Part shown: piece after piece, positions 1-36,793 of the stretch
How the letters are laid out: the number at the start of each line of letters is the position of its first letter
How positions within the stretch are numbered: position 1 is the stretch's first letter
DNA from: a virus
Lineage: Duplodnaviria > Caudoviricetes
DNA: 36,793 bases
Direction: 5' to 3' (one strand)
IMG/VR virus record: IMGVR_UViG_3300008255_000257
Coordinates: 1-36,793 of that record
Notes under the pieces: generated by a model
Database searches by the model: none
The model's input: the letters and a program-made list of their open reading frames with translations, nothing else
What the model was told of the DNA's origin: nothing
Translations under genes and position numbers: made by a program

Positions 1-1188
1 AATACCGACGTTGCCGTCGTTGGCTATTGTCAAAAGCTGAGAATAGGAAGGTGAGCCAGAAGATATATCGAATCCGCTTGCACGTTCTATATAAAATTTA
101 GAAGTATCCGTTTTTATCTGAAACGCAGTGGCATTATTTCCACTACCAGTAGTTCTAAAAAATGCAAGTCTTGGATTTTGGTCTGTTGTCGAGGGAATTA
201 CAACTCTAGATTCATCCCAACCAGAATCTGATAAGAAATCAGCGATACCAAAAGGATTATTTGTCCCTTGTGAAGGTGAGCCTACAACTATGCTCCCATT
301 TACATCGAGTTTTCTCTGAGGTGCCGTCGTCCCGATACCGACGTTGCCACCGTTTTTGATTGTCACATAGTTATTAATTTCCCCTGTTGACAAATATCGC
401 CCAAAAGTTAAATCTATTTCATTATTTGCTGTAGTTTTACTTTGGATAAATGAACCATCATGAGAAGATAAAGCACCAGATGCGCCCCAAGTTCCTAACC
501 TTATCAAAGAATATGTATTTGCTGTACCAACTCCGTTGTTCAAAATGTCCAGCCCACCAGTATAAGTCCTAACATCAACCGCACTATTATCCGTATTATC
601 ATATAAAGACAATTTAGACACCGGACTCACCGTCCCTATACCGACGTTGCCTGAGGTGTTGATTGTTAGAAACGGGTTCGTTCCACAGGTTGTACCATCT
701 CCTATTTGAAAGAGGTCGTCATCGACACTATCAGCATCTTCTGTTACGCCTGTCCAAAAATCCGTATCAGTTGCAGTGGTGACATCGTAAATTAAACAAG
801 GGTCGGCTTTTTTAATTGTGATGTTTCCTGCTGAAGAAGCGGAGATTGTGATTGTACCAGTATCTATATTGTCAAAATAACCGTTTGCCCAGCGGACACC
901 AGAAGAGCCTATGTCGTCAGTGGAGTCTGTATCGCTTATTAGAGAAGTGTTTATGGCCACGGAGGCTAGATTAGACAATGCTGTATTTGCTCCGGTGCCT
1001 GCAGGGGTATCATATGAGTAAGTAAAAGGCGAATCGTCAGAAATCTTTAAGTATTTTCCAACATCGCCAGCTGTAGCGGTGCCTTTACCTGTGCCTCCTT
1101 GAAATGGAAAAAGCACGGTGGCGGCTTGGCTGATTCCGAAAGTTAATAAAAATCCTAAGACAATAATTCCTATGTATTTTTTTTTCAT
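1..1188 (-). CDS. GNVGIG-repeat fibre/adhesin-like protein, N-terminal part (runs off window start), with predicted Sec signal peptide
   Basis: Not in the ORF track because there is no stop in the window. Hand translation from ATG 1188: MKKKYIGIIVLGFLLTFGISQA-ATVLFPFQGGTG...ANTALSNLASVAINTSLISDTDSTDDIGSSGVRWANGYFDNI...GNVGIGT; three in-frame GNVGI repeats. Confidence 0.85.
   Translation of the reverse strand, partial: MKKKYIGIIVLGFLLTFGISQAATVLFPFQGGTGKGTATAGDVGKYLKISDDSPFTYSYDTPAGTGANTALSNLASVAINTSLISDTDSTDDIGSSGVRWANGYFDNIDTGTITISASSAGNITIKKADPCLIYDVTTATDTDFWTGVTEDADSVDDDLFQIGDGTTCGTNPFLTINTSGNVGIGTVSPVSKLSLYDNTDNSAVDVRTYTGGLDILNNGVGTANTYSLIRLGTWGASGALSSHDGSFIQSKTTANNEIDLTFGRYLSTGEINNYVTIKNGGNVGIGTTAPQRKLDVNGSIVVGSPSQGTNNPFGIADFLSDSGWDESRVVIPSTTDQNPRLAFFRTTGSGNNATAFQIKTDTSKFYIERASGFDISSGSPSYSQLLTIANDGNVGI
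5..651 (-). repeat. Dispersed in-frame repeat GGCAACGTCGG(T/C)ATNGGGA encoding GNVGIG, at 5-15, 338-348 and 641-651 (4th copy 36768-36778)
   Basis: Plus-strand ccgacgttgcc is identical in all four copies; spacings are 303 and 333 bp and the intervening sequences are unrelated. Confidence 0.9.
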
Positions 1189-1189
1189 A

Positions 1190-1918
1190 TTAATATCTAT
1201 AATCTACTAAAATTACCTCGCCGACTTGCGGGGCTATAATAAATGTAATGGTTTTTCCTGAGATTGTATAGTCTTCTGTCACTCGCTGGCGCGCACCTCC
1301 TCTATAGACTTTTACTGAACCCTTTTTAGGGTTTTTTTCTAGAGTAAATTCAGCGTTAGCGCCGTCTATTGTTCCGCTTGGTGTTTCATCATCAATAAAG
1401 CGAATTTCTTTTCCTATTCCGGTATGGATGCTTCCTTTTAATAATCCAATATCTCGGCCGGCTTTCCCTTGTTTTTTAAGTTCCTCGATAATTTCAGCTA
1501 ATTCTTCAATAGCATGGATAGAGAGCTTCTCCCCTTTCTTGAGGGATTCTATTTTATCTCTGATTTGCTTTGGAGTGTCTGGGCTCCCATCCTTGCCGGG
1601 CATTCCAGGTAGGCCATCTTTTCCTATTCCATCTCTTCCTCTTGGACCCTGTGGCCCCATTTTACCTTCCTTTCCTTCCTTGCCATCTTCGCCGTCTTTT
1701 CCAGGGATAGGCTTAGGAATTAAAGGTTTGATGAGTTCTTGAACCTGTTTGTCTGTCCTCCTATCCCCCGGCTCTCCCTTAGGCCCTCTTTTTCCACGAA
1801 GTACTTTTATATCCACTTCATGTTCTTTTTCCTCTTCCATTATATCTTTAGTCTCCAAAGTTGGTTTCTTAGGATGAATGAATTTCTTTAATTTTGTATG
1901 CTGAAATCTTTTTATCAT
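1190..1918 (-). CDS. Collagen-like (Gly-X-Y) virion/fibre protein with C-terminal beta domain
   Basis: GKRGPKGEPG and GKDGEDGKEGKEGKMGPQGPRGRDG triplets; C-terminal ETPSGTIDGAN..FTL..DYTISG.TITF..AP domain typical of phage fibre proteins. Confidence 0.75.
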   Translation of the reverse strand: MIKRFQHTKLKKFIHPKKPTLETKDIMEEEKEHEVDIKVLRGKRGPKGEPGDRRTDKQVQELIKPLIPKPIPGKDGEDGKEGKEGKMGPQGPRGRDGIGKDGLPGMPGKDGSPDTPKQIRDKIESLKKGEKLSIHAIEELAEIIEELKKQGKAGRDIGLLKGSIHTGIGKEIRFIDDETPSGTIDGANAEFTLEKNPKKGSVKVYRGGARQRVTEDYTISGKTITFIIAPQVGEVILVDYRY

Positions 1919-1923
1919 TTTTT

Positions 1924-3822
1924 TTATTTAAAAACATCTTCATCCTCATCTCTAAAATCTACATCACTAGCGGCACCGTAATCAACCTTGAATTTCTTTT
2001 GCTTAATTGCTTGGTCTAGTCTAGTCACTCCTACCGCGCCGTATTCTTTGAATATCTGCTGGCGATATGCCGCGTATTCGTCAGGATTAAATCCTCTCCA
2101 ATCATTTTCTTCTTTGCTTTGTACCATGTAGGTTATAGCTTGTTGTACGTCAGCTTCTAGTCCGGCTTTTTTATCTTCTTCGTCGTCACTTGGAGAGCCG
2201 GCGTCCACTGCGCCGAGCGATATCATTTTTACGCTCACAACCCCGGTGCTTGGGTCTTTGGTATAAATCGGAGTCATTCTTTGGCCACTCGCGTTATCAA
2301 AAGAGGACCCAATTGATATTACCGGCTCGTCCACAGCGCCCATGGCGAATTTTACGAATCCGCTTGGTAGGTTCGCTTGTAATTCTAATTTTTGAACTTC
2401 AGCTTGTGTTGTTGGATTAAGAGTATCAAAGTTTGTATTACTACCTTTTAGCGCGTCTATCATTAGCTGAGCGTTGGCCCGGGCGTTGTCCACTACCTTT
2501 TCCGCGTCACTTTTTGCTGTTTCCTCCACATTCTTTACGAGGTTTATCATAGAGATAGCTTGACTGAATTTTGTGTTATATTCATTCTGGGCGTTTTGGT
2601 AGTCCATGCCAGTGTATTGCATATAGGTGTTTAATACGGAATATTTTTGATTTAACTGATTTGCTAGGGCGTTTTTTTGTAGAGTCAATTCATTTTTCAT
2701 TTGAGTATACTGCATTTCCTCTGCGCTTTTTCGCCTATTTATTTGCCCGAGCGACACACGTCTATTTCCTGTTTTTTCCTGTAAGGCTAGAAAATCAGAG
2801 TCTAGTTTAGCAATTTCAGCATCAATACTATTGATATCATTTTCTAGGGGATCTACCCCGAGCTCGGCTCTTTTTGTTGCTAGTTGTTCTACAAGAGTTT
2901 TTGGCTTTTCTTCCGTTAATTTATTTTCAAAAGATTCAGTCAATGCTTTTATTAGCTTATCTGAATTGGAAACTTCTACACTTGTTCCGACAGTTTTTTG
3001 AAAGGAAGCCAGCATAGCATCTGCCATCTTTTGTGAGTCTGCATTCATTGTAGCAATTTCAGTTTGAGGAGTTATCTGAATTGGAGCCGTTGGGGTTGCT
3101 CCGGGGGTAGTTGGAGTTCCACTAGTACTTGGCGCACCTCCAGTTTGTCCCCCTCCACCTTTAGCTAAAGCAGCGCGGGTTAAAGGACCAACTATACCAT
3201 CAACAACAAGCCCATTAGATTGTTGAAAGGCCATTACAGCCGATTTAGTCTGTGGGCCGAAGATTCCGTCGGCAGTGATACCAAGTTGCTTCTGGATGGC
3301 CTGCACCTCCGCATTAGGCGCCGTAGAGCTTCCTGTGCCTTGTTTAAGTAGAGTTGGAGCAGAAGGAGTTGGCGTTCCTTGTGAAACACCTGGCACTACT
3401 CCTGCATTTAGTTGATTAGCTGTATTTTGTGTTCCAATATTTTTTAAATTAGCGTCCCCAGCGCTTCCAATAGGTACATAACCAAACCCACCACCAACAG
3501 GTACTTTTTTCATAGTCCCTGCCGCTACTCCTGCTTCATTAACTTCATTTTCTTTTATAGTGGAAATTTTAGTTGGTACTCCATTTACCATAGTAAGCCC
3601 AGAAGAAGATCCTTTCACAAAAGCTTGTGGATTATTTTGACGCATTTTGTCAAACCAGTCTTTTAATTGAAGTCCTTTTGGATCATTTTGTGCTGTATTG
3701 GCTATATTTATAAAATCCTCATAGGAAATTTCTTGTTGACCAGAAGGTACACTACCAGTGTTTGGTATTGCTTCTGCGTATGGTCCGTATTTTACGTATT
3801 TTAGTCCTGTGTCTGTTGCCAT
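1924..3822 (-). CDS. Putative internal virion/ejection protein with peptidoglycan-binding domain and coiled coil
   Basis: PG_binding_1-like motif LLKQG..EVQAIQKQLGITADGIFGPQTKSAVMAFQQSNGLVVDGIVGPLTRAAL; Q/E/K-rich helical region; position after tail genes. Confidence 0.65.
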   Translation of the reverse strand: MATDTGLKYVKYGPYAEAIPNTGSVPSGQQEISYEDFINIANTAQNDPKGLQLKDWFDKMRQNNPQAFVKGSSSGLTMVNGVPTKISTIKENEVNEAGVAAGTMKKVPVGGGFGYVPIGSAGDANLKNIGTQNTANQLNAGVVPGVSQGTPTPSAPTLLKQGTGSSTAPNAEVQAIQKQLGITADGIFGPQTKSAVMAFQQSNGLVVDGIVGPLTRAALAKGGGGQTGGAPSTSGTPTTPGATPTAPIQITPQTEIATMNADSQKMADAMLASFQKTVGTSVEVSNSDKLIKALTESFENKLTEEKPKTLVEQLATKRAELGVDPLENDINSIDAEIAKLDSDFLALQEKTGNRRVSLGQINRRKSAEEMQYTQMKNELTLQKNALANQLNQKYSVLNTYMQYTGMDYQNAQNEYNTKFSQAISMINLVKNVEETAKSDAEKVVDNARANAQLMIDALKGSNTNFDTLNPTTQAEVQKLELQANLPSGFVKFAMGAVDEPVISIGSSFDNASGQRMTPIYTKDPSTGVVSVKMISLGAVDAGSPSDDEEDKKAGLEADVQQAITYMVQSKEENDWRGFNPDEYAAYRQQIFKEYGAVGVTRLDQAIKQKKFKVDYGAASDVDFRDEDEDVFK

Positions 3823-3857
3823 ATATTTATTATACTATTTTTATAATTTTTTTAATA

Positions 3858-4097
3858 CTAAAGATGTCGTCCTAACTCTTTTTTTAATAAAAAAAACAAT
3901 ATTTTCTGCACCTGTTCAGATGATGCTGTTCCAGTTTTTAGAGTAGATAGTATTGTTTTAAAGTCTGGATTATCTTTAGTCTCTTTAATGATAATTTTTT
4001 CACCATCATGATACCACCCATAACCTTCTAAAATTTTTGTTGCTTCTATTGAATTATTGTCTATTGTAATAAACCCTCCTTGTATTTCTAATTTCAT
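3858..4097 (-). CDS. Hypothetical protein (possible fibre chaperone)
   Basis: 79-aa ORF overlapping the stop of the upstream fibre gene (ATGA coupling). Confidence 0.6.
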   Translation of the reverse strand: MKLEIQGGFITIDNNSIEATKILEGYGWYHDGEKIIIKETKDNPDFKTILSTLKTGTASSEQVQKILFFLLKKELGRHL

Positions 4098-5695
4098 AGT
4101 ATTTTTACTCTATAGTTATTATAAAAAATATGGCGACTACTTGAAGTATTTACTCCTTGTTTTGAACCAAAGTGAATTATTGGAGTATCTGTGCTTCTAG
4201 GTATTGAAGAAGTATGTGTTGCAACTAATGTGTCATTTACATAATATTTTACATATCCAGTATTTGCTGTTGTAGTATAATAAATTTTTGCGCGAATATC
4301 ATAGATAAAAGGGCTTCCTGAATCTCCATTAGCATCTCCAGTCAATTCTATTTCAATACCTGTTATTTCTTCCCATGTGCCTGTACTGAAACCAAAAGTG
4401 GTTAAATTAAAAGGATAAAGTTGTTGGTCTGCATAAATAGCAGTTACATCACAAATTTTCACAACAAAATTTGCATCACTAAAATCAGAAGCAGACCATG
4501 TACGTCCAAATGTATTATATTGACCACCTATTGTTACGGTTGTTTTTGAAGCTGTTAAATTTGTTAATTGTCCCTGAGTCCAAGTCGTGCCAGCATCCCA
4601 ACTAAAATAAATCGCTCGAGCATTATTTGAAGAATCAGATTGTGCATAAGTATTAGTATCTGCGTCATAAGCATTTGATTGGTTTGACCAGTTTGTACCT
4701 GAAGAGGCAGTTGGTCGTATAAATCCAGTATTTGAAATTGAAGGAAATGCAGCATAAGAAGTTTCAATACGATAATTATTAAAAATTGTATGTGTTACCA
4801 CACCTGATAAATCAGTTATATCTTGACTAGAGCCTTTACTGGCGCTCAACCCACTTCCAGAAGTAGCAAAAAGATTATCATCCCAATCAACAATAAATCC
4901 TACGTGCGAATCATGTAATACACGACCTCTTACAAAAGCTAGTATAGAAGATGGAACAGCTGGGATATTTGTGCCACCACTTTCAGACAATCCCCAGAAA
5001 TAAGCTTTTCCCGCAAAACCGCCAGAAGCAGATAAACCTGTATCTGATTGTAGTCTTACGAAGTATTCAATATCATTCTCAAAATTAAACTCTACAGTTG
5101 ACTTAAATCCTAATGTCCCACTTTTTAATGACCACGAACCAGCCGTACTATATAGCACTGATGTTGTTAATAACTTTCTTGTTATAGTAGCATTACCAAC
5201 TGCTTCGGTTAAACCATCAACATTACTTCCTCTAAAAAGACCAAAGTTTATATCAGTAGTCGCTCCGTCAACGACATCAGATATAGATTTACCGTTAAGA
5301 GATAAATCAGTACCGTCAAAAGTAAGACTAGAAGTAGTTGACCCACCCACTCCAATACTTAATTTTGGTGTTCCTCCGGCATTACCTATCCAAAAACCTG
5401 TACCGGTATCATAGTCTGTCTGTCCTGAACGAATAAGTCCGTTTGAACCGATAATTAAAGAACCAGAAATTGTTCCACTTGTGGCTGTGATAGCTCCTCT
5501 AAATGTTCCATCATTTGCTTCTAAATCTCCTTCCGCTGTAATTCTCCAGCCAGAAACTCCAGTCTCAAAATTATCTGATTGGAGTGCTCTTTTTAAAATA
5601 TCAAAACCCACGCGCTTTAAAATACTTCGCAGATTGTTGTAGCTGTTTTTAAGGTAAGATAACTCGGGTTGAGGTTGTGGTTCTATGATTGCCAT
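4094..5695 (-). CDS. Tail fibre/spike (receptor-binding) protein
   Basis: G/S/T-rich beta-type protein with LQSDNFETGVSGWRITAEGDLEANDGTFRGAITATSGTI and GQTDYDTGTGFWIG motifs typical of phage fibres. Confidence 0.7.
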   Translation of the reverse strand: MAIIEPQPQPELSYLKNSYNNLRSILKRVGFDILKRALQSDNFETGVSGWRITAEGDLEANDGTFRGAITATSGTISGSLIIGSNGLIRSGQTDYDTGTGFWIGNAGGTPKLSIGVGGSTTSSLTFDGTDLSLNGKSISDVVDGATTDINFGLFRGSNVDGLTEAVGNATITRKLLTTSVLYSTAGSWSLKSGTLGFKSTVEFNFENDIEYFVRLQSDTGLSASGGFAGKAYFWGLSESGGTNIPAVPSSILAFVRGRVLHDSHVGFIVDWDDNLFATSGSGLSASKGSSQDITDLSGVVTHTIFNNYRIETSYAAFPSISNTGFIRPTASSGTNWSNQSNAYDADTNTYAQSDSSNNARAIYFSWDAGTTWTQGQLTNLTASKTTVTIGGQYNTFGRTWSASDFSDANFVVKICDVTAIYADQQLYPFNLTTFGFSTGTWEEITGIEIELTGDANGDSGSPFIYDIRAKIYYTTTANTGYVKYYVNDTLVATHTSSIPRSTDTPIIHFGSKQGVNTSSSRHIFYNNYRVKIL

Positions 5696-5696
5696 T

Positions 5697-5903
5697 TTAC
5701 TTTTCTTTATCTTCTATAATTTTAATTTTTTTACCATTTATTACTAAATTAATTGAACCTTTTTCTTTTATGTGTTTAAAAATATGAATCATTACTTTTT
5801 TACTACCTTCTAAAAAACCTTCTTGAAAACTTACTCGCAAAAAAAATCTTAATATCCAAAAAATAATTACTATTCCAACACCTACTCCAAAAATATATGT
5901 CAT
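5697..5903 (-). CDS. Small membrane protein
   Basis: N-terminal hydrophobic segment YIFGVGVGIVIIFWILRFFL; tightly coupled to neighbouring genes. Confidence 0.6.
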   Translation of the reverse strand: MTYIFGVGVGIVIIFWILRFFLRVSFQEGFLEGSKKVMIHIFKHIKEKGSINLVINGKKIKIIEDKEK

Positions 5904-5904
5904 A

Positions 5905-7317
5905 TTATTCTATTTCCACCCCCAGCGCTTCCATTACTGGAGCGTCGTTGGAATTAATTGTAAAGGCGACCTTTAATTGAAGTGATCCGATGCTATCGGG
6001 ACCAGTTTCGGCTTTTATTCTGTTTAAAATTGCATCCGTGATTGAAGTCATGGCCACATAAGCTGCACCGTTTACACTATAGGAAAAGGTTATCCCTGTA
6101 CTAGCTGGTAAAGAATTATAAAAAGCGGAAACCTCTCTTAATGTATTTAATTCATCTCTTTTCTCTTGAAATAACATCATTGTTTCAAAGTAGGCGCTGG
6201 CGTATTTGGCGGTGTAGTCAATGACATCCACACCGTAGGTACTGCCGGACTTCCAGGCCACTATGATATCAAAGTCAGCTACTAGGATCGCACCGATTTC
6301 CACTCCGGTTGTGGCATCGGGAGAAATTACCCAGCTTAGATCTAATGCTTTAGGATAGTTTCTGGAATATGAGCCAAAGCTATACACTCCCTCTAGCGCT
6401 GGATTGCCAGAGCCGTTGGAGAAGCCAAAAATTGGTATGCCTTTGTAGTTTCCGGAAGCATGAGGATGTACTGTGCCATATTGAGTATTAGAATATGTGC
6501 CTGGTACTTTTATAAAAGGTTCTAGTTTTTCTCCGTTATAGAAATATATGTTGCCGGCGCGACCTGCATTGACATATACATAGTTATCATCTCTAATAAA
6601 AGCATTAATGCCAACTTCTTCTATCGGATCTGAAGTATTCCAAGAAGTAGATACGCAATCCCAACGGATTATTTCTGTCCTATTTACTGTTGTAGCTGTT
6701 CCAACAACTGTTCCAATTAATAAATCAATCTCATAATCTACCATTGTTTTGATTATCAGGGGTTCATTTATGTCGAGCGCGTTGTTGTTGAAAGTATCGT
6801 CTGCTTCCACAGAAGCTACTTGGTTACCGTCTCCGATGAATAAGGTCAGGTCTTGGATGGCCATAGGATGGTATGAGGCGTTAGTTACAGCAAAAGTAGC
6901 CCAATCCTCCACTTCACTCGCCCACGAGCCGTCAGCGTTGGCTATAGCGATTCTATGCAGCCTGCTTTGAGTAGCCCAATAGATGAATCCGTTGTATTCC
7001 ATTGCTCCGAGGCATTTATGCTCTCCGGCGGCCGCGGTAGTGGTATGAGCCAGAGTCCATACGCCTGCCGAGCTTCTAGCCCAGATCTTCCCGGAGTCAG
7101 CCGAGAACCAAAAACTCCAGCCGGTAGAGGCCGCCACTCGAACCTTTACCATTTCGTCCACGGTTGAGCCACTCTCCTTTGAAAGCTTCTGATGTACTGT
7201 GATTGTTCCCGGGTTGCTGTGGCCGTCAATGCCTACGGATCGGTAAAAGCTTCCAGCCACTCCGCTATGTTTGCTGTCCGCTAGCCCCATAAATTGTCCG
7301 TTGAATATGATAGCCAT
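5905..7317 (-). CDS. Tail nozzle/head-closure-like beta-propeller virion protein (P22 gp10/T7 gp12-like position)
   Basis: 470 aa, beta-strand-rich repeats with aromatic residues; located after the adaptor gene in the podovirus tail module. Confidence 0.55.
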   Translation of the reverse strand: MAIIFNGQFMGLADSKHSGVAGSFYRSVGIDGHSNPGTITVHQKLSKESGSTVDEMVKVRVAASTGWSFWFSADSGKIWARSSAGVWTLAHTTTAAAGEHKCLGAMEYNGFIYWATQSRLHRIAIANADGSWASEVEDWATFAVTNASYHPMAIQDLTLFIGDGNQVASVEADDTFNNNALDINEPLIIKTMVDYEIDLLIGTVVGTATTVNRTEIIRWDCVSTSWNTSDPIEEVGINAFIRDDNYVYVNAGRAGNIYFYNGEKLEPFIKVPGTYSNTQYGTVHPHASGNYKGIPIFGFSNGSGNPALEGVYSFGSYSRNYPKALDLSWVISPDATTGVEIGAILVADFDIIVAWKSGSTYGVDVIDYTAKYASAYFETMMLFQEKRDELNTLREVSAFYNSLPASTGITFSYSVNGAAYVAMTSITDAILNRIKAETGPDSIGSLQLKVAFTINSNDAPVMEALGVEIE

Positions 7318-7694
7318 TATTTTCTAGGAATACGCTCCTCAATTAAAGTTTCTAATTTTGTTAATTTATTTGAAATTTGTAGATGCCATTCGTTGGTTGT
7401 TTTTATTAATAAATCCGCCTTGACATCCACTGAATGAGTATGGTTTTGAGCTAAAGCAAAGGCATCATCTAGTCTTTTACCAAATTCCCCAAATCTTTTT
7501 TCTGTCAATTCTTTTTCCCATTGCACTCTTTGTGCTAAGACTTGTGCTTTTCCTTCTACTTCTTCACGATCCACAGCCACCTGCTTATCCAATTTATCTT
7601 GTGGGCTTTTTACTTTACTCCAAATAGTGAAAGCAACACTTATTAGAGTAATAATCATTAAAATATAATTTAAGTTTTCTGCTGTGAGTTGCAT
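7317..7694 (-). CDS. Membrane-anchored coiled-coil protein
   Basis: TM segment YILMIITLISVAFTIW followed by a charged helical region. Confidence 0.65.
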   Translation of the reverse strand: MQLTAENLNYILMIITLISVAFTIWSKVKSPQDKLDKQVAVDREEVEGKAQVLAQRVQWEKELTEKRFGEFGKRLDDAFALAQNHTHSVDVKADLLIKTTNEWHLQISNKLTKLETLIEERIPRK

Positions 7695-7696
7695 AA

Positions 7697-8425
7697 TTAA
7701 TAATCCCAGCCGTTATGGCCGGTTTCATTATCTGGTAATGAGTCGCCAATAATGTCTCCGGATTCGTCTCGGTGGGCGATAGAATCCAAGGCGAGTTGTA
7801 GGTCATTTTCGTAATTTTGTTCGTGCCGATTGAGTGGAAGTGGTTTAGGTTGAGAGCCTTTGTATTCTATAGCCACTCGGCGGGCGAGAAGTTCGTGGAA
7901 TTGTCTCGGGAAGCCAAAGGTAGAAGCGGAAGGATCGGCTGCCATGTCAGTGCTTCCGTTTAGAGCTGTGAAGTCTGCCGGGTAGAGATAATAGAATATC
8001 TGCCCACCGGCGGAAACTGCGATAATAGTTCCAGAAAGAATGAATATTCCTTTTCCTCGGATTGTATGCGCGAATTGCCCTTCCGAGTTTCCGTAATGTT
8101 TTACAATTTCGCTTTCTGTTTCCGAGCCTGAATAATTTTTAATATAATTGGAAGGGAAGCGAGAGTCGCCGGAAGCGAATTTTATTTCCACTTTGTGCAT
8201 CCGGGCGAGAATATTGGCATTGAAAGCGTAGATACGAGTAGTTGAGCTAGCTACTAAATCAAATGTCTCAGAGGTTAAGAAATAATCAGCATTCCTCTCT
8301 ACTATCTGCGAGGAAATTTCATTCTTAAATATATTCATGAGCAACAAAATCTGCGCATCAGTAAAAGTGGTACTGTTTGTCTTTGTCTTGTATCTCACCA
8401 ATGTTGCAAATTCTGTGGTTGTCAT
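7697..8425 (-). CDS. Head-tail adaptor-like protein
   Basis: N-terminal helices (TEFATLVRYKT...DAQILLLMN), ...FPRQFHELLARRVAIEYK C-terminal motif and position after head genes resemble podovirus adaptors. Confidence 0.55.
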   Translation of the reverse strand: MTTTEFATLVRYKTKTNSTTFTDAQILLLMNIFKNEISSQIVERNADYFLTSETFDLVASSTTRIYAFNANILARMHKVEIKFASGDSRFPSNYIKNYSGSETESEIVKHYGNSEGQFAHTIRGKGIFILSGTIIAVSAGGQIFYYLYPADFTALNGSTDMAADPSASTFGFPRQFHELLARRVAIEYKGSQPKPLPLNRHEQNYENDLQLALDSIAHRDESGDIIGDSLPDNETGHNGWDY

Positions 8426-8431
8426 GGTTTT

Positions 8432-8953
8432 TTAACCGTTACTTGGGGCGAATAATGCTTCAACTTTTCCGTCTGGGCTAAGTGGCCTCCATAGGCAGAT
8501 ATAATAAAGTCCTCCGGCGGTAATATCAGCTGAGCCGACTTTTTCGTCTATGGTAGTAAAGGTGGCTCCGCCGGCGTTGGTCACTATGTACGGACCGAGA
8601 ATTCCAGAAAGAAGCCCAACTTTTACTTCTGTTGGAGTAGCGTCATTCCATATTTCTCCGGTAGCCAAGTCAGTAGCATTGGCGATTTGAGCGATGAGTC
8701 CAGCTGTGTTGCCGGCCACTCCTACTTCTATGGTTCCCGCGCCGACTAGGGTTAGCTTACATACCCCGAATATACGCACCAGAACGTCTCCGGTCACCTT
8801 AAATAGGGGCATAACAGCTTTTGTGCCGTCTTTATCGCCACGGGCGTTAGACGTGCCTCCAGCAAAAGCTCCCGGGTCGCATTTTAAAACATTAAACGAA
8901 TCGAGAGAGGTCTTTGATAATTCATTTTTACTTATATTTGCTATTTCTGGCAT
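8432..8953 (-). CDS. Putative virion structural protein
   Basis: G/A/T-rich 173-aa ORF in the head/tail operon. Confidence 0.6.
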   Translation of the reverse strand: MPEIANISKNELSKTSLDSFNVLKCDPGAFAGGTSNARGDKDGTKAVMPLFKVTGDVLVRIFGVCKLTLVGAGTIEVGVAGNTAGLIAQIANATDLATGEIWNDATPTEVKVGLLSGILGPYIVTNAGGATFTTIDEKVGSADITAGGLYYICLWRPLSPDGKVEALFAPSNG

Positions 8954-8986
8954 AAAATAATTCTTGGTTAAAATTTATAATTAATA

Positions 8987-9071
8987 CTAATTTGCTTCAA
9001 CTTGTCCCCCTCCCTTTGCCTCGCGAAGCCTTGGCGAAGTATGGGGGAGAGGAACAAGGGAAACAAACTAG
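8987..9071 (-). promoter_or_regulatory. Long intergenic RNA hairpin (about 26 bp with G-U pairs)
   Basis: Arms 8987-8998/9060-9071 and 9001-9014/9045-9058 pair on the minus-strand RNA, with four mismatches all resolved as G-U. Confidence 0.7.
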
Positions 9072-9077
9072 GAAAGA

Positions 9078-10058
9078 CTACGCTGGAGTAACACCAATAC
9101 CTGATGTAGCGGCAGTTGGAACTGGCGCAACAACCTGCATTTGATCCGCAGTAACTGCAAAGTTGGTCGTATTGAAGGTGGCAGGATTGGCGAAGTTAAG
9201 CGTGCCTTTTACAAGACTACTTACACTCGCGACAGCGTTTGTAAGCGCTATACCGCCTGCCGAATCAACTGAAGCCATAAAGATACAGTTTTTAAACAGA
9301 TTGGTGAAAAGCACATCGGACGTCGCAACAACTTTTATAAAGAGCGCCGTAGCCGAACTTGAGGATATCAAGAAAATACAATCTTCCAAGATGTTTGATT
9401 TAAACTCTTGGCTGGCTGTAACTTGATCAATCGTGAAAACAGTTCGCGCCGCGCTAGTCAAAAGGGTTTCTGTTCCAAATAGACACTTTATAAATGTCGC
9501 AGAATCAGCGCCACAAAGAACTTCCGTGGCGGTTGTCAGGTCAAGATTACCCACTACCCCGAAAGTAAAGGTGCAATTTTTATACAGATTGCCTTCGCCT
9601 CCCTCCTCCAAAACATGAAGGGCAGTTGCTTCCGTGCCAGCTTGAATAAATTTAATATTTCTAAAGCTGTTTCGGACACCGGTAACTTTTATCACATACG
9701 CAGCCGTGTCAGCAGTGGCATTTTGGACTTTGGTTCCTTGCTGGACTAGGCGGTCTCCGCCGTCTAGTCCGATAACGGTAATCCTGCTTTTATCCCAAGC
9801 GATGCCAGATGCAATTGTGTGGGTAGTGTTTGCGCTCATGAAAATTGTATCGCCTCGAGAGGAAACACAAGCATCTTCTGCGGCTGTGAGTGTAGTAAAG
9901 ACATTCTTTACTCCATATCTCTTCACTAGAAGCGGATAATTAGTGTCGGAGTCTTCCATCACATAGAATACTTCTCCGTAAGTTAGAACACTGGCGCGCA
10001 GAACATCATCTACGAGTTCTCTGCGTACGCCGGAAATAATATCTTCTTTAAAACTCAT
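9078..10058 (-). CDS. Right-handed beta-helix (pectin-lyase-like) virion protein
   Basis: TTLTAAEDACVSSRGDTIFM entry motif then repeated xxFxNCxF coils; likely start is ATG 10058 (MSFKEDI). Confidence 0.7.
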   Translation of the reverse strand: MSFKEDIISGVRRELVDDVLRASVLTYGEVFYVMEDSDTNYPLLVKRYGVKNVFTTLTAAEDACVSSRGDTIFMSANTTHTIASGIAWDKSRITVIGLDGGDRLVQQGTKVQNATADTAAYVIKVTGVRNSFRNIKFIQAGTEATALHVLEEGGEGNLYKNCTFTFGVVGNLDLTTATEVLCGADSATFIKCLFGTETLLTSAARTVFTIDQVTASQEFKSNILEDCIFLISSSSATALFIKVVATSDVLFTNLFKNCIFMASVDSAGGIALTNAVASVSSLVKGTLNFANPATFNTTNFAVTADQMQVVAPVPTAATSGIGVTPA

Positions 10059-10129
10059 TATTTTCTTCGCCCGACTGTTAAGTGTGCCGTACACTATCGA
10101 GCGATACCATGTTCACGACATTTTGTAAT

Positions 10130-10618
10130 TTAGAAAAGAAAACCAGTAGAATCATACTTCCTATGGCAAGCGATACAAAGTTGAATAAAATTACTTCTAA
10201 TCCGCTTGTACTCCTTGCCTTTTAGTAAAGCCCATTCATATCTATAAGGTTTTCGTAAAAATTTCTTTGAGCCCATGCGAGGATAAAAACATTTCTCATT
10301 TTCGCACTTATTGGCTTTTCCAAAATTCTTATGAAGCCAAACATGAATACCATGATATCCCACTTCGTCTCCTTTCCAATTAGAACCTTTTTCACCTCGT
10401 TGTGCTTCACTTTTTTTGAGTAAAGTTTCTTCAGATGGTTTATATCCAAGATGTGATTTTCTTTGTTTCGCTTTCCACGTTTTGGTGTAAGGGAAATATT
10501 TATAACCACATTTCCTCGAACAAAACTTAGTTCTATTTTTCCAATCTTTTAAAGAACGTGTAGGTTGCTTGATAATAATTTTGCCACAATATAGGCAAGG
10601 TTTGGTTAATGTTTTCAT
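10130..10618 (-). CDS. HNH-variant homing-endonuclease-like protein with NUMOD3-like motif
   Basis: CxxC...FCSRKC Zn motif, SHLGYKPSEETLLKKSEAQRG (NUMOD3-like), WKGDEVGYHGIHVWL...YEWA...NFIQLCIACHRKYD nuclease-like domain. Confidence 0.7.
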   Translation of the reverse strand: MKTLTKPCLYCGKIIIKQPTRSLKDWKNRTKFCSRKCGYKYFPYTKTWKAKQRKSHLGYKPSEETLLKKSEAQRGEKGSNWKGDEVGYHGIHVWLHKNFGKANKCENEKCFYPRMGSKKFLRKPYRYEWALLKGKEYKRIRSNFIQLCIACHRKYDSTGFLF

Positions 10619-10653
10619 CCTCTAACTCTACCATAACCATTATCCGATAGCAA
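10619..10653 (-). promoter_or_regulatory. Sigma70-like promoter giving a leaderless transcript
   Basis: TTGCTA-N17-(TGG)TAGAGT-N6-ATG(10618). Confidence 0.55.
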
Positions 10654-10666
10654 ACCTAACTACAGT

Positions 10667-10999
10667 CTACCCTAAGGCCAACCATGATAACTGCTCATTT
10701 ATCACATTGAGGTCAGTATCAAGACCAACAGTGAATCCGTAGGAAAGTTGGGTAATACCGAGAGTGGTTATTAAAGAACCATCCCCAGCTACTACGCTTT
10801 TCCAAGCGGAATCCGCCGCCATACCGTGATACCACTCAGCTGTTGAGCCAGTGGCGGCTAAATTTTGAACCTTCACATACAATGGCTTGAAGCCAGTGGT
10901 AATAGTAAAGGCGGCAGCTGTATCGGAAGTTAGATATCGTCCTACAGCGATTTGGACGACACTTGCGGAATTTTTTACTTGTGTTGAAGTTACAGCCAT
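10667..10999 (-). CDS. Putative head decoration/minor capsid protein
   Basis: 110-aa A/T/G-rich beta-type protein downstream of the MCP. Confidence 0.55.
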   Translation of the reverse strand: MAVTSTQVKNSASVVQIAVGRYLTSDTAAAFTITTGFKPLYVKVQNLAATGSTAEWYHGMAADSAWKSVVAGDGSLITTLGITQLSYGFTVGLDTDLNVINEQLSWLALG

Positions 11000-11006
11000 A
11001 CATTTT

Positions 11007-11050
11007 CTTCATCACTTTCGTTTCTCTTGCGAGAGCTTTCGCTGATGAAG
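11007..11050 (-). ncRNA. Compact four-way-junction RNA element with three GNRA tetraloops (5' leader)
   Basis: CUUCAUC-[AGC GAAA GCU]-[CUC GCAA GAG]-AA-[AC GAAA GU]-GAUGAAG, ending 7 nt before AUG 10999. Confidence 0.6.
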
Positions 11051-11092
11051 TGTTAAACAAACATTAATAATACTTGCCCGCCCTTTGGCAGG

Positions 11093-11641
11093 CTATCGGC
11101 CAAGCGCATTATCAGCGCCGGGCTTCGTGTTACTTTCTATCCTATCCCTAGAAAGTGCCACCAAGGTCTGATTAAGAGATTGACGAATAATTTTTGCAAC
11201 AGAAACAGGAAGGTCAATATAGGTATTAGTGGGTAGGTCTAATCTATATCCATTAAGTGTTACAGAATACGGCACCTTAGGATCAGAACCCTCAGGAAGT
11301 GGAATCATAGTGAAAACCTTTGTCTCAGATAGGAGAAATCTTTTCATTTTTTCAGCTTTACTACCCTTATCTGGGTCAGTTGCTATTTCACTATTAGGAT
11401 AAGTCCAAAGTGGAGTGTTATTTACTTTCTTATACTGAAATTTGCGTAAATAATCTTCTTCCTCCTCTTCGTCTTTTACTTCCTCTTCTTCTACTTGAGC
11501 TGAAGATTTTAGTCTTTCAGGTGCTTCTTCTTTACTAGAGTCTTCTAAAGACTCATCATTTTCTTCTAGGAGGTCTTTTTCCTCCTCTTCGTCTTTTACT
11601 TTAGCTTTTTTAGGAGCTAATTTTTTGGGAATTTTAGCCAT
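11093..11641 (-). CDS. Hypothetical protein (head module), basic then acidic N-terminus
   Basis: 182-aa ORF directly after the MCP. Confidence 0.7.
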   Translation of the reverse strand: MAKIPKKLAPKKAKVKDEEEEKDLLEENDESLEDSSKEEAPERLKSSAQVEEEEVKDEEEEEDYLRKFQYKKVNNTPLWTYPNSEIATDPDKGSKAEKMKRFLLSETKVFTMIPLPEGSDPKVPYSVTLNGYRLDLPTNTYIDLPVSVAKIIRQSLNQTLVALSRDRIESNTKPGADNALGR

Positions 11642-11673
11642 AATTAATTTGGATTAAACTAGTAAAATAACAA

Positions 11674-12630
11674 CTAGGCACTTACTCCGTGTTCAATTCT
11701 CACCGCAAAGTTCTCATTCAAGCGCTTACATACGAAAGTAGCCTTCCAGCCGGAAGTTGCGCGTTGGTTAAGAGGGTCTGCTGTTCCAGCTGAACCTAGA
11801 GGCTTGATGATGTTAGTCATTGCCTCGCCGGAAATTCTGGAGATTCCATAAAAGTCCTGCGCAAGAATCATAGTCCTATGCACAGTCGTCAAAGAACCTG
11901 CAGTTGTAGATGCGTTTGTAGTCATAACGAAACGAACATCATCCAAAGCGCCAACTTCTCCTTCCATCACATTCGCTTGACTAGCGTAATTTTCCACAGC
12001 TACGAAACCAGTTTCGTCCTTTAGGTCATAAAGGGTGTTGTGAGAAATAATACCAATATAAGCGGCATTGATAGGGGAAGTATCAAAGGCGTCTTTTGGA
12101 TTAATCATTTCCGTGATTTTCTTTGCGTCATTGCCTTGCAATGTTCGCACAGCTTCACGAACCTCATCGCGAGTTAATGTCATAGAAGAGGTTACAGTAT
12201 CTGTAGTAGTAGCGCTTGAAGCGTACTGTACAGTCGAACCAGCCACTAAAACATCACGAGCAATTTGGTCTAGGGAATTTCCAGCCTGTTGTCCTAAAAG
12301 CTTTGCTGTTTCAGAAAGCAATGGGTCAAGGGTTGAAAATTGTAAAACGTCAGTAAGAGTGACAAAGTCACCATACTGAGCTACGGTTGCGGAAATATCA
12401 GTTACAGAGAGAGCTGTGCCGGATGGCGTTACTCCTTCTGTTAGAGCGGTGGTATTTGCGGTCAATAATCCATATCTGCGGAATTTAATCACAGTTGAAT
12501 TATTGCGGGGAATATCTCTAACTTGTCCCCATTTAACATGCACTAAAAGCGGACGCGCCGCATTTAGCATTCTTCGGTCGTAAAAACTATTTACGCCAGA
12601 AGAAACTTCAGTCGTCGTTGTATCAGCCAT
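11674..12630 (-). CDS. Major capsid protein, N4-gp56 family
   Basis: Motifs IPRNNSTVIKFRRY, LTEGVTP, QYGDFVTLTD, GEVGALDDVRFV and DPLNQRATSGWK are characteristic of this family. Confidence 0.9.
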   Translation of the reverse strand: MADTTTTEVSSGVNSFYDRRMLNAARPLLVHVKWGQVRDIPRNNSTVIKFRRYGLLTANTTALTEGVTPSGTALSVTDISATVAQYGDFVTLTDVLQFSTLDPLLSETAKLLGQQAGNSLDQIARDVLVAGSTVQYASSATTTDTVTSSMTLTRDEVREAVRTLQGNDAKKITEMINPKDAFDTSPINAAYIGIISHNTLYDLKDETGFVAVENYASQANVMEGEVGALDDVRFVMTTNASTTAGSLTTVHRTMILAQDFYGISRISGEAMTNIIKPLGSAGTADPLNQRATSGWKATFVCKRLNENFAVRIEHGVSA

Positions 12631-12685
12631 TTTTTTTCAGCTGGGAGTATCGGACATAAGCTCCAGCTTGCTTTTTAGTTTTTAA

Positions 12686-13423
12686 TTACTTCTTGAGAAA
12701 CTTTCCTCGCGCGACATCTTTTTCCATTTGGGAAAATTCTTCTTCACTCATGTTCTGGATGTCTTCTGCGGAAGGTAGATCTCCTACTTTTCCTTGTTCA
12801 TGAATACTTCTACCGCCCCCTTTACTTTGCTTAGCCTCAAGTTCTGCGGCCGCTTTTCTTTTCGCACCGAGAGCTTGGGCGGCATTCCAGGCTAAGTGAT
12901 GATAAATAGCGGATGGTGGTACTCCTTTCCAAGCTTCATGAGCCATATATGCTTTAATATGATTCGTGAATTTTTTAGCTTCCGGTTCTGCTTGGATGAG
13001 AGCTTGAAATTCAGCTTCATCTGCATCACTGGCCAGCTTGCCTAAAAGTGGAGCAACAGCCTTACTCACTTCTTTTCTAATTACACTACTTGTGTCATTA
13101 GGGTCATCTTCTGTATCGTCTTCTTCGTACCCAGCTTCCTCTTCGTCTTTTTTAGACTTAAGTTTTTCTATCTGCTTGTTTTTACGAGCAATAATATGCT
13201 GAGCTACGCTTGTTCTGATAGGTATTTCAGGAGGTTTTTCAGGGTCAATAGTGTCATCAAATTCATCTTCCTCCTCATCTTCATCCTTTTCTTCTTCTTC
13301 TTTGCCTTTATTTTCGGTGTCGGCTTCGGCACCCTCACTACCGGCTGGAGCAACGTAATCAGGATTTTTAGTTCCATCATCGTTATACTCTTGATCCGGA
13401 GTGGCGTTTGTTTTGTCTGCCAT
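12686..13423 (-). CDS. Scaffolding protein
   Basis: Very acidic N-terminus, helical C-terminus ending ..IQNMSEEEFSQMEKDV..; immediately upstream of the MCP. Start is 13423 or 13441. Confidence 0.7.
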   Translation of the reverse strand: MADKTNATPDQEYNDDGTKNPDYVAPAGSEGAEADTENKGKEEEEKDEDEEEDEFDDTIDPEKPPEIPIRTSVAQHIIARKNKQIEKLKSKKDEEEAGYEEDDTEDDPNDTSSVIRKEVSKAVAPLLGKLASDADEAEFQALIQAEPEAKKFTNHIKAYMAHEAWKGVPPSAIYHHLAWNAAQALGAKRKAAAELEAKQSKGGGRSIHEQGKVGDLPSAEDIQNMSEEEFSQMEKDVARGKFLKK

Positions 13424-13440
13424 AGTGTTTTTAGTTAGCA

Positions 13441-13561
13441 TGAAATTTCAGAAATGGCGAGAAAACTGAAATTTCAGACGGATAATATAGGGTAATTATA
13501 TACCCAGACTTATTATCAACGCAAATGTGGATAACAAGTCTGGGTATACAATGCGGGTTAT
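13441..13561. promoter_or_regulatory. Regulatory intergenic region: twin palindromes TGAAATTTCA and a long hairpin containing a DnaA box
   Basis: TGAAATTTCA at 13441-13450 and 13467-13476; inverted repeat 13495-13552; TGTGGATAA at 13526-13534. Confidence 0.65.
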
Positions 13562-13578
13562 TTTATTTTAATGAGCTA

Positions 13579-13890
13579 TCATTTTTCGTAAGGATCAAAT
13601 TCTTTTGGTCTTTCGTTGGGCGGAGTTTCTAGCCAGGACATTAGATTTTCGGGAGTCTTTATTAATGTATCTAGGAATTGTTTTTTTGATTTAAAAAGTT
13701 CATTCACCATCTTATATTGCTCTGGTGGAAGATCTAAAATATCATTCCCATCCATTTGTTTTTGAATATGTGCCTTACTTTCTTCTATTGCTTCTACAAT
13801 AAGTCGCCAAAATTCTGTTTGCTGGCCAGTTCGTAGTATTTCTATCTTTGAAGCATCTGCACTATTTGATTTTGTTATTTTTTTTCCCAT
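13579..13890 (-). CDS. Hypothetical protein (small gene after portal)
   Basis: 103-aa helical ORF coupled to the portal stop. Confidence 0.7.
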   Translation of the reverse strand: MGKKITKSNSADASKIEILRTGQQTEFWRLIVEAIEESKAHIQKQMDGNDILDLPPEQYKMVNELFKSKKQFLDTLIKTPENLMSWLETPPNERPKEFDPYEK

Positions 13891-13891
13891 A

Positions 13892-15823
13892 TTATTGTAC
13901 TAAACCGGACGGCTCAGGTGTCTCTTCCTGTCCCGGTGTCGGTGCACCTTTAATTTGTAATCCTTGTGGGGGTGGAAATAAGTCAGGGCGGTCACGTTTT
14001 TGGACCATAAGAATTTTGTGCATTTGAATATGCGACAAGCTCCAAGCGTTTTGATTTGCTTTAGAGTGAATATCAATATGAGTTAAATGATCATCAGTTA
14101 TAGAAGCATAAATTTGTTTTCTATCATTTAATAAAATATTTTCATCTTCAGCTTGTAGTTCATCTACAGTTGGAGGAAAGGCAAGATCCACTTCTTCCTT
14201 AGTTAGGCCATTTAGTCTAGCCGCTTTCTTTTGTAAAAATCTTCTATTAGCAGTTGGATCTTGAAGAGTAATAGAAAGATATCCATTAAAATTCTGTTGT
14301 TCTCGTTGTCGCTTTGCTTCAGAAAGTACTTTTGATTCTATTTTGACATCTGGGTCTACGGTGGAGATTATATTTTCTCGGGTAAGTTCTCGCCAAATAG
14401 GAGCCATAGCACCGTGAATTCTAATAACTTTTTCATCTAGTTTGTCTTTAAAATGCTTTTTATAAAGCACATACCAAAGAAGCCAGAACGCTCGTTCACT
14501 CCAGCCGAATATCTTAGCGGAAAGAGCAAATCTTTTATCTCCACCAGCAGTAGCTAATTGTTGTTCTCCTAGAGTTCGGTTGGTTTTACTTTGTATTCCT
14601 TGCCTTATTTCAGTAGCAGCGGTGGCCCGTTGAGCAGAAACGTCCAGCACTTCCATTAATAATGTAGCAAATTGATGAGCAGAAGACTTTTGGACCGGTG
14701 TAACTGCTCCGTCTGTCGCCCCATCTACAGGAATCCATTTATTAATACGCAGATTAAGGTCGTTTTTGTTTTTAATCTTTGTCTGATCAAAAAGGTATGA
14801 GGGAGTTACTTCTGCTGTGGCAGATTCCATTCCAATATTTAGAAGTTTTGCGCGCGCTCTTTGTTTGTCTTCAGTAATATCCGGAATACTTACTCCATCC
14901 CAATTAGCGGCCATAGGATATAAAGTACGATCAAGGAGAGGCCACATACCGTTATAATCTAGCTTTATCATGCGCACAATGACCTTCCTGGAGTTTCCTA
15001 GGGTTACAAGGTACTTCTGTCCTTTTATAGTAGTAAACCAGTTTAGAAGGCGAAATTCGTAGTTTTGATATTTACCAAGTCCTTCTTCTTTTTCTGAGAA
15101 GTCTTCTAGCCCTTGCGCCTGTTTGTGAGCCGAGCGAAGCTCTTCTACTAAATCATTATTTACTTCCTTGCCTTTTTTAAGAGATTCTATATTAAAATAT
15201 CCGGGTAAATCTTTTAACTCATAATAAGTTGCGCCAACTTCCCATCCTCCAAATCTCATAGCACCTTTTCCACTTGCATTTCCATTTACAGATGTTGCAC
15301 GAGGATCTCTAATAAAAGTTGCCGCGTCTATATTTTCTGGAATAGGACACATTTTATCCCGATTAAATTCCATTAATAAAAGTAATCCTCGGCCAAAGAA
15401 TAAGGTGTCCCAATCCCAAAGATAGTCAGTCTGAGACTTTTGCATTACATCATAGTCAAATTCAGACATAGCGTTTAGATTATCTTCCACGTCTTCGTCT
15501 CCCCGGCCACCTCGGCCCTCCCAGGAGGACATTAATCTATCATCATAAAGATCAGCTAAAACTGTGTTCATTACTGTAAACATAAGTGGATCACCAACAG
15601 CTTTATCATCTCTCATTTGGTTATTGTAGAGTTTTAGTCTAGCAAGATTTTTTATACGCTTAGCTTGGTTAAAAGGAAAGGCCACTTGATACTCAGATTC
15701 TATTTGGCGAACCAATGCTTCTTGAGTTTTAACGTCAATAATATCAGAGATGATATTTTCTCCCTCCACTATTTCTCTTTCTATGTCGGTGTATTTGATT
15801 TTTACTTTTTCTGTTTTTGCCAT
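13892..15823 (-). CDS. Portal protein (P22-like/podovirus type)
   Basis: 643-aa largely helical protein between terminase and scaffold/MCP, with portal-like motifs (DTLFFGRG, EDKQRARAKLLN, TAATEIRQG). Confidence 0.8.
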   Translation of the reverse strand: MAKTEKVKIKYTDIEREIVEGENIISDIIDVKTQEALVRQIESEYQVAFPFNQAKRIKNLARLKLYNNQMRDDKAVGDPLMFTVMNTVLADLYDDRLMSSWEGRGGRGDEDVEDNLNAMSEFDYDVMQKSQTDYLWDWDTLFFGRGLLLLMEFNRDKMCPIPENIDAATFIRDPRATSVNGNASGKGAMRFGGWEVGATYYELKDLPGYFNIESLKKGKEVNNDLVEELRSAHKQAQGLEDFSEKEEGLGKYQNYEFRLLNWFTTIKGQKYLVTLGNSRKVIVRMIKLDYNGMWPLLDRTLYPMAANWDGVSIPDITEDKQRARAKLLNIGMESATAEVTPSYLFDQTKIKNKNDLNLRINKWIPVDGATDGAVTPVQKSSAHQFATLLMEVLDVSAQRATAATEIRQGIQSKTNRTLGEQQLATAGGDKRFALSAKIFGWSERAFWLLWYVLYKKHFKDKLDEKVIRIHGAMAPIWRELTRENIISTVDPDVKIESKVLSEAKRQREQQNFNGYLSITLQDPTANRRFLQKKAARLNGLTKEEVDLAFPPTVDELQAEDENILLNDRKQIYASITDDHLTHIDIHSKANQNAWSLSHIQMHKILMVQKRDRPDLFPPPQGLQIKGAPTPGQEETPEPSGLVQ

Positions 15824-15825
15824 AT

Positions 15826-16296
15826 TTATTTATATGGAGAAAGCACTGCTTCTCTTGGATGAAAAGGTGCTTCTCCTTCTACCATCGGCACAATAAATTC
15901 CGGATGTGTCAGGCATTGATAAACTGCTTCTTCATTATCTGTTTTTAATACACGCCAATTACACTCAGTTACTCCACGCTTCCTGGCTTCAGTTCTGAGT
16001 TCTTCTCTTTCATCTTCAATTTTCTTTTCTCCGTGGATTATTGCATCAACAGTTCTAATTGCGCCGGAAAGAATTATTTCTTCACAGATTTTAAATTGTT
16101 CTTCTGGATAGGGAGATTTTGTCAGGCCGATTTTATATTTTAATCTATTAAAAATGTTGGGTTTTAATTCTACATAGTCTTGAAAAAGATTTTTGCGTCT
16201 ATCGGTAATAAAATATTGAAAGATATAATTAAAATGGAATATGTAAATACGATAATCTTTTTTATACTCTATTTTTTTTAATACTTTTATTTTCAT
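15826..16296 (-). CDS. Hypothetical protein
   Basis: 156-aa ORF, coupled to neighbours. Confidence 0.65.
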   Translation of the reverse strand: MKIKVLKKIEYKKDYRIYIFHFNYIFQYFITDRRKNLFQDYVELKPNIFNRLKYKIGLTKSPYPEEQFKICEEIILSGAIRTVDAIIHGEKKIEDEREELRTEARKRGVTECNWRVLKTDNEEAVYQCLTHPEFIVPMVEGEAPFHPREAVLSPYK

Positions 16297-16625
16297 TTTT
16301 TTGCCATGTGTCTTAGGGCATTACTTTCATATTTTCTAAACTCCTCGTCACTCATATCTTCTATATCCATTGTATTATAAGCCAAGATATCAAAGGAGGC
16401 CGAAGCATTTATTTTAGCTGGCTTATCAGCGATTGCTTCGTCTTGGAAACTTTTCATTTCCACTTCGATCATTATTTGATACTTCTCGCCAACTTTCCAA
16501 TTTCGTATTTCCGGCATTTGCTTATCATTCACATGAAAAGAAGGAGGCCAAGCACTAGGACCTTCAATAGACTTTGCCACATCTTTATCCATTTTCTCTA
16601 TTGGTATTTTTTTTAATTTAAACAT
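16293..16625 (-). CDS. Hypothetical protein
   Basis: 110-aa ORF with overlapping start/stop. Confidence 0.65.
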   Translation of the reverse strand: MFKLKKIPIEKMDKDVAKSIEGPSAWPPSFHVNDKQMPEIRNWKVGEKYQIMIEVEMKSFQDEAIADKPAKINASASFDILAYNTMDIEDMSDEEFRKYESNALRHMAKK

Positions 16626-16983
16626 TGAGGCGATTTTTAGCTACTAATCCATTAAACCAATGACGAGGATTTTTAGGATAACTTTTAACTACTTTCTCGT
16701 TCAGCAACTCAGGGATGGGAGTTTTTGTTTTAAAATGAAATAGTTTCTGAAAGAATTGTTTGATTTTTAGTTTAAATAAAATATAATAATATTTAAAAGA
16801 AAAATTCTTTTTGAAAGTGCCGGCTTTGATCTGTCGCTCTCTCTGTTCTTCCATTCTCTTAGTAGCCATTTCAATATTTCTTTTACGAGGTGTGACACCA
16901 GTAGAATAATTTAATACTCTTCGCTTATGAGAAAGTTTTTTTTTCTTCTTCTTTTTACCAGATTGTAAATATTTATTTGACAT
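16618..16983 (-). CDS. Hypothetical lysine-rich protein
   Basis: 121-aa basic ORF in the operon. Confidence 0.55.
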   Translation of the reverse strand: MSNKYLQSGKKKKKKKLSHKRRVLNYSTGVTPRKRNIEMATKRMEEQRERQIKAGTFKKNFSFKYYYILFKLKIKQFFQKLFHFKTKTPIPELLNEKVVKSYPKNPRHWFNGLVAKNRLNV

Positions 16984-16991
16984 AAAATTTC

Positions 16992-17213
16992 TTAATTAAA
17001 TTCTCCAGCTTTAGCTTTTCTTTCCATCTCTTTCATTTTTTCATCATGCTTTTTCATAACATTAACCTGAGGGGCCATTATTTTAGAGGATATATTTTGT
17101 ACTTTCCTTTTTACTGAAGATCCTATTGTTGTTATATTTCTACGAACTATTTGAAAAGGAGATGGGGCTGTCCCTGCCGCTTTATGAAATATTTTTTCTA
17201 ATTTTTTACTCAT
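16992..17213 (-). CDS. Hypothetical basic protein
   Basis: 73-aa ORF, first gene after the promoter at about 17280. Confidence 0.6.
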   Translation of the reverse strand: MSKKLEKIFHKAAGTAPSPFQIVRRNITTIGSSVKRKVQNISSKIMAPQVNVMKKHDEKMKEMERKAKAGEFN

Positions 17214-17276
17214 ATTTTTAAAAAATTAATAATAAAAAAATCCTAACGAGGATTTCGCGGGTTATGTATTACTTTT

Positions 17277-17323
17277 ATTATATAACTAAAAGGATAATTA
17301 ACAAAAATTAAAAGTGTGGATAA
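17277..17323 (-). promoter_or_regulatory. Promoter of the portal/head operon with adjacent DnaA box
   Basis: TTGTTA(17304-17299)-N16-TATAAT(17282-17277); perfect DnaA box at 17315-17323. Confidence 0.55.
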
Positions 17324-17340
17324 CTACTGAATAACTTTTT

Positions 17341-17372
17341 AAAAAACAAAAGGGCGTTTTAAGGTACGCCCC
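17341..17372 (-). terminator. Intrinsic terminator closing the GC-rich cassette
   Basis: GGGCGT-ACCTTAAA-ACGCCC followed by TTTTGTTTTTT on the minus strand. Confidence 0.75.
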
Positions 17373-17415
17373 GGACCCGCTGGAGGATTAGTCCAGCACA
17401 AGAATGATCACCTCC

Positions 17416-17715
17416 TTAGGAGGCCGTCGGAGGAATACCATGCGCCTCTACGATTTCATTGTCCACAATGGATCGGAGCTTCTGTTCGCACTGGGGACAG
17501 GTCCTACATTCCACCCCGACAACCACAGACGGAAAGTAGTCCTGAAATTCACTCACAAATCCAATGGACGGGTTCGTGAAATTCCAGTTGTTGAAGTGAA
17601 ACTCCGTCAGCGCGAACTGCTTGTCCCCGATACTCAACATCACACCACCTTCGTGCCACTGAAACCACTGGCAGACAGTGATGTACATTTCGGGTACTGG
17701 AATGATTGCGCTCAT
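17416..17715 (-). CDS. Hypothetical 99-aa protein of the GC-rich cassette (CxxCxxC motif)
   Basis: ATG 17715 preceded by AAGGAGGT at 7 nt; GC-rich third positions; MSAIIPVPEMY...VECRTCPQCEQK... Confidence 0.65.
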   Translation of the reverse strand: MSAIIPVPEMYITVCQWFQWHEGGVMLSIGDKQFALTEFHFNNWNFTNPSIGFVSEFQDYFPSVVVGVECRTCPQCEQKLRSIVDNEIVEAHGIPPTAS

Positions 17716-17798
17716 TCCCACCACCTCCTTTCGTCGGTGAAGCGGAAGTAGAGTACTACGACGCCAGCGACCACGAACACTGCTACGAGTCTCCTCAC
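17712..17798 (-). CDS. 28-aa single-TM peptide (MRRLVAVFVVAGVVVLYFRFTDERRWWE)
   Basis: GTG start after AAGGAGG; the TGA stop overlaps the ATG of the next gene (ATGA). Confidence 0.5.
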   Translation of the reverse strand: MRRLVAVFVVAGVVVLYFRFTDERRWWE

Positions 17799-17835
17799 GT
17801 CTCCTCCTTGACAAAGGACTGTTTATTTAAATATA

Positions 17836-17997
17836 TCATATCAAACCCCATAGATAAATCTTATAAAGTAAAAATAGGATAAACATTAGCCAGAAAATAA
17901 TTAGTGGGATAACAATAACAGCAAAGCTAGTGTCGTCTGGGAGTTCTATCATTTTGTTTAGTTCAAAGTATTCTATTATGTTTTTTAGGAGGTTCAT
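17836..17997 (-). CDS. Small membrane protein (53 aa)
   Basis: Hand translation MNLLKNIIEYFELNKMIELPDDTSFAVIVIPLIIFWLMFILFLLYKIYLWGLI. Confidence 0.5.
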   Translation of the reverse strand: MNLLKNIIEYFELNKMIELPDDTSFAVIVIPLIIFWLMFILFLLYKIYLWGLI

Positions 17998-18017
17998 CTT
18001 GTGTTGTTATTTTGTAT

Positions 18018-18674
18018 CTAAAAAAGTGTATTTGATATTGATTTTATACGACCTTTGGCGATTTCATTATATTTTTTTGATATATCAATTCCTAGATAAT
18101 TTCTTTTAAGAGATTTAGCCGCCACGCAAGTTGTTCCGCTTCCGTTAAATGGGTCAAAAACAAGTTCTCCTTCTTTTGAAAAAATTTGAACGAGGCGTTG
18201 CATTAGGACCAAAGGTTTAGGACACGGATGTTCTTTTTCCGCACCTTTAGAAAAGTTCATTGTATTTTCAAGTAAGTAATCTTGCGGTAGTCGGTTTCCT
18301 TTAGGTATTTTACCATAAAGCATTACCGGTTCCCAAGCATTAAATCCTCCAAAGCGATTAAAAGAAACTGCGGCGGGTTTATGCCAACAGGCAATCCAAT
18401 CAGGTTGCGGGTAGTAGCAGATATTCGCAATACCGGGAGTAAAAACAATTCGCTTGGCCACTCGGTTCGCCTCCTTGAACCAATCTTGGCAAAATTTAAT
18501 ATATTCTTTCAGAGGAAGTTGCATTTGCCCTACGATATATTTCCTTTTATTTGGACCAATATCTTTTGCGTTGTAGGGCGGGTCTGTTAAAATTAGGTCA
18601 ATACACTTGTCGGGAAGTGTCCGCATAAACTTGATACAGTCGCCTTGTATTATTTTATTTATTTCCATTTGCAT
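18018..18674 (-). CDS. DNA N6-adenine/N4-cytosine methyltransferase, beta class (orphan)
   Basis: IIQGDC, DLILTDPPY (motif IV) before HPCPKP and VFDPFNGSGTT (motif I). Confidence 0.92.
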   Translation of the reverse strand: MQMEINKIIQGDCIKFMRTLPDKCIDLILTDPPYNAKDIGPNKRKYIVGQMQLPLKEYIKFCQDWFKEANRVAKRIVFTPGIANICYYPQPDWIACWHKPAAVSFNRFGGFNAWEPVMLYGKIPKGNRLPQDYLLENTMNFSKGAEKEHPCPKPLVLMQRLVQIFSKEGELVFDPFNGSGTTCVAAKSLKRNYLGIDISKKYNEIAKGRIKSISNTLF

Positions 18675-18693
18675 TAAAAACTAGGAGGTTGGG

Positions 18694-21231
18694 TTAATAA
18701 GGATCAAAGTTATTATTAGCAATATCACTAGCACCCGAGCTACCGGAAGGCGCGTTGTTGCGCTCGCGGAGTTGGAAAGGGATATGTTTTGGTTCGTGAA
18801 GGATGAGTCGGTGGAGGTTCTCCGGCATGTGGTCATTCTTGTCTTTCGGCCGACCGGATTTTTGTTTATCGTCTGCGCTAGTGCCTTTATATTCGGCCCA
18901 GACATATTCTTCTAGTTGTTTAATTGTAACAGGGCAGGAGTCAAAAATAAAGATTTCTGGTTCTTTTACGAATTTTCCGGCTTTAATTTCATAATCAAAG
19001 GCATCTTCTAGGCGTTTTATACCGGCCATGAGGTCTTTACTACCTTTAATCCAACGCTCCCGAGAGATATCTACTATTTGGCTTCCTACACTTGGCTCTT
19101 TTGTATGCTGGTTATCATTAAAAGCTGAAGGATCAATGATTCTGTCTTCAATGCGAAAGTGCATTTTTGTTTCCAGTTCTATCATTCTTGAGTTGAGCAT
19201 TTTTACTAAGCCTTCAGATAGAAGTTCGGCGGTTACTATTTTAGTACCTTTACTATTGACAGAAAGATACAAAACATGGTCTTGAACTCTGGGGTGCGGA
19301 TCGAGCGCTTTGTATGTTGTCCAGTCTTTTTCGTTGATAGGAAAAGGTTTTATGACATGAATTTTTCTATTAAATCTTTTATGTACTCTACCGAGTAAAT
19401 GGCCAAATTTTCCAAATATGCGCGCTTCTTTTTCATCTTCCGGCATAGAATCAGACATTCTTTGAATTGCTTTATGATCTAGAATTCCTCTTACTCCGTG
19501 GATTTTACAGTTACCAGTAATAAGAGGATATTTTTCTGTTTTATCCCTCACAATAATTGTTTCATTATCAACAGAAACACAAGACACTATCCCATTATAA
19601 AAAACCTTCTTTATACCTCTATCCACATAGGAATATCTATGTTTAAGAGCTGAAACACAATACATATCAGCACAAAAATATTTTCTACCCATTATAAATC
19701 TTTCCCCTTGCTTCCACTTTCTTAGAGAGGCTCTATACCCTAATCTTATCAGTAATTCTTGAACATCATCAGCTAGTTGTTTAGAGGAAGTTAAATATCT
19801 TTTTTTAGAATCTCCATCGGTAATTAAAAGTGTCTCCCAAAGTAATTGAAGATATTCTTTTGGGTACTCAAAAACATACCTTGGTATATGTTTTTGCGCC
19901 GAATTTCCTAAGGAAAAAAGATTTTGGTGTAATTCTTTACTAGATAACCAATATTCATATTTTCTTTCTCGCCAAGCCCATTTAGTTTTATCCAATAACT
20001 CCTTTAATTTCTTTCTTTTTTCTATGTGTTTTTGAGTAATATAAATACCATAATGCTTTTGGGTGCTTCCCTTAGTGCCAGTAGCACAACCCTCAGAAAT
20101 ATACCAACCTAAGAATTCACACCAATCTTTTCCACTAATTTTGTCAGGAAAAGGGGAATCAAATCGAGTTGCCACATAACCATTTTCGGAAAAATTTAGC
20201 ATTCGGACTCCACGACGCAAAGTGTCAGCTCGCCTTATTTCTAAAGGCATATTTTTTATTGTTCTTTTTTCTCCTAAATCACTATTAAAAGTAACCATTC
20301 TATGATCGGGAGTGAAAAGAAGACCGTCTCCAGTAGAAATAAGTTCCCCAGAGAAATTTTTTTTAACTAATTCATTTACTTTTTGATATTCAATTAGTCT
20401 ATTTTTTAAATTATAGGTGGCTACTATATCCCCAATCTGAACCTTGTCTAAATCTCTCCAGCCTTGATATGTCAATATTTCTGCGTTATCGGCAAGACAA
20501 GCATCTTCTACTTCCGCTTCCACATATTCCGCTTCATCCGGGTGTTCGTCCATCCAGTCTTTTACCCAGCCGGCTTGAAATAGAGGCGTATAAGTCCAGA
20601 AACATATCATTCCCATACGACCTCGAGCAAGAGAGGCGAGAAATCTATCTTTAGGAAGAGGCTCATCAATCCAAAGAAATCCCAGATCAACGGATTCAAA
20701 GCTTTTCAGATCCTGTTCGTTACTCATTACGTCAATAGTCCAGCCGTTGTTGAAGATAAACTTTGAAGCATAATACTTTCCTTCTTTGGAAGTTTCATAT
20801 AGTTTCTCAGGGAAATTTTTATATGTGTTTCTTGGAAGCCATTTTATCAGCTCTGGTATTATTTTTTCTTTAATAGTTGTTGGATCAGAAATAACACGGC
20901 CACGCTTTATATATGGAAATTGTTGAAAAAGAGGATGTTTGAACCATTTATTCTGTGGACCAAAGATGATATTTGCCACAATATTAGATCCTACGGCCGT
21001 TTTACCTACCCCGTTAGCTCCAATAAACATGTTTACAAATTTAGAATCAGAGCCGACGAGTTTAATAAACTTCTCCACCTTGCCGTTTGGTGTATAATAC
21101 TGCGCGGCTTCCATAGCATCACGTTGTTCCAACTCCTCAGCCATTTCAGCTATTTCAGTCAGCTCTTCTTCCGGCAATTCTTCAAGCCGTTTTCGTATTG
21201 TATCTATTGAACTTAATATTTCTTCTTGCAT
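18694..21231 (-). CDS. terL: Terminase large subunit, intein-containing
   Basis: Walker A GANGVGKT, Walker B FLWIDE, coupling motif TYTP, and nuclease residues ALDPH...NDHMPENL. Confidence 0.9.
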   Translation of the reverse strand: MQEEILSSIDTIRKRLEELPEEELTEIAEMAEELEQRDAMEAAQYYTPNGKVEKFIKLVGSDSKFVNMFIGANGVGKTAVGSNIVANIIFGPQNKWFKHPLFQQFPYIKRGRVISDPTTIKEKIIPELIKWLPRNTYKNFPEKLYETSKEGKYYASKFIFNNGWTIDVMSNEQDLKSFESVDLGFLWIDEPLPKDRFLASLARGRMGMICFWTYTPLFQAGWVKDWMDEHPDEAEYVEAEVEDACLADNAEILTYQGWRDLDKVQIGDIVATYNLKNRLIEYQKVNELVKKNFSGELISTGDGLLFTPDHRMVTFNSDLGEKRTIKNMPLEIRRADTLRRGVRMLNFSENGYVATRFDSPFPDKISGKDWCEFLGWYISEGCATGTKGSTQKHYGIYITQKHIEKRKKLKELLDKTKWAWRERKYEYWLSSKELHQNLFSLGNSAQKHIPRYVFEYPKEYLQLLWETLLITDGDSKKRYLTSSKQLADDVQELLIRLGYRASLRKWKQGERFIMGRKYFCADMYCVSALKHRYSYVDRGIKKVFYNGIVSCVSVDNETIIVRDKTEKYPLITGNCKIHGVRGILDHKAIQRMSDSMPEDEKEARIFGKFGHLLGRVHKRFNRKIHVIKPFPINEKDWTTYKALDPHPRVQDHVLYLSVNSKGTKIVTAELLSEGLVKMLNSRMIELETKMHFRIEDRIIDPSAFNDNQHTKEPSVGSQIVDISRERWIKGSKDLMAGIKRLEDAFDYEIKAGKFVKEPEIFIFDSCPVTIKQLEEYVWAEYKGTSADDKQKSGRPKDKNDHMPENLHRLILHEPKHIPFQLRERNNAPSGSSGASDIANNNFDPY
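19510..20499 (-). mobile_element. 330-aa intein with LAGLIDADG homing endonuclease in TerL
   Basis: N-terminal CLADNAEILTYQGW, block B TPDHRM, LAGLIDADG motifs FLGWYISEG and LLITDGD, C-terminal ...LITGN followed by +1 Cys. Confidence 0.9.
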
Positions 21232-21240
21232 AATTTTCTA

Positions 21241-21296
21241 ATACTACCCTGCTTAGCGAATCCTATTTTTTCGACGAAATAGAAGCAGAGTAGTAT
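21241..21296 (-). promoter_or_regulatory. Structured leader hairpin before the terL start
   Basis: 14-bp outer stem 21241-21254/21283-21296 (one G-U) plus inner CUAUUU/AAAUAG stem, ending 9 nt before AUG. Confidence 0.6.
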
Positions 21297-21303
21297 CAAA
21301 AAA

Positions 21304-21582
21304 CTACTCTTTACCTTTTGAACCTATATCATCCATTTGAATTGGGGAAATAATAGGTTTGTCTTCTATATCAATTTCTCCATGCTTTTCTTCATATTGC
21401 TTAAGAGCTTCATTCATTCCAGCTACTATTTGTTTGAAGTGAATTGGATTAAAAGCAAATCCGGTTATTTTTTCGCCAGAGCTAAAAAGGGCGGTTAAAA
21501 ATTCTTTTCCAAATCCAAAAAGGGAGCTATCACAAAATTGCTTAGGGATTAAATTTATTACTTCGGGGTTTATTTTAGGCAT
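21304..21582 (-). CDS. Hypothetical protein
   Basis: 92-aa ORF between terS and terL. Confidence 0.65.
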   Translation of the reverse strand: MPKINPEVINLIPKQFCDSSLFGFGKEFLTALFSSGEKITGFAFNPIHFKQIVAGMNEALKQYEEKHGEIDIEDKPIISPIQMDDIGSKGKE

Positions 21583-22127
21583 TATTTCTTCTTGGTTATT
21601 TTTGATAATATAGTGTCAATGAGTTGATTTTTTGAGAATCCCTTGAATTTTAGATTGTACTCTTCTGGAGCAAATTTATTTTTGATTTTGTAGGCTTTTT
21701 CAAGAGCTTTATCCCTCGCCTGATTATCTGGACTCCAAAAATATACATGGCGCGCAAGATCACCATGCACTATTTTACGAAGCCGGCATCCTAATTCTAA
21801 AAACAGATTTTCTATATCTTCATCAGAGATAATTTCTGCACCTTTCTTTTTTTGCTGGACTTCTGGCGGAAAAGTCATATGATCGAGCCTATGAGAATTT
21901 AAAAGACTATCATGGATTCTGATTAGTTTGTCATCAGAAAGTACAATTTTAACTAAAGTATCCCAGCTTTCTGTACCTTTTAGTTGATGAGGATTCTTTG
22001 AATATGCTTCTGAATAACCAGCAGCTAGAATGGACTGTCCTAGTGTTTTTCCTTTTCCAAGATTTTCAACGACTATTTTATGTCTCTCTAAAGGCTTTTT
22101 AGTTTTGGGTTTTGTGGTTTTTTTCAT
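21582..22127 (-). CDS. terS: Terminase small subunit
   Basis: HTH-like LGQSILAAGYSEAYSKNP motif and ARDKALEKAYKIK; located upstream of terL. Confidence 0.7.
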   Translation of the reverse strand: MKKTTKPKTKKPLERHKIVVENLGKGKTLGQSILAAGYSEAYSKNPHQLKGTESWDTLVKIVLSDDKLIRIHDSLLNSHRLDHMTFPPEVQQKKKGAEIISDEDIENLFLELGCRLRKIVHGDLARHVYFWSPDNQARDKALEKAYKIKNKFAPEEYNLKFKGFSKNQLIDTILSKITKKK

Positions 22128-22161
22128 GGCTTAGTATCTTGGTTTTCTTTTTCTTGGCATG

Positions 22162-22470
22162 TTATTGAGGTTTATTTATAAACTCGGTGTCAATATCATT
22201 ATGTGCAATTTCTATTAGCTCGTCAAGGGTGCTGGCTTTGTCTGAGTAAAATTTTCTTTTATAGAAGAGGTTGTATTCAAAGATGCGCGGTTTAGTGAGA
22301 GGATCTTCGGTTCCTGGAGTAGGTGGTTTTTGAATGTAAACAATGGTTACGTCTTTATAGATCTCCAGCCGGATTGCTTGGATGTCTGGGCGGTAGGATA
22401 TACCGGAGAGGTATTCGTTGGGGAGGTTTTCTTTTTTTCTAAACAATAGTTGTTTTATTTTTTGTAACAT
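22162..22470 (-). CDS. Hypothetical protein
   Basis: ORF track 22162..22506; likely start ATG 22470. Confidence 0.6.
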   Translation of the reverse strand: MLQKIKQLLFRKKENLPNEYLSGISYRPDIQAIRLEIYKDVTIVYIQKPPTPGTEDPLTKPRIFEYNLFYKRKFYSDKASTLDELIEIAHNDIDTEFINKPQ

Positions 22471-22474
22471 GTGG

Positions 22475-22561
22475 TTAATTTTTTGAGCCATTATTAAATC
22501 CAACAATGTAAGTGATCAAAAGGGTAGCAAGAACGAATATTATTGTGAATATTGTTTCCAT
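22475..22561 (-). CDS. 28-aa TM peptide (METIFTIIFVLATLLITYIVGFNNGSKN), leaderless
   Basis: ATG 6 nt after an extended -10 TGGTATAAT (22576-22568). Confidence 0.5.
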   Translation of the reverse strand: METIFTIIFVLATLLITYIVGFNNGSKN

Positions 22562-22582
22562 GTTTTTATTATACCATTAAAT

Positions 22583-22819
22583 TTATAATTCCTTAAACGC
22601 ATCAGGACTTGAATCTTTTCCTCGATATTTACCAGTGTACTCCATTTCTCCATTTTCACTCCCTTCTTTGTGTTTTATGTACCCCTCTCGAATATAAAAA
22701 TTCACTTCTGCCCTACTTAAAACTAGAGGGTACCCGCCGAACATTATCCAGTTATTAGGTTGTACTTTATAATCCATAAATATTAATACCGGCAGCATGA
22801 TCAACTTCATGCTGTACAA
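22583..22819 (-). CDS. Hypothetical protein (start uncertain)
   Basis: ORF following def. Confidence 0.45.
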   Translation of the reverse strand: MYSMKLIMLPVLIFMDYKVQPNNWIMFGGYPLVLSRAEVNFYIREGYIKHKEGSENGEMEYTGKYRGKDSSPDAFKEL

Positions 22820-23228
22820 TAAACGCGTCGATCTCTTTGAAAGTCCTCCGGCGCGGGATCAGAAAGAGGTTGAAAAGGGGGGTTTGGTAGGTTACGGTGA
22901 TCTTGGCGAATCTATCTACTTCTTTCTCGGACCGGTACATGAAGCTCATACAGCCCTCAGAAAAGGTACAAGGTTGCTCTTTTTTGACTATCCTGGCGTT
23001 TATTACGCACCAGTGACCGAATGTTCGTATTTTCTTCTTATTCACCACAAAGAAGACTTTGGGGCTTTCTGAGACCTGTGTATGGGATATAGCGAAGGCG
23101 TCTTTCCAGTTGCCTTCAAATTCCTTAGCATCCAGGAAGGCTTTTAACTCTAGTGCCTCCTCTTTAATCTCAGACCATCTTTGTACCTTTTCTGATATTT
23201 TATTACTTAGGGGTTTTAGTATTTTCAT
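22767..23228 (-). CDS. def: Peptide deformylase (short viral type)
   Basis: EGCMS (motif 2), QHEVDH (motif 3), degenerate motif 1 AFAISHTQV, INARI. Confidence 0.85.
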   Translation of the reverse strand: MKILKPLSNKISEKVQRWSEIKEEALELKAFLDAKEFEGNWKDAFAISHTQVSESPKVFFVVNKKKIRTFGHWCVINARIVKKEQPCTFSEGCMSFMYRSEKEVDRFAKITVTYQTPLFNLFLIPRRRTFKEIDAFIVQHEVDHAAGINIYGL

Positions 23229-23354
23229 GAGTCATTTTACATTAATACATTTAAGTTGTTGTATTCCTAGGTGCATAAATCTACTTCGTGGATACATAAC
23301 TGATAAAAAAACCAATCTAAAGATATATCTTTTTTACAAATAGGACATATATAT

Positions 23355-23663
23355 TTAGCTCTGCCTATTCTTGTGGCATTTTCTAAATATTGATAACATA
23401 CGACCTTTTGGTGGTAGGTATTTAGCCATTTCAAAGCCAATTTTTATTTGCTCATTTTCATTATCTTCTTTTTCGGCAAAAAGTCCGCCTGTTTTACTAC
23501 TTGTTATATTTCCTTTAATGTTCCCAACTAACTCGGTTAGTGTTTTTTCTAAATCTTCTTTTGAAGGGATTTTTTCTGCCTTATTCCCTGAACACCACTT
23601 CCAGTCCAATAGCACGTAAATTGGATGTATTTCTTCTACGAATTGTTCAATTTCTTTTTTCAT
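23355..23663 (-). CDS. Hypothetical protein
   Basis: 102-aa ORF in the early operon. Confidence 0.6.
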   Translation of the reverse strand: MKKEIEQFVEEIHPIYVLLDWKWCSGNKAEKIPSKEDLEKTLTELVGNIKGNITSSKTGGLFAEKEDNENEQIKIGFEMAKYLPPKGRMLSIFRKCHKNRQS

Positions 23664-23667
23664 ATAT

Positions 23668-23847
23668 TTATGGTCTTAAATTTCTAATAAAATTATAAAC
23701 TCCTGCACTTAACTTTTCAACTTTTGGCTTGGTGTATGGTGGGATAGAGGGCATATAATTTTCGTATCTTTCTTCTTCAAGTGTAGCTTTCTTTTTTGCG
23801 TTTAAGTAATTGTAGTGGTTTAGGGATTTTTGTAATAGGGGGTTCAT
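23668..23847 (-). CDS. Hypothetical protein (59 aa)
   Basis: Hand translation MNPLLQKSLNHYNYLNAKKK...; ATG overlaps the upstream TGA and the stop is 4 nt before the next ATG. Confidence 0.55.
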   Translation of the reverse strand: MNPLLQKSLNHYNYLNAKKKATLEEERYENYMPSIPPYTKPKVEKLSAGVYNFIRNLRP

Positions 23848-24305
23848 TTTTGAAATATACTTAATTGTAAGGGCTTTATAAGATTAATATTCTGATCATA
23901 CTCATAAGCAAATTTAGAATCAAAGTCCGAAAACCTATGTTTTAGTTGATCAATATGTATTCGTTCTTCTGAATGTTCTTGAATTTTATTTCTAAATATT
24001 TTTACTTGTTTAGGAATGGATATTTCTCCTCTTAGAAATTCTCCTCCCCGGGTTGTTATGAGCCATTCTCCATTCCTTTTTTTATCTTTATCATAATGTG
24101 CTATAAGGCCATGAAAGCGGAGTTTTTGTAAATTAGAGGCTTCGGAATAGTTTAAATTTAGATCTTTATAGTGAAATTTATTCTTTTTTGTTTTTTTCAC
24201 ATAAATTATAGCTTTTATTAAGACAGATACTAGTCCAGGAGTTAAGCTATGCCAAAAAGCTTTCATTCCTGCTCCGCAATATTTACATGTTTCTGTATTT
24301 TCCAT
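23844..24305 (-). CDS. Putative winged-helix DNA-binding protein with N-terminal CxxC
   Basis: CKYCG; LNLNYSEASNLQKLRFHGLI...WLITTRGGEFL resembles a wHTH plus wing. Confidence 0.5.
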   Translation of the reverse strand: MENTETCKYCGAGMKAFWHSLTPGLVSVLIKAIIYVKKTKKNKFHYKDLNLNYSEASNLQKLRFHGLIAHYDKDKKRNGEWLITTRGGEFLRGEISIPKQVKIFRNKIQEHSEERIHIDQLKHRFSDFDSKFAYEYDQNINLIKPLQLSIFQK

Positions 24306-24543
24306 TTTTTATATAAATACTTATTAATACTATTAGCTCTGTGGATATGTGGAAAAGTGTGTTTAAGCTTTATTTTATTAATTTTTAATACACTATTTAT
24401 TCTAATTTTGTGTTAATAACTTGTGGATTAAATTTGATAACTTAAGTAATAACTTTTATGTGTATAATCTGTGGATTATTTTAGCCTTATTTTTCAAAAA
24501 GTTATCCACATTCACACAGTCGTTTTCCACAGATTTATCCACT
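24306..24543. other. oriC-like replication origin: DnaA-box cluster plus DnaA-trio unwinding element
   Basis: Consensus TTWTNCACA boxes at 24348-56, 24459-67, 24502-10 and 24523-31; 1-mismatch boxes at 24340-48, 24411-19, 24422-30, 24470-78 and 24535-43; trio array at 24322-24336; very AT-rich intergenic region. Confidence 0.85.
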
Positions 24544-24759
24544 TATTACAGCCTCAACTGTATAACCTAGCGCTTCCGGGTGAAATTTCTTATTTTTTAT
24601 AAATATATAAGACGTTATTTGTACTGGTTCAAAGAAATCTCCTGTTTTATGTAGCCGATCGACCGCGGCCGCTAATTTGTCTTTTAGGTCATAATCCTCA
24701 CTATTGTGGGGGTGTTCTAATGCAAGTGCTGGAACAAATATGTTTAGTTTCTTACTCAT
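24535..24759 (-). CDS. Hypothetical protein
   Basis: 74-aa ORF after recA. Confidence 0.6.
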   Translation of the reverse strand: MSKKLNIFVPALALEHPHNSEDYDLKDKLAAAVDRLHKTGDFFEPVQITSYIFIKNKKFHPEALGYTVEAVISG

Positions 24760-24764
24760 ACGTT

Positions 24765-25823
24765 TTATTCTTCTTCTTTTTCCTCACTGATCTCCACTTC
24801 TTTATTTTCTTTATTTGGAAGCATGAGGTCTTTTTTTATTAAATCAACAATTTTTTCAGCGGTTTTAGGGTTTTCTTTCAGAAATATTCTTGCTTTATCA
24901 TAGCCAACTCCTAGCCTTATTTCTACTTTATCCTCAATAAAGAGATAGGAATGGCCAGATTTGGTGATGATTTTATATTTTTCTCCAAGGGCGAGAATCT
25001 CTCCTTGCTTTGAGATACCTTCACCATACATAATATCAAATTCTGTTTGGCGGAAAGGAGGAGCAACTTTATTTTTAGTTACTTTTACCCTTGTTCTATT
25101 TCCAACAGTTTCCTCTCCCTTTTTTATTTGTGCAAGTCTGCGCATATCCAGACGAACGGAACTATAGAATTTTAAGGCCTTGCCTCCAGTTGTAAACTCT
25201 GTGGGACCATACATCTGACCAATCATTTGGCGGATTTGGTTTAAGAAAATTACTACAGTTTTTGAATTACTGATTAAAGGTATAAGCTTACGCAGGCCAT
25301 GGGACATTAGTTTTGCGTGTCGGCCGACTTGAGGATCTCCCATATCTCCTTCTATTTCTGCTTTAGGGACCAAAGAAGCTACGGAATCAATTACCACTAC
25401 CGCGAACTTTCCAGTACGCACAAAGCTCTCTACTATCTCTAAGGCCTGCTCTCCGTTCTCTGGTTGGCTGATTAAGAGGTCTTTAGTGCTTACCCCTATC
25501 TTAGAGGCATATTCGGGGTCTAACGCGTGTTCTGTGTCAATATAGGCACAAAGACCACCTGATTTTTGAGCCTCTGCTACTGTATGCAGAGCTAGGGTTG
25601 TTTTACCAGACATTTCTGGGCCATATATTTCAACTACGCGTCCACGCGGAAATCCTCCTATTCCAAGCGCCATATCTAATCCAAATGAACCGGAGGGAAT
25701 AGAATCAATATCCATCGCTGTTTGGTTTAATTTCATTACACTATCTTCTCCAAACTTCTTTTTTATTTCCTTTATTGCATCATCTACACTTGCACCTATT
25801 TCTTTTTTTGATTTTTCTTTCAT
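24765..25823 (-). CDS. recA: Recombinase RecA
   Basis: [73 protein letters not shown]. Start is 25823 or 25859. Confidence 0.97.
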
Positions 25824-25842
25824 GTTCTTGCTTTTTAAATTT

Positions 25843-26298
25843 TTAATATTGAATTTCATTTTCTCTACCCTCAACTAGTTTTTTATTTAATTTCATAAAC
25901 TCAGTGATGGCATAATATGGGCTAACTTTTTCTCTTGACCTTTCTTCTAGGGCTTGGAATTCTTTTTCTCCAAGCCACATCAGCATATAGTCTTTATATA
26001 TTCCCTTTTTGTTTATTTCCCAGATTGCATGACATTCGGTACAGAGGGTTATACAGTTTTCCGGATCATATCTAGTAGCATATATTGTCCGACCAAAATA
26101 ATGAGAACAACCAAGGAATCTTGTTGAACCGCAAGCTACACATTGACTGTCCCTTTTTCTTATTTCTAAGGAAAATCTATGATCAGCTTCTTGAACCTGC
26201 CAGACATCTTTTATTTCTCCGGTAACTTCACGGAAATTTCTCATGCGTTTAAAAGCTTTTAGGGTAGAATTTTTAGTTTTAAATGGTGTTTTTTTCAT
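25843..26298 (-). CDS. NinG/Rap-like HNH recombination endonuclease
   Basis: [17 protein letters not shown]...CSHYFGR...[16 protein letters not shown]; likely start 26298. Confidence 0.8.
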
Positions 26299-26299
26299 T

Positions 26300-26530
26300 T
26301 TAAAATATCTTTCCTCCAAGCCAAAGAATGAAATAAATCCAACCCATAACAAGGGTATAGCCAAAAACAAATTCCACTACTGTTTCCTTGTTAATGGAAA
26401 AAAATAAAATAATAGGGATTAAAATAAGGGCAGCGAGAGGAAATAGTCCCCAGAGTATAAGTATTCCAAACACAAAGAATGCTTCTAAAAATCCCCTATT
26501 TATTTTTAATCCAGATTGTTTCATTTGCAA
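26300..26530 (-). CDS. Small multi-TM membrane protein
   Basis: Two to three hydrophobic segments. Confidence 0.55.
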   Translation of the reverse strand: MQMKQSGLKINRGFLEAFFVFGILILWGLFPLAALILIPIILFFSINKETVVEFVFGYTLVMGWIYFILWLGGKIF

Positions 26531-26703
26531 ATATATCTTGAGCTTATAATAGGTAAACCACCAACCTCATATTCACCAAAACACCATTGTATTGTCATTA
26601 TTTTCTTTTCACGCTCATTTAGAAATAAAAATGGTAATAGAATTGCAATACCTAATAAGACTAAAAACAATATATCAAGGAAAACAAAAGTTTTATTTTT
26701 CAT
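26521..26703 (-). CDS. Small membrane protein
   Basis: TM segment FVFLDILFLVLLGIAILLPFLFL; ATGA-coupled to the upstream gene. Confidence 0.55.
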   Translation of the reverse strand: MKNKTFVFLDILFLVLLGIAILLPFLFLNEREKKIMTIQWCFGEYEVGGLPIISSRYICK

Positions 26704-26855
26704 TTCTTAAACCATTGGCTTATAATATGCCGGACTAGGGCACTTTCATTTCCTCCAAAACCTTTTCTAGATTCAGATTTTATATTTTTTATGTTTTGCT
26801 TTGTAAGCCAAAATCCTTTACGAAAATATTTTAATACTTGTTTTATTTTTGCCAT
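26700..26855 (-). CDS. Ribbon-helix-helix (Arc/CopG-like) regulator, leaderless
   Basis: MAKIKQVLKYF-RKGFWL(beta)-TKQNIKNIKSESRK(helix A)-GFGG-NESALVRHIISQWF(helix B); first gene of the early operon. Confidence 0.6.
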   Translation of the reverse strand: MAKIKQVLKYFRKGFWLTKQNIKNIKSESRKGFGGNESALVRHIISQWFKK

Positions 26856-26861
26856 AGTGAT

Positions 26862-26911
26862 AGTATATAAAAAATAGCATAATGGTGTCAAGTAGTGTCA
26901 TATGTGGATAA
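26862..26911 (-). promoter_or_regulatory. Strong early promoter with direct repeats and DnaA box
   Basis: TTGACA(26891-86)-N18-TATACT(26867-62)-N6-ATG; GTGTCA repeats at 26885 and 26895; TGTGGATAA at 26903-26911. Confidence 0.7.
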
Positions 26912-26918
26912 CTTTTTT

Positions 26919-27281
26919 ATGAAAATAACAATACCAATTAAGCCCCTTTCAATCAACGATGCTCATTACGGCCGGCATGTTAAAACACGAACTTTTCGGC
27001 AATATGAAAATGATATTTTTTATTTACTTCCATATAATAGGACAGAGTTGAAGGAAGGAGAGTATTTTGTAAAGTATGTTTTTTATATTAAAAATTATAA
27101 AATATCTGATACAGGGAATTTTGAAAAGTTAATTACGGACCTTCTGGTCAAGCGCGGATATTTAAAAGACGATCGATATATTAAGGCTATGTATTTAGAA
27201 AAGGTGGCCGTCAAAGATATAGAAAATGAAAAGATTATTGCTAATATTGTCCCTTATAAAGACCGGAGAAAAATTTTATGA
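26919..27281 (+). CDS. rusA: RusA-family Holliday junction resolvase
   Basis: IPIKPLSIN, catalytic DTGNFEKLITDLL and DDRYI motifs. Confidence 0.85.
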   Translation: MKITIPIKPLSINDAHYGRHVKTRTFRQYENDIFYLLPYNRTELKEGEYFVKYVFYIKNYKISDTGNFEKLITDLLVKRGYLKDDRYIKAMYLEKVAVKDIENEKIIANIVPYKDRRKIL

Positions 27282-27421
27282 AAAAATCTAAAATAGAAAA
27301 AAGAAAAAAAGATATAGTAGATTATTGTTTTAGAATAATTCATCTTTGGCTTAAAAATCCGGAGCAGAATTTATCTTGGGTTTTGAGAAATTTAGAAGAA
27401 AGAAGCAAAAAAACACCATAA
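27278..27421 (+). CDS. Hypothetical protein (47 aa)
   Basis: ATGA overlap with the rusA stop; MKKSKIEKRKKDIVDYCFRIIHLWLKNPEQNLSWVLRNLEERSKKTP. Confidence 0.5.
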   Translation: MKKSKIEKRKKDIVDYCFRIIHLWLKNPEQNLSWVLRNLEERSKKTP

Positions 27422-27459
27422 TTAAGTGAAAGCAATCCAAGCTTTCTATGGTGTTTTTT
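27408..27459. terminator. Probable bidirectional terminator between convergent rusA and lysis operons
   Basis: AAAAAACACCATA...TATGGTGTTTTTT inverted repeat with an inner GAAAGC/GCTTTC stem. Confidence 0.65.
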
Positions 27460-27498
27460 CTACGTGCTTCCCAGAAAACCCAAGAAGTCGTATTTATA

Positions 27499-27678
27499 TT
27501 ATACTATAGGTTTTACGGTTACGTATCTTAAATAGATGTCTAAGATAGATTTTATTCCAGCGCCAATTCCGGTCAAACCTAGAGCTGGGTTTTCCGCGTA
27601 AACTACTAATAATACTCCGGCAACTCCTTGAGCTACCGCCAACCAAATTGTTCTACTGTTATACCATTTTTTTTCCAT
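27499..27678 (-). CDS. Holin-like protein (59 aa)
   Basis: Not in the ORF track. MEKKWYNSRTIWLAVAQGVAGVLLVVYAENPALGLTGIGAGIKSILDIYLRYVTVKPIV; two hydrophobic segments; end of the lysis cassette. Confidence 0.7.
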   Translation of the reverse strand: MEKKWYNSRTIWLAVAQGVAGVLLVVYAENPALGLTGIGAGIKSILDIYLRYVTVKPIV

Positions 27679-27696
27679 AAATTAAAAGATATTAAC

Positions 27697-28209
27697 CTAA
27701 TAATCTCTCGACCACTTAAATCCTCCAACAGACTTCCTTCGTCCGTGGACAACATTCAAAATAGATTGTTTACTTCTTCCGACATATCTGGCACCCTCCG
27801 CGCAAGAACTAAAGGACCGTAAGTACACTCCATCCATTGTAAACTGGTAAACAATATTTCCCAAATCCATACTTCTATGACATTTTACACATAAAGAAAC
27901 AAAATCGCTTCGTTTTCTAAAATATTTACCACTTATATTTGCCCACTCAAATCTCACCTTCTCTTCTGTTTTGCATTTTTCACAAGAAGACGCACTTCCA
28001 AATTTTTTTCTTATCCATAAATGTTTCGCAAAGTACCCAGCTTTCTCACCTAACCAATAAGGAGACTTTTTCTCTGATATTTTCTTTAAAATATCTCTCT
28101 GTGTTTTACTTTTGTTATGAAAGACAACCGCACAATTTTGTGTACAAAAAGATTTTCTACGTCTAGTTTGAATAAACTTTTTTTTACATTGTTTACATTT
28201 TTGGGTCAT
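27697..28209 (-). CDS. HNH-variant homing-endonuclease-like protein with NUMOD1-like C-terminus
   Basis: CKQC..FCTQNC; WLGEKAGYFAKHLWI...FEWAN...LCVKCHRSMD; VYQFTMDGVYLRSFSSCAEGAR...GGFKW. Confidence 0.75.
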   Translation of the reverse strand: MTQKCKQCKKKFIQTRRRKSFCTQNCAVVFHNKSKTQRDILKKISEKKSPYWLGEKAGYFAKHLWIRKKFGSASSCEKCKTEEKVRFEWANISGKYFRKRSDFVSLCVKCHRSMDLGNIVYQFTMDGVYLRSFSSCAEGARYVGRSKQSILNVVHGRRKSVGGFKWSRDY

Positions 28210-29546
28210 AGTAGTTCTTTGATCTTTATTTGGGTAGAAACACTCAGCTTATCAGCGACGAATTTTGCGTAAACCGTAGGAATGTTGTTGTCGCTAGCTG
28301 GCGCGTATTTTTGGAAGAATTGCAAGAGGGTCATGTTGGGGTTATAGACTGCGGATTTTCCTGTGCAGGCGTTCACCAGCATTTCTTTTAGTGTTTGGTA
28401 GCCGTCGTCGTAAGTGACGAAAATGCAGAAATTATCTTTGTCTTGTCCAATAGCGAGCTTTTGACCCACAAAGCGCAAATTCCCGGGATTGTTGTTACGC
28501 CAAGATCGAGAGCCTTTAAAATATCCTTCATGAGTTTTTATGGCTTCACATAATCCGTCGATACGAGATCGAGGCGCTAGTAATTCTTTTATTTTTCCCC
28601 TAGTTTGTATCCCAGCTATTCCATCTACCCCTAATCCTTGTTTAATTTGAAAGTTCCGGGTTGCTCCTTCTGTCTTTGGACCAAAGTCTGAGTCTTCTTT
28701 TAAATTAAAGCCTAATTTATTTAAATCCTTTTGAAGTTGAAGTACATTCGCTCCATACATGCCGTTTCTAAGGGTTACAGGCTTCACTGTGACGATATAT
28801 TGCATATTAATGGGGAATTCATAGTCTGAGGCTAAAATCTGCTTAAAAGGTGGATAATGGTCTAAATTAAGCCAATTATTCATAATATCAAAGCCATAAA
28901 CTAAAGTAGCGTGAGAAATACTCAACCCAGAACATTTATTTACAATTTGATCTTTATTCCAACCCGGACATACGGCCGTTGCCACTTGGATCGGGGAAAG
29001 GGGTAAAATTGACTTAAAATTGGATCTTGGTACCCATTGATATTGAATATTTAGAAACCAGAGAGCTTTTCTTGCTTTTGCAAATAAGTTTATAGGAATA
29101 TTACTATAATATTCAGTCCACCTCATATCATTTCGTACAGGCCAGTCCTTTTCCGGAAGAATTCCATCTCTTCGTAAACAATCTCCTACTACATTTTGGT
29201 AATTTCCTCTATAAGATTCAGTTCCGTTTAATTTAGCATTAAAGCGATCAGATAATTTAAAAGAACCATCTTGAATATAACCATTGTTATGAAAGAAATT
29301 TAAAGCTTCGTCCCAGAGCTGATTAGTAGCCATAAGATAATTTAGATTAGATTCTAAATTATGTAATGCAGACATTGTGGTACAGATAAGAAAATCTTCC
29401 ACGTCATTTCTTTGAGATTCTTCTTTTGGTAAATAAATTTCCCAGTTTTTTATAGCTCTAATAATTTGTAAAGGAGAAGTGGACCCGAGAATATAGTCTT
29501 GTGGTCTTGGAGGAGCTATTAAAATACCATGATTTTTAGGTTCCAT
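28206..29546 (-). CDS. Modular endolysin: papain-like cysteine peptidase + PG-binding + lysozyme-like domain
   Basis: SQ...ICTTMS / HATLVYG / LDHY catalytic-like motifs; LRNGMYGANVLQLQKDL...DFGPKT...FQ...GLGVDGIAG; HEG...RNNNPGNLR. Confidence 0.75.
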   Translation of the reverse strand: MEPKNHGILIAPPRPQDYILGSTSPLQIIRAIKNWEIYLPKEESQRNDVEDFLICTTMSALHNLESNLNYLMATNQLWDEALNFFHNNGYIQDGSFKLSDRFNAKLNGTESYRGNYQNVVGDCLRRDGILPEKDWPVRNDMRWTEYYSNIPINLFAKARKALWFLNIQYQWVPRSNFKSILPLSPIQVATAVCPGWNKDQIVNKCSGLSISHATLVYGFDIMNNWLNLDHYPPFKQILASDYEFPINMQYIVTVKPVTLRNGMYGANVLQLQKDLNKLGFNLKEDSDFGPKTEGATRNFQIKQGLGVDGIAGIQTRGKIKELLAPRSRIDGLCEAIKTHEGYFKGSRSWRNNNPGNLRFVGQKLAIGQDKDNFCIFVTYDDGYQTLKEMLVNACTGKSAVYNPNMTLLQFFQKYAPASDNNIPTVYAKFVADKLSVSTQIKIKELL

Positions 29547-29547
29547 T

Positions 29548-29799
29548 TTATAAATTTAAAGGTTCCTTAATTTTCAAAGACGCGCGAATATCATTTATAT
29601 ACCCGACACAATGGAGAAGAGATCGTATGTTACTGGCGATAGCACCCTTGGCGCCGATTATCTTTCCCATATCTTCTTTTGCGACACTGACAGAAAACAA
29701 CACACCCTGCTCATCCATACTTGCTTCAATTTCTACTTCTTCTGGTTTGGAGACTAACCCGGAGATCACATTATGTAGCCAATTTTTTACTTTGTCCAT
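29548..29799 (-). CDS. khpA: KH-domain RNA-binding protein, KhpA-like
   Basis: LVSKPEEVEI...SVAKEDMGKIIGAKGAIASNIRSLL; single KH domain with an intact GxxG loop. Confidence 0.85.
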   Translation of the reverse strand: MDKVKNWLHNVISGLVSKPEEVEIEASMDEQGVLFSVSVAKEDMGKIIGAKGAIASNIRSLLHCVGYINDIRASLKIKEPLNL

Positions 29800-29833
29800 A
29801 TTTATTAATTAATTTATAATTACTCTAATAATA

Positions 29834-32800
29834 CTAATCTACTTCATTTTGTGCAAGTTTTTTAAGTTGTTTATACACATCATCAGTAATTATTTTCTTT
29901 TTTCTGAGCTCTTTTATGTAGGCGTTTTTTTCTTCCGGTGTTTTCATATCCTTTGTTTGCTCGAAGATATATTCTGCGCGTTCACCATTTTCTACGCCCA
30001 TGTTTCTGATTTCAATATCTTCTTCGGTGATGCCAAGTTCTTCATCTTCTTTTAGTTTTTTTATTCTTCTATATAAAGGCGGATCATTTTCTTTGTATTC
30101 TTTCATTATTGCGTTGGCTTCGTCTTTTGGAAGCGCTTTCAGCCTCTCAAATTCTTTTTCAGCTTCTGATACTTCTTCTCCGATAAATTGTCTTACCACG
30201 GATGGCTTCAATGTATTTCCGAGCTTTCCTACTCCGCGAATTTTGTCGTCTTGTGTCCGGTCTCCGGTTGCTAGTGAGATTCCTATTTGCTTCAAAGCCA
30301 CGGAAATATCGCCGACAAGAGACATCAGAGGCGGTTCCGATGTGTATAGAGTAGGATCAAGCGCCCCGATGATAGAGAGCGAATCACGCGCCGCTTTCCA
30401 AGCCACTTCTTCCATGAAGTTTCTGTCCTTTCTGCGCTTTTTTCTTTCCATAAATTCGTAGGTGGCGAAAACGATGGTGGCCGTTAGTAAAACAGCTCTT
30501 AATGTCTCCCTTCCCTCCCGAGAATTAAGTGGCACTTTGCGGGTTGTTAGTTTTCCGATGTCTGAGAGTGTTGTTGAGATGATAGGCAATGCCCAGCTCT
30601 TAAACTGCGTGTATCCTTTTCCTATCGCGGTCTGGCCATAAATTGCTTTTGTCCCCATGCCACCGGTAGGCAACTGCCGCGCCATACCTTTTTTAATAAG
30701 CGCGAGCCGGTCAAGGTCTATGGCTCCCGAGGTCCATTCTGCCTTACTCATTGAGCCAAGGAGAAAAATAGAGTTAGCGTTGCGCGAGGCGTTTGAGAAA
30801 AGTCCGTATAATCCGACTTCCACTTTATCCCCAAAGCGCGCGGCCGCATCAAGGAAGGGCTGTCTAGCCAGTTCTCCCACCAGCGCTTCGTATTTCTTCG
30901 CCACGGCGCGTCCTTTGGGAGTCGCAAAGCGTTTTACTCCCAGCGCATACATTTTCTCTCCCAACCCCTTATAAACAAGCACTTGCGCGCCGGCTTGCGA
31001 GGTAAGTCCGACAGGGATATTAAATCCGAGAAAGAGTAATCGGGTAAAAGCTGTGCCGGTTCTCACCACCCAATCTAATTTACCTCCGGGCTTCAAGAAA
31101 GCGCGATCGGTTACACGTCCTTTTTGCGTGTTCATAAATTCCTTATAGAAACTCTTTAGTTGAGCGTCAAATTCCAGTCCTCGCGCGGTTGTCGCTAGAG
31201 AGTTTACAGAGTCAATGATTGCTTGATATTTTGGAAAGATAACATCCATGGCGCGCTTGCGGTTGAGCACCTCTTTATAAATCATATATGCCCTTGCGAC
31301 ATTTTTTGAAGGCACGAGCTGTCCTGTGCGCTTCATAGAAAATTGAAACCATTTTTCAAGAGGCAAGACTTCGCCTGTGCGCTGGTTCAAGATACCCGCT
31401 ACCGCTTCATCTTGCTTATACCTATCGAGAAATTCCCTGAAAGCCGCGCGCGCGCCTCTACCTGATCTTCTCCAGAATCCCGGCTTCTCTCCGGAAACCA
31501 CCCCGGCGACATAAGTCCCTTCCTCTTTCCATGCTTCTAAGAATGAGCGACGAATATGTGTGATATAATTTTTTACATATCGTGTCAAGGTGCCCTTTCG
31601 CAGGAGGTCGTCTCGCTCCTTTGCTAAGTCTTTCCAAATCCATTGCGCCGCCTTCAACTCAGCTGGGGTCATATCCTTTGCATATAATAGCTTGTCTTCC
31701 GGTCCAGCGGATAGCCAACGATAAGCAAGATCGTCTGTCGGAACGAGCCGTTCTACAAGCCCTCGTTTGCGAGATTTTCGTGCCGCCTTAAAGAGTTCAT
31801 TGACCGTCTCCCGCGCTTCAAGCGTTGCCATACTGGACGCTAAATCCGCTTTGTATATGTCGTGGATCATTACTTCAAAGAGCGGATTTTGACGTACAAG
31901 AGCGTTGCCCCCCATGTAGTTCCACTTTTCGTCGTGTTGGATGCTTGTCAATTCAGAAAGTTTAACCGGTGGTTTTCCTTCCAAGGCCCGCAATTTATTA
32001 ATGTCTTCAAGCGAGCGAGCAACTGCTTCTCTTCGTGTAAAGATACCGGCGAGGCTAGTGTTTTTGAGAGTCTGGAGCGTTCTCGGACCAAGAAAGACGT
32101 CTCCCTTTTCAAATTGTCGCAGGAATTCATCAAACTCTCTCATCTGATCAATAGTCATTTTTTCAAAGGAGTTCGGCATTTTGAGGAGTTTGCGGGCGTT
32201 TTCCCACTTTTTTAATTCCAAGTCGTTGATAGTGGCTTGCAGGGCAATACGCGCTTGGCGGTGGAGTTCCCTTTTTTCCAGGTAACCAGCCATGTATCCC
32301 TTAAAGGTTTCAGTGTTGAGAGCGTAGATTTCATCGTCTGTTAATTCTTCCAGCGCTTTTCGGGCGTTGGTTCTTTGTTCAAGAGCAAGCGTTTCCAAGA
32401 GTTCGGCTTTTTTCATCAGGGCGAGTTCTGCGCGCTTGGCAGTTGCCATTTTTTCCAACGCCTTCCTTTCTCTGGCTGTAGTGAGATATTTTTCTATTTC
32501 TTCTCTTATGACATCCGGGTCGTCAAACTTCCCAGACAATTCTGGTCTGTCTTCAAAGGCGCTTTCAACCGCTCTGGTTACTTTTAAATTTCTTGCTTTT
32601 ATTGCTTCTCTTTGGCGTTCAGTGTATTTAAATTTACCCATACTATCCACAGCGTCAGGGTTCTTTAATTCTTCAAATTGCCCTTCTTTTTTAGATTGAA
32701 ATTTGATTAGTTTCTTACCGGGCATAGTGTCCTCTACTTCTCTGATAATTTCCAGTTGGACCTTGATGTCATCCAACTCTTTAGAAGCTTTTCCAATATC

Positions 32801-35119
32801 ACGAGGACCCAGCGCCTTTATTTTGCTTCCGAGTTCTTCAAGCTGTTTTGTCGTTATATCTTTAACTTCGTCTAACTCTTTCTGCACTCTCGGCCCAAAA
32901 TCCTCCCCAGCCCGAGCTCGAGCAGCCGCACTCTCCACCGCTCCAGCCGTGCCTTTTTTAGGAAACTTTGGTGGTGTGGTGGCGATGAATTCTTCGGCGG
33001 ATTTTGGTTTTACTGCTTCCACCCCATCCCACTCTGCTCTTAGTTGGGAGCGTGTTTTGATTACATCTGGATTAAATACTGCATAGTGTGTTGAAGGTCT
33101 ATTATATAAGCCAACAGCGTCATCTATGTTTTTTATTTTAAGCCCAGTTTTGTTTAGTTTTCTAGCTTTTTCAACTTGTTGACTTAACCAACTATCAATA
33201 TCTCCGTCTTGTCCTAATTCTTGTGGTGTTTTTCCTTTAGCATCAACTTCCAAGAAATCCCCTTTAATTGATACATCTTTAACTTTTGCATTTACTCTGC
33301 GGTCGTATGTTGCATCATACCCACCCAAATCGTCTATCTTTTGTGTCAACTCATCCACTTTCAACCAGTCGGAGTTTTTGCCACTTTTTTGTGCAATCTT
33401 TTCAAGTGCGGCGTGTTGTTTCATTAGTTTATTTATTGGACCAGTTTCGGCGGCATATATAGAATATGCTTTAGCAGTAGCAGGGTCATCAGTAAACCAA
33501 AACGCCCCCTTTGCACTTTGAGCATCTGTAATACTACCCTTAAAAGAATCACTAAACTTTTCAAAATCTGCGGCAGTTCCGTGATAAGCATTTATTTCCC
33601 CCTTCACCCACTCATCAAAAGATTGGCCAGAAGCTTTGGCTTTGGAGATGGAGGTAGAAAGCTCTGTTTTAGGCACAATCGCTGTTTCTGGGACAGTTTT
33701 TGGCGTTTCCCGCACACTAAAAGGCTCGCTCCCCCTAGTTTCCCCGTTAGCGGTGGCTTTTGATATTTCTTTTGGTTTAAAAAGCGGATTTTGTTTACCA
33801 TTGATAGTTTCTATTTCTTCTATCCTAACATTAATTTGATTTTTAGTACCAACTCTTTCTATTTTTATCATATCACCCATTTTCTGTTTCTCAAAAATAT
33901 ACTTATCCTCACTAAAGAATCTTTGACTTGCTTCTGAATTTTGTCTTCCTTTTATGCCATCTTCAAAAATATTATCTACAATAACAGTGAAAGGTAAAGT
34001 TTCTCCGTCTTTCGGCCTTACTTTGTATAAGTTAGGAGGGTCTATTACTTTATATTCCGCATTGGTTAAATTAGTTTTTACAACATCTCCCACTTTAGGC
34101 ATAATCGATGTCTCCGGCGAAGGTATTTCCACCGGCTTGATTGTGTTTGTTTTAGGATCATAGAAGCCGGAGGGTTGGGGAGCAGGCAGGGCAGTTTCTG
34201 ATTGTCTGGCTATGAAGGTCGCCGCTTCACCTCTTATGGCGGTTTCTACTCCCTCAGCTGTCGTGGCTTTTGCTACGTTATGAGCTGCGGCTTGAGCTAA
34301 TTCTTCCGGTAGGCCATACCTTATCATCGTAACCCTCGCTAGGTCGTCTGTGGTAGCTTCTATGAGTTCTTTTAGGGCTATTGAGGTCAGCTTACCTTTT
34401 CCACCTGGAAACCAGGCATCAGCCACGAATCCGGCTATTGCTAGCGTGATGCCGAGGTTGTTTTTTTCCCATGGAGTTGCTATTGGACTTTTTCTTACGA
34501 AGCCGTCTATGTCTTCCTTAATGTTCTGCCAAGATTTTGGTTTGTGTTTAAATAAAATATCCTCTATGCTTTTATATGTTTCAATATCTTTATAGACTAA
34601 AGTTTCTTGTTTAAAAGATTTTTCTGCATCTAATACTCGTTCTGTTTTTGGCTTTCCTATTCTTGAAGTATCTGTCAGGGCTTGTCTGATTGCTTCTTTA
34701 CTCGTATCTACTCCGAGAAGTTGCGCCGCTTGTTTATAGGGAGAATATTTAGAAGTGTAGGCGGCTTCTAGTATTGTTTTTCCGACAGAGGAAAATCCTC
34801 CTAAAATTAATCTAGGAAAGTCCACAGTCACGGCTTTAGCTATTTTAGCCGGTTGTTCTATAAGTTCTGTCACAGCTTGTTGTCCGGTAGTTTGTTTACT
34901 TCTTCTTTGGGCTTGGCTTTCAAAAAAAGCGCTTATTCCAGTTGCCACAGCTTCTGGTGTTTTTGTCAAGGTTGTAGAAACAAGACCTCCAGGTACGAAG
35001 GGTTCCGGTGGAGCGCTCATATCAAAAACGGGGATGGGCGGAGTTTCAATAAAGAATTTCTCCTTTACCTTGCTTCCCAGTTTCTTTATTTCATCCCTTA
35101 TGTCAAAAAGTTGTGGCAT
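29834..35119 (-). CDS. Large polyvalent internal virion/ejection protein with ADP-ribosyltransferase-like domain
   Basis: 1761 aa, largely helical; AYHGTAADFEKF...GAFWFTDDPATAKAY...YAVFNPDVIK resembles ART-PolyVal. Confidence 0.7.
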   Translation of the reverse strand: MPQLFDIRDEIKKLGSKVKEKFFIETPPIPVFDMSAPPEPFVPGGLVSTTLTKTPEAVATGISAFFESQAQRRSKQTTGQQAVTELIEQPAKIAKAVTVDFPRLILGGFSSVGKTILEAAYTSKYSPYKQAAQLLGVDTSKEAIRQALTDTSRIGKPKTERVLDAEKSFKQETLVYKDIETYKSIEDILFKHKPKSWQNIKEDIDGFVRKSPIATPWEKNNLGITLAIAGFVADAWFPGGKGKLTSIALKELIEATTDDLARVTMIRYGLPEELAQAAAHNVAKATTAEGVETAIRGEAATFIARQSETALPAPQPSGFYDPKTNTIKPVEIPSPETSIMPKVGDVVKTNLTNAEYKVIDPPNLYKVRPKDGETLPFTVIVDNIFEDGIKGRQNSEASQRFFSEDKYIFEKQKMGDMIKIERVGTKNQINVRIEEIETINGKQNPLFKPKEISKATANGETRGSEPFSVRETPKTVPETAIVPKTELSTSISKAKASGQSFDEWVKGEINAYHGTAADFEKFSDSFKGSITDAQSAKGAFWFTDDPATAKAYSIYAAETGPINKLMKQHAALEKIAQKSGKNSDWLKVDELTQKIDDLGGYDATYDRRVNAKVKDVSIKGDFLEVDAKGKTPQELGQDGDIDSWLSQQVEKARKLNKTGLKIKNIDDAVGLYNRPSTHYAVFNPDVIKTRSQLRAEWDGVEAVKPKSAEEFIATTPPKFPKKGTAGAVESAAARARAGEDFGPRVQKELDEVKDITTKQLEELGSKIKALGPRDIGKASKELDDIKVQLEIIREVEDTMPGKKLIKFQSKKEGQFEELKNPDAVDSMGKFKYTERQREAIKARNLKVTRAVESAFEDRPELSGKFDDPDVIREEIEKYLTTARERKALEKMATAKRAELALMKKAELLETLALEQRTNARKALEELTDDEIYALNTETFKGYMAGYLEKRELHRQARIALQATINDLELKKWENARKLLKMPNSFEKMTIDQMREFDEFLRQFEKGDVFLGPRTLQTLKNTSLAGIFTRREAVARSLEDINKLRALEGKPPVKLSELTSIQHDEKWNYMGGNALVRQNPLFEVMIHDIYKADLASSMATLEARETVNELFKAARKSRKRGLVERLVPTDDLAYRWLSAGPEDKLLYAKDMTPAELKAAQWIWKDLAKERDDLLRKGTLTRYVKNYITHIRRSFLEAWKEEGTYVAGVVSGEKPGFWRRSGRGARAAFREFLDRYKQDEAVAGILNQRTGEVLPLEKWFQFSMKRTGQLVPSKNVARAYMIYKEVLNRKRAMDVIFPKYQAIIDSVNSLATTARGLEFDAQLKSFYKEFMNTQKGRVTDRAFLKPGGKLDWVVRTGTAFTRLLFLGFNIPVGLTSQAGAQVLVYKGLGEKMYALGVKRFATPKGRAVAKKYEALVGELARQPFLDAAARFGDKVEVGLYGLFSNASRNANSIFLLGSMSKAEWTSGAIDLDRLALIKKGMARQLPTGGMGTKAIYGQTAIGKGYTQFKSWALPIISTTLSDIGKLTTRKVPLNSREGRETLRAVLLTATIVFATYEFMERKKRRKDRNFMEEVAWKAARDSLSIIGALDPTLYTSEPPLMSLVGDISVALKQIGISLATGDRTQDDKIRGVGKLGNTLKPSVVRQFIGEEVSEAEKEFERLKALPKDEANAIMKEYKENDPPLYRRIKKLKEDEELGITEEDIEIRNMGVENGERAEYIFEQTKDMKTPEEKNAYIKELRKKKIITDDVYKQLKKLAQNEVD

Positions 35120-35442
35120 TATTTTTTCGCTTTCTCAAACAACCCCGACCTTAATAATAAATAGTCCTCCTCGGTTAAAGTTTCGCCTCCTATTTTTACC
35201 TCTCCCTTGACTAGTCGCTCCGACATCTTTTTGTGCATGGCTTCGGCTACACTTCCTTTTACATCTTTTAGTGTTATTTGGCCTCCAGCTTTTTCTATTT
35301 CGTAATTATAAACTTGAATTAGGGTTTGGTATTCTTCGTAAGACATTGGCTCATTAGGATCAAAGAAAAGCACTACTCCACTAGATATTGTGGCAATGGC
35401 TACGATTGAAGTTATTATTTTTTTGATTTTGTCTTTTTCCAT
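35119..35442 (-). CDS. Hypothetical protein with N-terminal TM/signal segment
   Basis: KIKKIITSIVAIATISSGVVLFF. Confidence 0.65.
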   Translation of the reverse strand: MEKDKIKKIITSIVAIATISSGVVLFFDPNEPMSYEEYQTLIQVYNYEIEKAGGQITLKDVKGSVAEAMHKKMSERLVKGEVKIGGETLTEEDYLLLRSGLFEKAKK

Positions 35443-35445
35443 AAT

Positions 35446-36264
35446 TTATAAATAACTCGGGCAAAACTTTTGATAAAGATTTTTTTCCACAAATACAATA
35501 GAATTGGCGTATGATAATGTAGTTTCCAACCACGCATGCCTAAGTTGATTTTTCAAAGACACAATATCTGCCCCTCGAAGCAACATATTGGCGGTCATTG
35601 ATGCTCGGAGAAGGTGGGGAAATACTCGCTTAATAATTCCTGCTCTCTTGGAAATCACTTTGACCCATTTTCTCACATCCCCTGTAGCTAGTCTGTTTTT
35701 CTTTTGCAGGGTGGTAAATAAATAATCATCTTGCCCTCTTGGAAATTCGTTTAGATATTTGATGAGTATTTCAGTGCATTCTGGAGCGATTTGAGAGATA
35801 CCGTCTTTTAGCCCTTTGCCATTTATTACTCTTACAGCGTTTTGGGTGATGAGCACGTCTTTAACCTTCAACCGGCAGATTTCTAAATTCCTAATGCCGG
35901 AGTAAGCCAACAAAGACAGAAGTGCTTTTTGCCGAATATCTCGACAGTTGAAAATCATTGTCGTAATTTCCGCTTCAGTCAGAGTATTTTTAATTATCGG
36001 GCGAGGTCTTTTCTGTCTGCCAAATCTCACTGGTCTATCGATAAACTTCATATACTTTTCCACTCCAAGCATTGTGTTAAGTTTATGTGAATAAGAATAT
36101 CCCGAAGTGTACATTGCGCAGATATATTTTTCTGCTTCATCCACTGTGGGATAATCTCCTAAAACTTTCGACATTCTTCGATACGAGCCGACATAACTTT
36201 CTACCGTAACCATTTGTAATCCCTCACGAGCAATTAAAAACTGCTCAAATGCTTCTTTTTGCAT
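35446..36264 (-). CDS. Tyrosine recombinase (XerC/D-like size, no arm-binding domain)
   Basis: Catalytic set SGIR, GKGLK, HLLR, LRH and Y in ETTLSY; 272 aa. Confidence 0.92.
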   Translation of the reverse strand: MQKEAFEQFLIAREGLQMVTVESYVGSYRRMSKVLGDYPTVDEAEKYICAMYTSGYSYSHKLNTMLGVEKYMKFIDRPVRFGRQKRPRPIIKNTLTEAEITTMIFNCRDIRQKALLSLLAYSGIRNLEICRLKVKDVLITQNAVRVINGKGLKDGISQIAPECTEILIKYLNEFPRGQDDYLFTTLQKKNRLATGDVRKWVKVISKRAGIIKRVFPHLLRASMTANMLLRGADIVSLKNQLRHAWLETTLSYANSIVFVEKNLYQKFCPSYL

Positions 36265-36265
36265 A

Positions 36266-36368
36266 TAGTTTCTACGAAAAACTACTATTAAAAGTGGAAG
36301 AGCGACATATTCGTAGTATGTCGCCCAAGTTACCCTCCCCGACGGGAGACCACTTGGACATTATACCA
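36266..36368 (-). promoter_or_regulatory. Recombinase promoter and highly structured leader with complementary hairpin loops
   Basis: TGGTATAAT at 36368-36360; stems 36292-97/36350-55, 36302-09/36317-24 and 36266-71/36279-84; loops CUACGAA and UUCGUAG. Confidence 0.7.
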
Positions 36369-36418
36369 ATTCTATTGTATTTGTAAAAGAACAGCCAGTT
36401 TATAGACTTGTTTAGGTC

Positions 36419-36793
36419 TTAATTAGCCTGCAAAGGCGAAACTTGATACCACACCGAGCCGTTGGAAGCGACCACAACCACATCATCGGCTGTCATTACA
36501 ACATCCGCTCCACCTGCGGACTTGAATAAAGCATTGTTGTCTAAGGTTATGTTGTTTGCTCCTGTGTTGATTACAGTCATTATGCACCCGGTGTTGGCGG
36601 CCGCCGGAGCGGTAAATGTGTTGGTAGTGCCAGTTGTTACTGCTCCTGCAGAGGTGATTTGCTTAATGGTCCCACAGCCATCAGCTGTAATTGTGTTGCC
36701 TGCGGCGATAGTTTGGGCAGAAGGAGGATTAACAACGAATTTCCCTGCTGGAGCAGTGTTCCCGATGCCGACGTTGCCTTCCACTGTTAGCCC
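36419..36793 (-). CDS. C-terminal part of the GNVGIG-repeat fibre/adhesin-like protein (5' truncated by window end)
   Basis: Open to the window end: GLTVEGNVGIGNTAPAGKF...VINTGANNITL...SNGSVWYQVS; in frame with 1..1188 if the ends are joined. Confidence 0.8.
   Translation of the reverse strand, partial: GLTVEGNVGIGNTAPAGKFVVNPPSAQTIAAGNTITADGCGTIKQITSAGAVTTGTTNTFTAPAAANTGCIMTVINTGANNITLDNNALFKSAGGADVVMTADDVVVVASNGSVWYQVSPLQAN

Follow-up and report, generated by a model that had tools for sequence, protein, structure and literature searches.

Module exchange at a ~30-bp coding repeat in fibre/adhesin genes, and its linkage to a clade of XerA-like recombinases

A coding repeat of about 30 bp is an exchange zone where related fibre/adhesin genes switch to unrelated modules. 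The DNA analysed here (36,793 nucleotides, hereafter the window, meaning the whole stretch) is a 36.8-kb phage contig with a GC content of 38.7%, which carries four copies of this repeat. A preliminary description had proposed the repeat as a crossover site cut by a neighbouring recombinase: exchange, insertion and deletion, all in frame, do occur at the repeat, whereas a recombinase-driven cut at a fixed 11-bp site is not supported. The account that we favour, with moderate confidence, is that modules are shuffled by homology at the repeat, with the linked recombinase as an accessory that is not needed for swapping.

The phage, its fibre/adhesin gene and the repeat

The phage genes of the window include those for a portal, a major capsid protein, a terminase with an intein, RecA, RusA, a NinG-like nuclease, an endolysin and a 1761-aa polyvalent protein. 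Groundwater and aquifer runs contain DNA near-identical to the window, and the nearest named homologues of its recombinase are from Patescibacteria, which suggests a CPR host for the phage. Several further features were observed along the contig: the intein of the terminase (18694-21231) is of the LAGLIDADG type, the polyvalent protein (29834-35119) has an ART-PolyVal domain, genes for a phage peptide deformylase (22767-23228) and a KhpA/B-type KH protein (29548-29799) are present, and a near-perfect 26-bp inverted repeat with a 6-nt loop lies at 13495-13552, between a scaffold-like gene and the next ORF. The features related to module exchange are as follows.

1..1188, minus strand: N-terminal part of the fibre/adhesin gene, 396 aa, running off the contig; signal-peptide-like start, modules joined by GNVGIGTTxP
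622..651 (exact core 641-651), minus strand: repeat copy 1, ~30 bp
349..651, minus strand: module M1, 101 aa
319..348 (exact core 338-348), minus strand: repeat copy 2, ~30 bp
16..348, minus strand: module M2, 111 aa
1..15 (core 5-15), minus strand: repeat copy 3, cut by the contig end
36749..36778 (core 36768-36778), minus strand: repeat copy 4, start of the tip module
36419..36793, minus strand: C-terminal fragment, likely of the fibre gene, tip module with a Phage_depo_C beta-sandwich (PF25692, E=3.8e-6)
24765..25874, minus strand: phage RecA (PF00154, E=7e-121), a candidate helper of homology-driven exchange
25843-26370, minus strand: NinG/Rap-like junction nuclease (profile match)
26895-27281, plus strand: RusA-like junction nuclease (profile match)

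The C-terminal fragment is likely part of the same gene as 1..1188, with a presumed join across the contig ends; an identical recombinase is found on another contig of 37,407 bp, which leaves room for perhaps about two further modules in the gap between the window ends. The N-terminal part matches a PHROG tail fibre (E=2e-8), and the best PDB match of the fibre is Bd2133 (8ond, E=1e-4). The N-terminus of the ORF is hydrophobic (KD13 of 2.5, a hydropathy value read from sequence only), and such a signal-peptide-like start raises the possibility that the product is secreted and serves as a host-surface adhesin, not as a virion fibre. Hydrophobic N-termini are found in 19/30 recombinase-linked fibre ORFs, versus 6/64 viral controls.

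At the DNA level, the window holds exactly four exact copies of GGCAACGTCGG, all on the minus strand, and the last Gly codon is GGG in all three copies where it is visible, as had been described. The 303- and 333-bp modules are indeed dissimilar, BLASTP finding only the repeat and 'KL' in common. The identity of the four copies also exceeds codon chance (p=1.7e-4 for four copies sharing any one codon triple, given the window's own usage of GGC 0.22, AAC 0.37 and GTC 0.12). The conserved unit is however not the 11 bp originally put forward, but a stretch of about 30 bp that encodes GNVGIGTTxP and reaches the Pro codon.

Conservation of the repeat as DNA, beyond codon usage, extends to its homologues, where the consensus codons stand above the ORF background. 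Among 87 motifs near recombinases of the clade described below (one of the 87 comes from the window's own record), the consensus codon is present in 62 (GGC), 58 (AAC), 57 (GTC), 47 (GGC), 42 (ATC), 48 (GGG) and 46 (ACG) of them; elsewhere in these ORFs the background, in the same codon order, is 0.27, 0.36, 0.22, 0.27, 0.27, 0.13 and 0.18. Variation is nonetheless large: the exact 11-mer is found in 39/86 recombinase-linked motifs, and 23/49 recombinase-linked ORFs are devoid of any exact 11-mer. Viral loci fetched by a codon-free pattern display a weaker bias, with an exact copy in 42/243. At GC3 below 0.25, linked genes keep 4.0 of 6 consensus codons, versus 1.0 in unselected viral controls (p=8e-5), although lineage confounds this comparison.

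The codons are not uniform along single genes or across lineages. Within one gene, in each of L350, L353 and L355, the N-terminal repeats are free in their codons and the middle and C-terminal repeats equal the consensus. A second, G-rich codon form (GGG AAT GTG GGG ATT GGG) recurs in Patescibacteria and perhaps reflects a separate exchange pool. In addition, non-coding REP/MITE-like hairpins, whose arms are like the coding repeat at 18/20 positions, are located near Y1 transposase genes (L037:3396-3500 and 5239-5330; L132:10290-10390 and 11028-11125), and one of them interrupts the L132 recombinase. Such hairpins were considered as a general driver and rejected, with 0 exact in 200 genomes.

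Both contig ends fall at or next to the repeat, the left one inside a copy and the right one 15 bp before one. These breaks are no sign of variable modules; they are explained by the community-wide abundance of the repeat, whose summed contig depth in run X1 is 1703, versus ~11 on the phage. Four capsid relatives likewise end inside their own fibre gene.

Module exchange and the position of crossovers

Breakpoints between related genes concentrate on the repeat. When sharp ends are defined as the ends of segments of at least 100 bp and at least 97% identity, shared between or within GNVGIG ORFs, 89/193 of them fall within -6..+36 of the repeat versus 15.9 expected, at 37 loci. This set comprises 314/395 ORFs, kept after dropping contained ones, and both partners contribute ends to the count, so the ends are not independent. 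Three recombinase-linked pairs (L019/L046, L028/L029 and L041/L042) match at 99.5-99.8% identity from the repeat onward, tip and recombinase included, with unrelated DNA before the repeat; a fourth linked pair, L010/L044, is 99.7% identical over its first 663 bp. Rearrangements are also seen within genes. In G064, a genome without the clade recombinase, the modules are ordered A-B-C-B-A', the B copies being 99.7% identical from repeat to repeat; five modules distinguish L622 from L629, through gain or loss; and a set of records holds ~100%-identical modules in differing orders. The motif is present in 2-21 copies per gene, so that internal modules are permuted and duplicated.

Chimeric assembly at a repeat of ~30 bp is a caveat for these breakpoints, as is the non-independence of the pairs; against chimeras, the junctions 650|536 and 536|537 recur in separate records. 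Giant-virus (NCLDV) fibre genes (L606, L610, L636, L653 and L658, in G206-G210) follow the DNA consensus of the CPR genes and carry 100%-identical modules in different orders.

Runs related to the window hold variants of single modules. A 96.5%-identical copy of M1 (10 differences) reaches a depth of 9.8 in run X4, against 0-3 for the remainder of the phage, and runs X2 and X3 contain an 87% variant of the tip module with a different downstream neighbour. This variant (window 36419) is directly followed, by eye, by 30 letters like the start of another recombinase subtype (cf. L022). No variant of this phage in module number was seen in the contigs of runs X1-X4, a form of data that drops rare forms. 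M2 has a depth of 7.7 in X1, versus ~11 elsewhere on the phage; this low depth and two joints that bypass a stretch of a module, 177-319 and 363-613, were considered as module variants and set aside, as the joints are out of register with the repeats and probably derive from other organisms. An integrative element flanked by two repeats was likewise discarded, with motifs on one side only.

The position of the crossover within the repeat was read from 40 strict pairs (at least 99% identity on the shared side; 72 pairs at the 95% level). Before shared downstream DNA, the last mismatch in these pairs lies between -3 and +29; beyond shared upstream DNA, the first one lies between -8 and +29. This bears directly on a model in which a site-specific recombinase cuts a fixed point in GGCAACGTCGG and moves modules like integron cassettes, which we consider very improbable. 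The invariant 11-mer of the window and the recombinase linkage speak for it, as do a CGTC-N8-GACG dyad seen in the consensus and one L350 junction placed at or before +11. Yet the best single cut accommodates 29/40 pairs, or 30/40 with an 8-bp overlap, so that any one cut is contradicted by 10-11 of the 40. The five recombinase-linked strict pairs have crossover limits of +8, +17, +20, +24 and +11, and three of the four that share downstream DNA cross 3' of the 11-mer (last mismatch at +17, +20 and +24). The 23 linked ORFs without the 11-mer, and the shuffling without recombinase described below, further contradict a fixed-site recombinase as the driver. As a counter-point, four of the five linked pairs would allow one cut at or after +25, and a fixed cut could have been blurred afterwards by gene conversion. 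The observed spread fits annealing over an imperfect 30-bp homology; it does not fit the 6-8 bp overlap of a tyrosine recombinase within the 11-mer.

Homology-driven exchange of the RecA type, which the preliminary description had mentioned as an alternative, is thus the better fit, and RecA, RusA and a NinG-like nuclease are encoded in the window. The GNVGIGTTxP peptide would be the structural capping loop of trimeric beta-helix fibres, and would for this reason recur between domains (after the available text of PMC10769870). Any two copies of the repeat would then offer 20-30 bp of in-frame homology, at which relatives are observed to switch to unrelated DNA. As crossovers are seen anywhere in the repeat, they would proceed by annealing or strand invasion, presumably by RecA- or SSAP-type proteins. 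Repeated exchange and conversion may homogenise the codons, yielding the single G/C-ending consensus that is observed even in AT-rich genes; conversion is perhaps itself G/C-biased. The recombinase most likely uses sites of its own, and its observed linkage may mean that it moves together with the gene's most exchanged part or is retained next to it.

A homology of 20-30 bp is short for RecA. This, together with NCLDV records in which no RecA match was obtained, weakens the homology-driven reading. The strong recombinase linkage, the tighter codon consensus of linked genes and the lack of an observed module-number variant of this phage count against it as well.

The linked recombinase, its leader RNA and its possible roles

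The gene that follows the fibre gene downstream is, as stated in the preliminary description, a tyrosine recombinase on the same strand. It does not lie between two ejection-type genes as had been thought, but between the C-terminal fibre fragment and a 107-aa ORF, beyond which comes the 1761-aa ART-PolyVal protein; similar-looking small genes come after the recombinase in several phages. No cI-type repressor was found nearby, with 0 HTH/repressor matches among the 50 ORFs scanned. The features of this region are listed here.

35446..36264, minus strand: tyrosine recombinase, 272 aa, XerA-like, no arm-binding domain (PF00589, E=3e-22)
35119..35442, minus strand: 107-aa ORF with a hydrophobic N-terminus
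36360..36387, minus strand: sigma70-like promoter of the recombinase by consensus match (11/12, extended -10)
36264..36358, minus strand: structured 5' leader with a closing stem, a small hairpin and a long hairpin; covariation; not in Rfam
36366..36391, no strand: inverted-repeat arm that overlaps the recombinase promoter
35482..35507, no strand: inverted-repeat arm, codons just after the catalytic Tyr

The catalytic R-K-H-R-H-Y set is complete and the arm domain absent, as in XerA/XerCD, and R125, K150, H217, R220, H243 and Y252 are invariant in 73 homologues. Archaeal XerA is nearest both in structure (5hxy, E=2e-38) and by HMM (NF040815, 137.5 bits, the cut-off of 220 not being reached); XerC/D profile scores are far below cut-off and the IntI profile TIGR02249 gives 63.9 bits for a cut-off of 265. 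Judged from these matches, the recombinase belongs to an apparently intact, uncatalogued XerA-like clade (SH-aLRT support of 100 in a quick IQ-TREE tree of 90 rows).

Members of this clade (at least 36% identity) co-occur with GNVGIG genes, as had been predicted: the motif is found within 5 kb in 45/89 clade members versus 0/51 distant recombinases, after 181 loci were merged to 141 clusters and the window's record was removed. With at least 3 kb on both sides, the counts are 12/21 and 0/13, and a looser motif, with at least one false match, is found in 49/89 clade members and in 21/30 of those with at least 1.5 kb on both sides. By arrangement, 29 cases are upstream on the same strand, 8 convergent, 5 downstream on the same strand and 3 divergent. 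No major branch of the tree lacks linked members, which come from phages, Patescibacteria, Bdellovibrionota, Acidobacteriota and Bacteroidota. The recombinase comes after the fibre gene in phages whose layouts are unrelated, the adjacency is also seen in cellular chromosomes, and in the related viruses L039 and L047 the recombinase is on opposite sides of the fibre gene. Linkage across subclades in four arrangements, including this swap of order, makes hitchhiking alone a poor explanation.

Clade recombinases are also located beside a DGR-like reverse transcriptase and an Avd gene in Patescibacteria islands (L114:8007-9376; L037:13160-14356). Separately, two Patescibacteria GNVGIG/S74 proteins of 2,500 aa (L350:6672-14402 and L355:3757-11172) have two N-terminal integrase SAM-like domains, no catalytic domain and a likely membrane helix, and their genes are followed by a four-helix-bundle-like gene. 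Their SAM domains were considered as relics of the clade, an idea dropped at scores of only 7.6 and 3.6 bits.

The clade recombinase is not required for module swapping, as far as genomes and records that may be incomplete can tell. Among 200 Patescibacteria genomes (at least 60% complete, the centre G003 left out), 63 contain the any-codon motif, 23 the exact repeat and none the clade recombinase, the next best match being a generic Xer-like protein (E of 7e-30). At non-redundant viral loci selected by the consensus, a clade recombinase is nearby in 2/120 and 4/152; at codon-free viral loci it is found at 0/129 (flanks fetched for ~80/138). A module-sharing network that includes NCLDV yields PF00589 in 0/10 records searched, of which one is rated 100% complete and eight 'bounded', most being fragments. 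As a positive control, NCLDV capsid matches were obtained in 4/5 records; terminase was unsuitable for this purpose, as it gave no match in 5/5 records, one of them an ordinary phage. We take the NCLDV records to be prasinovirus-like. Finally, a fibre stretch of L482 is 94% identical to the window fibre, and no recombinase is found on its 26-kb record.

What the recombinase does can be read in several ways. It may be an ordinary phage integrase or dimer resolvase that acts on an att/dif-like site, such as the inverted pair formed by the promoter and the Tyr codons, and neighbours the fibre gene because of genome layout or of joint expression in lysogens. This we regard as improbable. Its XerA-like fold and size would suit such an enzyme, several clade members lie in defence-type islands without a fibre gene, no repressor was found, and the hydrophobic N-termini of linked ORFs would allow these to be host-surface cargo. 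However, layout does not explain why the two genes stay adjacent in phages of unrelated gene order and on cellular chromosomes, the inverted pair exists in only ~5 close homologues, and no inversion joint was found in X1-X4.

Another reading, doubtful but of more weight, is a 'shufflase' of relaxed specificity, which would join direct coding repeats by short homology and raise the exchange rate in the minority of genomes that carry it, the others relying on general recombination. It is favoured by the adjacency, which persists in four arrangements and in Patescibacteria, Bdellovibrionota, Acidobacteriota and Bacteroidota as well as phages, by the intact catalytic residues and by the tighter consensus in linked genes, and it is compatible with spread crossovers. 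There are precedents, as far as the available parts of the sources go: recombinases that diversify receptor-binding proteins adjoin their target (Rin, PMC6109161), and the tyrosine recombinase Int-pTN3 mimics homologous recombination on segments down to 104 bp (PMC5495485). On the other hand, the motif is absent at 9/30 clade loci with at least 1.5 kb on both sides, the nearest relatives of the enzyme are XerA-like and not pTN3-like, and shuffling occurs without it. An even broader view, tentative as a whole, is that the XerA-like clade is a dedicated 'shufflase', controlled by its RNA leader, that permutes adhesin modules in frame, the repeat being a universal joint to one pool of binding domains for Patescibacteria, predatory bacteria, phages and giant viruses.

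The leader of the recombinase mRNA, ~95 nt long with a folding z of -2.7, is a candidate new cis-regulatory RNA. Its long hairpin ends in a loop complementary to that of the start-codon hairpin. In 15 homologues, the mean complementary run is 6.4 between loops of the same leader versus 3.7 in crossed combinations (0/100,000 permutations), in a sample where one loop is mis-picked and several loci are closely related. This loop-loop pairing suggests translational control of the recombinase. RNAalifold on a MAFFT alignment reports only 5 pairs, the covariation having been tested by script, and a covariance model recovers, in 90 sources, only its 14 training leaders. The conserved leader is seen in the window and in L001, L002, L003, L004, L006, L008, L009, L025, L026, L028, L030, L031, L032 and L109. 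A role of the CCGACG loop of the leader as a guide was considered and rejected, since by eye it does not covary with neighbouring repeat codons.

In ~5 close homologues (window, L025, L008, L006 and L032), the promoter repeats the Tyr-codon region of its own gene, nearly exactly and in inverted orientation, possibly as an operator pair or an antisense promoter. Self-inversion of the recombinase between the arms was dismissed, as no joint was found in X1-X4 and convergent homologues retain the full C-terminus. The window's promoter arm matches the gene of L001 better than its own (24 versus 20), which makes a shared site likelier than a switch. A second small dyad (GAC-N7-9-GTC, then TAAAC) lies directly upstream of the promoter (window ~36384-36418, minus strand) in five close homologues including L025, L026, L032 and L003.

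Significance and comparison with known systems

The lifestyle of Patescibacteria and predatory bacteria depends on attachment to other cells, and the repeat provides a countable mechanism for adhesin variation, with one DNA consensus at a module-exchange repeat across bacteria, phages and NCLDV. Bacterial-type adhesin genes have been reported in giant-virus islands (PMC13620141), and Ostreococcus viruses have a hypervariable region, with no homologous recombination found genome-wide (PMC12906663), according to the available portions of both papers; the repeat offers a testable route for both the island adhesin genes and the hypervariable region. It also explains assembly breaks in fibre genes, so that their diversity is under-counted. 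If this enzyme does act on short coding homologies, it would represent a novel type of diversity generator. Within the main texts of non-subscription papers, supplements aside, neither 'GNVGIG' nor the recombinase linkage was found in the literature.

The preliminary description saw here a direct-repeat analogue of shufflons and integrons, a class assignment that fails for both. Shufflon recombinases include Rci and Min, in addition to Rin. As far as the accessible text goes, Rin of bifidobacterial prophages is an XerD-like armless tyrosine recombinase beside a receptor-binding gene, with an 11-bp repeat, as here (PMC6109161). The recombinase of the window likewise adjoins the variable gene; but the coding copies, in the window and at linked loci, are all direct and in frame, with no inverted sites or silent alternative C-termini, crossovers are not fixed (the best cut serves 29-30/40 pairs, of which only 5 are recombinase-linked), and the enzyme is dispensable. 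Integrons (IntI/attC) share the direct repeats and the insertion and reordering of units, but the units here are in-frame domains, not whole-gene cassettes, and the enzyme is not of the IntI family. Archaeal XerA and Int-pTN3 (PMC5495485 and PMC8371274) offer a further comparison. XerA is closest to the recombinase, which nonetheless scores below the XerA cut-off and forms its own well-supported clade, and the window enzyme is likened to Int-pTN3, a tyrosine recombinase able to mimic homologous recombination, by analogy only.

The fibres of the Bdellovibrio MAT family, in the part of the study available (Caulton et al., 2024, PMC10769870), have a signal peptide, beta-helix modules and swapped tips, and their modules are closed by a capping loop, V-G-G/N-pi-X-X-P-X-X-X-L. 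GNVGIGTTxP agrees with this consensus, and VGIGTxxPxxKL is present in every window copy; together with Bd2133 as the best PDB match, this gives a structural reason for the peptide to recur. That part of the study reports tip swapping and names no DNA repeat, mechanism or recombinase; the window gene, in contrast, is phage-borne.

A close parallel is with the motif hot spots of fibres and tailspikes (T-even gp37/gp38, Tetart 1998, cited in PMC10408124; Pas et al., 2023, PMC10408124), where, in the available text, conserved DNA lies at domain borders and unrelated binding modules are swapped across genera without a dedicated enzyme. Here too, breakpoints are concentrated on the motif and a dedicated recombinase is unnecessary, in genomes and records that may be incomplete. 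The present system differs in that the motif occurs 2-21 times per gene, with internal modules permuted or duplicated, and in that one near-exact consensus is common to Patescibacteria, phages and giant viruses and is accompanied by a linked recombinase clade.

What the first reader, a model, noticed from the sequence alone, without database searches (positions are those of the whole stretch)
17341..17830. GC-rich, strong-SD expression cassette inside an SD-less phage: genes apparently formatted for a different cell's ribosomes
Seen: a ~470-bp island, visibly more GC-rich than its flanks, between terL/MTase and the portal operon. On the minus strand it reads: boxA-like GTCCTTTGTCAA (17819-17808), AAGGAGG, 28-aa TM peptide, AAGGAGGT, 99-aa CxxCxxC protein, TAAGGAGGTGATC, hairpin, intrinsic terminator. 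That is three strong SD sites, whereas the core genes I checked (MCP, portal, terL, recA, khpA) have only A/T-rich starts. Established: rrn boxA (UGCUCUUUAACA-like) recruits NusB/NusE, and many CPR bacteria use SD poorly. Inference: either a recent moron from an SD-using bacterium, or an effector transcript meant for translation in the CPR host's partner cell (host-of-host targeting).
Basis: partly seen in the sequence, partly recalled or inferred. Interest (0 to 1): 0.82.

Follow-up and report, generated by a model that had tools for sequence, protein, structure and literature searches.

The report
SD-led moron in SD-free Patescibacteria-type phage
A phage whose other genes lack ribosome-binding sites carries a small add-on unit of two genes with strong ribosome-binding sites and a start-less ribosome-docking sequence, so this unit likely needs ribosomes that still read such sites, most likely those of a tiny parasitic (Patescibacteria) host and possibly those of that host's partner cell.

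Summary
Observation confirmed. 17350-17819 is 53% GC between 27% and 31% flanks; its two ORFs have the only strong SD sites among 43 genes. It is a moron: absent from 37 distinct terL-portal gaps of kin, junctions bridged in another sample, ORF2 mostly synonymous changes (6 of 7), member of a ~10-cluster Cys/His family without known fold. Corrections: boxA overlaps and can pair with SD1; the third 'SD' leads no real gene and resembles a start-less 16S-tail complement common in phages. Two kin phages carry unrelated SD-led cassettes; L379 repeats the 3' anatomy. The boxA+SD leader recurs in Patescibacteria chromosomes. Phage RecA groups (long branch) with an order whose 10 visible 16S tails lack anti-SD, but 31 of 34 random Patescibacteria keep it, and the host is not pinned. 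Best reading (0.45): read by a Patescibacteria host that keeps its anti-SD. Relic import 0.25; partner-cell translation 0.2, untested, not refuted. The scan found both ingredients before on other DNA (CPR chromosomes; other phages); their union in one SD-less phage family is what this adds.

The parts
17830..17838 (-). Predicted extended -10 promoter (TG-n-TATATT), overlapping the stop of the upstream 53-aa ORF
   Evidence: Sequence; 10 nt before boxA, as in Patescibacteria loci L148 (10 nt) and L184 (9 nt). Not picked up by the -35/-10 scan. Inferred.
17808..17819 (-). boxA-like element GTCCTTTGTCAA, predicted to pair with SD1
   Evidence: One mismatch to the leader of G171:C4:11807; resembles the rrn-leader boxA of G034; hairpin with SD1 in folds of 70-483 nt
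17803..17809 (-). SD1 (AAGGAGG)
   Evidence: dG -11.4; unchanged in X2/X3 contigs
17712..17798 (-). ORF1, 28-aa peptide with a 15-residue hydrophobic stretch, GTG start, stop overlapping ORF2 start
   Evidence: mean hydropathy 2.97; no Pfam or PHROG hit; N-terminal over-call of homolog P0003 is compatible with a similar upstream hydrophobic frame (weak)
17723..17730 (-). SD2 (AAGGAGGT), inside ORF1, predicted paired in a hairpin
   Evidence: dG -12.9; mean unpaired 0.22-0.30
17416..17715 (-). ORF2, 99-aa protein, invariant C15, W17, H21, C73, C76: predicted zinc-binding, no known fold
   Evidence: Family of 10 clusters; 6 of 7 strain SNPs synonymous; AF2 pLDDT 86.6; no match in PDB/BFVD/VIA
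17401..17418 (-). Start-less 13-nt complement of the 16S 3' tail, starting with the ORF2 stop, followed by ATTCT; caged by its own CCTCC in a short hairpin
   Evidence: duplex -21.6 with canonical tail, -5 to -9 with anti-SD-less tails; variant of AAGGAGGTGATC-N0-8-ATCT elements in other phages
17379..17397 (-). 6-bp hairpin after the start-less site
17341..17372 (-). Intrinsic terminator (7-bp stem, U tract)
17277..17323 (-). Downstream TTATCCACA (DnaA-box label recalled) and promoter of the portal operon; marks the insertion point
   Evidence: the same motif follows terL directly in L002 and follows the cassettes of L370 and L379
17836..18674 (-). Neighbouring insert: DNA methyltransferase (18674-18018) and 53-aa membrane ORF (17997-17836), AT-rich and SD-less; not part of the SD-led unit
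   Evidence: absent from kin gaps shown

Best explanation
This is a self-contained two-gene moron inserted between terL and the portal operon of a phage whose other genes lack SD sites, and it is likely transcribed and translated in a Patescibacteria host whose 16S still carries the anti-SD tail. Shown: GC step, two SD-led ORFs coupled by an ATGA overlap, start-less 13-nt 16S-tail complement, terminator, absence from kin, purifying pattern in ORF2. Inferred: host sigma-70 RNA polymerase starts at the extended -10; NusB/S10 binds the boxA that overlaps SD1 and gates ORF1 (by analogy with E. coli suhB); ribosomes on ORF1 open the SD2 hairpin and reinitiate on ORF2; the terminal site parks a 30S subunit without making protein (STAB-SD/rreB-like), protecting or holding the 3' end; the terminator insulates the portal promoter. 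The cargo, a membrane peptide plus a predicted zinc-binding protein, most likely acts on the host cell (counter-defence or exclusion); that function is a guess.
For: Only 2 of 43 genes SD-led; not in 37 distinct kin gaps (46 rows), no A2 or DNA hit in kin loci. RecA: top 4 of 591 scored hits Patescibacteria; sister to two Patescibacteria genomes, SH-aLRT 98-99. Leader grammar shared with Patescibacteria accessory genes: GYYCTTT before SD-led standalone genes 3/18 vs 3/154 (G305), 11/42 vs 6/201 (G034), 7/26 vs 10/171 (G171), against 1/58 vs 4/142 in Paenibacillus; first base G in 21 of 25, which SD pairing does not explain. NusB over cut-off in 93 of 101 Patescibacteria. Anti-SD intact in 31 of 34 random tails and 29 of 30 genomes with a boxA+SD hit. 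A start-less 16S-tail site is useful only where an anti-SD exists, and it recurs in kin L379 behind an unrelated SD-led 101-aa LIM-like zinc protein, then hairpin, terminator and TTATCCACA. suhB precedent: PMC5725501 (passages).
Against: The RecA sister group lacks the anti-SD: G004 and 10 of 10 tails seen in that order, and boxA+SD genes persist in such genomes (G171, G421, G435, G452), where this mechanism cannot work as stated. RecA is on a long branch and is one marker; KhpA did not discriminate; no prophage in 301 genomes. boxA enrichment is absent in G052 (0/22 vs 3/179) and G004 (0/2 vs 0/123), and G305, G034 and G171 were picked because they had a hit. Rho is over cut-off in only 19 of 101 genomes, so classical antitermination is not the reason for boxA. 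L379 has no boxA. No expression data.
Confidence: 0.45

Rival explanations
1. Relic import: the unit came fairly recently from an SD-using phage or bacterium (or a GC-richer Patescibacteria chromosome); the host ribosome ignores the SD sites and ORF2 is translated SD-independently, so the signals are leftovers.
For: The start-less element is common in phages of SD-using hosts (37 start-less intergenic sites among 105 distinct sites; L379's copy nearly matches L634). boxA+SD leaders occur in SD-using phages. G004, near the phage RecA, is 52% GC with GC3 0.61, so the GC step may just be donor composition. G171's near-identical leader fronts an evidently acquired threonine operon.
Against: No donor found. 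Synonymous strain changes run in both directions, no drift to AT (6 sites only). Three different cargoes in one SD-less phage family all keep strong SD (window, L370, L379).
Confidence: 0.25
2. Host-of-host: the phage infects an anti-SD-less Patescibacteria cell, boxA keeps the message untranslated there, and the RNA (or the phage DNA) reaches the partner cell, whose ribosomes read it.
For: RecA sister order lacks anti-SD in all 10 tails seen; those tails pair with the three sites at only -1.5 to -8.8 vs -11.7 to -21.6 for the canonical tail. boxA next to an SD represses translation in the transcribing cell (PMC5725501). Phages co-targeted by CPR and partner spacers are reported (PMC10746230, passages); partner cells lose ribosomal signal under Paceibacteria (PMC10936435, passages). 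L370's cargo is a secreted trypsin-like protease.
Against: No transfer route known or shown; the grammar is just as common in genomes that keep anti-SD, so it needs no foreign reader there; host not pinned; benefit to the phage is indirect.
Confidence: 0.2
3. RNA-level device: the purine tracts are mainly structural or a 30S sponge, and the proteins are secondary.
For: All three sites are predicted paired (mean unpaired about 0.3); the transcript folds better than shuffles (z -2.6); rreB-type extended SDs bind 30S and impede translation (PMC5711450, abstract).
Against: ORF2 belongs to a conserved protein family with invariant Cys/His and shows mostly synonymous change; no Rfam hit.
Confidence: 0.1

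Closest known systems
Phage morons (promoter-ORF-terminator units between conserved late genes; definition recalled)
   Same: Own predicted promoter and terminator, different composition, absent from kin at the same gap
   Different: Uses translation signals that no other gene of the phage uses; adds a boxA leader and a start-less 16S-tail site
E. coli suhB boxA / Nus-factor translational repression (PMC5725501, passages read)
   Same: boxA within a few bases of an SD in an mRNA leader
   Different: boxA variant overlaps the SD; cargo is orphan; most Patescibacteria sampled lack Rho; binding untested
STAB-SD of cry3A (PMC4113751, passages) and rreB/rreR extended SD (PMC5711450, abstract)
   Same: Long 16S-tail complement that does not serve ordinary initiation
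   Different: Here at the 3' end, touching the upstream stop, before a hairpin and terminator; no conserved sORF shown
Anti-SD-less Parcubacteria subgroup (PMC9297842, passages)
   Same: Probable host neighbourhood by RecA; tails without CCTCCT seen directly
   Different: The passages read do not mention SD-led accessory genes or phages
Type I toxin-antitoxin loci (recalled)
   Same: Short hydrophobic peptide with a sequestered SD
   Different: No antisense RNA signal above chance; peptide is coupled to a downstream protein; no family hit

Membership tests
Phage moron | Inserted between genes that are adjacent in relatives | tested here: met
   Absent from 37 distinct terL-portal gaps
Phage moron | Own promoter and terminator | tested here: met
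   Terminator; extended -10 by sequence only; activity untested
Phage moron | Composition unlike the phage | tested here: met
Phage moron | Expressed and gives a benefit in the host | not testable with these tools
   Only indirect: 6 of 7 synonymous SNPs
boxA / Nus-regulated mRNA leader | boxA consensus near the start | tested here: inconclusive
   Fails the strict gamma-proteobacterial consensus of PMC5725501 but fits the Patescibacteria variant
boxA / Nus-regulated mRNA leader | NusB in the host lineage | tested here: met
   93 of 101 genomes
boxA / Nus-regulated mRNA leader | NusB/S10 binding changes output | not testable with these tools
   none
Patescibacteria boxA+SD accessory cassette (class seen in this scan, not a published family) | -10, boxA, strong SD, orphan ORF, terminator, higher GC3 | tested here: met
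Patescibacteria boxA+SD accessory cassette (class seen in this scan, not a published family) | Cargo homolog on a Patescibacteria chromosome | tested here: inconclusive
   Not found in 401 genomes sampled; 3 weak hits, one inspected and spurious, two inside 950-990-aa frames
Start-less 16S-tail element of phages | 12-13-nt complement, no start, touching a stop, hairpin and terminator behind | tested here: met
Start-less 16S-tail element of phages | ATCT within 8 nt | tested here: inconclusive
   Window has ATTCT; most of 44 elements have ATCT, partly by selection of the pattern
rreB/rreR small mRNA | Conserved sORF behind a 16-17-nt extended SD | tested here: not met
   13 nt only; L379 has no start behind its site
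Type I toxin-antitoxin | Antisense antitoxin RNA | tested here: inconclusive
   Two plus-strand promoter-like sites, 3 found vs 3.7 expected; no RNA data

The most novel reading that the evidence does not exclude
A phage of anti-SD-less Patescibacteria carries effector cassettes addressed to the ribosomes of its host's host: silenced in the infected cell by Nus factors on boxA, read in the partner cell through strong SD sites, and ending in a 30S-docking element, with exchangeable cargo (zinc proteins, a secreted protease) across the phage family.
Probability: 0.2. Interest if true: 0.9.

Novelty: new variant of a known kind. Interest (0 to 1): 0.52.

Why it matters
Patescibacteria and their phages start almost all genes without SD, and one order has lost the anti-SD, yet a separate class of accessory genes keeps textbook SD sites. 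Finding that class inside a phage family, three times with unrelated cargo, gives a compact 480-nt unit on which the open question (which ribosome reads these sites) can be tested.

Tried and rejected
Rfam on the island: one chance hit outside it; none in 16 loci with the start-less site; no tRNA/tmRNA. DNA search in 50,697 phage records: nothing. L011 is the end of a trehalose-synthase-like gene and L120 a CxxC ribbon protein: spurious. ESM Atlas: best 0.88, lead only; nothing for P0006. Fold searches: best E 0.86, E 0.21, Z 3.9; absence does not show a new fold. No RNA holder listed. boxA+SD scan of viral contigs gave 23 loci, none a GC island in an SD-less phage. The reversed-pattern control (84 matches in 71 genomes vs 56 in 52, counted by hand) is weak because GGAGG is its own reverse. 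The 'loose' boxA was tuned after seeing G034 and was dropped for the fixed core. One search listed 0 SD genes for the phage because an opposite-strand ORF displaced ORF2: script artefact; one search is the valid count. One search's pattern ended in W and misses typical intact tails (G at that place); the complement was run on only 5 of 51 genomes. Testing whether boxA+SD tracks anti-SD retention was uninformative (29/30 vs 31/34). Upstream genes of start-less sites are not generally Cys-rich (1 of 25 with CxxC). KhpA, PDF and integrase did not place the host. Six rows were lost from the RecA tree by my ORF filter (including anti-SD-less G036); both trees are quick trees. No complex prediction was run.

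Full report
Observation. The window is a 36.8-kb virus record with terL, portal, capsid, recA, khpA, deformylase and integrase genes. The island 17350-17819 is 53% GC against 27% and 31% flanks. Its two ORFs have the strongest SD duplexes (-11.4, -12.9) and the highest GC3 (0.69, 0.64) of 43 ORFs; 39 of the other 41 are weaker than -5.5 and none exceeds GC3 0.48. On the minus strand it reads: extended -10 (17838-17830), boxA-like 12-mer overlapping SD1, 28-aa hydrophobic ORF1, SD2, 99-aa ORF2 (ATGA overlap), a 13-nt exact complement of the 16S tail starting at the ORF2 stop, a hairpin and a terminator. Contigs of an independent groundwater run bridge both junctions.

It is a moron. In kin found by portal, terL and capsid searches, 46 loci (37 distinct) span the terL-portal gap and none has the unit; a profile of the ORF2 family and the island DNA hit none of the kin loci. 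The family is nearly SD-free. ORF2 is a real gene: 10 clusters at 29-98% identity with invariant C15, W17, H21, C73, C76, 6 of 7 strain differences synonymous (shallow contigs), a confident model (pLDDT 86.6) and no fold or family match. Zinc binding is inferred from the invariant residues, not measured. The homologs are unnamed metagenome proteins whose DNA I could not fetch. No donor was found in GTDB, IMG/VR, JGI or phage records or in 401 Patescibacteria genomes.

Host. The four best of 591 scored RecA hits (1/16 of the collection scanned) are Patescibacteria. In two quick trees the phage RecA is sister to G001 and G004 (SH-aLRT 98 and 99), on a long branch that the tool flagged in the first tree. 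G004's 16S tail lacks the anti-SD, as do all 10 tails seen among 51 genomes of G001's order (6, whose pattern was biased against intact tails; 4 of 5 in the complementary). In a random phylum sample 31 of 34 tails keep it. PMC9297842 (passages) reports anti-SD loss in a Parcubacteria subgroup. No prophage was found in 301 genomes and KhpA gave 47-50% at best. So: probably Patescibacteria, possibly the anti-SD-less order, not pinned.

The 5' end is Patescibacteria accessory-gene grammar. A boxA+SD pattern matched 84 places in 71 of 401 genomes. Of 50 loci fetched (30 automatic, 20 hand-picked), 29 of 43 C-type boxA hits lead an ORF of 50 aa or more, against 10 of 47 GGAGGT sites without boxA; many end in a terminator. 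With a fixed core, boxA is enriched before SD-led standalone genes in 400-kb samples of G305, G034 and G171 (each chosen for having a hit) but not in G052, G004 or Paenibacillus. Its first base is G in 21 of 25 cases. G171, which lacks the anti-SD, has a leader one base from the phage's, in front of a threonine operon; 9 of 15 hits in the RecA sister order lead ORFs. NusB is near universal (93 of 101) and Rho rare (19 of 101). In E. coli a boxA 6 nt from the SD represses translation of suhB (PMC5725501, passages). In the phage leader boxA is also predicted to pair with SD1. SD is not foreign to all Patescibacteria: G034 keeps the anti-SD and has SD-like sites on HU and RecA (names from my reading of the sequences).

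The 3' end is not a third start. Among 105 other distinct AAGGAGGTGATC sites from a viral scan that required ATYT, 37 are intergenic and start-less; 20 of these touch an upstream ORF stop and 12 have a terminator within 130 nt (window row removed; about 1500 stretches estimated). The window's site fits this layout with ATTCT for ATCT. Related principles are STAB-SD (PMC4113751, passages) and rreB (PMC5711450, abstract).

Recurrence in kin. L379 (capsid 77% identical) holds TTATCCAC, an SD-led 101-aa LIM-like zinc protein unrelated to ORF2, a stop touching AAGGAGGTGATCC, ATCT, hairpin, terminator and TTATCCACA; its element nearly matches L634 from another phage. L370 (capsid 76%) holds a GC3 0.65, SD-led, signal-peptide trypsin-like protease with a terminator. 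These are 2 of 90 kin loci, both upstream of terL rather than in the same gap.

Mechanism. Shown: anatomy, insertion, selection pattern, recurrence. Inferred: promoter use, Nus binding, coupling, 30S docking, cargo function. A start-less 16S-tail site makes sense only where an intact anti-SD meets the transcript, and anti-SD-less tails pair with the three sites at -1.5 to -8.8 against -11.7 to -21.6. The simplest reader is a Patescibacteria host that keeps the tail (0.45). If the host is in the anti-SD-less order, the signals are either relics of import (0.25), structural (0.1) or addressed to a partner cell (0.2); for the last, PMC10746230 (abstract and passages) and PMC10936435 (passages) give only context.

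Novelty. Searches listed no paper on SD-led or boxA-led accessory cassettes in Patescibacteria or their phages (listings and abstract starts read; passages of bioRxiv 10.64898/2026.10.21.760802 were irrelevant; no supplements opened). This scan's own notes already describe the chromosomal class and the start-less element; they are AI notes and I count only what I re-tested. Verdict: new variant of a moron, interest 0.52.

Noticed in passing
L379:300-770 (+): Kin SD-less phage with an SD-led 101-aa LIM-like zinc protein, start-less 16S-tail site with ATCT, hairpin and terminator, flanked by TTATCCAC motifs
   Followed up: yes
L370:430-1640 (+): Kin phage with canonical boxA, a 64-aa ORF and a GC-rich SD-led secreted trypsin-like protease with terminator, upstream of terS; tRNA-like fragment behind it, not called by ARAGORN
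   Followed up: partly
L418:8470-8560 (+): Start-less AAGGAGGTGAT caged by its own CCCTCC, upstream of the probable scaffold gene in a distant kin phage
   Followed up: no
L278:7396-11819 (-) (G171:C4): Threonine-biosynthesis-like operon (aspartokinase-homoserine dehydrogenase, kinase, threonine synthase; names from my reading) behind a boxA+SD leader in an anti-SD-less Patescibacteria genome
   Followed up: partly
101 Patescibacteria genomes: NusB kept in 93, Rho over cut-off in only 19
   Followed up: no
window 18694-21231 (-): terL contains a LAGLIDADG intein-like insert absent from the closest kin
   Followed up: no
window 29834-35119 (-): 1761-aa polyvalent protein with an ART-PolyVal domain
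   Followed up: no
window 22767-23228, 24765-25874, 29548-29799 (-): Phage-borne peptide deformylase, RecA and KhpA
   Followed up: partly
window 17315-17323 (-); L002, L339, L340 and other kin gaps: TTATCCAC(A) motif just before the portal-operon promoter in many kin
   Followed up: partly
L001:900-1370 (+): A different, AT-rich membrane-protein insert occupies the terL-portal gap in the closest portal relative: the gap is an insertion hotspot (271-3176 bp range)
   Followed up: no

Follow-up and report, generated by a model that had tools for sequence, protein, structure and literature searches.

A tailed-phage genome of 36,793 bases carries, at 24305-24543, an array of DnaA boxes joined to an unwinding element with the anatomy of a bacterial chromosome origin, and it is proposed, with a probability of roughly 60%, that host DnaA fires phage replication at this site in place of an initiator gene. 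The basis of this reading, which is drawn from sequence, is the anatomy of the element, its similarity to oriC of the Patescibacteria type, the failure to detect an initiator and the occurrence of either an initiator or an array among relatives that share the terminase. Throughout the text, the window denotes the whole stretch of DNA that was analysed, that is, all 36,793 nucleotides of the viral record.

The phage genome

The viral record is linear, has a completeness rating of 90%, and both of its ends lie inside one tail-fibre gene with repeats spaced about 300 bases apart. The same proteins are encoded on a 37,407-base contig and the loose end before base 2 corresponds to another fibre repeat; the missing 0.6 kb or so probably consists of two further tail-fibre repeats. 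Family matches (PHROGs, Pfam and NCBIfam) identify a major capsid protein, an SU10-type portal, a large terminase, tail fibres and a polyvalent protein, together with RecA, NinG-like and RusA-like nucleases, a methyltransferase, a peptide deformylase and a short Xer-like recombinase, and no tRNA gene and no terminal repeat were found in the window. The phage sequence is present in four aquifer or groundwater sequencing runs from four studies, one of which is possibly the source sample. Members of its RecA clade often lie on contigs of 37-47 kb, which suggests a large phage clade with its own RecA.

Several other features of this genome were recorded. The large terminase (18694-21231) has 845 amino acids with an intein-like LAGLIDADG insertion, most homologues having about 515, and the polyvalent protein (29834-35119; 1761 amino acids) has an ADP-ribosyltransferase domain and no further family. 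An inverted repeat with 19 perfect bases has one arm (35482-35507) just 3' of the catalytic tyrosine codon of the Xer-like gene and the other (36366-36391) about 100 bases upstream of its start, beside the tail-fibre gene; it could be an invertible switch altering the tail of the recombinase, and no inversion joint was seen in contigs. Lone perfect DnaA boxes (TTATCCACA) occur in three intergenic gaps away from the array (13526, 17315 and 26903), where DnaA control of phage promoters is possible. A 26-base inverted repeat with a 6-base centre (13495-13552), located in the gap before the scaffold gene, contains a perfect DnaA box in one arm.

Anatomy of the box array and unwinding element

Nine DnaA boxes are found within 24340-24543 (Table 1), eight of them with at most one mismatch to TTATCCACA. 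When scored against TTWTNCACA, four are exact (24348(-), 24459(-), 24502(+) and 24523(+)) and five have a single mismatch (24340(-), 24411(-), 24422(-), 24470(-) and 24535(+)), with two extra weak, AT-rich matches at 24358 and 24490. When the 238 bases were subjected to 2000 dinucleotide shuffles, sites within one mismatch of TTATCCACA numbered 0.08 on average and never more than 2, against the eight observed, and the best other 210-bp segment of the genome holds 2 such sites. Beyond the array, a box at 24348-24356 is followed by a second at 24340-24348, a spacer at 24337-24339, DnaA-trios at 24322-24336 and an AT tract at 24305-24321. This is the order of the bacterial basal unwinding system (BUS), which, according to the available text of PMC8287927, consists of at least three trios and a box of up to two mismatches no more than 16 bases from them, usually with a tandem pair of boxes and 3'-GAT-5' as the first trio. 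In the phage, the upstream box ends 11 bases and the downstream box 3 bases before the first trio, and all five trios have a central A, the first of them being 3'-GAT-5'. Seven distal boxes stand 63-187 bases away, distal boxes being required besides the proximal pair in B. subtilis in vivo (PMC6669920, available text). The first-pass annotation had described about nine boxes, six in one orientation and three in the other, ending in tandem boxes, a spacer, five trios and an AT tract; both descriptions were borne out, with places and orientations all as stated, a spacer of 3 bases and agreement with the published rules.

Table 1. Coordinates of the features at and around the predicted origin (positions in the window)
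Feature	Position	Strand	Remarks
Viral winged-helix protein, 153 aa, N-terminal CxxC	23844..24305	-	Predicted structure, pLDDT 85.8; unnamed viral family
AT-rich tract, predicted melting site	24305..24321	-	Extends into the start codon of the next gene, like host oriC into dnaN
Five DnaA-trios, 3'-GAT TAT CAT AAT TAT-5'	24322..24336	+	Consensus 3'-NAT-5', first 3'-GAT-5' (PMC8287927, available text)
Spacer of 3 bases, GAG	24337..24339	-	BUS register
Tandem proximal boxes	24340..24356	-	Correspond to boxes 6 and 7 of B. subtilis; role after PMC6669920 and PMC8287927 (available text)
Second box pair, 11 bases apart (24422 one mismatch, 24411 weak)	24411..24430	-	Box scan
Box pair, 11 bases apart (24470 one mismatch, 24459 exact)	24459..24478	-	Equal spacing in L008
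10-base motif	24483..24492	-	Common to the box arrays of L008, L295 and L292
Distal box, perfect TTATCCACA	24502..24510	+	Box scan
Distal box, exact TTWTNCACA	24523..24531	+	Box scan
Distal box, one mismatch	24535..24543	+	Box scan; overlaps the stop codon of the 74-aa ORF; oriented away from the site of unwinding, a feature of host oriC too
74-aa ORF without known relatives	24535..24759	-	Occupies the position of the DnaA domain-IV ORF in L295
RecA	24765..25823	-	Family match
Short Xer-like tyrosine recombinase	35446..36264	-	Family match; dimer resolution or integration as putative roles

By nearest-neighbour energy, only two duplexes of the genome are weaker than the 30-mer at 24306. Contigs from two runs cross the site without a differing letter (X1, 18854-28060, possibly from the source sample, and X2, 22947-24661), and for this reason the site is not a misassembly. 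GC skew around 24.4 kb, which had been named as a check, gave a cumulative curve with no turn at the site, in a genome with nearly all genes on one strand, and the fourfold-site skew between the genome halves reached p 0.08 for GC, with the wrong sign, and p 0.05 for TA, so that base skew lends firing at this site no support. A chromosomal oriC lies in a cell chromosome, usually beside dnaA or dnaN, whereas this element lies in a genome with capsid, portal and terminase genes, and a six-frame search of the window returned no dnaA match; it is thus no oriC in the strict sense, though it would work like one.

Match to Patescibacteria-type host origins

A scan of the BUS core against 185,579 species genomes produced 33 matches. 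Ten of these are Patescibacteria-type gaps before dnaN (8 labelled and 2 unlabelled; L023, L025, L030, L032, L033, L036, L042, L044, L046 and L050), with dnaA seen upstream in nine, the dnaA and dnaN names at matched loci being read from translations; the remainder comprises two dnaA-dnaN gaps of Erysipelothrix and 21 matches in Bacteroidota. The 45-base core is identical at 42/45 positions to the dnaA-dnaN gap of L036 and at 33-39/45 to the nine other Patescibacteria-type origins, values that are in part a product of construction since the search pattern was derived from phage sequences, which does not apply to the bases beyond the pattern nor to the reverse distal boxes. Such reverse-facing distal boxes lie 157-190 bases upstream, as in three of the hosts (L023, L032 and L044). 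The view of the element as an oriC mimic, put forward in the first-pass annotation, is thus strengthened by its match to a particular type of dnaA-dnaN origin. The origin core also indicates the host group, with which the named homologues of RecA (Paceibacterota, 64%) and of the terminase (Roizmanbacteria) are consistent. Compared with B. subtilis DnaA, whose key residues were taken from the available text of PMC10721633 and PMC8287927, the DnaA of host L036 has the same arginine finger, the same K222 and E228 and the same helix for reading the box, has conservative changes at the trio-pocket residues N187, I190, I193 and R202, and has F in the place of T225, the last of which counts against firing by DnaA.

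Most of the 21 Bacteroidota genomes (L019-L049; Chitinophagales and others) have this BUS core some 65 bases upstream of a conserved gene that encodes about 335 amino acids and is not dnaN; the site is likely to be their oriC.

Very high identity to one host origin core could also mean that the element is a neutral relic, a functionless piece of host oriC acquired by recombination, and one of the RecA relatives described below (L295) indeed has a dnaA 3' end joined to such an array. This is highly improbable. The sequence upstream of the core is far closer to the origin of another phage, L008, than to that of any host (homology over 200 bases, score 112 versus a shuffle maximum of 71), which points to long maintenance in phages; in addition, a phage with neither origin nor initiator could not persist, yet this one is seen in four groundwater runs of four studies, including the one that is possibly the source. 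Under the preferred reading, a host dnaA-dnaN gap is the probable source of the module, which would be exchanged among Patescibacteria phages.

Search for an initiator in the window

PHROGs and Pfam searches of 46 ORFs, and NCBIfam searches of 28, revealed no initiator, helicase, loader, primase, polymerase or SSB, and none of the three collections detected a Rep family in the window. Likewise, none of the 782 six-frame segments of the window matched any of 21 replication or recombination proteins from relatives or a profile built on 13 initiators. RecA, picked up by a DnaB profile, was the sole match of the six-frame profile searches, and family and six-frame searches taken together gave no O-like or DnaD-like initiator and no O, P, DnaC or DnaB homologue. 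It had been claimed from the first inspection that no polymerase, helicase, primase, SSB or Rep/O-type initiator is recognisable, and these searches support that claim. About 20 short ORFs belong to no family, which leaves room for a new kind of initiator and counts against firing by DnaA, as does the 90% completeness rating of the record.

The ORF at 23844-24305 had been singled out beforehand as a possible cryptic initiator whose existence would overturn the proposal. It encodes a small winged-helix protein whose model has only weak, regulator-like matches of the MarR/PadR-type fold and no Foldseek match at E 0.001. A single-sequence search for this gene in viral contigs returned none and an alignment search returned 27 loci; BUS is present in 0/27 of these other phage loci, and among those checked two have an O-like initiator and three a primase, so that the family is not tied to BUS and some members stand beside an initiator or primase of the phage itself. 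The gene is probably a neighbour of the origin and not a part of it. The 74-aa ORF on the other side has no DnaA similarity and no usable Atlas match.

Initiator or array among relatives

Relatives of the terminase were represented by 23 non-redundant loci with at least 7 kb upstream, the window's own record (L108) being excluded from all counts. An O-like or DnaD-like initiator is present in 16 of the 23, 13 of them upstream (from a scan of 31 of the 181 upstream ORFs, chosen by eye) and 3 elsewhere in the record, two of these three being weak matches; two others have a primase and one a helicase. The two closest relatives (78% and 73% over the N-terminus) both have initiators. Neither an initiator nor a canonical BUS occurs in the DNA seen of the remaining four (4/23), which counts against firing by DnaA. 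Canonical BUS was found in 0/154 terminase loci, many of them short or duplicates, with a detector (a box with at most one mismatch and four TAN repeats) that can miss divergent origins in relatives. In L215 (terminase 48%) a four-box array comes directly after the exonuclease, in the slot where L078 has an initiator; it comprises (L215:6023-6190) reverse boxes behind the stop codon of the exonuclease, forward boxes and an AT tract, with CAA repeats and not canonical trios. A wider search for this CAA-repeat variant gave 8 matches, of which 2 belong to the L215 phage type and 6, set aside as chance, fall within a single family of coding genes. L055 has an initiator directly before the winged-helix gene, where the window phage has its BUS. 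In L060 an O-like initiator gene (2821-3357) contains three internal DnaA boxes, with a fourth, at one mismatch, near its end.

Three of the 35 RecA loci were examined in full. L295 combines RecA with a DnaA domain-IV ORF (E 3.5e-14) and a twin BUS, with no initiator among the 16 ORFs scanned; the 3' end of the domain-IV ORF overlaps a box array that is followed by two BUS modules on opposite strands (8972-9700), and the whole looks like a captured dnaA end with its oriC. In L292 (complete record G020) there is an array of boxes that lacks trios, and a scan of 15 ORFs gave no initiator, while L293 has RecA and an initiator and no array. The first-pass annotation had proposed looking for the same element in related phages, and this was rewarded with the homologous origin of L008, the twin BUS of L295 and the non-canonical array of L215. 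The distribution, seen among fragments and not as a phylogenetic test, suggests that the origin may be a captured, exchangeable module.

An array of this kind might also be a sink that soaks up DnaA or a switch that gates the packaging operon downstream of it, with the phage relying for its replication on RecA-driven strand invasion or, as a prophage, being copied passively. RecA, NinG-like, RusA-like and Xer-like genes are at hand for such a life, the element stands just before terminase or late genes in L008, L282 and G006, lone perfect boxes occur in three other gaps of the genome, and the array of G020 has no trios. For these roles, however, boxes alone would suffice, and five in-register trios with an AT tract are kept in the window phage, L008, L017 and L295; moreover, promoter-like sequences in the region are not in excess (6 found versus 5.7 expected). 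Recombination-driven replication still requires a first round or a second genome copy, which also counts against this possibility, and it is regarded as rather doubtful.

BUS in other phages

A strict BUS pattern was matched in 16 viral contigs, 11 of 10-46 kb and 5 of microvirus size. The relaxed pattern gave 23 further matches, 10 of them intergenic; the other 13 were set aside as lying inside ORFs with 0-2 boxes, although 3 of these, in GC-rich DNA, resemble genuine cores. A BLAST search with the origin in 50,697 annotated phages returned only short, weak matches (best E 0.02). Among BUS-bearing genomes, no replication gene was found among the 43 ORFs scanned, out of 57, of the complete genome G006, nor among the 20 scanned, out of 41, of G005 (85% complete). 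Against a strict exclusion between BUS and replication genes, the BUS of G001 lies next to a primase-polymerase gene, that of G003 is directly followed by a weak HTH_36 ORF and that of G027 adjoins a weak DnaD-like ORF, while G032 has an HTH_36 gene. G008 has its own polymerase, primase and helicase, and its BUS match lacks upstream boxes. Since some BUS phages keep replication genes, BUS alone is no proof of initiator-free replication.

The small contigs (L005, L006, L007, L015 and L016; 4.6-4.8 kb) are microvirus-like by their ORFs, as judged by eye; in them a Rep-like gene is directly followed by 4-6 DnaA boxes with a tandem pair, trios and an AT tract (for example L006:3240-3420). A literature search found no paper combining Microviridae with a DnaA box.

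BUS phages with a replication protein of their own indicate that BUS can also serve beside a phage protein, and this keeps alive a scheme of shared firing, in which DnaA opens the BUS and a small phage protein (winged-helix, 74-aa or another unnamed ORF) licenses it or loads the helicase, like Rep in P1 or F. Such a scheme would fit the Rep-like or primase genes beside BUS in other phages, and a silent or integrated phage would need off/on control of an origin of this kind. It would also fit the 10-base motif common to four phage arrays, which was initially spotted by eye in three of the four phages and is absent from the origin gaps of the 9 host loci checked. The P1 and F origins are opened in vitro by DnaA alone, yet greatly helped by Rep (PMC5043065, available text). 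On the other hand, the winged-helix family has a generic regulator-type fold and is not tied to BUS (0/27 loci); L008 has a homologous origin, yet its 10 kb shares no protein with the window phage; and no array of direct repeats of about 20 bases (iterons) occurs at the site among the 20 largest repeat families. Shared firing is judged unlikely.

Proposed mechanism

Under the preferred reading, that of firing by host DnaA, and by analogy with B. subtilis, host DnaA-ATP would bind the seven distal boxes and the tandem pair and would then polymerise along the five trios on the + strand, upon which the AT tract at 24305-24321 would melt. Host helicase, primase and polymerase would be loaded and theta replication of the circularised genome would follow. 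More tentatively, RecA, NinG and RusA might convert the circles to concatemers as substrate of the terminase, while resolution of dimers or integration of the genome might fall to the Xer-like recombinase. A mini-chromosome life style and titration of DnaA by the phage may be inferred from this scheme. In its widest form, to which about even odds are given, the proposal is that a class of tailed phages common in Patescibacteria viruses traded the initiator gene for a captured host oriC, forming natural DnaA-only mini-chromosomes, and that a gene-free origin module of 240 bases moves between unrelated phages and competes with the host chromosome for DnaA.

If true, a phage fired solely by the host chromosomal initiator would represent a new replication strategy in which phage copying is tied to the host DnaA-ATP cycle, and it would explain many metagenomic phages seemingly without replication genes. 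The phage origin also provides a short, naturally occurring substrate for work on the DnaA of Patescibacteria, a group in which origins are known from position alone.

Comparison with known systems

Textbook tailed phages encode an initiator themselves or begin replication at transcripts, nicks or terminal proteins. The lambda-type O/P and DnaD-like modules occupy the same early-region slot among recombination genes and are used by the 16/23 terminase relatives noted above, whereas the window phage has no homologue of O, P, DnaC or DnaB. Also comparable are oriC minichromosomes and datA-type DnaA titration sites, a replicon and a site that rely only on host DnaA; minichromosomes, however, are laboratory constructs, and datA is not known to have trios or to start replication. 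The closest cases on record are the chromosomal BUS and the DnaA-assisted iteron replicons. The latter (phage-plasmid P1, F, RK2 and pSC101; PMC5043065, available text) resemble the phage site as extrachromosomal origins with DnaA boxes that host DnaA can open, but they have a Rep gene and iterons, neither of which was found in the phage, where trios are present instead.

With the bacterial oriC BUS (B. subtilis incC boxes 6/7 and trios; PMC6669920, PMC8287927 and PMC10721633, available text) the phage site shares tandem co-oriented boxes, a short spacer, five trios starting from 3'-GAT-5', and distal boxes of either orientation no more than a few hundred bases away; it differs in lying in a tailed-phage genome without dnaA or dnaN, and its BUS activity is predicted. 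A literature search, with subscription papers outside its scope, found no report of BUS on a phage. With the Patescibacteria (Paceibacteria-type) dnaA-dnaN gap, an origin itself predicted from position, the site shares the core (33-42/45), reverse boxes just after the upstream stop codon and a start codon 45-70 bases past the tandem boxes, and differs in having more forward boxes and, as flanks, the 74-aa ORF and the winged-helix gene. In conclusion, the element is a known origin module, the chromosomal BUS, in a new kind of replicon.

What the first reader, a model, noticed from the sequence alone, without database searches (positions are those of the whole stretch)
36266..36357. Recombinase leader with two hairpins whose 7-nt loops are perfectly complementary
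Seen: GCGACAUA-[CUACGAA]-UAUGUCGC and UAGUUU-[UUCGUAG]-AAACUA, the latter ending 1 nt before the AUG. The first lies in a three-way junction closed by AAGUGG/CCACUU, with a CUCCC/GGGAG arm and an alternative CCAAGU/ACUUGG pairing. Inference A: a kissing-loop/pseudoknot RNA switch controlling recombinase translation, or an RNA cofactor. Inference B: at DNA level GCGACATA-N7-TATGTCGC is a tyrosine-recombinase core site (attP/dif-like CATA..TATG arms, 7-bp overlap).
Basis: partly seen in the sequence, partly recalled or inferred. Interest (0 to 1): 0.72.

Follow-up and report, generated by a model that had tools for sequence, protein, structure and literature searches.

The report
Kissing-loop leader of fibre-linked recombinase
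In this uncultured groundwater phage and its relatives, the message for a DNA-recombining enzyme starts with a folded RNA whose two hairpin tips stay exactly complementary while their letters change, and this pairing likely locks the start codon away to ration an enzyme that probably reshuffles the phage's host-recognition fibres.

Summary
The region is a roughly 90-nt 5' leader between a strong promoter match and a tyrosine recombinase gene. All 18 related leaders keep a 6-7 nt perfect match between the two hairpin loops, across 13 different loop sequences (0 of 200,000 permutations). Two were found by patterns blind to the loops. Stems tolerate G-U pairs on the sense strand (17 versus 1 A-C), so the structure is RNA. 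Inference B (DNA att core) fails: arms and spacer are not conserved and no partner site was found. No Rfam family matches. Window genes lack Shine-Dalgarno sites (0 of 35), and hairpin 2 covers or abuts the AUG; in one relative its loop is the AUG. The kiss therefore most likely represses translation; the trigger is unknown. The recombinase family sits beside GNVGIGT-repeat fibre genes (47 of 93 loci; control 1 of 63), whose modules differ between near-identical relatives at those repeats. This scan earlier noted that fibre link, and other kissing-loop leaders, on other DNA; I found no note of this leader. Nothing is tested experimentally.

The parts
36360..36387 (-). Sigma-70-type promoter match, TTTACA-16-TATAAT with extended -10 TG; predicted start about 36353-36355
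   Evidence: a similar -10 box lies at a similar distance in most of the 18 leaders; start not mapped
36350..36355 (-). P1 5' strand (closes the three-way junction), at the predicted 5' end of the transcript
   Evidence: 5 of 5 pairs show two-sided changes, 78.8% of cells paired
36334..36349 (-). P2 hairpin with conserved G-(A/U)-C-G tetraloop
   Evidence: inner 3 pairs 100% paired; tetraloop in 16 of 18 leaders (L004 and L110 differ)
36327..36333 (-). J2/3 junction strand with conserved YAAY
   Evidence: AA invariant in alignment A2
36300..36326 (-).
   Evidence: 11 of 11 pairs with two-sided changes, 91.3% paired; G-U 17 vs A-C 1 in 16 stems
36310..36316 (-). Kissing loop L3 (CUACGAA)
36292..36297 (-). 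P1 3' strand
36265..36285 (-). P4 hairpin (hairpin 2), AU-rich, abutting the start codon
36272..36278 (-). Kissing loop L4 (UUCGUAG), complementary to L3
36352..36359 (-). Upstream strand of the alternative helix (pairs with 36330-36323); would be complete only in read-through transcripts
   Evidence: support mixed
35446..36264 (-). 272-aa arm-less tyrosine recombinase with R125, K150, H217, R220, H243, Y252 invariant in 65 homologues
36419..36793 (-). 3' end of a fibre-like gene directly upstream (PF25692 domain), cut by the contig end
36758..36778 (-). GNVGIG-coding DNA repeat in the fibre gene, candidate exchange site; further copies at 328-348, 631-651 and, cut, at 1-15
1..1188 (-). 5' part of a tail-fibre-like gene, broken at a repeat; possibly the same gene as 36419-36793 across an assembly gap
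   Evidence: the join is inferred, not shown

Best explanation
The region is a conserved structured 5' leader in front of a phage tyrosine recombinase gene, in which a hairpin loop in a three-way junction is complementary to the loop of a weak hairpin at the start codon, and this kiss likely holds the start region shut to keep translation of the recombinase low. Shown by sequence comparison: the four helices, the sense-strand RNA character, the loop-loop match, and the restriction to one recombinase clade. Inferred: transcription starts at P1; the junction (0-3 nt, 5-7 nt and about 2 nt strands) bends P3 back towards the foot of P1, where the start hairpin emerges; the kiss stabilises the start hairpin and blocks Shine-Dalgarno-independent initiation. 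Least certain is the release. My preferred route is that longer read-through transcripts from the fibre operon form an alternative helix that breaks the junction. The controlled enzyme is probably one that promotes exchange of fibre modules at GNVGIGT-coding repeats.
For: Loop match in 18 of 18 leaders, 13 distinct loops, 0 of 200,000 permutations. L182 and L194 were found with patterns containing no loop letters, and both carry new matched pairs ahead of the same recombinase family. Helix covariation score 0.69 vs 0.22 shuffled and at most 0.18 when slid (the alignment was fitted to this structure). G-U 17 vs A-C 1. In L182 the target loop is AUG-CAG, the start codon itself. The start hairpin ends between -7 and +10 of the AUG in all 18. 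Loop-to-loop distance is 36-46 nt in 16 of 18, which fits a cis contact. 0 of 35 window genes have an SD-like 4-mer. The motif lies in one clade (SH-aLRT 99; 17 of 23 rows, none of the other 70; quick tree). A kissing loop that stabilises a downstream hairpin to block translation has precedent in cobalamin riboswitches (PMC10327014, passages).
Against: No expression, probing or reporter data. With the start set 7 nt after the -10 box, P1 is barely formed in 8 of 17 computed ensembles. Two loop pairs (AUAUAC) give only -3.1 kcal/mol as free duplexes. Five clade members with enough upstream DNA lack the motif (L034, L006, L105-L107). The alternative helix dominates the extended-transcript ensemble in only 3 of 13 co-oriented leaders, and its permutation test may be inflated by shared G+C content. 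In the ColIb-P9 repZ leader a loop pairing near the start activates translation (PMC8383071, passage), so the sign is inferred. Fibre-module breakpoints are spread across the repeat, not at one base.
Confidence: 0.7

Rival explanations
1. The kiss activates translation: pairing pries open or re-orients the start hairpin (as in the ColIb-P9 repZ pseudoknot), and the off state is the unkissed, zipped hairpin.
For: Alone, hairpin 2 zips to a 3-4 nt loop in several leaders, so the kiss must open its tip. The repZ precedent.
Against: The P4 stem is conserved around a loop of exactly the matched length in most leaders. In L182 the kissed bases are the AUG itself, which cannot then be read.
Confidence: 0.1
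2. The P1-P3 domain is a ligand- or protein-sensing aptamer. For example the recombinase binds P2, whose core CCGACG/CGUCGG repeats a hexamer of the fibre repeat, and so regulates its own synthesis through the kiss. This is compatible with the best explanation and differs only in the trigger.
For: Conserved tetraloop and junction letters. Similarity of the P1/P2 region to the fibre repeat exceeds shuffled sites in all but 61 of 3000 trials. Clade member L034 carries two inverted near-full copies of the repeat in its recombinase leader.
Against: The test was post hoc and rests mostly on one shared hexamer. L004 and L110 keep the kiss without the tetraloop. A variable second loop position is also typical of purely structural UNCG-like loops (recalled).
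Confidence: 0.15
3. The P1-P3 domain is released as a small RNA that acts in trans on start hairpins (C4/CI-like), with variable loops defining specificity groups.
For: Cloverleaf-like domain at the predicted 5' end; high loop diversity; short U-runs follow P1 in many leaders.
Against: Tight cis spacing. No terminator-like site in the leader. No Rfam C4 match even at E up to 10. U-runs are absent in L110 and L194.
Confidence: 0.08
4. DNA-level recombination core, or two inverted 7-bp overlaps flanking an invertible segment.
For: Perfect 8-bp inverted arms next to a recombinase gene.
Against: Arms are not conserved; spacer 6-8 nt; strand-specific wobbles; the two cores are only 31 bp apart with unlike arms; no partner found.
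Confidence: 0.03

Closest known systems
Cobalamin riboswitch L5-L13 kissing loop (E. coli btuB, env8HyCbl; PMC10327014, passages read)
   Same: A loop from an upstream junction domain kisses the loop of a downstream hairpin and stabilises it, which blocks translation.
   Different: No cobalamin aptamer, no Rfam match; small three-way junction; fully variable loops; controls a recombinase; no SD sequence.
IncI-alpha ColIb-P9 repZ pseudoknot and Inc antisense RNA (PMC8383071, one passage read)
   Same: A leader hairpin loop pairs in cis with a sequence next to the start, gating a DNA-transaction enzyme of a mobile element.
   Different: There the pairing activates and is blocked by an antisense RNA. 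Here the target is a conserved hairpin loop, and no antisense RNA is evident.
P1/P7 C4 and P4 CI cloverleaf RNAs (recalled, no paper read)
   Same: Three-stem junction with a tetraloop arm, and a loop complementary to a downstream translation region in a phage.
   Different: No match to the Rfam models; different tetraloop; target is a hairpin loop about 40 nt away; no icd/ant or kil genes seen.
Rin shufflon of Bifidobacterium prophages (PMC6109161, passages read)
   Same: Arm-less tyrosine recombinase beside a receptor-binding gene, with short repeats inside that gene.
   Different: Rin inverts silent cassettes at an 11-bp asymmetric site. Here the repeats are direct, in frame and inside intact fibre genes, no silent inverted cassette array was seen, and the passages read mention no RNA leader.
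XerA/XerD-type tyrosine recombinases
   Same: Best PDB matches are XerA (5hxy, E 6.7e-39) and 4a8e; catalytic residues invariant.
   Different: A separate family (178 representatives at E up to 1e-30) tied to fibre genes; no dif-like site identified.

Membership tests
Any Rfam 15 family | Score at or above the gathering threshold | tested here: not met
   0 hits in the window; best E 1.2-8, far below thresholds
Cobalamin riboswitch | Match to a cobalamin aptamer model | tested here: not met
Cobalamin riboswitch (works-like) | Kissing loop between an upstream domain and a hairpin at the translation start | tested here: met
   covariation in 18 of 18 leaders; physical pairing not tested
Riboswitch in general | Direct binding of a small ligand changes expression | not testable with these tools
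   needs in-line probing
C4/CI antisense RNA | Sequence and structure match to C4-type models | tested here: not met
C4/CI antisense RNA | Processed small RNA acting in trans | not testable with these tools
   needs transcript mapping
Tyrosine-recombinase DNA core site (attP/dif-like) | Arms conserved with the cognate recombinase, and a fixed spacer | tested here: not met
Tyrosine-recombinase DNA core site (attP/dif-like) | Partner site with the same overlap | tested here: inconclusive
   none in the window or in 401 incomplete genomes; true host not held
Tyrosine recombinase (protein) | R-K-H-R-H/W-Y catalytic residues and PF00589 | tested here: met
Shufflon (Rin/Rci type) | Recombinase next to a receptor-binding gene that carries repeated sites | tested here: met
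   47 of 93 vs 1 of 63 loci
Shufflon (Rin/Rci type) | Silent cassettes between inverted sites | tested here: not met
   in 14 loci inspected, repeats lay in frame in long ORFs on one strand, apart from the L034 leader copies
Shufflon (Rin/Rci type) | One fixed crossover position | tested here: inconclusive
   breaks lie at repeats in 5 of 9 near-identical pairs, but are spread over about 15-25 nt

The most novel reading that the evidence does not exclude
A protein-free sensor of transcript origin that times genetic diversification. Transcripts from the local promoter fold into the kissed, silent form, whereas late read-through transcripts from the fibre operon refold the junction and release translation. 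The recombinase is then made only while fibre genes are expressed, and exchanges receptor-binding modules at the GNVGIGT repeats. It may also feed back by binding P2, an RNA echo of its DNA site.
Probability: 0.2. Interest if true: 0.82.

Novelty: new variant of a known kind. Interest (0 to 1): 0.63.

Why it matters
It is an uncatalogued regulatory RNA with clean loop-loop covariation, from phages of probably Patescibacteria hosts whose genes lack Shine-Dalgarno sites. It suggests how translation can be gated without an SD to hide. It also ties that gate to a recombinase family linked to modular fibre genes across several phyla. If correct, the rate of host-range diversification is set by an RNA fold, and the natural loop pairs supply ready-made compensatory mutants and a small orthogonal translational lock.

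Tried and rejected
Rfam: nothing at gathering, only chance hits by E-value. tRNA: none in the window. The window's loop looks like a tRNA-Arg(ACG) anticodon loop (recalled), but only 2 of 18 leaders have that loop, so tRNA mimicry and integration at an anticodon were dropped. Excess of the 7-mer in the window (8 vs 3.3 expected) includes the two loops themselves and was not pursued. Model R1 matched 1 of 151 genomes of the L110 phylum (L110's own) and 1 of 5 named genomes, so the motif was not found as a host motif in those searched. The model accepted four contigs, two already held (those of L010 and L002) and two new (L182, L194), all ahead of the recombinase. A weak hit at L004:5590-5705 (E 0.038) is not a leader and was dropped. 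No RNA holder listed. Contigs laid on both window ends showed no joint in the leader; hundreds of short pieces pile up on the fibre repeats, which shows a widely shared word, not shuffling. The careful tree did not finish; the quick tree is used. Literature searches found no description of this leader or of the repeat: (listings only). Term look-ups in PMC5737381 and PMC11109978 (main text) found no 'kissing' or 'recombinase'. The supplement of PMC5737381 could not be read; it describes many motifs and could bear on novelty. The family-C junction geometry is recalled; PMC3258123 passages confirm only that families A-C exist.

Full report
Observation. The finding lies on the minus strand, between the stop of a fibre-like gene (36419) and the AUG (36264) of a 272-aa PF00589 recombinase. 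Both hairpins, the exact loop complementarity, the P1 closure, the tetraloop arm and the alternative pairing are as described. A promoter match TTTACA-16-TATAAT with TG ends at 36360, so the leader would be about 89 nt and begin at P1. The genome is a virus record with portal, capsid, terminase-like and RecA genes. The host is inferred to be Patescibacteria from relatives: P0043 is named from Ca. Paceibacterota, and L106 and L110 lie in Patescibacteria bins.

Relatives. 103 full-length matches were parsed (part of the output was cut and partly reprinted). A systematic hairpin-pair screen, tetraloop search and inspection gave 16 leaders with the same plan. L004 and L110 were admitted on P3, P4 and the loop match, without the tetraloop. 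Two more (L182, L194) came from DNA patterns that contain no loop letters. In all 18, the P3 loop has a perfect 6-7 nt complement in the loop of a start-proximal hairpin (7 of 8 loop bases in L009). There are 13 distinct loops; cognate mean match is 6.4 nt versus 3.4 non-cognate; 2 of 156 non-cognate pairs reach 6 nt, both between two near-identical loops; 0 of 200,000 permutations reach the observed sum. On the model-fitted alignment, 24 of 26 pairs show two-sided changes (this leans towards the structure and includes one spurious row). In 16 P3 stems without bulges, non-Watson-Crick oppositions are G-U 17 times and A-C once, which points to RNA of the sense strand. On a quick tree the motif is confined to one clade: 17 of 23 rows (L194 left out as partial; L008 has only 76 nt upstream) and none of 70 others. 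The clade members without it include four loci whose neighbours do not look like virion genes. Every model-accepted leader lies ahead of this recombinase.

DNA-site reading. The arms occur only in the window's contig and L027 among 321 loci. The closest relative (78% protein identity) has different arms and a 6-nt spacer. There is no second copy in the window and none in 401 genomes (incomplete genomes, true host not held). Inference B is rejected.

Mechanism. None of 35 window genes has an SD-like 4-mer; upstream regions are A/T-rich. By inference, initiation depends on an unstructured start region. The start hairpin is AU-rich and weak (-1.2 to -10.2 kcal/mol for the 44-nt region) and ends between -7 and +10 of the AUG. 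In L182 its loop is the AUG plus the next codon. A kiss would add stability, as described for cobalamin riboswitches, where kissing stabilises P13 and prevents translation (PMC10327014, passages). P3 and P4 are only 13-17 nt apart in most leaders measured, so P3 must fold back. The junction strand lengths fit a family-C three-way junction that does this (geometry recalled, not confirmed in a paper read). The opposite sign has precedent in repZ (PMC8383071, passage) and is kept as a rival.

Trigger. Among 13 leaders co-oriented with upstream genes, cognate duplexes beat all 50,000 permutations; among 4 divergent leaders they do not (43,761 of 50,000). Per-locus shuffles give p below 0.05 in 6 of 13 versus 0 of 4. 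Against this, shared G+C may inflate the permutation test, and ensembles of extended transcripts favour the helix in only 3 of 13 (window, L027, L007). P1 is also barely formed in 8 of 17 short-transcript ensembles, which depends on the assumed start. A second lead: the P2 core shares a hexamer with the fibre repeat (61 of 3000 site shuffles score as high, post hoc), and L034 carries two inverted copies of that repeat in its leader. Both remain leads.

What the enzyme probably does. 47 of 93 distinct family loci have a GNVGIGT-type repeat within 3 kb, against 1 of 63 loci of distant tyrosine recombinases. Neighbouring genes match tail-fibre PHROGs. In 112 repeats the codons are skewed towards one DNA word, even in A/T-rich genes (for example GGC 76 vs 27.6 expected, GTC 71 vs 20.0, ACG 72 vs 23.8; repeats are not independent). 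By my reading, nine pairs share a block of at least 94% identity that includes the recombinase and then diverge; five diverge at a repeat and four do not. The last or first differing base falls at different places in the repeat, so homology-based exchange at a conserved word (this phage encodes RecA) is not excluded. The window's contig itself breaks at or beside repeats at both ends. I noted this link; an earlier unreviewed note (e1-10219343) reports the same on another genome and pointed me to the Rin shufflon paper (PMC6109161, passages).

Comparison and novelty. No Rfam family matches. Seven searches (listings only) and term look-ups in two motif-discovery papers found no description; one relevant supplement could not be read, and most subscription papers are not in the library. 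The element works like the cobalamin L5-L13 kiss but is not a member of that family. The scan has noted several other kissing-loop leaders in phages, mostly at terminators and none before a recombinase; look-ups by this sequence, protein and genome returned nothing.

Verdict. A real, uncatalogued kissing-loop RNA leader (existence about 0.95); translational repression in cis about 0.7; trigger open. New variant of a known kind; interest 0.63.

Noticed in passing
window 36758-36778, 631-651, 328-348, 1-15 (-); many loci: GNVGIGT-coding repeats share one DNA word with a short inverted repeat around 8 bp; the recombinase family sits beside such genes, and modules differ between near-identical relatives at the repeats. 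Hundreds of unrelated groundwater contigs share the word.
   Followed up: partly
L034:3396-3500: Two inverted near-full copies of the fibre repeat enclose two small hairpins in the recombinase leader: a candidate invertible switch or an RNA stem that copies the DNA site.
   Followed up: partly
window 36398-36418 (-); also L026, L027, L033, L004: Conserved GAC-N7-9-GTC-WWTAAAC motif between the fibre stop codon and the promoter; variable spacer suggests a small hairpin; unexplained.
   Followed up: no
L059-L064, L125, L126, L128-L131, L134, L022 (100 nt before the AUG): The Acidobacteriota branch of the same recombinase family has a different conserved leader, ending in a hairpin that hides a GGAGG site; its loops are not clearly complementary.
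   Followed up: no
L058:3978-3991: The target loop starts a Met-Gln-stop mini-ORF two bases before the real AUG.
   Followed up: no
L004:3878-4003: Variant leader with a different tetraloop and an inserted hairpin, still keeping a 7-nt loop match over 72 nt.
   Followed up: partly
window 29834-35119 (-): 1761-aa polyvalent protein with an ART-PolyVal domain, directly downstream of the recombinase and a 107-aa gene.
   Followed up: no
window 18694-21231, 22767-23228, 24765-25874 (-): Terminase-like ORF with a LAGLIDADG-like stretch (possible intein), a peptide deformylase and a full RecA in a 37-kb phage.
   Followed up: no
L040 versus L048: Recombinases 91% identical but in opposite orientation relative to the fibre gene, with flanks rearranged.
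   Followed up: no
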